DNA of 63,122 nucleotides, filler included, from Kipferlia bialata (lineage: Eukaryota): assembly GCA_003568945.1 (NCBI GenBank). It is 5 parts of 5 records of this genome, joined end to end, with 100 filler letters (N's around TTAATTAATTAA, not from the genome) between each part and the next. Parts side by side here need not be neighbours in the genome. Positions count along the whole stretch, not along the records: positions 48,799 to 57,715 come from BDIP01000652.1; 4 more parts are not named here. One strand, given 5' to 3'. A model generated the notes under the pieces. That model did not search any database. It had not been told where the DNA came from and saw only the letters and a list, made by a program, of their open reading frames with translations. Positions 1 through 63,122 of this stretch are shown here, in pieces. The number at the start of each line of letters is the position of its first letter. Position 1 is the stretch's first letter. The position numbers were made by a program, and so were the translations under genes.

Positions 1-44
<44 letters not shown>

Positions 45-63
45 AGAGAGAGAGACAGAGAGT

Positions 64-578
64 ACCTGCCAGTGTGTATGGGTCACTGTTGGGGAACATG
101 AGCTTGGACAGAGTCTGGGCATGGGCGACACCAAACCTACAGAATAAGGGTGTAGGGGGAGAGAGAGAGAGAGAGAGAGAACGTCAGTGACCCTAGAGGA
201 CTCGAACGATTGATAAATAACACGATGTGAAACGGTTAAGACGCCTAGGACTAAAGGTTCACCCGCCGCATCAACACTCCCTCTGCAACATATACGTATC
301 TGCAGAAGGAAAGCGATCTATATTCATTGATAACCTAAATCGCACAATATAGATATTCAAAGTCTGAATATCAATACCTGTACAGGGCCTTGCTCCCCTC
401 GCTAAAGAACACGTCCAATAGCCTGAGGGATACGTCCTTAGGCAGGGCATAGAGGAAGAGGGTGTCGAAGAGGGCCTAGCAATGAGGGTGTAAAGGACGA
501 GAGAGAGAGAGAGAGAGAGAGAGAGGAAGAGGGTGTCGAAGAGGGCCTGACAGTTAGTATATAGTGAGAATAAGTAAT

Positions 579-615
<37 letters not shown>

Positions 616-2265
616 TGCTGAGGCAGGGCATAGAGGAAGAGGGTGTCAAAGAGGGCCTGGTAACTAGTATACAATTTGTATAAGCTATAAGGGTGTAGAG
701 AGAGAGAGAGACATCCAGAGGTAGGGTATAGAGGAATAGGGCACTATGCTAATAATACACAATGTATACATACACAGAAAACTATGAGTGTATAGTATAT
801 ACCTTGTAGCCGACAGAGATTGGGAAGCTCCTCTCGTGGAATGCCTCGACCACATCTGGCACATGCCGCCTCATCAGGTCAACAAAGGTCAAGGAGAAGA
901 GCATGGAGTCCTCCACGGTCAAGGGGAGGTAGTAGCTGGCACCGCTCTGATATGTGAGTGTATGAAGGCAAATTGGGGTATCACTACAAATATAGAGTAC
1001 AGGAGAAGACATATAGTGTATATATCTACATATACATACCTGTCTAATCATGGCCACTATGGTGGCATGTACGTGGCATGGCTCCATGTAGGACAGAAGC
1101 ACAGTGATCAGGGGGAGGATGGCGGGGCAGTACCTGAGGTAAGTATGCATATATAGGCAGAGAGAGAGAGAGAGAGCGAGAGAGAGAGGCAGAAGCACAG
1201 TGATGAGGGGGAGGATGGCAGGGCAGCATCTAGTGTGAGAATGTGTATTAAAGTAGGCAGAGAGAGAGAGAGAGAGAGAGAGAGTACAGTGATCAGAGGT
1301 AGGATGACAGGGCAGAATCTAATATGTGAGAGTATTCAAATTCAGAGAAAGACATGCCTCTGTCAGTCAAGTGTAAATATCCAAAAAAACACCATAAAGT
1401 ACACATACAGACACAGATACAGATATATATGAATATAGATTATATAACCAACCTCAGCTGTGGACACACACTGGCCACACATAGGGAAATGAGGTCCCTT
1501 ATGTGAGAAAAAGGGGGAGGAGAGAGAGAGACATATCAGATTTGAAAGATAGACAGGACATGATATTGACTTCCAAATTGAGCCAGATTGATATCCAAAG
1601 ACAGTGGGACTTTTGAGAGAGAGTATAAATGACGCCTCTGTATACCTGGTCTTCATGTACGGTGTGCTGAGTGTGAACACACAGTATACTCATATACACT
1701 AAATGCAAAATATATACAATACACAATTGTACATGGATACCTAGTCTTCATGTATGGAGTGCTGAGTGTGAACACAGAGTATGGCACATTGCCAAAGGTG
1801 GGACTCAACTGATATCAGACACATACACACTGAGAGAGAGAGAGAGAGCGGGGGAGAGAGAGAGAGAGAGAGTATGGCACATTGCCAAAGGTGGGACTCA
1901 ACTGGGGTCAGAGAGAGAGATAAGTAGAACATACATATTGATATATATAGAGAGAGAGAGAGATAGAGAGAGAGTGAACACAGAGTATGGCACATTGCCA
2001 AAGGGAGGACTCAGCTAGCATTAGAGAGAGAGAGAGAAAAAAAAAAAGAGAGAGTATAGCACACTGTCAAAAGTATACCGTCTGGGTATGTAACAGACAC
2101 CAATATATATACCCATACATATATAGTGGGACGTGAATACCTATACACATATATATATATACATACCTCTGGTGGTATGCCGTCTGGGTATGTGGCAGAC
2201 ACCTTCTCAGCTATGGTATCATAGAGCAGAGGCTCCTTGGCGAAGAGGTCAGCACCGCCAGATAC
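64..2265 (-). CDS. TBC-domain Rab-GAP-like protein, TBC1D24/Skywalker-like (multi-exon, both ends incomplete)
   Basis: Manual GT-AG splicing gives VSGGADLFAKEPLLYDTIAEKVSATYPDGIPPE / LSPTFGNVPYSVFTLSTPYMKT / RDLISLCVASVCPQL / RYCPAILPLITVLLSYMEPCHVHATIVAMIRQ / SGASYYLPLTVEDSMLFSLTFVDLMRRHVPDVVEAFHERSFPISVGYK / ALFDTLFLYALPKDVSLRLLDVFFSEGSKALY / RFGVAHAQTLSK. The YCPxxxxxxxLL and RxxDVFFxEGxKxLYR motifs are typical of TBC1D24-type TBC domains. Confidence 0.78.
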
Positions 2266-2396
2266 CTAGCTTTAGAGAGAGATGGGGGGTTGCAGCTTGG
2301 AGCTTGGGGAGAGAGAGAGTATGGCACATAGCCAAAGGTGGGACTGAGCAAGAGACAGAGAGAGCAAAGGGGGGGGGGGGGGGGGGGGGGGGGAAA

Positions 2397-2440
<44 letters not shown>

Positions 2441-2871
2441 GATACATATATACATAGCGACACTGACATACCCAGTGACTGCACTAGCCTTCCCAGCACC
2501 CTTGGTAGTCACACCCACACTGGGTATGAGCAGGGACATATGAACTACTCAAGGACAAGGAGAGAGAGAGAGAGATGGAGAGAAGAATGAGACAGGGGAG
2601 TTATGTATGTACACAATGTCACTAACACACCTAGGTGCAGCACCCTTCTTGCCAGCACCACTGGGAGCTCTATCCTTCCTAGGGATTAGTAGGAACACAA
2701 GATATACAAGGACAAAGAGAGATAGACCTATTATCCACCAGATATATCCATACATCGTCAAGAAAAGAGTAACATACACTCACATTCTTTCACAGCCACC
2801 CACAGTATCGAACTCGCTGTGCAGAGACAGCAATGGGGCGACAATGAATAAGAAGTAGTAGCAGGTCGCGA

Positions 2872-3177
2872 TTCAAAGAGGTAGTCTTTTTGCCCACACA
2901 TGAAAAGGGTCCACAAAGCGATGAAATTATTCTGCAGATGTTGCTCTCTCAACGAACATGAATCGACACCGTCACACAGGATACAGCGTCACTGTTCACA
3001 TACACTTAATTTTCATCATTAGTAGGACATACAACCACACCATACCAATCCTTTAAAATCTATTGTAACGAACTACACAGTAAGTAGTACGACAGTGACA
3101 CACATAAACAACAATATCATCCAACCCTCGCATCGTTTTCATATCAGAATACTGGCAATGATGATGCGGATCTCAAC
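2872..3177 (+). repeat. Direct repeat copy 1 (about 310 bp), diverged duplicate of 3707-4027
   Basis: Colinear with copy 2 from ttcaaagag..gtagtctttttgccca to gatgcggatctcaac, with scattered substitutions and small indels. Confidence 0.92.
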
Positions 3178-3558
3178 ATGGAGGGAACATACAACACTGA
3201 CTACATATACTATATATATTAACTACCAGTCTGGGTGGTATATCTCCACTGCATTGTTTACAATGTCCAGTGTCTCTCTCAACCGTGACCGCTCCTCTGA
3301 GGAGTCTGTTTCCTCTACGAAGCTGCAGATGCCTGCCTCACATAGAGGGTGAAGGGGTTCACGTAAGCGTCTCCTGGCACGACGCTCAGCATGACGCTCG
3401 GCACGGGTCATCTGGACACCACCTGACCTCACATATACGTGGGTCAGTCCTTCATCATTGTCACTAGTATGAGGACGTAAAGTAATGAATTGATATATGT
3501 AAATTAGTGTACCTGATGGACAATAGGACCCCGCAGGGGTCCTCGAGTGAATGTTCCT
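3139..3558 (-). CDS. Hypothetical multi-exon gene fragment between the two repeat copies (5' end unresolved)
   Basis: Spliced frame EHSLEDPCGVLLSI / SDNDEGLTHVYVRSGGVQMTRAERHAERRARRRLREPLHPLCEAGICSFVEETDSSEERSRLRETLDIVNNAVEIYHPD / CVVCSLHVEIRIIIASILI* with GT-AG junctions. No family recognised. Confidence 0.4.
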
Positions 3559-3706
3559 CTGTATCATTGGTTGTCATGTAATAGTATGAATGTAAAGGGG
3601 GCTATAAAGGTTACATACCATGGGTACATATATATATGATGTGAATCTGGTACAAAGGTATGATGATGTTGTCAGTTACACCAAGAATGTATCAGTATCT
3701 ATCAAA

Positions 3707-4027
3707 TTCAAAGAGTCAGTAAAGAGTAGTCTTTTTGCCCACCCATGAAAGGGGTCCATAAAGTGATGAAATTATTTTGCAGACGTTGCTATCTCAGCGA
3801 ACACGACTCGACACCATCCCACAGGATACAGATGCAGCGTTACTGTTCACAGATACTATATTTCATCATTAGCAGGACATACAACCACACCATACCATTC
3901 CTTTAAAGTCTATTGTAACGAACTACACAGTAAGTAGTACGACCGTGACACACATAAACAACACTATCATCCAACACTCGCATCGTTTTCATATCAGAAT
4001 ACTGGCAATGCTGATGCGGATCTCAAC
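3707..4027 (+). repeat. Direct repeat copy 2; candidate Helitron left-terminal sequence overlapping the 3' end of the RPA70-like gene
   Basis: Near-identical to 2872-3177 and immediately follows the candidate TC terminus at 3698. Confidence 0.9.
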
Positions 4028-4859
4028 CTTTGCACTGCGCCTCCCCTGAACAAGCATGGGGTTAGAGGATATATAATACAAACACAGGGAACACAACGAA
4101 TAGGTTTCATATTAACCATATATATATATGTATACATAGATAGATACACGTATACATATACATACTACCTACACAACCCAATGAAGCGGTACCACCTCCC
4201 ATCCTTACCACCAAGGTAAGCGGCCCGCTGTGTGTCGTCATAGGCAGACAACACACTGGCAGATAGTCCTATTGGTCATTCAGAGATCAGACACCTTACA
4301 GTATACTACGATACCCTGACAGATACACCTTTTCTGACATCATTACCTACTACAAGACTGGCGGCCGCATCCTCCAATACGACACCGAGTGGGCCACCCT
4401 CCCGTGAGTGACAATCCAGGCTCATCTTGTATCTTATGTGAGCATCCATATATGTCAAAAGTATTAGAACAATTACAACATAACACACCGTAACACATTG
4501 ACATATAAACACATATTACCTGGTTGCAACACGGGTGCCATGCTCACACCTCTCATAGTATGGAACCCCACCACTGGCAACCTCTCCGTTGCATTGGGTA
4601 CAAAGCCGACAGAACAATTTTACCCTAAAATTAATTTTAAGTGATATATTAATATGAGGTATATACAAGACATATAGCCACATATTTATACCTATCAGAG
4701 GGGATGGTTGGTACCCTGGCCACAAAACAGAGAGGTATCCCCCCCGATTTAGGAACAGTGGCGACAGTGAACCCAAGAAGATCCTCTAGTGTACTCTCAC
4801 CAGGTCCAAATGGATACTCGGCACGAGCACGCTCTAAATATTGGGAGTCACATATCATC

Positions 4860-4892
<33 letters not shown>

Positions 4893-6851
4893 TTATCAGC
4901 AATATGAATATAAGTCCAGATATATCGACAGTGCCCACACATTCACACTCACCTAGTGCAAGCAGGACACCCAGTCTGATAACACCACCTCTGTCCCCGT
5001 TGTCGTACCACTCACAGAGCCAATCGCTCCGAGTCCTTGTCTCTAGTTTCTGCTCATCTGTAAATGAGCGACTATACATACTATATACACTAAAGATATA
5101 CAGGTACATACTAGAGTCATAGTGAAAGAACCTGACAGAAGGGCATCATCATCACTGATCACAACAGTGTCATTGTCGATCAGTAAGGACCTCCCACTGG
5201 CACCAATCACGTTTACGTTGTGAAGACACACAGGAGACCCAACCTATAGATTAGATACACAATATCATTTCCCAGCACAGTACAAACAGACACACATACA
5301 TACCACTAGATGAGATATGGCGGCGTTGCTCCCAAGGGGCTCGTGAACCAGAACCGACACATCTCCATCGGCTAAAGTCAGTCATACTACAAGCAATCGT
5401 TGTACGTCTACATACACAAACAACGACACAGTATATATATATGTACAGATGTATAATTATACAATATATCGGACTCATATCATATATTAGAGCATATATA
5501 ATACACTGACCTATGACATGCACATATGACCCGTCATACGTGCCAGACGCCCCATGAGTGTTCCCACCAGCGACAATGACTATAATTAGTACGGGATCAC
5601 AGGCAACAATAGTATTAATTTCAACGAATAGCCAGACAACAGTTCCTACACTTACCTACTCCATGGACATCTACCAGGGACCTCTCAGCCACACCAAGGA
5701 GTCCGCGGAAACTGAGTCAGTGTATGTAAGCAGTATTACAAAAATACAAACAACATTACGTAAAGGAGGGTAGCGGCAGTATTACCAATACAATCCAACA
5801 GTGGTTGCACATATACACAGACAGAGACATATAATACCTGGTTACATCGAGCTTCAGAGACGCATCCACCTCGGGCAACTTGTCATGTGCACGAACCATC
5901 TTGGTGCCTCCATCCATCTCCAACTCTAGAGACCCACCTGATATAAAATGACTTAGAGCGGATAATCGTAAAAACCCACATACCAGTGTTGTTGAACAGT
6001 CTTCTGGTCCCATTGACATGTCTGACCCTACATCCAGTCACATAGACAGCACGACCCGGGACCAGGAGACTACCAAATGACTCAAGGAAGTCATTGTAGG
6101 CAATACACTTGGAAATCAAATAAATCAGGTAGAAGAAAGAGAAAGATAGAAATAGAGAGAGAAGAGAGGGAAAGGGGGGAGGGGGGGGGGGGGATATTAC
6201 TAACACTGATACTGAGCCCACACGGACACACCTTGATGTACTCGTTGTGACTGTCCATGGCAACGAAGTTGCACAACCTCCCCCCTGTATCCAATCTACG
6301 GGGGGGGTAGACTACGACCAGCTGAAGTTATATTTGTATGTCAATAGTACACCCGACCAACTCATACATACACATATAGTAACAACAAGTATACCTTCAG
6401 AAGTAATGTGTACTTGGTTCCTACAGCACCAATGTGGAGAGAGTGCAGGGGTCTAATGGCAGCGGGGAAAGTGACAGGCACAACATCAGGCTCTAGAGAC
6501 ACAGCCACCTGGTGATGAATGCAAAGAATAATCATCGCATGACACACATTTGTCAGGTTATACATATGATCGAGTGTACGAAAATTTGCTACTACCCACC
6601 ATACAATACGACTGTGAGAGAGAACCACCAGCAGTCGACCCTTGTGAAAGAAGCGGCTCCACGTGATCCTCGGCGGATGGATCATCAGGAACGCCCTCTG
6701 TGTCTGGAGTAGTCACAGGAGCGTCGATATCTTCACCACAACCCGACTTCTCGGTAACGGGATCGGCAACCCCATCAGCTTGGGACAGGACTTCATGTGA
6801 TTCACCTCCACTATCACTACTCTCGGAGAAGATGTCTTCGAAGGTTCCCAT
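3989..6851 (-). CDS. RPA70/RPA1-like ssDNA-binding protein (three OB folds plus Zn ribbon), about 15 exons, Helitron-associated
   Basis: Exons: 6851-6600, 6508-6395, 6321-6232, 6107-5984, 5937-5838, 5711-5656, 5579-5511, 5371-5304, 5243-5132, 5057-4953, 4833-4692, 4624-4520, 4432-4347, 4268-~4169, 4045-~3989. All junctions are GT-AG and in phase except the last, which is ambiguous. DBD-A-like: IRPLHSL..KYTLLLKLVVVYPPRRLDTGGRLCNFVAMDSHNEYIKCIAYNDFLESFGSLLVPGRAVYVTGCRV..LELEMDGGTKM. DBD-B-like: SLVDVHGVV..VCLHNVNVIGASGRSLLIDNDTVVISD..WLCEWYDNG. DBD-C-like: CTQCNGEV..RCEH..RYKMSLDC..VLEDAAASLVVG. Confidence 0.8.
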
Positions 6852-7331
6852 GCCACAAACAACTACGTTGCAGTGGTAGAAACAGGGATTGCTTCAATGA
6901 TAACATTAGGGGTCACAAAAATTTTTTCATTAGTATAACGATATCTATAAGAATTCATATATCCTTTCCAGGTCTGAGTTCACACCGTGACAGTAGAACC
7001 GGATCAGAAGACATCCCAGAGAGATAGAGACAGAGAAAGAAAGAGAGAGAGAGAGGGAGAGAGAGAGAGAGAGAGAGAAAGAGAGGAGGAGAGAGAGAGA
7101 GAGAGAGAGATTGCCGTCTAGAGAGAAGAGAGGGAAGAACGTAGGCACTCGCAGCGAGTCTATCAGAGGTAACAATGTCATACCTATACATACAATGTCG
7201 TATGCACTAGACGACAGTTTATCAACTGGGACGAGAAGGAAGACATCTTATTCACGAAACAGATTATTACAGAATAGTATACAATTCACTTCACTTATGT
7301 ACTTTCAGGTATCCATCTAATCACAGTTTCC

Positions 7332-10300
7332 ATGTCTCTGTACCAGTTTAGCGTGTACATGCTTGGTACAGAGTTCCCCAAGAGTCGCTTCCGCAGACGA
7401 ATGAGGCGAGGTTACCAACAAGCTTGGGCAAAGCTACACAAGAAGGACCTGTTGTATTTCCACTCAATCTGGGACATATGGCCAGAGAGCACTAACACGA
7501 GTACTCATCCCGATAGTCACATTGGTTCTGAGACAGTCACAGACAGAGTAGGGCCAGGATGTGAATTCAATGAGAGAGGTGTTGACCAATCCCACACTCC
7601 CAGTATGTCATATCAAGAAGGGGATACTAGTACCAACCAGACGACAGAGGATGACCATGCTCAGTCAGAGAGAATTGATGACATTGTCAGGGTAATGTGT
7701 ACACCTACAACTCAGGACAGCACAGAGACACACGATGAGTCAACAATGAAGTCGTACTTATCATGGATACAGACCAAGTACAACCTCCCAGCATTCCCAC
7801 TGGAGAGCGACGTATATATCCAACGGGCACGTGGTCTCCATGCTGATGTATCATCGGCCCATAAGAGATTCATAGAAGACACTGAGATGTGGCAGAAGGC
7901 TGTACAGACAGAGATGGAACAGTCGGAACAGGATACTGCTGATATGAAACGTCATATGCGTGGCGGGAGTGACCGAAGGAGACGCAATGTGCCCAGAAAT
8001 ACTCAGAGGAGGAGACCAAGTCTGAGACGTCTGGCCATGCAGCTGATCAGAAACGCACCTGATCACATCCCCCATCGTCATTCTGAAATGTGGCAAGACA
8101 CTATCCGCAAGATACTGCAGAGTAACCACTTCCTCGACGCAGTGGACATGGAATATGCGCTTAACGTTTACAAGGCTGCATTCAATATTCCAGATCTACA
8201 GCTACCCAGTGACATTGAGAATAGGGGTCTTATTGGATACGGCCCATTCCAAGTGGAACCGGGACTACCACAGATAGTGTTTTATCCTGGCGGCACAAGC
8301 GTAGATGCCATCGGACATTATGTAGTGTTTCAAATGATAGAGAGACTCGGCACACGGAGGGTCATTGTATGGGACTCTCTCAGGGGAACATCATCCAGAC
8401 ACCAGGTGCACACAGCAATGCTGCAGATTTACAACGAGATCCTGGATTACGATGTCATCGTGTATCAAGAACAACCAGACGGAGTGATGTGTGGTTGTTT
8501 TGCACTTGCATGTCTAGTCACACTGATCCGTGGTCAGGTGCCCGGTAGACCCAGTTTCGACCCAGAACAGATGAGAATACACATCGCCAGGTTTATCGCA
8601 GGAGACATTGATCCCAGTGACACTCCTTTCCCGACGCTCCAGATGTCACCTGTACATGCTACAATGATATCAGATATCAGACAGAGCGATGTCAGTGATA
8701 TGTCTCTCCCAGTCCCACTCAATGCACCCCTCTCTTCCACCAGTCCCAATATCACACATAATGAGGACATGGTCTGCCAAATCCCCCAGGAGGTGACAAA
8801 CCCACCCACAAGAGAACGAGAGAGACCAGAGTTATCAGGGACATGGCATTCTTACGACACCCCCATGACGTCTCGTCCGGAGACCATTGATATCACATGT
8901 ACTAATGAATGTCAGGAGGACCCACACACAATCGACATCACACATGACATGGAAGTCATTGAATCAGAGACAACTGATATCCCCGACCCCATCTCACCGA
9001 CACTCACCACCTCTCCACCACAGTCACCTGTGTATGATACATGTGTGTCACCAACCACAACGACTGCGAATAGTCACTCTAAGGTACAGCAATAGACCAG
9101 AGTCAAACCGATGAAATATTTTGCAGCGTTAAAAATATTTCATCGGTTTTATATATTTATAGGTGTCAAGTCCAACCTCATTCAAGAAACACAAGACACA
9201 CAACGTGGACCGCATGTACCAAGAGGCTCTTAGAGACAGGTATTGCGAGCAGGAGTGTAGTGTGTCAGGTGACTCAGAGAGTGAAGAGCAATCAGAGGTG
9301 GAGGACATTGAGGAAGACCCGGACGATGAAACAGTCATCGCAATGTCAGATGTAAACCTATATCGTCAACTGGACCAAGATAACGATTTGTTTCGTACAC
9401 TGGAACAGGACCCAGAGATTGACGATAATGGTGTACCAAGATACAACCCCCTGCCTACCCCGGAGTCGGATAGCGAGAGTGACCCCTCACACAGCACCAC
9501 CCCGAGCGCTGAGAGTTCCGACGATGAACAGACTGCAGACATTAGGCTCCCCTTCTATGAGGTGCCCAGACCAATTACCGGTCGTGACGTACCACTTCCC
9601 CGTAATATCGACGATGACACCATAGGCGTCAGAGTCCAGTCTGAGTACATGGTAGATAGACTTGTTGGCTTTCACAGAGACAGAGAAGATGGAGAGGAAC
9701 TATATGTCCCATATGCCACAGATGACTTCAAGAGGGACATAGAGCTCTATAGAGGTATAGGACTGACCGCAAGTACATTCATTCTGTCTAGACCACGACC
9801 GGAAAGACAGCGGCCACGGCGACGTGGGACACTTAGAACACGTGACACAAATGTTAACGACGACGAGATGGTACCATTATTCCCCCGACACAGTGCAGGC
9901 CACTGCCACTTCAGATGTTTCTTCTGTAGATGCTACATATTCAAGTCTGAGGCTGGATTACTCACTGAGAGAGATAAGAAGACTTTCGTAGAAGTCAGAG
10001 CAGCACAATATGGGACAGACAAGAGAGTCATTTACGGTAAAATATGTTGTAACAAGGGCTGGGTTAAAGTCCCCATACACAACATAACGGGCCTCACACT
10101 AGAGAGACGTAATGCTCTTTACAATATCCCTGGGGCAATGCAGAAGTTACGCATGCTTAACTCCATGGTTGCCTTCACCAGCATATACAGTGAGAACAGA
10201 CTACGGGTCGCAGGACAGGGTATCCCTATACTACAGCGGAATGGTACTCTTAGACACAGACTAGCAGTTGGCCTGGCAAACGCCCCGGACGGATACATTA

Positions 10301-13300
10301 AGCACGTTCATCGTCTCAAGCTCACCAGAGGCAAGAGAGAGGAGCAAATTGAGACTGACCACGACGCAGACGCAGTCGCCCAGCGTATGATGAGGGTGAT
10401 TGAGAATATGTTAGAGACAAATGATCTTGTTACCAGCTACCAGAGGTGTCGTAGCATTATGATGACTAAAGGCTCAGAGGCAGAGGTCACCATGATCCTT
10501 CCAGCATCCAGAAGGGAGAGACGTATAGCAGCATCTCATATACCAGAAGAGTACGCGGATCGCATGAGAGACACACTCACACAAGAGTTGACCCCGTTTC
10601 TCGTTGTGGAGAACTCATATCTTAGTGAACAAGACAAACACGACATTATGTTTGTCCCTCACGACGAGAAGGACCTCCATACTGTCCATGAGGCAAACGA
10701 GTTCTATGAACAACTGCGATACCCTCTTCTGTTCTGCCAGGGAATGCCCGGGTATTACAAGGGTATGGTACATGAGAGACTACTGAAGAGACCGAGGAAA
10801 CCAGAGAAGAAGACTGAAGAAGAGGCCATCCCTCACGTATCATACTGGGAGGGTCCACCTGATCCAGAGACACTGCCACCTGATGCACATGTACTCAACA
10901 GAGATATTATCTTACCACCCGAAGTAGTGCCACTGCCGGAGGAGGTGCCACCACAACCAGACCAAGCACTTCCTGATCATGCTGCTGAAGATGTCATCGT
11001 AAACATGGATGATCATGAGAACTGGATCAACATCCCCGTCCCGGAGACACCATCAGCACGTGAAGAGCCCAAGAAGAAGAAGGAGAAGAAGGCACCTCCG
11101 AAGATACACACAGAGACAGTTGTGATCAATATGGGAGATTATCACAGGTATATTCTTCAAGAGCGTGACGATACCAGCCGCCTACTGTCATCGGGCCCAC
11201 TGTCGCAAGAGTTCCTGATCGGATGCCAATCTAGGAAGGAGACTGTCAACCTGAACTACCTCAGGACAATCCAGGACACACTCCTATACGGCACATTTGA
11301 TATATTCAGTGATGCAGTCGCCAATAATGAAGAGGACTCTGTTGGCATGCCCCTGACAAAGACAGTGTTACCATCGTCATATAACCTTGGACCCAGGCAC
11401 CTCAAGGTATCAGTGCAACGACATCAGTAAGCCCATGTATAGGTCTAATACATACAAAGTCGATATTTAAAGACTCAGTTCAATGACATTAATCTCAGTT
11501 TCAAACGATGTTCTAACAAAACCGATGAAAATATTTTACAAAAACAAGGAAAACATTTTGTCAAAACCGATGAAATTTTTTTACATCATCAATGACTGTT
11601 TAATTTCATTCTTTATTTACGTCCTTTCTTGACACCAGATGCTCGAACTGAACTGCAAACGACTGATTGATGAGTTCAACTTGCCGACACTGTTCCTGAC
11701 AATGACACTTGACCCAGATAACCCCGACCTGATGAGGGCGGCTGAGAAGTTTCACAACTCTGATCACAAGGAGCGAGACGACCTTGCAGCCAGAGTTTTC
11801 AACGATCAAGTGAAGCGTCTGGATCACCTGATAAACAATGTCGAGATATTTGGCAAGACACTGGCATTCACATACCGCGTGGAGTTCCAAGAGAGAAACC
11901 TACCACACATTCACGCACTTATATGGTTAGAGATTCCGATTATCACACCAGACCAAGTTGATGAGGTAATCAAGGCAGAACTACCAGACCCGATCGATGA
12001 CCCATTACTCTTCGAACTTGTACGTACACATATGATGCACGGAAGCTCCAGGAGGGGATGTACACAGTACAAGTGTGGGAGAGATGCAGCAGAGCTTCAT
12101 GGGAGGGACCCACACGACTACTTCCGCAGACATGGGAAGTGCACAGCAGGATATCCGAAGGATCATGCAGTTACAACTGTCAAGAACGACAGGACTGGTT
12201 ATACATATAGACGTCGTATCACTGGTCCTGGGGGCAGACGAGACAACAGCAGAGTCATCCCATACAGTCCGGCACTACTAGCTATATTCCAGTGCCCACT
12301 CAATGTAGAGATATGCACTGCCATCAACGTGTCTCACTACCTCCACAAGGATCAGAACTCTACGCAGGGATACATTTTCAAGCAACCTCCTATCAACAGG
12401 ACGGTCAGAGTCAACCAGAGTGACGAGATCACTTCATTCGACGTAAATCGTGTTCTCGGACCAGTAGAGGCAGCGTGGCAGATATATGGATTCCCGATGG
12501 GAAAGATGACCCCATCGGTCGACCCTCTTCCTATACACCCAGATGGACAACAGGGCATGATTGTGAGACTCAACGAGGCTCCAACCGAACACCAGAAGAA
12601 GATGCTGAGGAGGGAGATTGAGAGGGGTGCCAAGAAGACCAAGGTCAAGGGGTACATGGAACTCATGACTAAGGAGAGGACCCTACGCAGACATCTCAAG
12701 GCTCTAGTAATGGCGGACACTACTGACATAGAACGCAGATGTGACCTCAAGTATCAGGATGTACCAGCAGAATATGCCTGGAAGCAGGATTCTAAGGTAT
12801 ACATTCGTCGGTCACACAACCTCATCAGATCCACACTCGGCAGAGTACACATGACTGTTCCTCGACAGGGTGAGAGACATTACATGAATCTGATTGCACA
12901 GCACAGAGGGGGTATCCATTCATACGAGGAGTGGAGAACAGTGAAGGGTACAATGTATGATACATATCAAGAGGCTGCGTCGGCACACAAGCTACTGGAC
13001 GACGAGAAGTGGCGTCGGACACTCACACAGGCGTGTGCAGCAGCGCCGACCGGTCACACGAGTGTACTAATCGACCTCCTCGCCTACATTGTCACTAGAC
13101 AGAGTGTATGCACACCAGGTCATCTCATCGACAGTGTTGACCTAAACACCGAGACCACAGACGACAGCGTTTGGCAACTACTACAGAGCAATCACACCAG
13201 GGCACTGGCTGAAGTACTTCCACTATATGGTGATGAACTCAAGCTCCTGGTCCTATTGGATCTAAGACACAAACTGGAATGTACTGGAGAGTGGTCCAAG

Positions 13301-15274
13301 AACAGGAGAAAGGCAATGGCACTGGACACGTTCATGTTATCGAACATTGTCAATGACATCCCGGCAGACTTTGACGACATTGCGTACAGAGAGTTCCTTG
13401 AGAGGTCACTGGAACGCGTGAGAGAGGAGAACAGAGTTAAGTATCACTCTAGTGTCATTCAGACACAGGCAGTAGAGAGGGAACTGGATTATAATGTCAA
13501 CGAGGAGGAACGATCACTTCACGAGATGCAACCGACACTATCAGGTGGTGAGAACGGGCAAATGGCGGCGTACACTACCATCACCAATGCCCTAGAGTCA
13601 CGTCTCGAGGAACTGCGTATTGAGAGGGAAGAGAAGGCAGAAGCCGAGCGTAGACAGAAGGACAATATCCTCGAGCCCCCAGCAACTCCCACACCTCGGT
13701 CCAAGGACAAGAAGGAGACAGTCATCAACCGATACATGTACTTTGTGGATGGACCAGGGGGCAGTGGCAAGACATATTTACTCAAGACACTGATACACTA
13801 CATCAGGTCTCAGGGTGATATTGTCTTAGTGAGTGCCCCAGCAGGTATTGCAGCGTCACTCCTACCAGGGGGTCTCACCAACCATGCCATGTACAAGATC
13901 CCTATACGTGAGTTTGACTATGACAACTCAGACATTAACATGTTCCGCAACGAGGCCACGGCCACTCTCCTCAAGGACCCCAGGGTCCGTCTACTCATAC
14001 TGGATGAGGCGGCCAACATCCACAGCACAGATCTTGAGGCCATCAATGTTGCTATGCAGAGGGCAAGGGGCAACAAGATGCCATTCGGTGGTGTTGTGGT
14101 AGTGTTCTCGGGAGACTTCAGACAGATTCTCCCAGTGGTCAAGACACGTGACAAGGCAACTGCACTTAGTGCATGTGTGTTCAATTTGAAATGGTGGGAA
14201 CCACAGGTAAAACCATTATCACTGCTGGGGAACATGAGAGTGAGAGGTGTGCAGAACGCAGAGTTCATCGACTGGACACTCAAGGTTGGATCCAATGAGC
14301 ATACCGACAGTGACGGAAAGGTATATATACCAGAGTACCTCCGCTTCGTCCCAAAGAGGAAAGAGATTAAGCAGCGGACTCAAGTGAAGCCCAGGTGGTA
14401 TAAGCGCTCAATTGGTAATCTAAAGGTGTCTGGATCGTCCAATACTCGTTCAAAGGCAGAGAAACTAGGAGAGGACGAGATACTGGACCAGGTGATAGCA
14501 CATGTATTCCCACACGTTACAGACAACACAGTATCCCGAGATCCAGACAGCGGCATCGACTCTGCTATTCTTACTGTGCATAATCCAGATGTGGACAGAA
14601 TCAACAACAGAATCGTGAGTGGTATGTCTCACAGACACACACGTTGTTATCTGTCTACCAACAGCTTCATAGGACCGAAGGCTCTATACCACGACAAGAG
14701 TCCCACTGATCTGAACAAGGTGGCACAGAGCGGACTACAACCACACTTGATCAGAGTGGCAGTGGGTGTTCCAATCATGCTCCTGACCAACATGGATGTC
14801 GGCAGCGGACACTGCAACGGGACCAGATATATCGTAGAACAACTACTCGACGACGTGATAATGGCCAGGACCATTACGGGACCCAGCAAGGGCAAACTAT
14901 TCTTTATCCCGAGGTATATATCAATGTTCAGTATAGTTAATAATGGTGTATAGACACAATACTAATACAGGATCACAGTCACCAGGTTCTACGATGGGAT
15001 CGGGTTCAACAGGACACAGTTCCCCATCAGAGTTGCATATGCAATGACTATCAACAAGGCGCAGGGTCAGTCAATCGACAGAGTGTGTCTATTCTTCAAC
15101 AAGGCTCCATTTAGCCACGGCCAGACATTCACAGCCATATCCAGGGTGAGGGACCCCAAGAACTTATCCATATATCTACCAGGGCGAGAGACATCTGTCC
15201 CGAATATCGTGTACGACAGGGCATTGAAACAGATCCCCTTCGGCAGCAGCAGGGAAGTCGAGATTGAGTTCTGA
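7332..15274 (+). CDS. Helitron RepHel polyprotein: Ulp1/C48-like cysteine protease, Cys-rich N-terminal region, HUH Rep, Pif1-family SF1B helicase (4 exons, about 2,520 aa)
   Basis: Exons 7332-9083, 9163-11406, 11639-14913 and 14971-15274 join in frame through GT-AG introns. Protease: GHYVVF..VWDSL..QPDGVMCG. Helitron N-region: CFFCRC..CCNKG, LNSMVAFTS, YEQLRYPLLF. Rep: PTLFLTMT, VEFQERNLPHIHALIW, YLHK..YIFK. Helicase: GPGGSGKT, LILDEA, FGGVVVVFSGDFRQILPV, NGTR, QFPIRVAYAMTINKAQGQS, FSHGQTFTAISRV. An additional upstream exon is possible (acceptor tttcag at 7303-7308). Confidence 0.93.
9105..9149. repeat. Perfect 18-bp inverted repeat (9-nt loop) inside RepHel intron 1
   Basis: aaaccgatgaaatatttt (9105-9122) pairs with aaaatatttcatcggttt (9132-9149). 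Confidence 0.95.
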
Positions 15275-15382
15275 TGCAAGTTGTCATGGTAGTGGATACA
15301 ACATGTAATATTATGTACTAATAGAGAGACAAAAACAAAGGGAAGAGGTTTTTATGGAAAGATAGTAGACAAGATAGAAATA

Positions 15383-15438
15383 TTCATCAGTTCATGTAAA
15401 ATAATTTCATCAGTTCATGTAAAATAATTTCATCAGTT
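15383..15438. repeat. 23-bp tandem repeat (about 2.4 copies) downstream of RepHel, carrying the element motif in reverse orientation
   Basis: Unit ttcatcagttcatgtaaaataat at 15383 and 15406, with a partial copy at 15429. Confidence 0.9.
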
Positions 15439-16184
15439 TGGGTAATAGAAGAAACAAAAACAAGACCTAGACCCCCAAGTAAAGAAGGCTAGTAAAATTA
15501 AAGGGTTCAAGAGTTCAACAACTATAATTATAATTATAGCCGAAACAACGTATAGCGCAAGAATACCACTATATACAAGTTATACAACAACACTGGGAGT
15601 ATTTTATACAGGAGTATAAAAAAAAGTTATCGGCTCATTTTCGAGATCCTGCGAATTAGTGGATATAGGCAAAAACAAAGTATTGGAATAAGACATCTAA
15701 CGCGGTATTTCAACCTAAAACAGGGCGCTGATTCCATTTTCGATATTCATTTTCAAATCGAGTAAGAACTGACAGAGTTACATTTTTGACCCCAGAACCA
15801 GCCTCAGTGTATATACTGTTCAGCACCAGTGCACCCCAAACAACCTTTCGCGACCAAAACTTTTTGCAGCCAGAGTATGTTTCTAGTGCCTACAGCACAG
15901 TTTTCAGTGGTTATAGTGACAGCCAACACACAGGACGCACAGTGTTAGGGGTGGAAGTGACCAACTTTGGGGTCTATAATATATGTCACTACGCGATGAA
16001 ATCAAAAATCTCAACTCTATTTTGTAGAGCTACCTCAACTGTGTATATATGTTCAAAATCAGTATCATCGGCCCCAATGTTAACTAGTGTTACTGGGATA
16101 GATACTGATACTGATACTGATACTGATACTGGGGTACATGGGTGATGAGTTGACTACCCTAATTAGGGCATCCATTTAGTATTA

Positions 16185-16284
16185 NNNNNNNNNNNNNNNN
16201 NNNNNNNNNNNNNNNNNNNNNNNNNNNNTTAATTAATTAANNNNNNNNNNNNNNNNNNNNNNNNNNNNNNNNNNNNNNNNNNNN
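16185..16284. other. Artificial contig linker
   Basis: N-run, TTAATTAATTAA (stops in all six frames), N-run; exactly 100 nt. Confidence 0.97.
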
Positions 16285-16316
16285 ATGTATATGTATAAGG
16301 GTATTAGTATGATAAC

Positions 16317-19300
16317 CTGCTCCTGCCTGTCGAGTATGACGTGAGGTATATATTTCTATGGTGACATAATTAGTATGACCCGAGGTATATATCTGATATG
16401 ACATCAGAGTGACATATTGGTTTGGTGTGACTTTTGTGTGTATCAGGTCTGATATGTCAGGACTGCCTACCCTGGGTATGCTGACTATGTATTGTTCTAC
16501 CTGTATTGTGTATATATATATTTGTATATATACATCTCACCTACTAGAACTGCCTACCCTGGCTGTGCCGACTATGTGCTGGACCAGGGGTCATGCGGGT
16601 CCTGCTGGGCCTTTGCCACAGGTACACTATAGAGAGACTATGTACTATTAAGGCACTATTCTATAGATAGGTACAGCCACAGAGGGACTGTGGTACTATT
16701 AGCACACTATGCGGTGTGTACTGCCTCTCACTCCAGCCGAGTCTCTCTCTGATCGTTACTGTGTCATGACTGGAGACAACACGGTGCTCAGCCCCCAGGT
16801 CAGTGGCTGCTCTCTCTCTGTATGTCTCTCTTTCTGATAGTGGGAGCTTGTGAACTGCGACCGACAGATACTCCCGTTCTATACTATTTTCTGACTCTCT
16901 CTCTGTATACATACGTATCTTACCCCAGGAGCTTGTTGACTGCGACAGACTGATGCTGCCCGGTGGCTGCAGTGGGGGTGAGTCATCTCTCTCGCTCTCT
17001 CTCTGCATATGTATATTCAGTATATATACTTACATATAGGTGAGCCCTACCTGGCCAATGACTCCTTACATAAACTCTCTCCCTGCATGTGTATTCATCA
17101 TATATTTACTCATATATATATGTACTTACGTATAGATGAGCCCTACCTGGCCAATGACTCCTTTCATAACTCGCTCTCTCTATATATATATAAATATAAT
17201 TCCCTGTATACTTTAACATATAGATAGATATACACCTTATATATAGGTGAGCCCTACCTGGCTAATGACTACTTTCATAACTCGCTCTCTCTCTATATAT
17301 ATAAATATAATTCCCTGTATACTTTAACATATACATAGATATACACCTTATATACAGGTGAGCCCTACCTGGCCAATGACTCTTCACATTTCTCTCTCTC
17401 TCTCTGAATACATATATATGTATTCTTGTGTATATGCACTTATATGCAGGTGAGCCCTACCTGGCCAATGACTGGCTGGAGTGGAATGGACTGGTGCCCA
17501 ACGAGTGCTACCCATACGTGTCAGGTGTGTATGGATATGATTACTATTATCCGAATATATGAGTAGTATAATATACCTAATATCAATAGTGAGTTAGGCT
17601 CTCTCTCTTTCTTCCTCCCTCTCTCTCTCTCTCTCCCCCCCAGGCCACACCCACGAGAGGGGCACCTGCCACTCTGATGTGTGCACAGACGGGTCGGAGC
17701 CCAGTCTCAAGGTATGTATATCATATTCGTATATGTCACTAATTTATATTGAAACAGCAGAAACTGGTCTTAATATATGTATAGATGTGTGCACGGGTGG
17801 GTCGGAGCCTGGTCTCAAGGCATATACCTACATATGTATATATACTAATATATACCCCCTGATACCAAGGTCTCACCTCAGGTCTATATATCTATGAGTC
17901 AGCTGTTAGTGACTACATATACCTACCTCACCCCAGGTGTATGTCGAGGCTATGTCCGCTGAGTTCTATGTATGTATATTTGTACACACATATATATACA
18001 AGTACAATATATATATATATATATATACTTCTATACCTCACCCCAGGTGTATGTCGAGGCCATGTCCGCTGAGTTCTATGACAACCCCACCCAGATACAG
18101 AAGGCTATCATGGATAAGGTAATGGGTGTATATATAGAGAGAGTATATAGATATGTTAATGAATGATACAGAAGGCTATCATGGACAAGGTATGTGGTGT
18201 ATCTTGTAACTATGTAGACTGTATCAGTGGTGATCCTGATCTCCTGTCCCCCTCACCCCCAGGGCACTGTGGCTATATATATATGTGTGTGTATATATAT
18301 GTGTGTTTATGTATATATATATATGATGGCCCTCCTTTCTCCTGTCCCACCCCCAGGGCACTGTTGCCGGCACCATGATTGTGTACGAGGACTTCTACAA
18401 CTACAAGGTATGTATACCGTATACTATATATATACATTAGTATATATATATATATATAGGTGTATAATTCTATATTGGACGAGAGGACTTCTACAACTAC
18501 AAGGCACGCTGTATATCACTTACTCCGAAACTGTTGTCATAGTTTTATGTGATATTTGTGTAAGTATGTGTGACTTCTACAACTACAAGGTGGGCATTAT
18601 AGCACATACTTCTAATATGTATGTATGTATTCGTTGATAAATATGCTACTCAGTAGTACGAGGACCTCTACAACTACGTGGTACAAATAGCATGTAATAG
18701 TCGTCTATTGAGCCAACTACACACAATACATTTTGTATACAACTTTGGATGAAGATTTCTACATCTACAAGGTTGGTAAAACACCACATAATATTGTATA
18801 TTACCACATTATTAAAACTATTTATACTTTGCTTCGATATGGACACCGTTACTCTCTATGTGTTATATGCTAAGTATATTATGAATATAGTGATAGTGGT
18901 GCATAGGCACTAACACCAGGGAGGCGTGTACGAGCATGCCTATGGCGCCATGGAGGGTGGCCACGCCATCGCTATCGTGGGGTGCGTGCATTGATACAAA
19001 TATATACATCTTCATATTCATAGTATGAATCATACTCTCTCGAATTCCAACCATCTCTCTTGTGTGTCTCTCACCCCCAGCTGGGGTGTTGACTCGGTGT
19101 CCAACCTGCCCTACTGGACCGTGGTACGTATGTGTCTATTTACATGTGTACATGTACACCACTTAGTAAGTAGTTATCCACCATTTTCATTTCCTATTAT
19201 AGAGTACATTTATAATTACCCCAGTGCAACTACTAGGACTGTGGTACGTATCCTATATATATATATATATTAATAATGACCCCAGCGCAACTCCTGGGGC

Positions 19301-19405
19301 TATGACTTTGGGGAGGACGGGTACTTCAGGATCCTCAGGGGCATGAACATGTGCGAGATTGAGCTGGGGGGGTCAGCCGCAACACCCTTCGTAGACACAG
19401 AGTGA
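16317..19405 (+). CDS. Cathepsin B-like papain-family (C1A) cysteine protease, multi-exon, 5' incomplete
   Basis: Spliced: [10 protein letters not shown] / [24 protein letters not shown] / [21 protein letters not shown] / ELVDCD..GGCSGG / [22 protein letters not shown] / .. / [17 protein letters not shown] / [21 protein letters not shown] / WGVD..YWTV / [31 protein letters not shown]. Catalytic Gln, Cys, His and Asn are all present. Confidence 0.93.
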
Positions 19406-19970
19406 ATATATTCATATAGTGAATATATGCATTGGATGAAGAGATATCGAGTATCCGTTGTTTTGACACAGAGTGGTCAGCCGCCACTCCCTATGTCGAC
19501 ACAGAGTGAATGGATGACTGTCTACTAGATAATATGTCCTATGATTGAGCCTTCCGATCCAACTGAAATGCTCTTTATGTAGTACAAGCGAACACGGCGG
19601 GAAACGACGCCACAGGAATATATTGATACCAAATTGTTGTCAGCGTCGTGTATCTGTGTCAGGGCACCCCCTGAGCAGAGGCGAACGGTGTCATCTGTGA
19701 TGAGTTAGTTTGCAGCGTCACGCCACAGGCATACTTGGCTGAAGTCCCCCCTCTTCTCACTTCATTTCAAGTGACAAGCCCTAACTTCCAAGGAGCAACC
19801 AAAGGGTTGAGGCTCAACCGTTGCGGCCGACAAATTGTTGGGGTATGACCATAATCTTCTTGAAGGTGACAAACCCCTATTCAAACACGACGAGTGCCAA
19901 ATTGGCACTGCCAATCTATCCAGTGAATGATCAAATCCTAATGAATGACACACCCAATCGTCTTTTTAAC

Positions 19971-20878
19971 ATGCTGACACACATCCTGGCTCTGTGTGCC
20001 TTACTGGCACTAGTGGTACGCTCTAATGTACCTCTGCACTTATTGGTGCTGTGTCGTTAAACGATATTGACAGTGTAAGTGCTCTATTTTGAGGATCATT
20101 GTAGTTTTGAGTACGTGGATGTGCTACATGTCGCTGCAGCATAGTAATGCAGTCGGATGTACCTTCACATACACACTATCTTCTCAACACTTGTTGGAAT
20201 GTGTGTTCTTTGGTGTATCTTGTTGACATTTCTGCCAAAAGTCTTAATTGTAACCCTTGGGCATACCCCCCCCCCCCCCTTTCCATATCTTCCCACCCAC
20301 CCCAGTACTGCGTTACTGACCCCATACCCGATGCCACCACCTCCACCATGGACTCCTGCGAGACACTGAGTGACCTGAACGGCATGGTCAACCGTACCGC
20401 CACCCTCCGTACCGCCAGCGGTGATGTGATTGAGGAGTACATGAACCCCGAGTTCTCCATGATCTGCACCTCCATCAGTGGCTCCTGCGTCTCTACAATG
20501 ACATTAGCTGTGGGCTCCTTCGACCCTTCCACGTTCCAGTACACAAGCACCAATGGTAGCCTGTCTGCTTCCCCCGCGCCCGCCATCTGTCAGTGCACCA
20601 ACTCCGTCGTCGTCACTACCGACGGCGGCGATGTTGTGATTGCCGGTCCCACCTCCACCCATGTCTTTGGACCCACCACCTACACAGACGCTGGCCCGGC
20701 TAATGCAGACCCCCCTATCGCCGGATCCACCACCACCGTCTCTCTCTCAGTGACGAACCCTGACTATGACCCCACCATCACCTTTGGGTCTGACGGGTAC
20801 ACCGTGGACATGCACTTTGGGTGGACTGCTGAATCTCTCGTGCCCATGACCATCAACAACAGTGACCCCTCCGGTGAG

Positions 20879-20919
<41 letters not shown>

Positions 20920-21113
20920 TGCCAGAGCGTATGAGACGACACTATATAATCGCGTATGTCTCTCTCCCTAACCCCCCAGCCGTAGTGTACGAGGCAAGTG
21001 TCACCATGCCCGAGACTGTGCCTATAGGGGGTACTGTCCCCTACTACACGGTGTTTGGCAAGGACACTACCTTCGAGGAGCAGCAGACACACGCAGTGGC
21101 CATCAGGTGGGGC

Positions 21114-21150
<37 letters not shown>

Positions 21151-21321
21151 CTCTCCCCCCCCCCCTCCCCCCCCCCCTCTCTCCCCTTTTCCCCCCCCCC
21201 CCCCCCGTATCTCTCTCTAATAGCTGTTGTAGCAACCGCAGGTGTATGTTCCATCTCTCTCTCTCTCTCTCTCTCTCCCTCTTATAGCAGGTGTAGCAAC
21301 CCCAAGTGCTGTATGTTCCAG

Positions 21322-21364
<43 letters not shown>

Positions 21365-21448
21365 AGCAGGTGTAGCAACCCCAAGTGCTGTATGTTCCAG
21401 CTGTCTCCAGACCAGGACTTCATCAGATGCGTGCACTGCAAGAGACAG
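19971..21448 (+). CDS. Secreted or surface Thr/Ser-rich protein of unknown function (3' structure uncertain)
   Basis: Signal-peptide-like exon MLTHILALCALLALV at 19971, a long exon from about 20306 (YCVTDPIPDATTST..NNSDPS), exon AVVYEASVTMPETVPIGG..HAVAI, then a Cys-rich exon RCSNPKCCMFQ..CVHCKRQ that may belong to another gene. Confidence 0.6.
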
Positions 21449-22185
21449 GTGAGACATTGATATAGATATTTGCATCATAAGAGATTGTAATATATATATA
21501 GTCTCCTATACACATATATAATTTTATTTTCTGAGCCAGACTTCATCAGATGCGTGCACTGCAAGAGAGAGGTTTGATATATATGTGTATATATATAGTG
21601 TGTAGACGATGTAATATATATGTGTCTACTGAACAAGACTTCAGATATGTGCACAGCAGGAGACAGGTGGGGGTATATATTGGCAATTATGATGCATTTA
21701 TGTCAGTATACATAGAGTCATATACGTATACTACAAGGGACTATTACCCAGGTATTATGACATGTATTGAATTACTGTATTTCTGCGATACCGATTGCTC
21801 CATTCGGCAAGGGTGTTTTTGAGCACTCATGCAATAAGGGTCTAGAGCAAATAACAAATTGAGTTATTAGGGGTGCAGCGTTTCACCCGAATTAAGGGTG
21901 CAGGAAACCTCTAACCTCAGGGTGTCAATACGTGCTACTGCAGTGAGTCCTGTGCCCAGTTCCACTATGCAAACGGACACCACCACTGAATAGAACATGT
22001 TAACTACAGTTTCATGTTGGAGCTTTCCATTTTGGTCTGAATATGGTGATTCATTAGGCAATTGACCTACATCTTGATTTGGTATCGTACACTCAAGGCA
22101 AAAACTCTATTTAGTGAATCAAAAAACAAGAATCAAGAATCAATTACCTTCATCGTGACACTCATTGTCTCATTCAAGAGTGGAT

Positions 22186-24304
22186 ATGGACACTAAGAAG
22201 ACCTCCAGGAGGCGTGGCAGGGCCCAGACTGAAAGGAAGACCAGGTTGGTACTGTACATATGCTGAATACTCCTGATTCCGCTAGGAGGAGGGTCTCGTG
22301 TAGAGGAGTCAGTCGATGTCTACAGTTATTCAGATACAGTGTGTGTACAGCTGGCAGGCATTCCACTCTCTCCAATACCTCAATTTTCGATCCTTCCGTC
22401 AGGTAAGCCTCCCCTAGAGTGTTGCAATACCAATGATCTGCATGTTGTGTACTTTTGTGACAATAATTGATCTACCATACCCCCCCCCCCTCCCTCCCCT
22501 AACCCCTCCCATTGCTACCTTATACCACTATCCCTAACCATAGTGTGGCTAACGCTGTGCCTGACTCCGCCGTTCACCCTCCTGAGAGGGAGAGAGAGGT
22601 TCACACCCCGGTGCTTCCCAAAAGGCCATCCCGCAATGAGTTTGTTGCCATGCTAAAGGGACAGAAAGCCGGGTTGAAGGCTGCACTCAAGAAGGCCAAG
22701 AAGGAGCTGGCAGCAGCCGGGCAGAAGATACAGAACCTCACTGACCAAGTGACCACACTACAGGTATTGGTGCTGTTACTACTCACTATTTGTCTCTCTT
22801 CTTTCTTCTGGAATAACGCTGTTTCATTTCTCAATCCTGAGTTCCTTGTCACTCTCGCCTCTCATTCCAGGGAGAGAACAGTGGCCTCCAATCTCAGCTT
22901 CAGGAGGCAAACAGAGAAATCGATGACCTGAAGGTATATGGCAACTCATGGTGTAATCATACGTATGTGTCCACCATATATACAATACTCTCTGTCTACT
23001 CACTATTTGGTTATTCTAGGAATTGTACGCTGCTCTATTGCAGTTTGGGATCCTTCCCAATCACCCCTCTCATTCCAGGGAGAGAACACTGGCCTCCAAT
23101 CTCAGCTTCAGGAGGCAAACAGGGAAATCGATGACCTGAAGGTATATAGTAACACATGGCGTAACCATTCGTATGTCCCCCAGATATACACTACTCTCTG
23201 TGCTGCTCTTTGTGCCACTCTCACACTAGAGTGGAAGTAATAATAATTGAATGAATGAATTAATAATAATTAATAATAATTAAGGTAATAATAATAAATA
23301 ATAATTAAGGTAATAATAATTAATTTTTAGTCTCACACTAGAGTGGTGACGCCCCCATGCCAGAGGACATCTACCAGACCATGCAGGTGGGCATTCATAT
23401 ATTTTGCAGTGGATATATGTATACATTGGAATAACTACCTCACATGCTATATCACTTACTGAGAGCTATACACTCTTTCTTACTCTCAGGGTGTACTGGC
23501 CTCGGGGGTGGGTGAAGACCTCAATACAACCCTCTCCCTCCTTGAGGGGGAGAGTGAGGGGGAGAGACCCATCGAGGGTGGGGTGCCTGGTGAGGGGCAC
23601 CCAGCCATGGACGACATGGATACCATGGTATGTGACACCACATTGACACTCTTGGCGTAAATACATGTCCTCTACATTATTGGAGACAAATTACACATGT
23701 ATTATACTTTACTTTACTATACTATTGTCTATAATTGTAGTATATTTAGTATATGTATATTCGTCTATAATTATAGTATTATTGGTTTAATATGTTATTA
23801 GTTCTCATCCCAGGGAGACCCTGCCGACGAGTTCCCCCCCTCTGAGATCCAGGCCTCTCAGGCAGACGATCTCACTCTCTCTCCCCCTCCTTCTCAGGAC
23901 GACTCTCTTGTGCTTGAGTACGGGGACGAGAGGGACGATGAGAAGGAGGGAGAGGAGTCTTTTGAGGCTGAGTCCAAGAGCATATCTGAGCCTCAGGTAT
24001 GTATATTCGCAATGTTTCCACTGATAACTTATCAGTGACAGTCTGTCTCTGTCAGTCCATTCCCTCTCACCCCAGACTGGAGAGGAGCAGGGAGAGGGAG
24101 AGGGAGAGGAGGAGGGGGAGGGGGAGGATGAAGGTCTCCCCATGCTTGAAGTCCTGGGTCAGAAGCGTGGGAGCCCCGAGGTACTACTCTCTTTTCCGCA
24201 CTGTTCCTAGCTCTCTTCAACACTGCTCTATTATAGAGCTATAGAGTCTATAGCTCCTTGTCCTCTATGTCCTGGGTGCAGCAACCCAGGACTCATCATT
24301 TACA

Positions 24305-24339
<35 letters not shown>

Positions 24340-24981
24340 CTATATCAGTATATATTGTATATTATACTATATATACATATATCATATATGTAACATATAT
24401 GATACCAGGCTACCAAGGGGTCCCCACCCAAGAGACTGGATACTATACTCTCTCTCTATATATATGTATTATATGATTTCTACATATGTATATTATATAT
24501 TCTTCCCTTTTAGTATCTGATACCAGGCTGCCAAGGGGTCCCCAGCCAAGAGACTGGTGCCAGAGGGGCCACCTGAGCCTCAGGCTGAGGTATATGTGTC
24601 ATATCTGATAGAAAGATTTATTCACATTGACACAGAGACCACCTCCTCAGAATATACTCAGATATACATATGTGTGTGCACTGCAGTACTGATATATAGT
24701 AATAATGGTATATAACACTATGTAAGAACAATACAATAATCTTATACAGGTGGACCTCCCCACTGACGTCACTTTCTCTGAGGAGAGTGAGGGGGAGAGA
24801 GAGAGACAGGACCCCGTGGAGGACCCCGTGGAGGTAAGTTACCATGTTCCCTTCTGGTGCAAAAGCATATGCGTTATGGCAGCAGCCTTGCTACTCACGG
24901 GTATATTTTGGGCTTCTAGGTCTATTGAAAAATACTTGTGTCTCTGGCTCTATACACTTCTAACCCCCAGATCGATGACAG

Positions 24982-25016
<35 letters not shown>

Positions 25017-25372
25017 TCTATATATGTTCTAACCCCCAGGTCGTCGATCTGGGCCTGACCGATGACAGCAGTGAGTCAGAGATCCTCCCAGGTATATGTA
25101 TGAAACTATAATTTATATATTGATAACCGTATATATGTGACTGACAACTCAGTGGCGGACACCTATCACTTTATAGCTATGTATGTGTGAGTTACAGCAG
25201 TATAGAAGACATATTCGAACTGTGACTCCACTGGTCATATATCCACTGACAACTCAGTGGATATATGATCTCTCTCTCTCCCCTTACTGACTGACAACTC
25301 AGTGGATATATGGTATCTCTCTCCCCCCCCCTCTCTCTCTCCCCACTGACTGACAACTCAGTGGATATATGG

Positions 25373-25409
<37 letters not shown>

Positions 25410-27543
25410 GCTGACAACTCAGTGGATGTCATCTTCCATCCTGACAAGACAAAGAGGGCCAAGTGCTACCTGCAGAGAGGGTCCGACATGTACCACAACG
25501 GGAAGGGTACGTTTTTGTTATTTGTATATATTTGTATTTTTGTGAACTATTTGGCAGTGAAACAATCGACTCTTTTATCACTGCTATGCTGTATATTTCG
25601 TCTCTCTAGGCCCCTTCTTGTTGATGTCCGACTGCAGTCATAGATAAGCACTGCACCTCCTTCCACTCATTGTATACATATTCTGTATATTCAATTATAT
25701 ACATCACAATGTTGATAAATAGTTATGTTGTTGTCTCACTGCAGCATCAGATAAGCACTGCACCTCCTTCTACTTTGACATACCCTCGGATCCAACGTGG
25801 AACCTTGAGGTGAGATGTACACGCTGACTTATCATATATATGTATGTATGAATGTGAACACCCCATTCTCGTCATATTACTGGTATCTCTCTAACTCTAA
25901 GCTTTGGTTCTCTATCAAAGATATTCGGTCTTGTATATATATTGCTTTGCGTACCACTAATCTTCAGGTGGAGCTCTACCCATTTGAGGACAGTCACCTA
26001 AAGAACATAATGTGCCTTGGTATTGTCCCTCAGAGCGCAAACTTCAACGTGAACAAGTAAGTAATCCCCAACTTTTGAAGTCTGAAGTCTGACCCAAGTA
26101 GTCGCATTATTTCCGCCGATAGTCGGTACCCAACACAATACTATATATATAATTGCTACAACTAATGTCTAACTATCAGCTCAAATGAGATCCCTGGGTC
26201 CGTCTTCTTCTACCAGGTGGGACCGTTTACCGTTTATAGTACCGTTCAAGTATACAGAATATTACTGACGTGGGGCAGATTGTATATGTCTTAATATATA
26301 TTCATTTCTGCAATTTTCACCCTTACTAAGCTGTCACCTTTCAAGTATACTCGAATGGTACTCATTATACATATAGTCTGAGTATAGAGTATATATATTT
26401 CTGATGAGATATGTATTTCATTTCACTTTGCACATTCTTTGAAAGAACATTTGTGTAATGTGCAAAGAACTTCTTTGTGTCGACACTCCTCACTCTAGGA
26501 CAGCTCTGTGATAAAGATGAAGCCAGGTGACGACTACAAGTTGTCAAACGGGTGAGTAGTATCATATATATCATCATATATCTACATGTATATATCATTC
26601 CACGCATACTAGTCATATATGTATGTAGTATATATGACAAACTGTCAAAATGGTGAGTATGTATATGTATAATAGGCCAAGTTTTCAACTCCAGTGTCAT
26701 GTAATCATACTCATGCATGGTGCAATAATACACACAAGGAGTGGGTGTGGTAGATCCCATACCTGATAGTACATATAGTATACTTTTTGTTCTTGAGTAA
26801 AATCATACGTTTGGTTGTTATGTTCTTTGTTTCACTGTAGGAGAGACGCAAAGGCGGACGACACCAGAAAGTGGCCCCTACCATGTAAGGTAGGGGTGTC
26901 AGTGGTCCCTGGTCGTGTGGACTTCTCGCTTGACGGAAGGTACGACCTGCAGTGTATAGCTATACAATTAGTCATCCATATTATATGCGTGTGTATATGT
27001 ATATGTGTATGTGTATGCTTATATATATATGTGTCTCTGCATTCTTAGCCCAGGTGCGTGGCAACCAAGGTGACCGACGAGGATGAGTCCTACGTGGCCG
27101 TGTTCAGGTATAGTACATAATGCATTCTATGTATTTATATATTCTATGTATACTATATACTATATCTAATATATATACTATATACTATTTACTATATATA
27201 TATATATTATATATACTATATACTATATATATACGTGTACTATATAGTGTACTATATATTCAGGATGAGTCCCACGTGGCCGTGTTCAGGTACAATATAT
27301 ATACTTCTCTCTCCCTCTCTAGTATGGTTCCATATACATATATATGTATGTATGTGTTCAATCATACTCTCCAGATTTCCTACTTCCATTGCTATACTGC
27401 TATACCAAGAGTTGCTGATCCTTACCCTCAGTTGCATTCGCCCAAAAGGAGACCCAGAGAGGGTGTGCAGGTGAGATTTCTCTCTCTCTCTCTCTCTCTA
27501 CACCCTTTTTACACAACAAGATGAAAGAGAGGGTGTGCAGGTG

Positions 27544-27577
<34 letters not shown>

Positions 27578-28217
27578 ACCCTCTTTACACAACAAGATGA
27601 AAGAGAGGGTATGCAGGTGAGACTTCTCTCTCTCTCTCTCTACACACTTTATATATAACAAGATGAAAGAGAGGGTATGCAGTTGAAATTTCTACATCTA
27701 TCTGTCTGTCTCTCCATATGTATATATCTCTGTGGGTGGGTGTGGGAGAGAGTGTGTGTGGGAGTTTACCTCTTTACGTTGACTGGTGTACCAGTATTTG
27801 TACATATACTATTTCTACTTACTTTATATACCTGTACTCAAGTGAATGACCGCTACTGTATGTCCGTTGGAACTCCATGAGCATTATAGTATAATATATT
27901 CTTACTAAAATACTATTATAGTACCATTATAGATTCTTATTATGATACTACATATATTCTTGTAATGTATTCTTGTCCCCGCCCTAGGTGCTTAGGGCGC
28001 AGGACTATGAGCATTATCATGAATTCAATAATAATAATGAATTTATGATTTCATCATGAATCTATCTCTTACTACTGACCTTAGGTGCATAGGGTCCGGG
28101 ACTCCCGTGTACTCTCCCACCACCAAGGCATACCTACGGAAGGGCGGTAAGCGGTGGGTGGAGAAGCAGGATGATAGTGAGGATGAGAGTGAGGGGGAGA
28201 GAGAGAGAGAAAGATAG
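22186..28217 (+). CDS. Multi-exon protein with coiled-coil and acidic regions and a C-terminal SPRY/B30.2-like domain (paralog A)
   Basis: Exons include MDTKKTSRRRGRAQ; RNEFVAMLKGQKAGLKAALKKAKKELAAAGQKIQNLTDQVTTLQ; acidic exons; VELYPFEDSHLKNIMCLGIVPQSANF; SNEIPGSVFFYQ; CKVGVSVVPGRVDFSLDG; SCIRPKGDPERVC; RCIGSGTPVYSPTTKAYLRK. The SPRY call rests on the strand pattern only. Confidence 0.55.
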
Positions 28218-29106
28218 TGAGAGAGGGAGAGAGAGAGTGTGTGAGGGAGAAGAAGAGAGAGAGAGACTAAGTCGAATATAGTAGTTGTCAGAGTATGAAG
28301 CAAATTGATCTGGAACGTCTGTGTCCAATACATGAACAAATACAAAGTGTATTCTTCTGTCTGTCACTTATATTGCATCCATCAATTCCGTGAATACTCA
28401 CCTGTCTGACGTCCCCTGGCTCCTCGAACGTGGTCTACTCCTATTGTGTTATCTGACACACATATAACGCAATATATCGTTACTCTGTTGTACGAATCAC
28501 CTTTCGACTCTTTGAACTCTTTGACAGAAAGAAGGTAGTGAATCCATTCGGGAGAAGGCAGGTAGAAATGGATACCACATCCTCAAACTGCAGAATGATG
28601 CATATTTATTTGTATATGTATCATACTTTACGGATGGGTCAGAATTAGATACTCTCCGCCCATAGTGTCGTAGACAATGAGTCAGTATTACAAGTGGTGT
28701 CGACATTGGGGATTGCTTCAGAAATAGTATTTGGGGTCTCTTTTCCAAGCTTTTGTTGAGTCTGCATATCCTGCGGCAAAGAATCGGGTTATGTTACCAT
28801 TTCATAGGAACATGGTTGACGTGTAATGTAATTCTAAGGTCGCTTTGCAGGCTCTGTTTAAACTTGCATCTCTTCATATTCTGTCCAGTAATCAGGACGC
28901 CAAATGAGGAGGCTTTGAGGGTTGTAGATCTAGTTGGACAGAACCAGAGAGACAGAACTCGGGCAATCTATTGAATAATTATTAATACAGAAGACAAATT
29001 CTTGATACGTGTACTATATAGCTCTCTCGCTGACACATTGAGTTATGGGCAACTTGCTCTCGAGTGCCACCTTACTCCCTCCCCCCCCCTCTCTCTACAC
29101 CCCTAT

Positions 29107-29680
29107 TCAGGTCTCCACCTGAGGTGAGGCATCACCCTTGCGCCCACCCTGCTTGGCAGGCACCTCTCTCTCTCTCTCTCTCTCACCCTCTGCTGCTCTG
29201 GGTGTTGCTCTCTCTCTCCTTCTCTCCAGTCTCTGTCTCTCTCTCTCAGCCAGTCTCTCTCTCCTTGCGGCTCTCTCTCTTCTCGCCTCTGCCTCTCTCT
29301 GCCTCTCTGCCTTCAGGATATCCTTGTCGGTCTCTGGAGAGAACCTTGGTGCTGTGCTCTTGAGGCACCTGGACATGAGAAATACCCTAAAAATCCCAAT
29401 ATTTAAACTAATTATTATAATTACCACTATATATATATAATATAATTGGACATCAGATATATACAATATATCATAATGATAACATACTATTTATATAATC
29501 GAGAAGAAGACTAATACACCCACATCTTATATGTGGGCCACATATATATACTAATTTGTATACATATACCTGCAAATCAGTCTCTGTCCGCCCCCTGCTG
29601 GTCTCTTGCAGCTCAGAACGACCACATACTCCTGGCCCTTATCAATGTTGGCCGTCTTCACAGGCCTAAACATTAGGGGT

Positions 29681-29721
<41 letters not shown>

Positions 29722-32391
29722 CCAAATACCTGCATATCCGACTTAGCATATATATAGACATATGCATATGCGAATAAGAATACGCATAAGGAAATACCGA
29801 GTGTATAGTATCATATATATGCATATATACTCTATTATAGGGCACACTATTCTCAAAGCAATACTGATTTTCTTCACCCATTCTCCCATTACCTCAGAGA
29901 TAGGGTCCAAAGAGAGAGAATAGAGGGTCCAGAGAGAGAGAGGGGGGGGGGAGAGAGATACACACCTCCCATTCATGAAGAAATCAACCTTGCCCGCTGC
30001 TGAGGCAATGGCAATGCGCATCCTGACGCCCTGGGAATTAGAATAATCTAAATTAGAACTAATTCAATTAAAACTAAAGTTTAGTTTAAACGATACTCTG
30101 TAGAATTCATTTCACAATATAGAATTACTAGGACCTAGTAGCATTCTACTATATACTATCCCTTTTGATTATTGAAGCCCCACCTGAGAATCTCCCTTTG
30201 TCGACCATTCAGGGGCCTCATCAGTGAGTGGGCTGTTTGTGAGACTTTGTATATACTAATATATAACTATATCGCTACACGAAGAAATAACTATATATAC
30301 AATATATTCAGTACATATACATATAGAAATATATATATATACTGTAGAGGTCGTGCTCCGTCGTGTACTTATACCACCATATATAGACATATCATTACTG
30401 TTGTGATACATGTTGGCACAAATGTGTATATAATGATTTTTAAAAGAGAAATCATGACACTACCACATTAATACATTATCACTATAACACTATTACTACA
30501 CTATTAATATAAGACACACCTTACTCGTAGCGTCTTAGTTCCCCTGCGTACTTTAACGAAGGTGCCAATCTGATAGTAGACGACAGATCCCATGATGTTG
30601 CTCTCGCTCCTAGGGGTGAGAGGTGTCGTAAATGAATAGGCATCGCAGCAAATGAACATACTACAAAGAGAAATATGTTATGTTCCCCACCATTCCAGGT
30701 TGAGCTTCGGGAGCTGGCTCCGGGGCATCACAACCAGGCAGAGGTTCCTTGTTTCGTAGTCTGTCTCCTTGAAGTGCTCAAAGGGATACAGTTCCAGCTG
30801 GATGTAAGTGAAATAGAAAGACAATACATAATATATAATCTCCCTGCGAGGGAGGAATCGGATCCAACTATATTGCTCTTACGCTGTACACTATATATAT
30901 GTATTTAGAATATATATGCAATATGAATATACATATGAATGCAATTAGTATAAGAGTATTAGTGTAAACGTTTACACTGAATAAAAATGCACGCTGCACG
31001 CTATATGTATCACAAACATATCAGATTCCTCGGGTACTGATCAGACATGTACTATACACAATACTGCACGTACTTACACCTCCACTTGTCACCAACACCA
31101 CTTAAACACATATATAGATATACATATGGTATGATACATATCTACATATACATATCATTCCACGCATATTGATATGTATACCACACACACAACTCTATCA
31201 TGTATGATACTATTCACACATGTATGATTACATACATATACTAATGTATTACACGTACCTCTATCTGCGACTCCTCGGGTACAGGATCCTCGTGCTCAAA
31301 CACCACCGAGGCCCAGTGACCTCCCACTGATGGGTAAGTGAATCTCTCTCTCTCTATATAGATATACATATATAGATATACATATATATATATGTATATA
31401 TCAAACTATTAGTATTATATAAGTACTATAATGGGAATAAGTATGCTGTAGTATATATATATATATATACATATATATACACCACCGAGGCCCAGTGACC
31501 TCCCACTGAAGGTGTAAGTGCATATATACACAAACACAAATATGCATATAGATTCTAGTATAGCATTGAAGGGATAGAGAGAGAGCAATTTACTGTGTAA
31601 AGGTAAAAGTGCATACATACGTTATAGTGAAAATATACATATAAATGAACATTATATATATATAGAGAGAGAGAGACAGAGAGAGGGTAAGAGGGCTGCA
31701 TTCAAACAGAAACTCTCAGGTGTACATAGAACATATACGTATATGTAGATCATGTATACAGAGCATATAGAGCAGAGGAAGGCCCCACTGATTGGGCAGA
31801 GTGCTATACCGCATAGTGTTAGGTATATATATATATATATGGTATATATATATATATATGGTATATATATACCTGTCCCCTTGTGGTAGCACTTGTTGCC
31901 ATCCAGCCTGAAGGCATCAGAGACAAGAGTCTCGTCAAACTGAGGGGGTACTGACAGTAAGATGCATGTATAGTATACATTAGAGTATACATTATACGTA
32001 TAATATCTATATTTACATTAGTATATATAAATGAATTGTATATATTATACTGAGACGGAACTGAAGGTAAGGTGTATACACATACAGAGAAGAAGACAGA
32101 AATACATGGACATAGACAAAGACAGAGTGACCCGTATATACAGAGATACTTAGAAATGAGAGGTATGAAAGTGGTCTTTATACACATTAATATATCAACC
32201 AGAATCATATTTGTATATATGTAGAAATCTATGCAAATACACATGCCCATTGAGAGTATATACAGAGTACACACATACTATAATATACAATAGGAGGGCA
32301 TACAGAGCACATATATACATATATAACAGGAGGGAGAGAGAGACGTACCGTCCTCATCTATTGACTCGTCGCTCTTGCTCTCCTCATTCTC
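29107..32391 (-). CDS. Multi-exon SPRY-like paralog B (5' end truncated by the contig end)
   Basis: Exons LELYPFEHFKETDYETRNLCLVVMPRSQL; SNIMGSVVYYQ; MRIAIASAAGKVDFFMNG; YVVVLSCKRPAGGGQRLIC; RCLKSTAPRFSPETDKDILK plus a charged tail. Colinear with paralog A. Confidence 0.6.
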
Positions 32392-32406
32392 CTGGGAATT
32401 AGGGGT

Positions 32407-32452
<46 letters not shown>

Positions 32453-32552
32453 NNNNNNNNNNNNNNNNNNNNNNNNNNNNNNNNNNNNNNNNNNNNTTAA
32501 TTAATTAANNNNNNNNNNNNNNNNNNNNNNNNNNNNNNNNNNNNNNNNNNNN
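32453..32552. other. Artificial contig linker
   Basis: N-run, TTAATTAATTAA, N-run; 100 nt. Confidence 0.97.
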
Positions 32553-32606
<54 letters not shown>

Positions 32607-32813
32607 CGCTCTGTCTCTACACATTTGTATGATACACACATAACCGTCCCATCCCACTCAAGCTATGCTCCTGTGCTGTGGTCAGGAATATTCTCTCTAC
32701 CCCCCATACCCCCCCACCCCTCATAACATCAGCTATACGTTCCGAGCTGTGATCAGAGCACTCTCTCTCTCTCTCTCTCTCTCTCGATGTATACATATGC
32801 ATAAGATACTTAC

Positions 32814-35800
32814 CCATCCCAACATCAGCTATGCCTCCCGAGCTGTGATCAGGAAGAAGCTGGTCTTCAAGGCCAAGCCCATCCTGTGAGATGTACACGT
32901 TCAGTTGTGCTATTGCTGTGTTCGCCAGTTTGCACCATGCTGATACTGAGCCAGCCCGCGGAGGAATCTTTCCAGATCGCCTGAGAGAGAGAGGGAAGGA
33001 TATGGATGTTGTGAATAGGAGGGTGCAAGTGGGGATTGCTCCCCGTGTGCCTTTAGTCACATCTCTCTATGCTGACTGACATAGGATACTTTTGATACTT
33101 GAGGCTTCTCTTCCCTCCATCTTGTGTCCCGATATAGCCCATTGCAGAGTCAATAGAACACACATGTCATTCAGTTTCACCAGTACCTCAGTATATGATT
33201 CTATTAGTAATACAGCAGCCCCCTCTCTTCAGAGTGAGGCTCTCTCCATCTCCCATCTGGCACTTAGAGGCTCATTGGCACCACCTCCACTCTCTCCCTG
33301 GCCACAGTGACGTTGTTCCACCTGACAGTGAGGGTATACACACAATACTAATATATGTAATGCAATATATAGATCTACTCATCTCCAGTCTGAGAATCCC
33401 TTCACCCACTCTGTATCAATATGTGTTATGCAAATATACAGTTAGCCACACTATACGTACCTGAGCTCCACGGGTCTGAGCACCCCTGCCTCGGCCCTGA
33501 CAGGCACGATGGTGGGGGACCCAACCGCACTCTGCCTAGAGGGTGAGTGTATATTTACACATAGAGAACAGACTACACCTTATCACGGTATATATTGAGA
33601 GTATGGTGGGGGAGTCCACGGCGCTCTGCCTGGGGGGTGAGGATATAGATGACAATGGAATACCTACGCTATATACTCTGTATGTCTCTATACATCTACA
33701 CCTCCTCACCTGAGTGTGTCTATGGCCAGGATGAGTGATACCCCATAATACCATATATATGTATACAATACACCCTACATTTCTCTATGTATATACATCC
33801 CCTCACCTGAGTGTGTCTATGGCCAAGATGAGTGAGTCCTGCACCAGCTGGGCGTCCTGAGGGGTGGTGTAGTCGTCAGAGACCTGGGGTGAGGACGGAG
33901 AGAGAGAGAGAGAGAGAGAGAGACATGGGCAATAAACTTTACACTATCCACCACACACTATCCACCACACACCTTGACCATGACCCTGGTAGCACTGCCC
34001 TGCCTCCATGGGCATCTCTCTCTCTCTCTCTCAATATATATATATATATATACATATATATATACTATACACCATACCTTGACCATGACCCTGGTAGCAC
34101 TGCCCTGCCTCCATGGGCTGGGAGGGAGGGTCATCTCAACACGGGGCACACACACAAACTTGTGGGTGACTGGGCCGTGTCTGTATGGGTCCCACTCAAG
34201 GGCCACACTGGGGGTCAGGGGCATAGAGGTACGTACACAAGTCACAAATACACTGTTTACACCCACATCCCCCTACCTGTGTCCACCGTATGCCAGCCCC
34301 TCTGGACAGACCTGTGTGAATGTGATGGTGTTCCTGGCCTCCCCCACCACAGGGGCACAGGGCAGCTCCATACCATCCACCAGTACACATATGCTGTCCA
34401 CCCACATCTTGGTGGCGGCAGAGAGAGGCTCCTCGAGTGTCCTCGACAGAGAGCACTCCACGACTATGGGAGTCTTGCCCCTGTGGCAGATGGCCGGTGT
34501 CTTGTATGCAATGGAGTCTATGGTGAGGCCCCCCTTGGTGGGTGCCACCCCTGTCATGACAGGATGCAGGGCCAGGCAGGCATTGTCAACCACAGACAGG
34601 ATGCACAGGCCGTCCAGTGGGGGGACATAGGACTCGGAGACCAGGTCCTCCTCGGAGTGCTCCATCTCTCTCTCCTTCTCCCTCTCGCTCATGCCCTTGG
34701 CATAGAGCAGCTTGAGGGCATGGAAGGAGAAGACTGAGGCACGGTGCCTGGACACAAGGGCGCCCAGAGCAGACTTGGCCTGGGGGTCAGGGGGGGAGAG
34801 GGAGTAAGTCAGAGAGAGAGAGACTCTCGCTATATATGTACATAGTATATGGCCATACCTTCTCTGTGTTGTCGTGCCCCACTGCGTCGACCAGGGCATT
34901 GACCACAAGGGTGGTGCCGGCATAGAAGTTGGAGGAGAGCTGCAGATCGGCCAGGGTGCCCTTGAGAAGAGCACACTTGTGGGCAACAAGGCTCCTGAGG
35001 AGGGCCTCGGTGCCCTGGGGTCAGTGTCATGCACAATACCATATATACACTGTACTATATATACACCCCCCCACCTGTCTCTGCTCCTCCACCACGCTGA
35101 TACCATATATATATACTCTCTCTCTCTCTATATATATATACATACCTGTCTCTGCTCCTCCACCACGCTGGATGCCAGGGTGGACAGGGANTATACATAC
35201 CTGTCTCTGCTCCTCCACCACGCTGGATGCCAGGGTGGACAGGGACCTAGACAGCAGCACAGCCACCATCATTGTGCAGGCATGGGTGGCCACAGCCTCC
35301 TCCAGCCTCTTGGGCACATCCAGGGTCACGTCCTGCTTGTTTAGGAGCTTGCCCAGGGCCCACATGCCAGCCTGGGGTTGGGAAGGGGGTCTCTGTATAT
35401 ATATGTATATATACATACCTTGATAGCGGCGTGTCCACTCTTGAGCCACCTCTCCAGGGACACGGCATGGGGGAGGTCGGCTAGGAGGGACCGGAAGTTA
35501 CGCCTGTTGGCCAGCAGAACCTAGGGGTCAGTGCACAAACACACTACACTCTCTCTCTCTCTATATATACTTATATATACACACGTACCAGGCCTGTGTG
35601 GAGTGACACGGCCCCCTCGAGCAGGGTGTCTATCCTGCCACACACATCGGTACAGTCCAGGTAGCGCAGACCCCACTGCTCCCTGGGGGGTGAGGCAGAG
35701 GCAACTACAGAATATCACAGTAGAGTGTTACTGTATGCACCCACCTGACTGTCTCGACCTGGTCCCTGAGGCCTGTGAGCCTGAGGATGTGTGCAGACAT

Positions 35801-38614
35801 GTCACCAAGGGAGGTGTAGCTGGGCTCCACATACAGCTTGTCAACGGTGGGGGCCTCGAGGGACCTGGGGGTTAGGTGGTAGGGTATATAGTGTATAGTA
35901 TATATGTGGATGTATATCAGACAGGACTCGAGGGACCTGGGGGTCAGGGGCGAGGGGGGGAGGGGGGAGTGCGACACACTACATATACTATATATATAGG
36001 CACTATTCTCACCTGATCTTGTCCTCGTGCACCAGTAGCATGGTGCCAGCAGCCCTAACAGCCATCTGCTCCCGGAGGGACAGCACGCTGGGGTCAGAGG
36101 GAGGGGTGGTAAAAGTATACACAGACATACACATAAGGTAGTACCTAGGGACAGGACACTGGGGTAAGAGAGAAGGTCAGCAGGGGAGACCATCAGTAGG
36201 AAGTGTAACATGTAGAACATATATGTATATATACAGCTCTGCATAGTACCTAGGGAGTGCGGGCACGTCCACTGTGAATGTCTCTCTGAACAGAGCCACG
36301 GACAGGGGCAGTCTGGGCTCGGGGGTCTCTCCCTCAACGGGCTCCACATCTGCAGAGTCATCCTCTGAGAACCTGTTCTGGGGTAAGGGGGGGGGGGGAG
36401 GAGCGAGAATTCAAGCTAAGCCGCTAATAAGTATAGGAGAGAGGGAGGGAGAGAGAGAATACTTATCATGTACTCTGTCCTGAGTACCTTTGTCACTATA
36501 TATATACCTATACACCTCTATATTAATATATAGTGTACATACATAGTATATCCTACATACCATGTACTCTGTCCTGAGTGCCTCAGTCACCATGTCGGGT
36601 GCTGCCTCCAGAATGGTCTGGGCCACATCCACTGTGCCCCTCACAGCTGGCACACCCAGCTCAACGCAGCAGGCATCCCACTCACTGCGGTAAGACAACA
36701 AGAGAGAGAGAGAGAGAGAAAGTAGGAAATACGCCAAGCTCAACACAGCAGGCATCCCACTCGCTGCGGTAAGATAGATACACACACATAGAGAGAGAGA
36801 GGTATGGGGCATATATGTAGAGACACCCACCTGACGAATGCCAGCAGTCTGCATGCCGTTGCATATGTGGGGACGGGTGTCCTGACAGAGTCGGACAGAA
36901 CGGACACAAGGGTCTTGGGCAGAGCCTGGGGTCAGTGGAACATCATATAGTCTACTCTGGTAGCTAATTCTAGTGATAGACATCTATACATAGCCACCTG
37001 CTGTATGTGCTGGGCCACACTGGGCAGGAGGTACAGCATATACAGTGAATACAGTAGTGCATACAAATACATCACTCATAGAACCCACGTATATACCTGC
37101 TGTATGTGCTGGGCCACACTGGGCAGCAGGTGTCTGGTCTGCTCGTTGGAGTGCAGGGACCGGAGAACACCCGTGGTGGCAGCACCCAGCCTGGGGGTTA
37201 GACCAATACGAATACCCATAGACACTCTACGCTCACACACATATATATACCCACCTAGCTCTCCACGACTCGTACTACATCTGGCCAATATGTATACCCA
37301 AGCACATATACACTGACGCAACACTATCCTTATATACCATACACTTCGTATGTACCTTGCCCTCCACGACTCGTACTCCATCTGGCCAATATGAATACTA
37401 ATCATATGTACACTGACGCAACATTATACATATATACACTATACATACATTCATACGATACACTACGTATGTACCTTGCCCTCCACGACTCGTACTCCAT
37501 CTGGCCAATGGACCCGATGGACTGCACGGCTATGCCCACATTGGACAGAAGCTGGGCCTCGAAGTCCTGGGGAGTGAGGATACATATATATATAGAGTGC
37601 ATATTGACACTTCAACAGTCTGTGCTAACCCACAATACATTGATACAAAGTCCTGAGGAGTGAGGATAGTGATCAGTATATATAGGATAGTGATACGGGT
37701 ATATGTATATGCTGACGAGGCTGGGCCTCGAAGTCCTGGGGAGTGAGGATATATAGAGTGATGCATGATAGTCTGTATTGACCACAACACATAGTTTATA
37801 TATATACTCAATAATGTACACACCTTGTGCCACTGTGCTGTCTATTATTATCAATGCATATGTACAACATATACTATACTATACTATATTCAATATGCAC
37901 TATACTATACTACTGCATAGACACACCTTGTGCCACTGGGCTGTCTCTCCCTCTGACATCAGCACCTGCAGGGCCTCAAACACAAAGGCACGGGCATTCT
38001 CATCTGCACAGGTGAGGACACACAGGACGTATACCCAAACACGAATACAATATATATATATAAGAATATACATAGGTCAGACATGCATACCTCCCTTCTG
38101 CAGTGTCTGCAGGAACCCGTCTGCGAGCTGTGGCACTGTGATCTCGTGCATGGCCTGCTCCACCTTGGATATGGGGGTGCGGTCCTGGGGTGAGGGGTGA
38201 GGGACAGTATGGATACATAAGAGGGAGACGGAGAGGGAGTGCATGGTACATACATACCTGGGCAGTGTTGAGCTCATAGAGACTGACAGCAGTGGCCAGG
38301 ACACGGTTGGCCATGGCTGGGGACACTGTGGAGACCTTGAGGGCCATCTCGCAGATAGCTAGAGTCAGAGAGACGAGTCAGAAGGCATGCGAACTGGAGA
38401 CTTGTGGGGTGGAATCAGCACAAAGGGGTATACTTACTCTACCTGGGATGTTGAAGCATGAGAGCAGGGCCTGGCTGATGCCTGTGAGCTCCGCCTCGCC
38501 CTCCTCAGAGCCCTGGTGGTTCAGAAGGGGCTTCAGGACCACATGGAAGTGGTTCAGGAAGTCCAGAGCCTGCTGGACCCCAGAGAGGACTGAGTGTGTG
38601 TGTTCCTTCTCCAT
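32814..38614 (-). CDS. Large multi-exon hypothetical protein (helical N-terminal part, beta-rich C-terminal part; 3' end unresolved)
   Basis: Chain of more than 20 minus-strand exons bounded by ..CCCCAG and GT sites, from MEKEHTHSVLSGVQQALDFLNHF through DFEAQLLSNVGIAVQSIG and VVDNACLALHPVMTG to AQLNVYISQDGLGLEDQLLPDH. No family recognised. Confidence 0.6.
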
Positions 38615-38815
38615 GTGAACGCTGGAATGGTCCAGGTTGCTTGAAAGTAGCGTGCTGGTCCAACATACGGCTGAACCATGGGACCCCTAACTCGAGAGTT
38701 TTTGTTCAATGAGCATTGACAACACATCTATTCAATCAACTAAGCTTAGTCCACTACAGTCCACTACAGGTAGCTACTCATGTTATGCGCTTCCATACCA
38801 TCGATTATTCCCGCT

Positions 38816-39610
38816 ATGGCTGACAATGACACCAATGATGCCGATGGGGAGGGGAACTGTGTCTTGGAGACCCCAAGTGTCGGAGGGGCTGTCACTGACA
38901 GTGTCAGGGAGTTCGACATCGAGGAGCTCTATCACCCTGTGACCCGCCCACCCGTCCACCTCGAGGACCTTGTCCCTGTCAACCGTATGGCTCCCTGCTC
39001 CGTCGATCTCTACTCCATAATGTTGCCAGCCGACCAGAGACAGTCCCATGCGCGTGGGTATCATGGGGCAGCCCTGGGACCGGCGCGTGACAAGGCCAGG
39101 TACACTGTGACACAACTGATAGGAGGTGCCCTTTCGCCGCAGTGTGACGCGCACGGGTGGGACTTCCAAGAGATCCTGGACGCTGCTCTCTCTGTCAAGG
39201 ATGCCCACCTTGACCATTTCCATCTCCGTCCCACAGAGGCGCAGGAAAGGCTCCTTCGAGAGGTACACCTCCCCCTACCTCATCTGATGTCGATATGTGT
39301 TGTCTTATTGTTCCGGTTGTCGATCAGATGATCGAGTCTGCTCTAGTTTGTATTGTTTCCTCTCTGTACTATCATGTTCTTTACCGGGTTATATACTGAC
39401 CCCCAGGTGGAGCAGACAGTGGGCCTTGACGCCATTGATCTCGTGTGGATGGTGATGCGCCGAGGCTGCTGTATCCCAGATACCTGTGACCTCCACTCTC
39501 TGGACCTGGTGACCACCCATCACATATTTGCTGATCCATACTCCACCCTCAATAAGCTGGTGAGGATGTGCAGGGATGCTGAGGGTCCTCCCCGCGATGA
39601 GTTTGAGTGA
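38816..39610 (+). CDS. Hypothetical protein, 2 exons
   Basis: ATG at 38816. Phase-0 intron 39263-39406 (GT..ctgacccccAG) joins ..QERLLRE to VEQTVGLDAID..RDEFE*. Confidence 0.7.
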
Positions 39611-39657
39611 CTGGGGTGAGTACACATTCCCTTGTAGTAGCATTGGTACAAAAGAAT

Positions 39658-42600
39658 TTATCCCCCACTCTGTGCCTTTGACCTCTGCTGCAGTTCCCTC
39701 ATCACTGCGTCACGATGTTCCTCTGAGGGGAAGCAGAGCAGATAGCGCTTCTCCCTCTCCCCCTTCATGTAGTCGAACCTCAGTCCATGCCGTGTCCCCC
39801 CTGCCTTGATGACGCTGACACTCTCACAAGCACGGAAGGTGAGGCCCTCCAGCCTGACTGTGCCTGCTGGGGTGGCATCGGGGTCAGACACCTTGGCCTC
39901 CGTCTCATACCACCACAGACGGTCAGGCCCAATCACATAGTGCCGGGTCTGGAGTCGCTTGAAGAGGCCCTTGCCGCCTAGTTTCTGGGCCACAAAGACA
40001 TGGTGCTCTCTCTCACCAGGCTCTTCGCCACTATGGCACTCCTGGTTGAGGGTGTCATCTTCTTCCAGAGTCTCTCCCTCTCTAGGCTCTAGCAGATATG
40101 TGCAGTCGCCCTCTATGCAGTGCACAATGGCCTTTAGCAGCTGGTCCCTCACGCTGGTGTTCTCGAAGCACAGGTAGTAGCGGACAGGGTTCACCTCTCT
40201 GCTGCAGTCGAATCCCATGCCTATGGACGTGCCCCCCAGCGCCACCGCCTCTGGGTTGTGACACACCCTGGGGCACCCTATCTCAGACAGGGCGGCACTG
40301 CCTAGAGGGGCCTCTCCTGCTGTGTAGGCTGCAAGGGATGCGTACCAGCTGAGACCAGAGGGTGTGAGTACAAACAACCGCTGTTGTAGCCGTCTGAATG
40401 GGGCCACCCCTCCCAGCTTGTGGGCTACTGTCACATATCTGTAGGCACTGCCCTCCGAGGTATCATTTTCTACATCTCTCTCCTCTTCTACAATCTGAGT
40501 GGGTGTAAGAGTGGAAAGGGTCGTGGCAGAGGAGGTGAGAGGTGAGAGGCCGGAGATCAGATAGCCAGATTCTTCGGCCCCACTCTCTTCCGTCTGGCTC
40601 TCCGGTTGGGTATCGATATAGGCACTCCCAGTGTATGAGGCACCATCGTCACACATCTGGAGCACGTACTCGTCTGCAGCCTGCTTGATACCTAGTAGTC
40701 CTGCATTGGCTATCCCGCCCTCCCTTGTCCGGTACACATAGAGGTCAGGTTCCACCAGATACGCCCCGCAGACTGCGTTGATGGCGTCTGCCAGGGAGTT
40801 GTTGTAGAGGGACAGCCGTGCCTCCCACGTGGTCAGGGCCTCTACCCTTCGGAGTGCACCGAGCAGAGGCAGGAACAGAGAGGGGTAGGGGCCTATGCGA
40901 AGGTCACAGACAGCTCTGAGGAGAGAGATAGGGACAAAGGGAACCCCGTCACTGTGACCGATTCGGGGCACCATCACGTACCGGTCCTCCCTGTATACCT
41001 TCCATGACTTCCACTCACCCTTGGAGGGGGGCAGGACGTCATTGACCTCATCCAGACATGCCTGCAGCACTATCCTGCCTAGCATGTCCTCTAGGGGTGC
41101 ATCAGGGTCAGACTTACCCGCCTTCAGTGTGTTGAAGACATGTGTATATGCCATGTGGAAGGGTATGCACATGAGCAGCGTCTCTAGGAGAGAGGCCCCC
41201 CCAGACACGAGGAGTGACATGTCGGTATTGTATACACGAGTGTAGCGGTAGAGGATTCTGCGCCACGTCTCTCTCTCTCCCATAGCACTGTCACAATCCT
41301 CACCTGTGTCGCTGTCTGTGTGGTGTGAGGTGACCAGAAGTACCTGTGGGTGGGGGTCCTCGTATGCAGGGTCAGTCAACGTCACAGGAGGCACTGCGTC
41401 GATACCACCCCTCTCCCCATCTCCTCCCAGGATGTCTGCACATATGACTACCAGGCCCTCTGTATAGGATGTAGTCAGCTGTCTCAAGGCACTCCTGGCC
41501 TCTCTCTCCCCCACAAGGCCACTATCTGAGCCCCCACTCATAAGGGTGTAGAGAGACTGGTGCCCCCCCTTGTACACCTCTGTGTCGAAGCAATCTGCCT
41601 CCTGACCGAGCCTTGCCAGTGCCGCAGTGAGTGACACATAGGCAGAGCGTGTCATGAGTGGACCCGCCACAATGAGGCAGGGGTGGTGTGGCTCGTACAA
41701 GGGGGCAACTGTCACCTGGGACGTGTATACCTGTATCAGTCTGTCCCTGTAGTAGAGCCTGGCCTGGATGGGGACCAGGGTGTATGGCTGGATGGACCCA
41801 CCCACAGTGAGGGAGAGAGGGGTAAGGGAGAGGGTGGTCCCAGGGGCTGTGTCTGGTATGGGTATGCGGTACCCATGGGATATGCACAAGGGAGAGTCAG
41901 CACAGGTGTCTGAGGCCTCAGTGCCTACACTACTCTCAGGGTCTGTCCCACTATCACCAGTTCCAAAGTCACTAGTCTGGGCATCCTCGCCTGGCTGAGA
42001 CCCCACACTCTCGTATCCGTGGCACCCCTCTGTGAGGTGCACCCCTGCTGGCACTGCAATGTCCATGTACAGACCCTCAGAGGCTACCAGGGTCTCATGT
42101 GACACGTTATGTACCTTCACTGTCACGTCGAATGGTGTATCTGTCCCAACCTTGACTGCAGTGTGTGTTAGGGATACCATCTGAATGGGCCACTGGGTGG
42201 GAAGGGTCCACTCCAGCTCGGACTCCCACTGCTCTCTGCCCAACACCTCCACCGCACCCCTCAGTGTGTATCCCTGGATATATGTCGTGTCGGTTGTGTC
42301 ATGGGTGCACTGCATGGTGGGCAGGTCAGACTGGTAGGCAGGGAGAGAGAGATGCGGCAGAAGAGAGGGGATCAGGGCGGCAGCGATGGAGAAGGAGTAT
42401 GTTGGCGTGTCTGTGTCCTTCCCACCGTCCTCATTCGCCTCAGTGTCAGGGACAGTATCGCCTGAGCCCTTGCATAGAACAGTGGTGTCCCCAGCTGCGA
42501 GACTGTCCAAGGGGTACCTGTGCTCCTCTACCGATTCCTTCTCCTCCCCCTGTTGTCCCACACCACTATCTCTCTCTCTCTCTAGAGACAACACCACCTC

Positions 42601-43554
42601 TGTGTTCTTAAGTGGTGTAGGGAGCCCCCCCACATTATGGACAGACACCCCCCTGACCGTGACCTCAGACCCTGGCTCCACCAGGCCATGCCCCACCCTG
42701 TCCCCCAGTGACACCCCAGTCAGCACAGGCAGGTAGGGCAGGGGGGCTGTCTCAGCCACTGTCCCTGAGGAGTCTGTGAGTTGGTAGGTCACAGACCCCG
42801 CACCCCCATCCCTCCCGTCCCCACCTGACACCCCATCGACCCCTGCCTTGCCAGGTTCCCCACTCCTACCGGGGACTCCGTGTGTCCCACGCACCCCATC
42901 CACCCCTGGGTAGGAGACGTCCCCAATCTGGTAGCCGTAGGCCACCCCAGGGGCACCCCCCTCGCCACCCCTCCCACCACACCCTCCCAGGCCCCCTCTG
43001 CCACCTGCTGCTGCATGGCCTCCAAGGCCTGCCTTGCCCCCTGGGGTCACCATCCCTATCAGTCTCTACCAGATGCATGGGTATGGGTGTGGATAGGTAT
43101 GTACCTGGGACAGACACTCCGATGAGACCCAGTAGGTCAGAGTCCGCAGGACAGACACTCACAACCACAGCACCCCCGTCTCCGCCGTCCTGGCCATTGC
43201 CTGTCGGTTGGACGGTAGGAGAGGCAGAATACATGCTGGGCTCAATACGTGTCATTGGTTCATGTTTGCATATGAGATATGTCTTCGTTTAATGGAACGT
43301 ACCTGCGTTTCCCGGGTCCCCTCCATCCCCTCCGTCGGTTCCATCAGTCCCGTTGCCACCAGGGGCTAGGGTGGTGAGGGCGTGGTAGGGAGTGATGGGG
43401 TATAATTACGTGGCGAAGAAGTATTGCTGTGGGGCGAGTCCAGAGAGTTAAGTGTTGTTTGCTCTGATGTGTGGTTGTACCTCCATGCCCCCCCATTCTG
43501 TCCCCTGCCAGCCCAGGGGTACCTGCCATCCCATCCACACCTGGACTGGGTGAG

Positions 43555-43586
<32 letters not shown>

Positions 43587-44086
43587 GAAGGGTGCTTGTG
43601 ATAATGTGCATATGGTTTGGCTCACCTTCCGCTTCCCCCGTCCCCTCCCCGCCCCCCGTCCCCCCCTGCACCCCCTCTCCCACCCGGTGCATCGATCACC
43701 ACACTCTCTCCACCTGATAGGGTGTAGGTATGGTCCAAGGCCTCTCCATCGGCTGTACCGTGCACCCTAACCCCTCGACAGAATGTCATACCCCTCTCAA
43801 GACGCTCAACGGTCACCTCTACACGCTTCCCATTTCCCCCAGGGGTCCCGTCCCGACCAGGTGTCCCATCCTCACCCCTGGTGCCTGCTGCCATGTATAC
43901 TGAGGCGCCACTCTGTCCGTGCACCCCATCCTCCCCATCAGACCCATCGGCACCACAGGCAGAGAGGGTGTAGAGGGTGTGGGGGGAGGGGCCAGTAGGG
44001 GAGAGAGAGAGTAGGGATGGGGATGGGGGAGGTCTCTCAACCCCAAGACGTGGGGGTGGTAGGACAAGACCAACCTCTTCCGACAT
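39658..44086 (-). CDS. Large protein with Gly-rich collagen-like N-terminal repeats, beta-sandwich-like middle and two C-terminal PH-like domains
   Basis: Long terminal ORF of 1131 aa plus upstream exons. GxxGxxG runs; GLVEPGSEVTVRGVSVHNVGGLPTP; two PH-like repeats KLGGVAPFRRLQQRLFVLTPSGLSWY..YYLCFENTSVRDQLLKAI and KLGGKGLFKRLQTRHYVIGPDRLWWY..YLLCFPSEEHRDAVMREL. Confidence 0.8.
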
Positions 44087-44717
44087 CCCTAAAATTCACT
44101 GATACAATAGATCCTGTATGGTCAGTATTGCTGCACTGTGCGTATAGTTATGTTGACTTGAATCTCTACACGGAAGAGGACTGACAACAACATAGCATGT
44201 GTACACATGGCGATATTACCCTTAACCTACACATGACCCACTATATCTATGAAATACAGACCAATGAGAACATAGTTTGGGTAGGATTGTGCCTGGGCTG
44301 TATGACATGTAAATGAGACTCATACATGTCACAAGCGAATATATATCAGGTTCCATCCAACACTGCATTTGATGTCAGCGATATATCCATACCTTTAGGA
44401 CTAAATAGATAACACCTACACAGACTATTAACTGTTTGTGGGATGTGTAACGATGGAAACCAGTGTGCAGTCGGCCTTGCTGTGAAGGCAATGGTTTTTC
44501 TCCGTTAAGGGACTAGCTGAAGGCTTGTCACACAGGGTGGTATGTGACTCACATAGCAATGCACTTAACTCCCTACAGATTGCAAAGAACCACTGCGACC
44601 TGTCATATAGTGCCTGATTCGAGAGAAGTCTCATTGCATACGCTCAGTGCTCTATTAAAGGGAACAGTCGGACACAAATACACATACTCTAGGCACCAGA
44701 GTCCAGGATACCCTGCC

Positions 44718-45369
44718 TCAGAGGTCAGCGATACCATCAATGGCAGCCACAATCTCCACCATATCAGCCTGGGCACTGAGGGCGGCATTGCTAGGGTGAG
44801 AGGCGATATATCCTACCCATACACATACTGATTGTATATGAGTCAGCAGATGGAAATACACATTAGTTAGATGGACACGCCCACCTGAGTGTCTGCCCCT
44901 GGGGGTTGGTGCTGGACACCTTGCCATACAGCTGGGGTGAGACCACAGACCACACAGTATCAATGTGAGACAGGTTGTATACACACCCTGCCTCTGGGTA
45001 AGAGACACGAACTAGGGTACCTTATTCACGGCCTGCATCGTCTCGCCAGTGGCATCAGACACAACCCGGTCCAGACTCAGCTTCAGTTTCCGGATCTCTA
45101 TCTGGTTAGACCAAGGGTAGAGTAGGAGAGAGAGAGACAGGTAGAGAGAGAGAGGGGGAGAGACACCGGCAAGACTACAAATCCATACCTGAGTTCTGTA
45201 GCACTCTGTGTGCCTCCTTGGCAGCCACCCCATCTGCTGCTGTGCCGCCCTCTCTCTCCTCTGTATGTGCCCCATCCTCAGGTGCATCTTCTGTAGGGGC
45301 AGGTGCCACCTCAACAGCCACCTCCTCCTCACTCGACTCCTCAATCTCCCCACTCACGGCATGGGACAT
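44718..45369 (-). CDS. Small acidic multi-exon hypothetical protein
   Basis: MSHAVSGEIEESSEEE..LQNS / SNQIEIRKLKLSLDRVVSDATGETMQAVNK / .. / NAALSAQADMVEIVAAIDGIADL*. Confidence 0.5.
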
Positions 45370-45644
45370 CGCCCCCTACGTGTACACACAGAGTAGAACT
45401 GCTACCAGGCAGGACTGGAGGGTTCTCACCCGGATGACTACAGCAGTATACGCTGGTATGGGTAAGAGAGGAACAGTCAAGGCTCTGACTCAGTCACTGT
45501 TTTTGGACCCCTATCCACTGCCGCATCTTAGCGTACAAAGGCGGCTCTCTACGTGCCACTGACTTCGAGTCTATACCTTTGGGAGACTCCCGCCTCTGCA
45601 CCCCTTGTACCCCATACCATATATCTCGAGACAGACCCCCTAGC

Positions 45645-48391
45645 ATGCCGTCTCTGCCCACCCTGGTGGGGCTGCTGACCAGGTACACCTCTGGGGTGTT
45701 TGACCCCTCTGTGGAGCTGACCCTGAGGCAGTATGTGCAGAGTGACCCAGCTGCAACAGAGACACTCTTCCAGGTATGTATGTCTTGTAGATGTATGCTG
45801 TATTATATGGCTGTGGCATAGTGCTGCTTAGACTGTACTCTCCTTTGCCATCCACCACCTGTACCTCACCTCCCAGGCCTTCATGGCCGAGGAGTGCCCC
45901 ATCCAGGCCAGGAATGCAGCTGGGGCCATCCTACTAGGTGGGGGAGAGTGGCCAGTTGCACTCTAGTTTTGTACGTACATGATACTGACCCCTAGGTGTT
46001 GAGATGGGCACTCTCTCCTCCTCCATCCTGGCCGGTGTGCTGTCCGGGTGCTGTGGGATGCTGGCCACACACGGCAACCCCTCGCAGCCCCCCTCCCCCC
46101 TGCTTCCTGTGCTGACCTCTCTGATAGGTGCCATCCTGGCTGTCACACCTGGCACATTGAGGAGACAGGTCCTGGCCGAGCTGGTGGGGGGGTCTCTGAG
46201 TGTGTCCACCCACCCATCGTCCGTGCAGTGCCTGCTGAGAGGGAGAGAGAGAGGCATGGCCATGGGCGCAGAGCCCCTGCAGCAGTGCGTGGGTCTGTGC
46301 CTCCAGACACTGTCCCAGGGCCTGGAGGCTGGGTCCCCAGATGTGACCACCCTCCACTCCCTGTTAGTCCTATCCTTATTGGATGACATACCCTGTGCAG
46401 CCGAGGGGGTCATCGCCAGCATCCTCTCTGCCGCTGGTACCATCCTCCAGCAGTACCTGGCCATGCCAAGGGCAGCACACACACAGGCACGGACACTGAT
46501 TGTATATGTATAATATATACTGATACGTATCATATATACACTGATACCCAGGCACCCCAGTATGACGAGACCGTGTGTGCGTGTGTGGCCTGCCTTGAGT
46601 TCATCCTGACCCACCACTACGGTACAGTCCCCTCCCACCTCTGCGAGTCTGCCGTGGCCCTCCTCTTCTCTGCACTCCAGCAGATACCAGGGGCCTCTGC
46701 ATCTCCACAGGGCAGCCCTCTCTCGATGGCAGTGTCTGAGAGGGTGCTGGTCGGATGGGTGGCCATTCTAGACGGAGAGGTGCCGGTTGGGGGAGACAGG
46801 GAGAGAGACTCCCTGTGCGAGACACTCATCCGGTGTCTGTCAGCCCACCTACCCCCTGTGGACCTCTCCCTCCCCTCCCCCTATGACCCCTATGGAGGGG
46901 ATGCTGACCTAGGTGTGGAGGACGGTGAGCTGGCGCCCTCTGTCCTGCTCACCCTGGCCTCTCTCTCCCCCCTCCCCCCTGCCCCTGTCTCCAGGGCCCT
47001 CTCTCTCTCCCCCAGCAACGAGTCCCTGGCCCAGAGTGGCCTCCTCGCCATGTGTGCCAGCCCTGAGGACCTACCCTCAGAGCTGATATCCTCTGCCCTG
47101 GCCCTGTGCCTCTCCCCCTCCCCCCTGCTATCCCTCTCTGCCACTCTCCTGGCATCATACGTCCCCAATGAGGCAGCTGCCACCCCAGGCCTCCTCAACC
47201 ACATGGTCTCTGTGTTGTCTAGGGGAGAGGGCCTCTCCCCCACCCACACTGCCACTGTGTGTGACACCCTGGGTGAGGTACTACCCAGGGTGGGTGTTGA
47301 TATGGCCCAGGCACAGTCTCTGGTGCACTCTGTCTCAGGTGTCTTCGGCCACCTGCCCCACCCCCCTGCCCTCTCTCTCTTTGCCTGTCTGCAGGCCGTG
47401 GCCATGTGTCTGTCCGATGTCGGCGAGCCTGCCCTACCCTTACTGGTAGAGATCATGTCCCTGGCAGCCTCTAGGATAGAGAGGGAGGCCGAGACCAGAC
47501 ATGGCCTGGAGACTGTGAGGGTGTGTCTGGAGGGGTTCGAGGAGGACACCCTCTCTGCAGTGGCACCTGCCCTCTCCTGCCTGGTGCCCTCTCTCTCCAG
47601 CTTCCTCTCCAGCCACACCGAGGCCGTCCTTGGCTCCCTAGCCACCACCTCTCTCTCTGCCTATGGCGACCTGGATGAGGTCGTGGCTGCGGTGGAGGTG
47701 GTGGGTGAGGTTGCAAGGCTCAACGCCCCCCTCGTCGACCCCCTGCTGCAGTCTGTGGTCCCCCTGTGCAATCTTATGCACCCCTCTCTCTCTATGGCAT
47801 GCTTTGGAGTCATTGGGGAGTATGCTGGTCACCAGGCCGTGCCCGCCGCCTCTGCCTCTGCCTCTGTCTCAGGCTGCATGGAGAGTGTCAGGATAGCAGT
47901 GTTCATGCAGACATGTGCATGCAACAACGCACTGTGGTCGGTGGTTAGGTGTGTGTTAGTGTACATCTCACTCCTTATGTAGCATCCTAGTGTCATTATG
48001 TCATATGCCATATATCATATATCCTCCCTCTGACCCCAGGTGTCTGGCCAGGGGTGTTGTCCCTGAGGATGTGGGCACCATTCTGACTGTTGGCATCGAC
48101 CGTATGCTCTCCTGCCCCCACCAGTTCGGCCAGGTATCCCCCGAGGAGCAGATGTTTGTGGTGCTTGTCCTCCTGGGCATCGCCAGGGGTGTCCCCGAGG
48201 CCCTTAATGGGTACAGGGGGTGTGCCGAGGCTCTCTACTCCAGACTGGGTGGGGTCGAGGACCCTGATGATATGGCCCTGTGTCTGCAGGGCCTGGAGTG
48301 CATGGTGTCGGGCCAGGCCAGGGGCATAGCCGTGGGGTGTGAGCAGGAGTATGCTTCCAGGGCCAAGGCCATGGTCGAGGGGGGGATGTGA
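45645..48391 (+). CDS. HEAT-repeat karyopherin-beta family protein, transportin-1-like (divergent)
   Basis: Leu/Ala-rich helical repeats across 5 exons. The N-terminal ARNAAGAILL and C-terminal MACFGVIGEYA..ACNNALWSV resemble transportin motifs (RxxAGLxL, SxFALLGDL, CNNAxWAIG). Confidence 0.6.
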
Positions 48392-48698
48392 GAGGAGAGA
48401 CATACCCAGAGAGGGCCAGCTCTCTCCTTCCCTTGTGTGTCAGTGTGTTGGGTCTATGCTTGGTGCGTATTGACCTTTGAATATTAATATCGTTTGTTCT
48501 TCGTATTGTACTGATTCCATTATTGTGGCGTGAATAGATTGTGCGTGATAGACACCAAGCCCTACTCCTTGTACTGACACACCAAATAGGGAAAGACTGA
48601 CATCCACTACACCTAACAAACCACTGGATATTACAATTTCTTCGTGCGTCCCAGCCGCTTAAGACGTGGGACTGCACGGTACACTAAAACCTATACAT

Positions 48699-48798
48699 NN
48701 NNNNNNNNNNNNNNNNNNNNNNNNNNNNNNNNNNNNNNNNNNTTAATTAATTAANNNNNNNNNNNNNNNNNNNNNNNNNNNNNNNNNNNNNNNNNNNN
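48699..48798. other. Artificial contig linker
   Basis: N-run, TTAATTAATTAA, N-run; 100 nt. Confidence 0.97.
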
Positions 48799-48833
48799 TG
48801 GGGTAGGGGTAGAGAGAGAGGAATGGGGGGGGG

Positions 48834-48859
<26 letters not shown>

Positions 48860-48867
<8 letters not shown>

Positions 48868-49295
48868 AGAGATTGGAGATGGCAGATATAGACATTGAGA
48901 CGCACCTATACCCAGCACTGTATGTACCACACAGTCAAGGTCAGCCACGGCATCTCTCTTGGTCCTGGTCAGGCTGGGAGAGATTGATGAGTCTACATCA
49001 CACTGTCCAAACCTATAGAGTCAGTCACCATGAAGTATGTATCAGGTGTAGTAACTATGGGATACCTACACTCGACGCACCTCTCTCGTAGATGTGCCTG
49101 GGCTTCCTTCAGACAGCGCTCCGTCAGCCTCTCTAGGGGAACAGCCTCTGAGGGAAGAAGGGAGACTAGGAGACAGGGCATATTAGTGTACACACTCCAG
49201 ACGGGGTATGCCATACTCTCTTCATATGCCCAACATATATGAGTAGCACATACACTATACCTCTTCCAGTGGCTGAGTACACACCAGTATGGCAT
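48860..49295 (-). CDS. 5' part of a hypothetical multi-exon gene, cut by the contig end
   Basis: Short exon-like segments MPYWCVLSHWK, EAVPLERLTERCLKEAQAHLRE and DAVADLDCVVHTVLGIG between GT-AG sites. Confidence 0.35.
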
Positions 49296-49524
49296 GCAAT
49301 TGATATGCTAGTCATCGAAAGAGAGTGAGGTTGCTACGTCTTCAGACCCTCACTGAGAAGAAACGTTTCAAACGATACATCTGCTTTCCCAACTACACGA
49401 TCTATTCACTTTCCAAACACAAATCTCCTAGAAACCAACAACGCTATTGCGCACCTCTCCGTATTGAAACTACACTGTAAAAACATCTCTTGCGCCACCT
49501 CTTCTTTCTCTCTCTCCCTCTGGT

Positions 49525-52500
49525 CTATGGGACATACTCCCTCTCCACACAGTAGTGCGTGGCCTTGGCTACTGCCTCGTGGAACACATAGGACAGCTTC
49601 CTAAGGGGTCAGGGACAGTAGGTATACAATAGCTAATATGTGTATATGTGATGATGTACCTAAACACCCCGTCTGACCCGACAATCTCATTGGCCACTCT
49701 TCTGGCCACAGTCTCAGGCACTGCCACCTCCCTGCCCTCCCCCTCCCCCTCTCCCTCTCCCTCTCCCTCTCCCTCCTCCATGACCTCTGCCTCGAAGGGG
49801 AAGTAGCACACAGGGGGAGAGAGAGGTACACCACCACTAGGGGAGGTATCTAATGGCATAGCTGCGACTGCATCTCCTACCCTAAGTGGAGTAGTGGATA
49901 CAGATGCAGGGTGTGAGATGTCATCGATGTCGACAACAGCCTCAGGCTCAGAGGGGGGCTTGAGGAATCTCATGAATATGGTAGGGAGACCCTCAGTGGT
50001 CTCAGTAGGGTCTATCCTGCTAGTAAGGACACTATTTAGACAACGCATACTATACAGTCATATAGGAGGTAGATACGTACTTGTGTGCCTTTGACCCGAG
50101 AATGGCTATGCCCTCCTTGGCCATCCACTCCCTGAGGACAGAGCTCTCGTTGACCAGGTAGCTCCTGAGGGGTAGGAACAAGTGACTAGATCACCATAGT
50201 ATACCTATCTTACATCCCAATATATACGTACCTCAGTATGATCAGGACGTAAAGGTAGAATGATATCTATATAGATATATGTAGATATGTAGATATATAT
50301 CGTCTACCTCATGCTACTATACATACCTGAGTATGATCAGGACGTCTGCCTTGATGTGCCTCACTCTGTGGTACACCCCATATCTCTTGGCACACTCCTT
50401 GCCACACCGGTACTGACACCCGGCCCTGCTCTTGTTGTACAGACCGGCTAGCTGGTCTGTTAGTATCAACTACAAACAAATATATATGTATACGAGGAGA
50501 AGAACTACTGCATTGCTCTTCTTGTAACAGACAACCGGCTAGCTGGGGGTGAGGTACTCTATTACTAGAAGAGACACGAAACGGGACTCTGGAAGAGGCA
50601 GGGATAGCAAACTCACACACCTTGTACACGTTGCCAATGTGGGACCTCACACGTCTAGGGATGAGGTCCTGGGGGTGAGAGGGGCTTGTTAAACATCCAC
50701 TAATTGGACTTATGGGGTACTACTCCCATATACAGTTATCCCGGGAGTCCATACCTGGTTGATGTCATGGTCATCCTCTGACAACCAGACAACAACAGCC
50801 ACTCATAATTATATCATATATACTAAAATATATACTATACTATAATGTATCCTATAATACCTGGTTGATGTCATGGTCATCCTCCTCGGATATCTCATCG
50901 TTGCCAAGCTCAGGCAGCACTGATGGGTCAGATGTAGCTATGTTTCAACCCAGCTCAACATATACAAATATATATCGGGATATAAATATATATACCAATA
51001 TATCGATAAATGTCTATATATACCTAGTTGAGATGGCGCCAGAGGTGCAGGCTCCAGCAGGGGCACTGCCTTGACAGGTGTGTCTGTGGCAGTCTGACCC
51101 TTTGGCCTAGTGGGGGATGCCATCCCACTGTACCCCTCTCCCTCTAATGCATCTTTATCTACCAATGCCTCCACCTTGACCTGGGGTGATGCCTGGGACC
51201 GCCTCACCAGGTGTCTCCTCTTAGATCTAGGGGAGGCCTCGTCCTTGACCTCCTCCACTTCCTCCTTCTCTGCCTCTCTCTCTTCCGCCCTATGCCTCTG
51301 TGTGGGTACAATGATGCCGGAGCTGCTGTCAGAGCTCTCCTCCTGCATCTTTCTCTCTCTCTCTCTCTCCTCTGCCTTCTGTCTCCTTATCCTAGCCAGG
51401 TGGGGACCAAGCAGGGCGCCAATCTGGGAGTGAGAATCCCAGAACAGCCAGGCATAATGGAAAGCATCTTGAATGTATGCACCAGCTACCAACCTCGTCC
51501 ACCTTGGCGTCACTGACGTCTGACTCCTCCCGGTCATCTTCCACATGCACACGGCACAGCCTGAGAGTAAGAAAATAGAACAATACTATAGCAGCCAAAT
51601 GCATGTGGAAGATCCTCGATAAGTATGACCATACTGTACCTGTTTGTCTCCCCCTGTGCTCCCTCTGAGTCATAGTAGAAGCCACCCAGGGTGACAGTCC
51701 TGGGGTGAAACTAAAACACTAGCGCAGGCGCAGCCGTGCGATGGTACAGTGCTTTCGAGTGTATATAGCTTTCTGGAGTGCCATTGAATCATACCTCGTA
51801 ATCTGACTCTTCATGTTGCAGAAAACATAAGAAGAAATGGTGAATGTATCTGGATATCTTACTACTGTGTAGTTGGAGCATACCTCGTAATCTGCCTCCT
51901 CATGTTACAGATCTCACAGGTACCACGTCTCTCTCTCTCCTTGTCAAATGCCTCAATCTTGAACTGGGAGAAACGATCACCTGTAAGTCAGAATACTGCA
52001 TGGACTATCTAACACAGAAGACACAACTCCACAACGGGAGAGTGACGAAGAGAGTAGAGACAGTAACCCGTACACGTTGTTGTGACATGCTTGCCCCAGT
52101 TGCCACTCCTGGCTGCGTCCATGGCCTGTTGTGCCCTGCCCTCGACAAGGGCCACAGAGCGCATGACCTGGGGGGGTGAGTATGGTATGGCATGTATCCA
52201 TGCATGTGTGATGTCTATTCCAACCTGAGTCTCCCCCTCCACTGCGTCTGAGAGTGCCCGTCTACATATGTCTTTCTCTCTATATATATACTTCTCTACC
52301 TGAGTCTCCCCTTCGACTGCGTCTGAGAGTGCCCTTCTATCTAACATCAGGGCAAGGCACAGGTACCACAGCCAGTGGCAGTAGTGGTCACTCTCAGTCA
52401 CCCTGATGGGTCAAAAACAGGGTATCTATGTAGACAGAGAGTATATTTATGGTATATCTATCCATACATTTATGAGAGAGGTGGTTGTCGAGAGAGACAA

Positions 52501-54609
52501 GGGCAGAGAGAGGGTGTAATTAATCAAATGAATATGATTGTAATACCCCCCACCTGGAGTCCGGGTCTGCCTTCCCCTTGTGCCACCCCACCTCTCCCTC
52601 CCCCTCTCCCTCTGCACCCTCCACCAATGCCTCCCCTGCCCTCAGACCCAGTCTCCTCCTTCGCTTGTCAATCATGATGTCCTACAAGTCAGATACTGAT
52701 ATATATGGTGTATATGGTTTAGAGACATGTCCTACGACGCTTGTCAATCTTGATGTCCTGAGGAAAGGGTGAATATGGTGTGGTGTATACCAATATGATA
52801 CCAACCCCCACCTGTGTCATCCTGTGGTACTGTACAATGTTGGTGGGTCCCTCATCCCTAGGGTATATATACACTACTCATCAATATACATAGTAGATGC
52901 CAATAGCATATATACAGCACTCCCTAACCTGTGTCATTCTGTGGTACTGTGCAATGTTGATGGGCCCCTCGTCACTGACACCCTCACTGCACTCAGACAT
53001 TGAGTGTATACTGACGTCATCTGGCACTATGAAGTCACAGTCCTCCTCGGCCTCTCTCTCCCTCCTCGTATGCTTCAGCCTGGGGCGGTACTTGTCCTGG
53101 TCACGCACCCTAGGAGTCAGGGATCAGATATATACTATATATATACAATACAAACCTCTTCTCCTCTGCCCTCCGTCTCCTGTCCTCAGCCTTTCGGGCA
53201 CTCTCACTGTTGCGCCTCTCCCTCATCAGCCTCTCCCTCTCCCTCCTCACCTTCTCCTCGGCACTCAGACCTGAAGTGTCAAATTCTAATAGTAATACAT
53301 GTATTACTCAGGAATACTTCTATATATAGAGAGAGGGAGAGAGAGAGATATACACCTTCTCCTCGGCACTCAGGCCTGGCAGGGTTAGAAAAGGAGATCA
53401 TAAATATACATGTGGGTGTGTGTGAATGAGAGTGTAAACATATACATATATATCGTACCCTTCCTCCTCTTTGACGCAAACCCCTCCATCCCGTCACTGG
53501 ATGATGTACCTTCTCCCTCATACTCACTCTCATCCTCTCTCTCTCTCCTTCTCTCCTTGCGGGGCCGCTTCTCAGCCTTCTTTGCAGCCTTGCGAAGGGA
53601 GGCAGCTGGGGTGAGAAATAATGGATATAGAAACACACAATAATGTATATATATACACCATAGTATGAATATATAACGATACAGGTATATCTATTCATGC
53701 GGAGGGACGCAGTTGGGGTTAGAGAAAATATAGAAGAAGAAGAGTACGGGGAGAGAAGAAGAACTAGTGGGTATGGGAGGGTGGGTGGGAGGTAGCTGGG
53801 GGAGGTTAGAAAGAGAGAAGGGAGAGGGTAGAGGGAAACCATAGGGTGGGTAGAGGAGAGTGACACAGGGAGACAAACCTTTGTGACGAGACCTAATGGA
53901 ATATACACAAATCACACTACGGAGAGGATAAGAAGTATCTGATAGCCTATCAGTGATAGGTCTAAATGTACACGATACAGAGTCAATCCTCCAGTAGGAA
54001 CCAATGTACACAGAAGATACCTTAGATGTGTAATACCAGAGCAATAGGGATATCTACACTAGAGTAGTGGTACTAAGCTGCCGTACCTCCCCCCGCAAAG
54101 AGGTCTGAGCATCTCATGGCGAGGTCTGAGGACTCACTCTCTGACACTGCCTGCATCTCAATCTGGCTGGAGGGCTCAGGTTCTAGGTCACTGGCCTCAT
54201 ACACCGACACAGAGTCACTCACCACGTCTGCCTCAACATCCCTCCCCCTCCCCCTCCCCCTCTTCGTGGGTCTGGCTGGGGTGGCCTTGATAGGACTTCC
54301 CCTCCTCTGCAGCACCCTCCTGCCAACACTTCTCTCCTCTACCTCCTCTCTCTCCTCTAACACCTCCTCTACCTCTTCTGGTATGTACTCATCACTATCT
54401 GGGCCATCATCCTCCTCCTCAGATGCCTCACTGTGTCTCCTCTCTCTCTCTCTCCCTGTCTCTCTCCTTGTCTCTGGTAGGGGGTCGGCCAGCAGAGGCC
54501 TGCCCTTGGTCACACCCTTTCCATCCACACCATGCACCGCAGATGCCCTGGTCGACTCAACAGAGGCAGGGTTGCGCCTCCGCAGCACCCTTCTGGCCAT
54601 ATGTACCAA
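49525..54609 (-). CDS. CCDC82/DUF4211-like protein (charged low-complexity N-terminus plus Cys/His domain), multi-exon
   Basis: Acidic/basic N-terminal exons with DFIVPDD; HWLWYLCLALMLD; GTCEICNMRRQITRTVTLGGFYYD; YRCGKECAKRYGVYHRVRHIK; terminal KLSYVFHEAVAKATHYCVEREYVP*. This matches the CxxC..LxGxxY..GxxCxxRxxxYHxxxHxK pattern recalled for DUF4211. Confidence 0.62.
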
Positions 54610-54882
54610 TCAGTGAGCACTAGTCTATACTGGACCTAGTCTGTGGATATAGAGCCACAGCCACTTCAATAGTCGTCCCCGTAGTATCTATGACACTCTG
54701 GTGGACTTGCCACAGCTGACTATTAGACACTTAAGTCACCAGGGTAGACAGAGTGCGCCAGAAAGAAGAGAAGTGCGGCATGTGTCTCTCTTTGTTCCGA
54801 TCGGATCTGCCGATTGTTGGCACTTCCCCCCCTCTCTCTCTCTCTCTTCTTAGAGCCCAGGTTAGGTGTAGGGTTGTGTGCA

Positions 54883-55975
54883 ATGTCGGGCACACCTCTC
54901 CGGTCGCAGCCGACGTCGGCGCGGCTGAGTGACTCCGGGGGAGGGCGTAATGAGGGCATGGACGGGGAGCCGCTCGGTACACTAAGTGATGGTAGACGGT
55001 CACCACCAGCGGAGGACCAGAGGTTCACATACAGAGCACCGGTCAGGGGGGAGCGGTTCGTGGGTAACTTTGCACTCAAGGACAAGGTTACCTTCCTGGA
55101 GCAGTACCTGTCACCCAATGATAGACAGGTAGGACAGTGGTTGTTCTGTTCTGTCTCTCCCCACCCTATAGTCGTCCCTATGCACTGGGACACATGATTC
55201 TTTCTCCTCTCTCTCTCTCTCTATCCCCCAGCCCCCCCCCCCCCTCTTCTCTCCTTCTGTGCATATCCCACTCTCCCCTCTATATTCAATTTCTTACCCC
55301 CAGGTCATCTCAGTATATATGAATCTCTCTCCCCCCATGTCTTACCCCCAGGTCATCTCAGTATATATATATCTCTCTCCCCCCCCATGTCTTACCCCCA
55401 GGTCATCTCTCAATCTCTCATTCAACCCATTTACACTCTCCCCTCTATCTCTCTGTCCATGTATTCCCACCCCCAGATCTCTCTCTCTCTCTCTCTCTCT
55501 GTTTCTCCCTCCATGTCTTACCCCCAGGCCATCTCGATCTCCCTTGACAGCCTGGATGGGGACTTCTCTGCAGGAAGGCCTAGGTAGTTGCAACTGTTTC
55601 TATATGTGTTCAGACCAGAGCAATTCAATGGGAATATAGTATTGAGTGTACCAGACAACTGACCCTATACCTATATGTCTATATCGTATGTACTTTAGTA
55701 TTCTATAGCTTTGGTATAATCGTCTCATCTGACAGACCTGCCCCCATGACAGCCTAGTGTATATGTAGAGCGTGTATATATATGACTATATATATGTGGA
55801 GTATATATATATATATGACTAACCTCTAGACCTGCCCCCATGACAGCCAGGCCCAGGACAGAGCCCTCCTCACCCATGGCCAGACCCATGACTGCAGGTA
55901 CAGGGGAAGAGAGTATTGTATATATACGTATTGTATATGTGACCTCACTGTGTCTCATGGCCTGACCCATGACTG

Positions 55976-56016
<41 letters not shown>

Positions 56017-56685
56017 CCCCCCTCAAAACCCATTCCCCAAGGATATACTATTTACATACTCCCACCATACTAACACGACGGAGACATTTATAAATGTATA
56101 TCATATTTCTTTCTCTTATAGGTATATATGCAAAGCATACTAACACCAGGCAGGGTTGGCAGGACCAGGTTATATGCAGTATTTACCCATTATACTCCCA
56201 CTACATATATGTCTATATTTGTATATGTTGTATATACCCTCACACCAGGCCGTGTTGGCAGGGCCATCAGGCAGAGTGCCAGTTCAGTAGACAGGTCCAG
56301 ACTGACTAAGCACGTGCCCCCTCCCACCTTTCTCAAGACAATGAGGTGTGACTATATTGTATATATATATATTCTGTTAGATGAATATTTTCTATCTGCT
56401 TTCTCAAGACAATGAGGTTTGGTACAGTGTTCTATATTTATATAGATATACTTATATTTATTATTACAGTATTTCTTGTGATTCTTCAACATGTGTCCTT
56501 ATAGCAGGTCTTCCCGTGGTCCCATATCCCTATCCTCGCTCCGTTCCTACGCGATTCTGGAGAGAGAGAGAGACAGGCAGATTGAGGAGGAGAAAGAGGC
56601 TAAGGAGAGGGAGAGACAGGAGAGAGTTGCAAAGGAGCAGAAGAAGAGGGGGGACAAACCACTACGTACGGCACATACTAACTAC

Positions 56686-56737
<52 letters not shown>

Positions 56738-57650
56738 TTCAGCGAGGCCCCCCCGCTCTGCCCCCCCAGGTACCAGGAGAGGTGCCAGTATGAGTAGGGA
56801 TAGAGTGGGTAGTGTGGACAGGACAAGGAGGGCATCGACAGCCAGGGGGCGGGGGAGGGAGAGGGGGTCTTCTGGTGCTCCACCTGGTAGTCCCAGGAGT
56901 GTATCCTCCTCCTCCTCTTCTAGGAGATATAACGGCACCATCCCCAGGGTGTCGATAGTCAACAAGGGAGAGAGAGAGGAGTGGGATGTTGGGCAGGAGA
57001 GTGCCAGACAGGCGCAGAACAGAGTCAATAGGATACGGTCCCCCTCACCCCTGCCACCCGACATGGGAGTCCTAGCTAGGAGGCTCACCAAAGTGTTCCA
57101 GGTGCGCCATATATATATATATTAATGTATATTTATATATATATTTATATATATTGATTTATATATATGCGTCACCTGACATGGGGGTGCTGGCCAGGAG
57201 ACTGACCAAAGTGTTCCAGGTACGCCATATATATCGTAGATACTATAGTATGATACATACACATGTATAAATATATATGCTTCACCTGACATGGGGGTGC
57301 TAGCTAGGAGGCTGACCAAAGTGTTCCAGGCATGTCATATTAATATATTATATACTAGTATAACACATACACATGTATATATATATATGCACCACCTGTT
57401 ATGTGGAGGTGTTGGCCAGGAGACTGACCAAAGTGTTCCAGGTACCCTACACATATTGTAATATGACACATTTCTATTAGCCTATGTATACATCACCAGC
57501 AGTCTATCTATATAGGGTCTACCAAAGCGTTCCAGGTACGCCATACATATGTTGTATATAGTATAGTATGACCCACATAGTTTTATATGTATATATGTAT
57601 CAGCATCCCTACTAACCTCTAGGAGAAGCTGCATGACCAGGCCACCTACA
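54883..57650 (+). CDS. Arg/Ser/Pro-rich multi-exon hypothetical protein (3' incomplete)
   Basis: MSGTPLRSQPTSARLSD..FLEQYLSPNDRQ and further exons through PPDMGVLARRLTKVFQ / EKLHDQATYID. Confidence 0.6.
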
Positions 57651-57658
57651 TTGATTCC

Positions 57659-57715
<57 letters not shown>

Positions 57716-57815
57716 NNNNNNNNNNNNNNNNNNNNNNNNNNNNNNNNNNNNNNNNNNNNTTAATTAATTAANNNNNNNNNNNNNNNNNNNNNNNNNNNNN
57801 NNNNNNNNNNNNNNN
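57716..57815. other. Artificial contig linker
   Basis: N-run, TTAATTAATTAA, N-run; 100 nt. Confidence 0.97.
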
Positions 57816-58006
57816 GGTTTTTTTTTTGGACCAAAAACCCCCCCCCCCCCCCCCCCCCTCCCCCACCTCCTCACTGCCTTCACACTCTTCCTTATCAATG
57901 CGTCTCTCCTCTCCCCATTACCTCTCTCTCTCTGCACTTTGTCACCTATTGGGAGTCGGGATCTGTCACATCCGCTCCTTATAGATCCTCTGTCTGTCTG
58001 TCTGTC

Positions 58007-58040
<34 letters not shown>

Positions 58041-58069
58041 CACCTATACACATATTGTCTTACGTCTAG

Positions 58070-59008
58070 GTCAGAGTGCAGGGTGTTGTTACCGATGTAC
58101 CATCCCCCCTTATGATGCTGTCCATTGGCCAGAGTGAGGGTAACCCAGTCCCCATCAGATACACCACGGACAAGGCCTTGAATGGAGACCAGTTCGAGGT
58201 ATGGGTATATATATATATATATATAGACTGTCCCTGCCAGCACTGTTTCTCTGAGATGGTCTCTCTCTCTCCATCTTCTATTGTATGCCCTGTAACCCTC
58301 AGAGTGTCACCCCCATTGAAAGACACTCCATACTCTCTCTCTCTCTCTCTAATATCTCAGGGTGTGACCCCCATTGAGAGGTACTACTCTCTCTATATAT
58401 ATATATATGCATATATCTCCCTCTTCTGTTTTCCTGTATAATCTAATGTATCAGGGTGTGACCCCCATAGAGAGGTACTACACCCTGTCCAGGGCAGTGA
58501 TTGCACCACCTCAGAACCTGTCACCCGGTAAGTAGACGTGTGTATAGAGAGGTTGATACCGTACTTATATATACATTCCTATGTATTGGTATCCTCTTAC
58601 CCCAGGCTTTGAGCATGTGAGTGCCCTGGCCCCTCCCTCAGACTCACTCACTCTCCTGTTCCCTGGCAAGGTATATATATGTATATGTATATATTAGTGC
58701 TCTTCATAGCAGTACTAACCCCTAGCTCTCCCTCCCCCTGTGCCAGGTGGTCACAGCAGTGGGTCTCATCGACAGTGTGGTGCAGGTATGGTGGTATAGA
58801 GTGGTCTATCTATATAGACATTAAGATTGAGATTGCTTTGCATATATACATATATATATATACATTAATATCGTGGGTCTCATCGACAGTGTGGTGCAGG
58901 TATCTCAACAATACACTCTCTCTTAGCTGTATCCCCCTCACACACTCTCACCCCAGGAGTCTGACCCCTTTGCCGATGTCGAGATGGTGGATGGGGCCCA
59001 GGAGGTGG

Positions 59009-59056
<48 letters not shown>

Positions 59057-61128
59057 CATAGGAAGTGCTCCTTCCCGCCCTGCGTGTTCTCTCCTATGAG
59101 ACCTCGGACTACTACCCACACACACCCTCTGAGGGGGCACCTGCAAAGGCACCCATCGAGACACTCTCCTCACTGTTCTTAGGTAACTAGGCCTATAGGA
59201 TACATACACACACACATATATATATATATAGTATATATATATATATATACCATCTGAGGGGGCACCTGCCAAGGCATCTCTGCAGACACTGACATCCATG
59301 TTCACAGGTATCTCTAGGCATGTAATGAGTGTTCTTGTACATACATATTCACACCCAGTGGATGGGGATGCTCTGATATCAGCCTATATATACCCACACA
59401 CGTATATACATATAGTTATATGGATATAGATACTCACGTACTATACTGACCCCAGGTGCTGGCATATAACTATGATACTATGTATCTCTGTAACAATATT
59501 CCCATGCCTATATACTTTCCTCACCCCAGGTGCCGTGGACGGGGATGCCCTGGTATCCACCTGTATGCATACTCCTATATATATATATATATATGTGTGT
59601 AAGGCTTCATATCTATGTATATACTATCCTCACCCCAGGTGCCGTGGATGGGGATGCCCTGGTATCCACCTATATACATACCCATATGTACATGTGTGTG
59701 AATATGTATGCCTCTATGTATACTATCCTGACCCCAGGTGCCGTGGATGGGGATGCCCTGGTGGCCAGGGCCCTTGCCCTGTGGACTGTCATGGGGGTGG
59801 TGTCAAGGTGTGTATGTATAGTATATCTATATATATTACTCTTTAGTGATGTATAAATACACTGGGCCTGTGGACTGTTATCGGGTGGTGTCCTGGTATG
59901 TGTATATATAGAGTATATATATATTCATTGCTATACCAATGTCTTACCCTGTATATATATATATATATGCCCACCCTAACTCCTCAGAGTGGGCATCACC
60001 CCTGTTGGCCAGGTCCCAGTCAACCTGATACCAGACACAGAGGTGGCAGACGAGAGTCAGGTATAGATATATATATATAGAGATGTGTAAGACAGAGAGA
60101 AAGAGATATACCAGACACAGAGGTGGCAGACGAGACACAGGTAGGGAGAGTAATGTATATATCAATATATAGATGGTATATATGCATATGAGAGAGAGAG
60201 AAGGATAGAGAGAGAGAGAAATACCAGACACAGAGATGGCTGACGAGACACAGGTATATACATATAGATATGTGAATGTAGAGACATATATTCATGTATA
60301 AGAGGGAGAGAGAGAGAGAGAGGGACCTGACGCAGAGGTAGCAGACGAAACACAAGGGAGTGTGTATTCTTCATATACAGATGTTCAATCATATCTAGCT
60401 TTGTCTTTATCCTCACACCCAGAGTGTGTACCACCGCGTGTCCTCTGTCCTATCATCCCTCCTCCCTAGGGTCACAGGTACCACTACGCATATGCATATG
60501 CATATGTATTCTGTATGTATTCATATATTCATATGTATACGATATGTTGCACTGTATATGTATTCATACTGACCCAGGTCTCGCCCTGGCATCCCCCGAG
60601 TTCGGCAGCAGCCCTCTATACCCAGAGCAGGTATATATATATATGCCATATAGTATATATATTCTCATATGAATATATAGATATGGTATGTATGATACAG
60701 GTATTGCATAGGTATGATGTGTTACTCTCCTCTATACCCAGAGCAGGTATAGACAGTATATAGCATACCACTGTCTGTCTCTCTCTGTATCTCTCTCTCA
60801 CCTCTCGGATCCCAGCACTTCCCGTCTATGTTATACTGAAGAGGAGCATAATAATACACATCACTCCTATCTCTTTTTCTCTCTCCCTCTGTCTCTCTCA
60901 CTCCCAGGACCCCAGCACCGCCCGTCTCTCCCCCTCCCCCCTCCTAGCCCCATCTGGTACATGCGTCATAGTCAGTGAGAGTGGGCTGGAGGAAGGTGCC
61001 AGGCTAACACCTGGTACGTAGGTCGCTGCTCGTATAGTTATCTGTGTAGTAGACTATCAAATCTCCCTCACCCCCCAGTTGCCCAGGATAATGTGAGGTG
61101 CCTCAGCATACTCGCCAACCAGCAGGTA

Positions 61129-61174
<46 letters not shown>

Positions 61175-61403
61175 ATCGCTCTATATGTCGTTGTCTCACC
61201 CTTCAGCAGCTCCATGTTCGCTCTGGTGGTGCCTCCTACCCTGTGCCTGTGGACATCTCAACCATGTTTGTATCAGCAGCAGGGTCCAGGACAGTGTTTA
61301 GGTTAGATATACTCTCGCTCTGTATATATATGTGTGTATTCTGCTGTATACCTAAATACACCTTACCATCAGGGGCATGGCCGAGGTCGATGCCCTCCCC
61401 CTC

Positions 61404-61454
<51 letters not shown>

Positions 61455-62508
61455 GTGTCTATATACACTTACTTACACCAGAGGAATGGCCGAGGTCGAT
61501 GCCCTCCCCCTCTATGTCTCCCCTTCCACCTCTGAGACCCTAGCAGACAGGGATCAGGGGGCGGTGCCTATGTGCAGGGCAGCAGTAGGTGTGTAGTATA
61601 TTGCTGTAGTATTAGAGTATCAATCTCCGTGTCTAGTAACCCCAGGCGATGCCAAGGTCAGGTATAGACAGGGTGTGGAGGTTTCTGAGGATGCCCTGAA
61701 GATAGCAGGGGTGGATGTCACAGCCACACTCGACAGAGTGAGAGGTCTACTCACTAAGGTACTGTGTATATACATGTATATGCACATACATACATATGCA
61801 CACACGTATATATGTGTGCACTGTCTCATCCCCAGCATGCCATGGAGGGAGTCCAGCAGCAGCCACACATTCATACACTGCTATGAGTATTCATGTATAT
61901 ATGTATGTGTGTATATATGTATACATCATGTTGATCTCACCCCCAGCATGCCATGGAGGGAGTGCAGCAGCAGTACACACTCTTCGGACACATCATGTCA
62001 TTCGCTAGGTAAGAATTCGAAGTGTCCCCCGCCATGTATATAAACTGGTGTATTATGCCTATGGTCGAAGACACATTTCTTGTGCTTGAGGCCATATTCA
62101 ACTTTCTTTTCCTGACGATGCTACTGCTGTCTAGACCTTACTGCATATTTGTGTAAACACTCTATATTCCGGTGCTTACCCCCAGGGCCACTGCCGCTCT
62201 AGCTGGGGAGGACGCCCTGACCACAGAGGTACAGTATATGTGGATAGTTTGTAATATGTATGGAGTATATATAGATAGATAGGGCGTGTTGTACGGAGAC
62301 AGTATATGTGTGTCTTTGTATGTACTAATGGACGCCCTGACCACAGAGGTACCCCTTGTGTGTGTTATATGTGATCTCTCTAGATATAGGTTAATAACCT
62401 CCAGGCCTGGACCCAGTCTGAGTCCCTTGTCCTGTCTCTGTTCTCCAGGGCATGGGACAGGAGGGACCAGCTGCAGAGGGAGAGAGAGGAGATGGAGGGA
62501 CAGGACTA

Positions 62509-62545
<37 letters not shown>

Positions 62546-62576
62546 AGAGAGAGAGGAGATGGAGGGACAGGACTAG
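58070..62576 (+). CDS. Multi-exon hypothetical protein (5' incomplete)
   Basis: Series of about 20 short plus-strand exons with ..CCCCAG and GT borders, e.g. VRVQGVVTDVPSPLMMLSIG, GVTPIERYYTLSRAV, GAVDGDALVARALALWTV, ALKIAGVDVTATLDRVRGLLTK. Confidence 0.55.
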
Positions 62577-62581
62577 AGGGA

Positions 62582-62618
<37 letters not shown>

Positions 62619-63072
62619 TGGAGGGTCAGGACTAGAGGGAGAGGGGGTCTATGTCACGTAGAGTGTGAAGGAGTGTGTAAGTGATGTTTTATGTGTAGTG
62701 TTTCGTGTGCATTGCCAGCGTCTGTTGGAATAGACCTGGATTCTATTGTTTGGGGTTTGGGGTCCTTGTCGAATTCCTTTTGGGGTTAGAGGACGGCTTT
62801 CTATTCATATTCTCATTGTTGGTGCTGTGAGGACAGTGAGCCTTAGCTCAGATAGTGAGAAGAGTAGGAAGGCAGAGAGACAATACGCCATTGGCATCGT
62901 CTACACCCTTATGAAACGCAAAAAGACGACCACCACCGAGAGGTCTCTTCTCTTGTGCTCCCTGTTATCTGTGCTCTTCCGCAACGGAATCATAGAGAAT
63001 CATAGAGAATCATAGTGCGGGTGAGTGTATGACAGTACGAATACGGTGCTACGTACTCTCCTTTCCCCATAT

Positions 63073-63122
<50 letters not shown>

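Follow-up and report, generated by a model that had tools for sequence, protein, structure and literature searches.

Helitron transposition is known mechanistically almost entirely from one reconstructed bat element, which needs two tyrosines placed four residues apart, and Helitron1 elements normally lack an AP endonuclease. For the bat element, Helraiser, both tyrosines are reported to be required for transposition (PMC4778049). Diagnostic residues in Rep motif 2 separate Helitrons (L/M) from Helentrons (R) (PMC4067079), and Helentrons are described as carrying RPA and an OTU protease. In the portions of the HELIANO survey available to us (PMC11417382), RPA and Peptidase_C48 are among 20 captured domains, and RPA lies downstream of RepHel in HLE1 and upstream in HLE2. 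Only four domains in those portions share the RepHel frame, and C48 is not one of them.

We analysed a window of 63,122 nt in which positions 1-16184 are one 16,184-nt contig of Kipferlia bialata, a host identified from named database records. It is a free-living fornicate protist of the metamonads, and is reported as likely diploid (PMC5874029). An N-linker follows the contig, so everything after 16284 is unrelated DNA, leaving a right flank of only ~900 nt. The left flank is a host gene:

1..2835, minus strand: flanking host gene, rich in introns and microsatellites, spliced in RNA

By eye, we take this gene to be TBC/Rab-GAP-like. Beyond it, the contig probably carries a Helitron whose RepHel is single-copy and open-framed, belongs to a lineage specific to Kipferlia on the Helitron1 side, is joined to what is likely an Ulp1-type protease and has beside it an RPA70-like gene that likely belongs to the element; this Helitron would move by the known peel-and-paste route if still competent. 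This is a real, unusual Helitron1-side variant built with known types of cargo. An earlier, sequence-only reading of the DNA had taken the protease and RPA cargoes together as a sign of a new lineage; each is already known in Helitrons, going by the consulted parts of HELIANO and of the Helentron literature (RPA/OTU), but the protease fusion and the upstream, divergent RPA are new, as are the split tyrosines and an array of an 18-bp motif.

With Helitron1/HLE1 (Helraiser, PDB 7lcc; plant Helitrons with RPA), the Kipferlia element has in common the Zn-finger-Rep-Pif1 order, the L of motif 2, the lack of an AP endonuclease, its tree position and an RPA-like cargo. It differs from that group in a C48-like protease at the N-terminus, read in one frame with RepHel, in an RPA-like gene that is upstream and divergent rather than downstream, in tyrosines 9-11 apart, in a motif 2 with G changed to N and R in front, and in its internal 18-bp motif, with no 3' hairpin-CTRR found. 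With Helentron/Helitron2 (HLE2), it shares a likely RPA gene upstream of RepHel, a likely cysteine-protease cargo, inverted repeats near both sides and R before (V/I)E in motif 2. Unlike HLE2, it has no EN, no DUF6570 match and no GSPH; its protease is C48-like rather than OTU, its repeats are 18+ bp, also intronic and off the described distances from the ends, and its Rep is only 20-22% identical. The proto-Helentron of Phytophthora also has no EN, and its 5' TT is compatible with the A|TT at our candidate left end, but its RepHel groups with HLE2, whereas that of Kipferlia groups with HLE1. Helitron-related genes are also mentioned for Carpediemonas, another fornicate, and are set apart by their description, in the available text of PMC8516963, as intronless and unexpressed. 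No description of the Kipferlia element was found among the mostly open-access papers searched on Helitrons of Kipferlia, Fornicata or metamonads or on Ulp1-RepHel. With this locus, the sampled Helitrons come to include one from a metamonad rich in introns, a host that does not occur in those parts of the HELIANO text and supplement that were searched.

The RepHel gene and its motifs are as follows:

7332..15274, plus strand: RepHel gene, exons 7332-9083, 9163-11406, 11639-14913 and 14971-15274; 2,524 aa
9925..10050, plus strand: Zn-finger-like CxxC...CC motif ahead of Rep, as in Helitron1 RepHels
11873..11914, plus strand: Rep motif 2, YRVEFQERNLPHIH, with HUH intact, a Helitron1-type L and a Helentron-type R before VE
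12338..12373, plus strand: split motif 3, Y1566 and Y1577, spaced 11 (9 in the paralog)
13751..15145, plus strand: Pif1 helicase, with Walker A K2043, DEA and Arg finger R2482

A Pfam scan matched Helitron_like_N and PIF1, and comparison of Helraiser with RepHel gave E 1e-123; an HUH Rep and a Pif1 helicase lie in one protein, the combination that defines the Helitron superfamily. The four exons are joined across three GT-AG introns, with a single stop at the terminus and none internal, which bears out the spliced, uninterrupted protein of about 2,520 aa in the sequence-only reading. The public model GIQ82224.1 (g3322, "DNA helicase", Kipferlia bialata), the top database match and the product of this very locus, agrees, being 100% identical to residues 910-2524, so introns 2 and 3 are common to both models. 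RNA contigs matched to the stretch lie outside RepHel, a pattern with no bearing on its expression. The ATG at 7332 is a plausible start codon and, as that reading had also noted, faces a divergent ATG at 6851 (minus strand), 480 nt away. The protein terminates shortly past helicase motif VI. Its claimed lack of a C-terminal AP endonuclease was upheld, since Pfam gave no match to AP endonuclease, nor to DUF6570, in four RepHel ORFs.

A second K. bialata RepHel, KIPB_000095, comes as a partial model from a 50-kb scaffold; across 1,351 aligned positions, its identity to the first is 52%. It begins in the C-half of the same protease, where identity is 37%, and continues into Rep, remaining open over 1,700 aa. 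The protease-RepHel fusion is therefore a lineage trait, and the joining of exon 1 to exon 2 across the predicted intron 1 is supported. An exact look-up of 10 ORF variants in the collection searched returned 0 of 10, and no relatives with flanking DNA were present among 366 metagenome pattern matches or in viral contigs.

To place the Rep motifs, we used an alignment of 155 Rep regions (156 supplied, 1 dropped), two of them from Kipferlia. The motif-3 tyrosines are spaced by 4 in 149 of 153 other proteins and by 11 and 9 in the two Kipferlia proteins, and both YxxK units are found in RepHel, 11 apart. An AlphaFold model of the Rep region, built from an 86-sequence alignment (pLDDT 89), matches only 7lcc (Helraiser) at E<=0.001. 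In this model, Y1566 is helical and Y1577 falls within a loop of pLDDT <50, a low value that is expected because the relatives lack the motif-3 insert. Y1566 and Y1577 are at most a candidate two-tyrosine site. With 5-7 extra residues parting the tyrosines in two independent open-framed copies, the lineage tests how fixed tyrosine geometry is. Motif 2 of RepHel combines the Helitron1 L/M position with the Helentron R, has G changed to N and lacks the S of Helentron/Helitron2 (GSPH). That R occurs in 0 of 140 Helitron1-type matches having the motif (149 examined) versus 16 of 16 Helitron2-type sequences, the latter being motif-defined and retained out of 119 loci.

The Rep tree comprised an uncurated reference set of 44 randomly picked Helitron1-type matches and the 16 motif-defined Helitron2-type sequences over 273 columns, with one gappy row dropped. 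The Kipferlia pair joined Helitron1 (SH-aLRT 89.5), outside the HLE2 clade, and was sister to all 44 (91.7). Under LG+C20 the Helitron1 grouping held (87.7), but the basal position dropped to 43.6; it is not robust and may reflect long-branch attraction. Rep identity is 34-35% to Helitron1 versus 20-22% to Helitron2-type sequences. The Rep tree assigns both Kipferlia proteins to the Helitron1 side, where their branch is long. The proposal of a new Helitron lineage therefore survives in part: the long branch, the 52% paralog with the same fusion and the private motif changes mark a distinct lineage in a metamonad, although neither type of cargo is new.

The N-terminal part of RepHel holds a further putative active site:

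8316..8492, plus strand: residues H329, D348, Q381 and C387, the likely active site of an Ulp1/C48 (CE-clan) protease, the family label coming from Atlas features alone

These four residues follow what we take to be the His-Asp-Gln-Cys order of Ulp1, and equivalents of Q381 and C387 are conserved in KIPB_000095. In the Atlas, the protease region scored 0.95 to Peptidase_C48 clusters, with 183 of 256 features shared; the Peptidase_C48 label sits on 17-42% of the members of those clusters. The region had 0 Pfam and 0 PDB matches, NCBIfam and PHROGs scans of the protease and exons likewise gave nothing useful, and the N-terminal 700 aa had no match among the other 165 stored proteins. A single-sequence fold reached pLDDT 39, too low for a meaningful fold search. 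The earlier suggestion of a cysteine-protease domain thus gains from the residue order and the Atlas score for C48 but not from Pfam or PDB, and we consider the region likely to be an Ulp1/C48-type protease. The fusion makes it testable, on one protein, why Helitrons keep capturing deconjugases.

Divergent from RepHel lies a second gene:

3989..6851, minus strand: likely RPA70-like gene, DBD-A/B/C with Zn motif and an acidic N-terminus in place of 70N; 15 exons, 529 aa
4056..4057, minus strand: the last RPA-like intron ends here in AT, a non-canonical acceptor without which the conserved tail is lost (the next AG frame-shifts the tail)

We judge this neighbor likely to be RPA70-like from one exon and from visual collinearity, with weak statistics. 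Exon 4 has yeast RFA1 as its sole PDB match at E<=10, a weak one (E 0.85), and falls with DUF223/OB clusters in the Atlas (0.92); DUF223 is a domain found in plant Helitron RPA fusions. By eye, the model is collinear with the RPA70 chain across DBD-A, B and C. Four other exons gave unrelated matches or none in the PDB, with no RPA among them, and one of six global pairwise alignments of the model reached Z 3.5. When the whole model was compared with a profile made from 20 RPA-like proteins of plant Helitrons, it scored E 0.24, and shuffles did as well. None of 5 candidates scored as an annotated model containing exon 4. The head-to-head RPA70-like gene of the sequence-only reading thus stands as a 15-exon model, but one with an AT last acceptor, an identity drawn from one exon and an unsupportive profile.

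Of its introns, 13 of 14 are GT-AG, and the donor of exon 1 is one choice among several. An apparent TGA in exon 8 vanishes when the downstream acceptor at 5371 is used. An RNA contig ~91% identical to the gene, representing a third version, splices at the AT-acceptor position, so a single splice lesion, touching the last 21 residues, is likely in the copy here. Simple repeats make up 2.5% of the gene versus 15.7% of the left host gene. In the available supplement of PMC8516963, host RFA1 of K. bialata is given as g14379/g15163, neither adjoining g3322. The RPA-like gene is therefore likely an extra, fast-evolving copy and not RFA1 itself, a distinction drawn from gene numbers. On this point, the case named in the sequence-only reading as refuting it, a host RPA1 gene, did not hold. 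The separately annotated RFA1, the third version in RNA, the low simple-repeat content and the duplication of the gene's tail together with the 18-bp motif (below) all speak for cargo of the element.

Beyond the RPA-like gene, toward the host flank, lie three further features:

3707..4027, no strand assigned: left module B, with the RPA-like tail, 3' region and a motif copy at 3760
2872..3177, no strand assigned: left module A, a 90% duplicate of module B including the RPA-like tail; it has a motif copy at 2915 and starts with A|TTC at 2872, a candidate left end
3212..3465, minus strand: exon of small third gene X, with a 92% paralog elsewhere; purifying selection; possible element member

Of the 16 listed differences between gene X and its paralog, 14 fall at third codon positions (p 1e-5); another 3 lie outside the listing. 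The element had been proposed to span 3698..15492. These limits fit A|TC and CTAG|T, but we abandoned them: the CTAG at 15489-15492 has no hairpin in front of it (z +1.2), and left-end homology stops at ~3707/2872. Both 2872 and 3707 begin A|TTC and the duplicate homology stops there, so the left end is more likely one of these two. On the right, a 40-nt scan of 15274-16184 likewise revealed no 3' hairpin with CTRR; since the contig ends at 16184, the true 3' end may be missing. No terminal hairpins of Helentron type were seen at these undefined ends, and inverted motif copies occur on both sides.

Copy number was gauged in DNA run X1, where 7119-15412 is one contig at a depth of ~452, flat across 7488-15273, with unique neighbors at 388-463. 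The flat single-copy depth, with no variant-letter rows over RepHel in X1 contigs and no copies at least 85% identical, indicates that RepHel has no near copies. This evidence is not independent, since contigs lose rare variants and the window may itself derive from X1. Combined with likely diploidy, this looks like one fixed locus. The copies that we did see are one 52% RepHel paralog and partial ~90% copies of the left module. Past spread of the element is likely.

The 18-bp motif recurs at three more places:

9105..9149, no strand assigned: inverted repeat in intron 1, its perfect 18-bp stem made of two motif copies around a 9-nt loop; z -9.35
11519..11581, plus strand: two direct motif copies in intron 2
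15399..15439, minus strand: two tandem motif copies 3' of RepHel, inverted versus the left-hand copies

All 8 copies in the 63 kb lie within 2915-15439, and all are non-coding, in element introns and flanks; 100 shuffles contained none. Leave-one-out scores were 15-33 bits, against at most 8 for every other site, with a pattern derived from the same 8 sites that it counts. The left copies, at 3760 and 2915, are opposite in orientation to the 3' pair, and together the copies bracket the RPA-like gene with RepHel. A genome-wide MITE was rejected as the source of the motif because read depth is unchanged across introns 1 and 2. We infer that it is likely a binding site for an element protein. It may instead be a 3'-end RNA signal, because each flanking copy follows a stop codon, in the same sense. 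The motif supplies a concrete substrate for studies of DNA self-recognition by Helitrons.

By analogy with Helraiser, Rep would nick the left end and remain bound through a tyrosine while Pif1 unwinds the strand, with helicase-driven displacement, circle formation and reinsertion. The RPA-like protein could coat the displaced strand. The fused protease might act on SUMO-tagged transposase adducts, removing SUMO-like tags from transposase covalently linked to DNA, or it might instead cleave the polyprotein into its parts. The 18-bp motif would be bound by an element protein and sited where coding is undisturbed. Only tentatively do we entertain a more far-reaching view, in which a deep third Helitron branch at the Helitron1 base kept the Helentron signature, rebuilt its two-tyrosine site, replaced the 3' terminal hairpin with an iteron-like 18-bp array (including the intronic hairpin) for self-recognition and carries its own deSUMOylase, RPA70 and third conserved gene.

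Other histories have to be weighed against the probable Helitron1-side element described above. It is unlikely that the locus is a domesticated or immobilised Helitron whose RepHel, RPA-like gene and gene X were fixed as selected host genes while its ends decayed. Unlike host genes, RepHel is poor in introns (0.4 per kb) and simple repeats (0.3%), and host Pif1 and RFA1 are present separately; the degraded RPA-like acceptor and the ~90% left-module duplicates, which resemble element derivatives, also speak against it. Such a history would nonetheless suit a single locus at full depth with no near copies, an open 7.5-kb frame and no recognisable 3' hairpin, as well as the 12 synonymous versus 2 non-synonymous codon changes between gene X and its 92% paralog and a RepHel paralog that is old (52%) yet open over 1,700 aa. 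We find it distinctly improbable that an ordinary, fast-evolving Helitron1 sits by chance beside an unrelated, divergent host OB-fold paralog. Helitron1 RPA is usually downstream, the intron density of the RPA-like gene is host-like (8.8 per kb), RPA subunits have several paralogs in K. bialata (RFA2 has three entries) and basal support falls to 43.6 under C20, all as chance adjacency would allow; against it, copies of the element motif at 3760 and 2915 lie past the RPA-like gene and enclose it together with RepHel, and exon 4 resembles clusters of DUF223, the domain of plant Helitron RPA fusions. Very improbable, finally, is a currently active autonomous element. The sequence-only reading had called the element possibly active, which the flat single-copy depth and the lack of any copy at least 85% identical do not sustain, leaving the open frame as its support; nor is there an end junction among the joints listed in the contigs, and the ends are undefined. 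In keeping with activity, every catalytic residue that we checked is present in the open frame.

Because acceptor-like sites at window positions 6961-6971 and 7300-7308 precede the proposed start codon of the Helitron Rep-helicase gene (RepHel) at ATG 7332, the sequence suggests that RepHel has additional 5' exons. In a metagenomic RepHel (L001:2001-2033), we found the GSPH motif of the HLE2 (Helentron/Helitron2) type, yet a Helitron1-like GSPRW lies upstream. In the Rep tree, this protein falls between HLE1 (Helitron1) and the remaining HLE2-type sequences.

Either side of the element, a 15-nt inverted match (3689-3703 versus 16097-16111; E 0.77) belongs to a common GATACT microsatellite and probably reflects chance. 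The interval 15500-16090 is non-coding, AT-rich and free of repeats, with a degenerate core of the element's 18-bp motif at 15995. This interval may be the element's right arm, continuing past the end of the contig.

The exon at 3212-3465 belongs to a small uncharacterised gene that is under purifying selection, and its reading frame can continue into the duplicated tail of the RPA-like gene. Its paralog lies close to the end of an unbroken 9,826-nt contig, which could be another element.

In a single low-depth RNA contig, 5' exons from the host gene on the left (2472-2835) are joined to the last exons of the RPA-like gene (3971-4202). The latter are a ~91% version of the copy at this locus, which could not produce such an exon order. 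Helitron gene capture at another locus is one possible source of this chimera; a misjoin is the other.

By eye, a papain-family host gene on the next contig (16540-19410) is cathepsin B-like. Its introns contain repeated partial copies of adjoining exons, and the same pattern occurs at 1764-2388. Also in the window is an ORF whose lack of introns is atypical for the intron-rich K. bialata genome:

39658-43065, minus strand, intronless 1,135-aa ORF with a PH domain and a collagen-like repeat

Follow-up and report, generated by a model that had tools for sequence, protein, structure and literature searches.

Exon-edge echoes in the introns of Kipferlia bialata: partial tandem copies with mostly silent differences from the exon

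Background

Tandem copies of exon-intron boundaries, known as mirages, have been described in amphioxus in Adh3, the globin genes BflGb6 and BflGb9, troponin C and PGBD5 (PMC3087553, PMC3902484). According to the globin study, mirages may arise from either side of an intron, often carry AG/GT and leave splicing undisturbed; it calls their mechanism unclear and describes amphioxus as highly heterozygous (PMC3087553). Here we report comparable copies, which we call echoes, in the DNA of Kipferlia bialata, a free-living, diploid fornicate with 124,912 GU-AG introns (PMC5874029). An earlier note on this DNA had spoken of an undescribed system, but the layout itself was already known from the amphioxus mirages (PMC3087553). 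The words "synonymous" and "silent" are absent from the main text of the globin paper (PMC3087553), and among titles and abstract openings we found neither a description of such copies in Kipferlia nor one of a silent bias in mirages.

Like mirages, echoes are minisatellite-like tandem copies across the exon-intron boundary, with both boundary types copied (27 donor and 22 acceptor edges); many units, although not all, retain the splice signal (GT in 32 of 40, AG in 26 of 32), and normal splicing is intact, as seen here at the focal edge only, in an RNA contig. Mirage units, of tens to about 160 bases, are also comparable in size. The two differ in that mirages come from single chordate loci, whereas in this fornicate protist echoes are present in 38 of the 90 curated introns, and in that amphioxus units are 81-100% alike over their full length, whereas here the flanks are near saturation and the exon-like part is conserved. 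Echoes are a mirage-type repeat; we have not found their density, the measured silent excess or the flank turnover described.

In the Rogers model, and reportedly also in the work of Gao and Lynch in 2009, introns are gained through tandem duplication of an AG/GT proto-splice site. As in such gains, a piece of the gene is duplicated locally, at splice signals or close to them, and the protein stays the same; echoes, however, lengthen an existing intron (260 versus 105 bases), and just 9 of the 72 copies would be able to found a new one. Mutually exclusive exons arise from whole-exon duplication. Such exons likewise lie next to each other, have a silent bias in their differences and are flanked by diverged intron sequence; echoes, in contrast, are partial, have one splice site and a median length of 27 bases. 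Finally, comparisons of genes with their pseudogenes include a term for ancestral polymorphism, under which a young dead copy shows allelic, selection-filtered variation plus neutral decay. Echoes may be compared with such copies, but here the term would concern tens of edge copies of 15-48 bases in one genome, an application that we did not find in the literature.

Materials and methods

The window, that is, the whole stretch of DNA analysed, comprises 63,122 nucleotides from assembly GCA_003568945.1, and all statistics refer to it alone. Automatic draft gene models, in which many echoes had been labelled as exons, were corrected via phase continuity, giving 98 exons and 90 introns in 8 genes; about 20 further predicted introns outside these eight curated genes were not scored. 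Reading frames were curated by hand, with an RNA check confined to the focal exon and a homology check confined to the protease. We scanned every flanking intron for edge-anchored, ungapped copies of the exon, and echoes broken by an indel were counted just up to the first indel. The flank analysis covers 70 of the 72 copies, two having been dropped as too close or containing an N. Public contigs, examined over the focal exon only, were taken from a DNA run (X1) and from a run (X2) that proved to carry spliced sequence; the word share of X2 (0.40) was kept out of the evidence. Contigs drop rare forms and bubbles: they show presence, not absence. Alternative histories were compared in a toy population simulation of 200 individuals, with one run per setting.

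Results and discussion

Composition of the window

The DNA is intron-rich, with GT..AG introns that are packed with TA and CT repeats. Four identical blocks of N, 100 bases each and with a central word that carries stops in every frame, lie at 16185, 32453, 48699 and 57716 and have the look of joints between separate contigs; long runs of G or C are often found where a piece starts or ends. Nine of eleven translated stretches have no Pfam family, and the 462-residue exon at 46561 had no homolog among 7998 scored candidates. A Helitron-like element occupies 7278-14950 (+) with three long intronless frames, the last of which carries Helitron_like_N and PIF1 domains; over 99% of its length, this helicase frame (11633-14950) shows 100% identity to a protein labelled Kipferlia bialata, the next relative standing at 56%, and the two frames upstream of it, of 605 and 755 residues, gave no Pfam match. 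An intergenic direct repeat of about 305 bases (2875-3177 and 3721-4027, 90% alike) is not TA-rich. Exons that begin ELYPFE and are similar by eye occur at 25968-26056 (+) and 30797-30691 (-) in neighbouring genes on opposite strands, which suggests that these genes may be an inverted paralog pair.

The focal exon and its echoes

Four partial copies of the end of one exon follow it downstream of position 57101 (Table 1), and Tandem Repeats Finder reports a 110-base period across the array. The copied edge consists of the final 47 bases of the exon. The earlier note had described the recurrence of 57057-57101 at 57175-57219 and 57285-57329, and our codon-by-codon comparison reproduces it exactly: every one of the seven differences in echo 1 is silent and at a third position, and the four in echo 2 are all silent. 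The partial copy that it placed near 57520 corresponds to echo 4, and the decayed copy that it placed at 57405-57441 is present, although slightly longer than was thought (echo 3). Its description of echo 2 as a patchwork of exon and echo 1 is one possible reading; a nested series without homoplasy, with three changes between echoes 1 and 2 and four between echo 2 and the exon, fits too. Echo 3 has the silent states of echo 1.

The spacer ahead of echo 1 indeed contains no AG, as had been noted, and there is no full exon body; a cassette or mutually exclusive exon was rejected on these grounds. With an AG of the second spacer as acceptor, an in-frame stretch of 81 bases, 57249-57329 (+), would run to the GC of echo 2; it lacks a branch-like motif and does not occur in the RNA contig. 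The hairpin-forming focal spacer has a z of -2.2; fold-back was rejected as a general cause, 48 spacers having a mean of -0.54 versus -0.69 in 31 echo-free control introns. The focal gene belongs to no known family: a Pfam search of the focal exon gave no match, and among metagenome contigs none of 595 pattern matches was confirmed as a relative. Farther downstream, the stretch at 57623..57661 is likely to be an echo from the acceptor side of the next exon and not the exon itself, because it mismatches the RNA and enters a CT repeat with no donor; the next exon as it stands in the RNA is absent from the window. Alternatively, the difference from the RNA may be allelic.

Table 1. Features of the focal array and spans of echoes elsewhere in the window
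Feature	Positions	Strand	Remarks
Working exon	56743..57101	+	Phase 1 start, phase 0 end; X2 RNA contig matches with 0 differences
Used GT donor and first TA-rich spacer	57102..57172	+	Without AG; hairpin-forming
Echo 1	57173..57219	+	47-base exon-end copy; 7 silent, 0 replacement differences; then GT
Echo 2	57283..57329	+	4 silent, 0 replacement differences; then GC; between exon and echo 1
Echo 3	57393..57441	+	2-base insertion and replacement changes in 5' part (dead); then GT
Echo 4	57521..57535	+	Short remnant, one replacement change; then GT
Likely acceptor-side echo of next exon	57623..57661	+	1 base off spliced RNA, at 57650
Cathepsin B-like (Peptidase_C1) gene	16461..19509	+	14 echoes; 17 silent, 11 replacement differences
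Span of 12 echoes, 19-exon gene	33603..37843	-	Codon positions 3/3/14
Span of 7 echoes, 16-exon gene	50232..53375	-	Includes two-base silent arginine change AGG/CGT, 52757-52730
Span of 12 echoes past N block	58361..62348	+	Donor and acceptor side; possibly another gene, another contig
Span of 7 echoes	522..2014	-	Codon positions 3/4/14
Span of 13 echoes, three genes	21291..31505	.	No silent excess: 4 silent, 7 replacement

DNA and RNA contigs at the focal locus

One X1 contig, of depth 430, spans the focal exon and matches it with 0 differences, and a second has echo 1, with its 7 differences, joined to TA-rich intronic flank at depth 483; of 900 words sampled from 49000-57650, X1 contains 0.98. 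X1 is possibly the source of the window, so this agreement is not independent. The earlier note had allowed that haplotypes or paralogs might have been stacked in tandem by the assembler, here at TA repeats. The short-read assembly, the microsatellite-rich introns and the N (35191) within one perfect 55-base duplicate would suit such an artefact, as would the fact that no single contig or long read crosses the whole array and none spans the exon together with echo 1. However, echo 1 sits behind intronic sequence in a contig of the run's own at full depth, nearly all sampled words are present in X1, the decay of echoes 3 and 4 excludes them as alleles, and the polarity of the copies is strict; an assembly artefact is extremely improbable.

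The X2 contig, of 1720 bases, is spliced RNA that matches the focal exon exactly; the sequence that precedes 56743 in it corresponds to the end of exon 56508-56665. At the focal edge, the only one covered, it carries the exon's own version, uses the exon's own donor and runs on into a next exon that is one base off the copy at 57623. The main mRNA uses the exon's own end. As to which silent variants occur in spliced mRNA, on which the earlier note had placed weight, this one contig has the exon's version and the echo version was not seen in contigs, where rare forms are invisible. Over the 359-base exon we found no second allele, neither as another letter nor as a contig at 80% likeness, in X1 or X2, which is a weak test since contigs drop bubbles; the isolate looks homozygous at this exon.

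Extent across the window

Echoes are not peculiar to the focal exon: 72 copies occur at 49 exon edges, with a median distance of 96 bases. Because about 20 introns are uncurated and no edge copy is listed from 38.0 to 50.2 kb, the share of introns with copies is nearer one in three across the window as a whole than the share among curated introns. The median lengths given above, 260 and 105 bases, are those of introns with and without copies. Donor copies lie exclusively downstream and acceptor copies exclusively upstream of their exon, and a control search on the wrong side gave 0 matches over 41,617 positions, so the copies are not due to chance. Among the echoes of the protease gene are two four-copy arrays, one on the acceptor side (17040-17381) and one on the donor side (18483-18771). 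As regards silent differences, the focal array stands at the far end of the distribution and by itself overstates the effect.

At 35136-35245 an exon end has a perfect 55-base tandem duplicate with a single N, at 35191; this is either the most recent echo or a heterozygous site that has been collapsed. At 2316-2345, beyond the preceding exon and beside a long G run, the start of exon 1808-1741 (-) recurs; this copy was left uncounted and may reflect a longer-range duplication or a misjoin.

Silent differences exceed those of a dead copy

Mismatches between copies and exons number 22/24/91 at codon positions 1/2/3 over 2034 bases. Counted as steps, 83 are silent and 47 are replacements (pS about 0.18, pN 0.033), with a dN/dS of 0.19 (edge-level bootstrap 95% 0.12-0.27); the value is 0.18 with the nearest copy only and 0.21 (0.13-0.31) without the focal edge. 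Base composition was rejected as the source of the third-position bias, dN/dS remaining at 0.16-0.27 under five mutation models (kappa 1-5, twofold GC-to-AT bias), and so was an error of frame, since shifted frames give 2.3-2.4.

The earlier note had expected a dead duplicate to mutate evenly over codon positions, which is the wrong null. When we simulated a dead copy beside a constrained exon, with the same trimming, mean dN/dS was 0.48-0.57, and the lowest of 150 runs was 0.20-0.31 in four settings; the null lies near 0.5 and not at 1 because the branch of the exon adds silent changes only. This null is rejected both for all copies (binomial P 3e-4 to 9e-11) and for the nearest copies with the focal edge excluded (P 0.013 to 9e-6). 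Hence the silent bias that had been pointed out in the focal array is present window-wide, and it is stronger than a dead copy permits. It is found in five genes and is absent in three small ones (4 silent, 7 replacement). Stops account for 2 of 41 replacement differences, and the severity of replacements lies between random and conservative (mean BLOSUM -0.29 versus -0.61 expected, P 0.13). Divergence grows with copy rank (rho 0.34, P 0.045), and dN/dS does not rise with it, the silent and replacement codons being 50/27 in the nearest copies and 28/16 in those farther away.

A dN/dS well under 0.5 indicates that both lineages were working exons for most of the time since their split. The protein-level selection proposed in the earlier note therefore stands in part: selection shaped these sequences at some time, as dN/dS falls below the null, but selection on a sequence while it is an echo is unsupported. 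Most likely, selection acted before the sequence became an echo.

These data can also be set against the possibility that echoes are dead copies taken from the same chromosome, each a snapshot that decays randomly, with the silent sites of the exon changing faster than neutral through codon or GC selection, biased conversion or a higher exon mutation rate. No sex would be required; the focal changes are nested, divergence is greater in the farther copies, GC content is 72% at third positions versus about 39% in introns, and stops and frameshifts occur. At equal rates, however, such copies predict the rejected value of about 0.5, and the silent sites of exons would have to evolve at some 3-5 times the rate of neutral echo sites in each of the four base-change classes, whereas the rate in introns seems to be higher, not lower. 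Differences private to one array copy, which are unpolarised without an outgroup, are silent-biased too (20 versus 14). We judge this explanation unlikely.

Flanks and splice signals

The flanks of the copies are homologous to the exon's own flank (scores of 4.9 and 7.3 versus -0.4 and 1.1 for unrelated controls) and near saturation, with a mismatch of 0.30-0.31 against 0.35 in an unrelated control; the calibrated divergence is about 0.6-0.8 per site. Even the 21 pairs with an identical exon-like part have equally diverged flanks (mismatch 0.32), and a near-identical flank was found in just 3 of 70 copies. Within arrays, a few unit pairs are 95% alike and most spacers differ at 20-40%. A whole-exon tandem duplicate at 22843-23201 (+), with two in-frame 63-base exons that are 2 bases apart, has 12/40 and 9/40 differences in its flanks versus 2/63 in the exon, which suggests that introns may change several times faster than exons, or else that the exons are homogenised. 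Echoes as remnants of once-working whole-exon duplicates were rejected, with 1 whole duplicate (22871-23141) versus 49 echoed edges.

In a DNA-level cassette, conversion or repeat-mediated deletion would be frequent enough to expose amino-acid-changed copies to selection, much as the earlier note had proposed with its gene conversion or unequal exchange with the exon. Exon-like parts remain alike (14/242 differences) while spacers diverge (103/623, for 10 well-aligned spacer pairs of 37), and echo 2 is readable as a mosaic. Somatic instability of an amphioxus mirage has been reported, as related in a citing passage of the globin study (PMC3087553), and single-strand annealing is thought to be available in metamonads (PMC8516963). 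Exchange fast enough for selection, however, would erase the silent differences as well: symmetric conversion between exon and echo gave a simulated dN/dS of 0.61-0.71, even at s = 0.5, and not the observed 0.19, and reached 0.40 when allelic recombination was added. Nor was a converted exon version found among the DNA contigs, which drop rare forms. We therefore consider a cassette of this kind very unlikely.

The nearest acceptor copies, compared at 22 edges, score 3.4 versus 2.6 for used acceptors and -8.2 for random intronic AG, and differ from the used acceptors at 5.7 of 14 bases; they bear the signature of a once-working yet different splice site, in the manner in which two functional versions of one gene differ. 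Two acceptor-side copies, at 53375-53353 (-) and 58361-58387 (+), share their terminal AG/GT with the exon; the same protein would result whichever copy was used, and these are candidate intron gains underway.

Such signals might be put to use if some transcripts took their exon edge from an echo, by a second small splice or by a homology-guided non-canonical junction, in which case echoes would be translated and directly selected. Direct selection readily yields a low dN/dS in a large population, the copies retain GT, AG and strong acceptors at the frequencies given above, and the spliceosome of the lineage is described as reduced, with no snRNA candidates found (PMC6679479). Against this, the sole RNA contig has the exon's version, and an equivalent GT/AG route exists in just 9 of 72 copies (7 of 49 edges, and none of the 4 focal echoes), with the silent excess located in the other 63 (71 versus 36). 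Moreover, AGGT is no commoner at echoed edges (5/48 versus 17/144), and older copies contain stops and frameshifts. We give very little credence to the use of echoes in RNA. More broadly, echoes could form a working, genome-wide reserve of exon edges, with tens of thousands of intronic copies under protein-level selection, either through a homology-guided junction other than GT/AG in a reduced spliceosome or through repeat-guided repair without NHEJ and Rad51A. This is quite unlikely, and the exon-end backup or cassette system that the earlier note had envisaged finds no support in the version carried by the RNA contig, the scarcity of copies with a GT/AG route or the stops among the replacements.

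Diverged alleles as a probable source of echoes

The reading that we favour, with somewhat better than even confidence, is that echoes are unused copies that derive from diverged working alleles or have been uncoupled from them by recombination. A break or a stalled fork within a TA/CT-rich intron would start repair, and a template switch would re-enter the exon a few dozen bases inside. A switch onto the homologous chromosome would directly capture the edge of the other allele; after a switch onto the sister, ordinary allelic recombination could later swap the linked exon for another allele. Survivors would be only those events that leave the reading frame whole, which would produce the polarity. 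The difference between exon and echo would then consist of allelic diversity (mostly silent, with splice signals intact but different and flanks much diverged) and a brief period of random decay. Later unequal exchange would multiply units and yield mosaics such as echo 2, and copies would be tolerated since the exon-proximal splice site is used, with quick turnover. The small number of near-identical flanks (3/70) is expected if few copies are fresh sister copies.

In our simulations, histories with recombination or allele capture at theta 0.15-0.3 gave pS 0.17-0.29, pN 0.046-0.058 and dN/dS 0.18-0.33, with about half of the edges occupied; the simulated pN exceeds the observed 0.033. At theta 0.03 dN/dS was 0.40, and clonal copying gave 0.56. 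The process would thus need a historical silent diversity of about 0.15-0.3 together with fast copy turnover. To our knowledge, such diversity is at the top of the range known for eukaryotes. Since no second allele was seen at the focal exon, past outcrossing followed by homozygosity is needed as well as this very high diversity. Two further points speak against an allelic origin: the flank divergence of about 0.6-0.8 needs introns that evolve several times faster than silent sites, for which the duplicate at 22871-23141 is the single supporting case, and the three small genes lack a silent excess while dN/dS is flat with copy rank.

The amphioxus data offer a comparison. In the BflGb6 alignment in the supplement of the globin study, compared by eye, the exons of the two alleles differ at 5 silent sites, 4 of the 5 states of haplotype 2 are found in the mirage copies of haplotype 1, and units D3-D5 show 6 silent and 0 replacement changes relative to their own exon (PMC3087553). 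This sharing of allelic states supports, without proving, an origin of echoes from alleles; retained ancestral states may fit it too. As for repair, metamonads are described as lacking NHEJ, and fornicates as lacking Rad51A but having a pair of Dmc1 paralogs (PMC8516963); work on the human protein shows that DMC1 tolerates mismatches (PMC7809202). A repair background of the Kipferlia type fits an origin of echoes by template switching, which it may have favoured.

Conclusions

Echoes provide a measurable null for mirage repeats elsewhere and a caution for gene predictors. If echoes were used after all, they would represent a novel route to mRNA or to gene repair. If, instead, they do come from diverged alleles, then introns grow by about 100 bases per step via repair errors, and this genome, although apparently homozygous, keeps short samples of alleles since lost next to at least a third of its exon edges. 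These samples would provide an estimate of past diversity (silent, about 0.15-0.3) and evidence of allelic recombination in a free-living fornicate, and hence would bear on the question of sex in the Giardia lineage.
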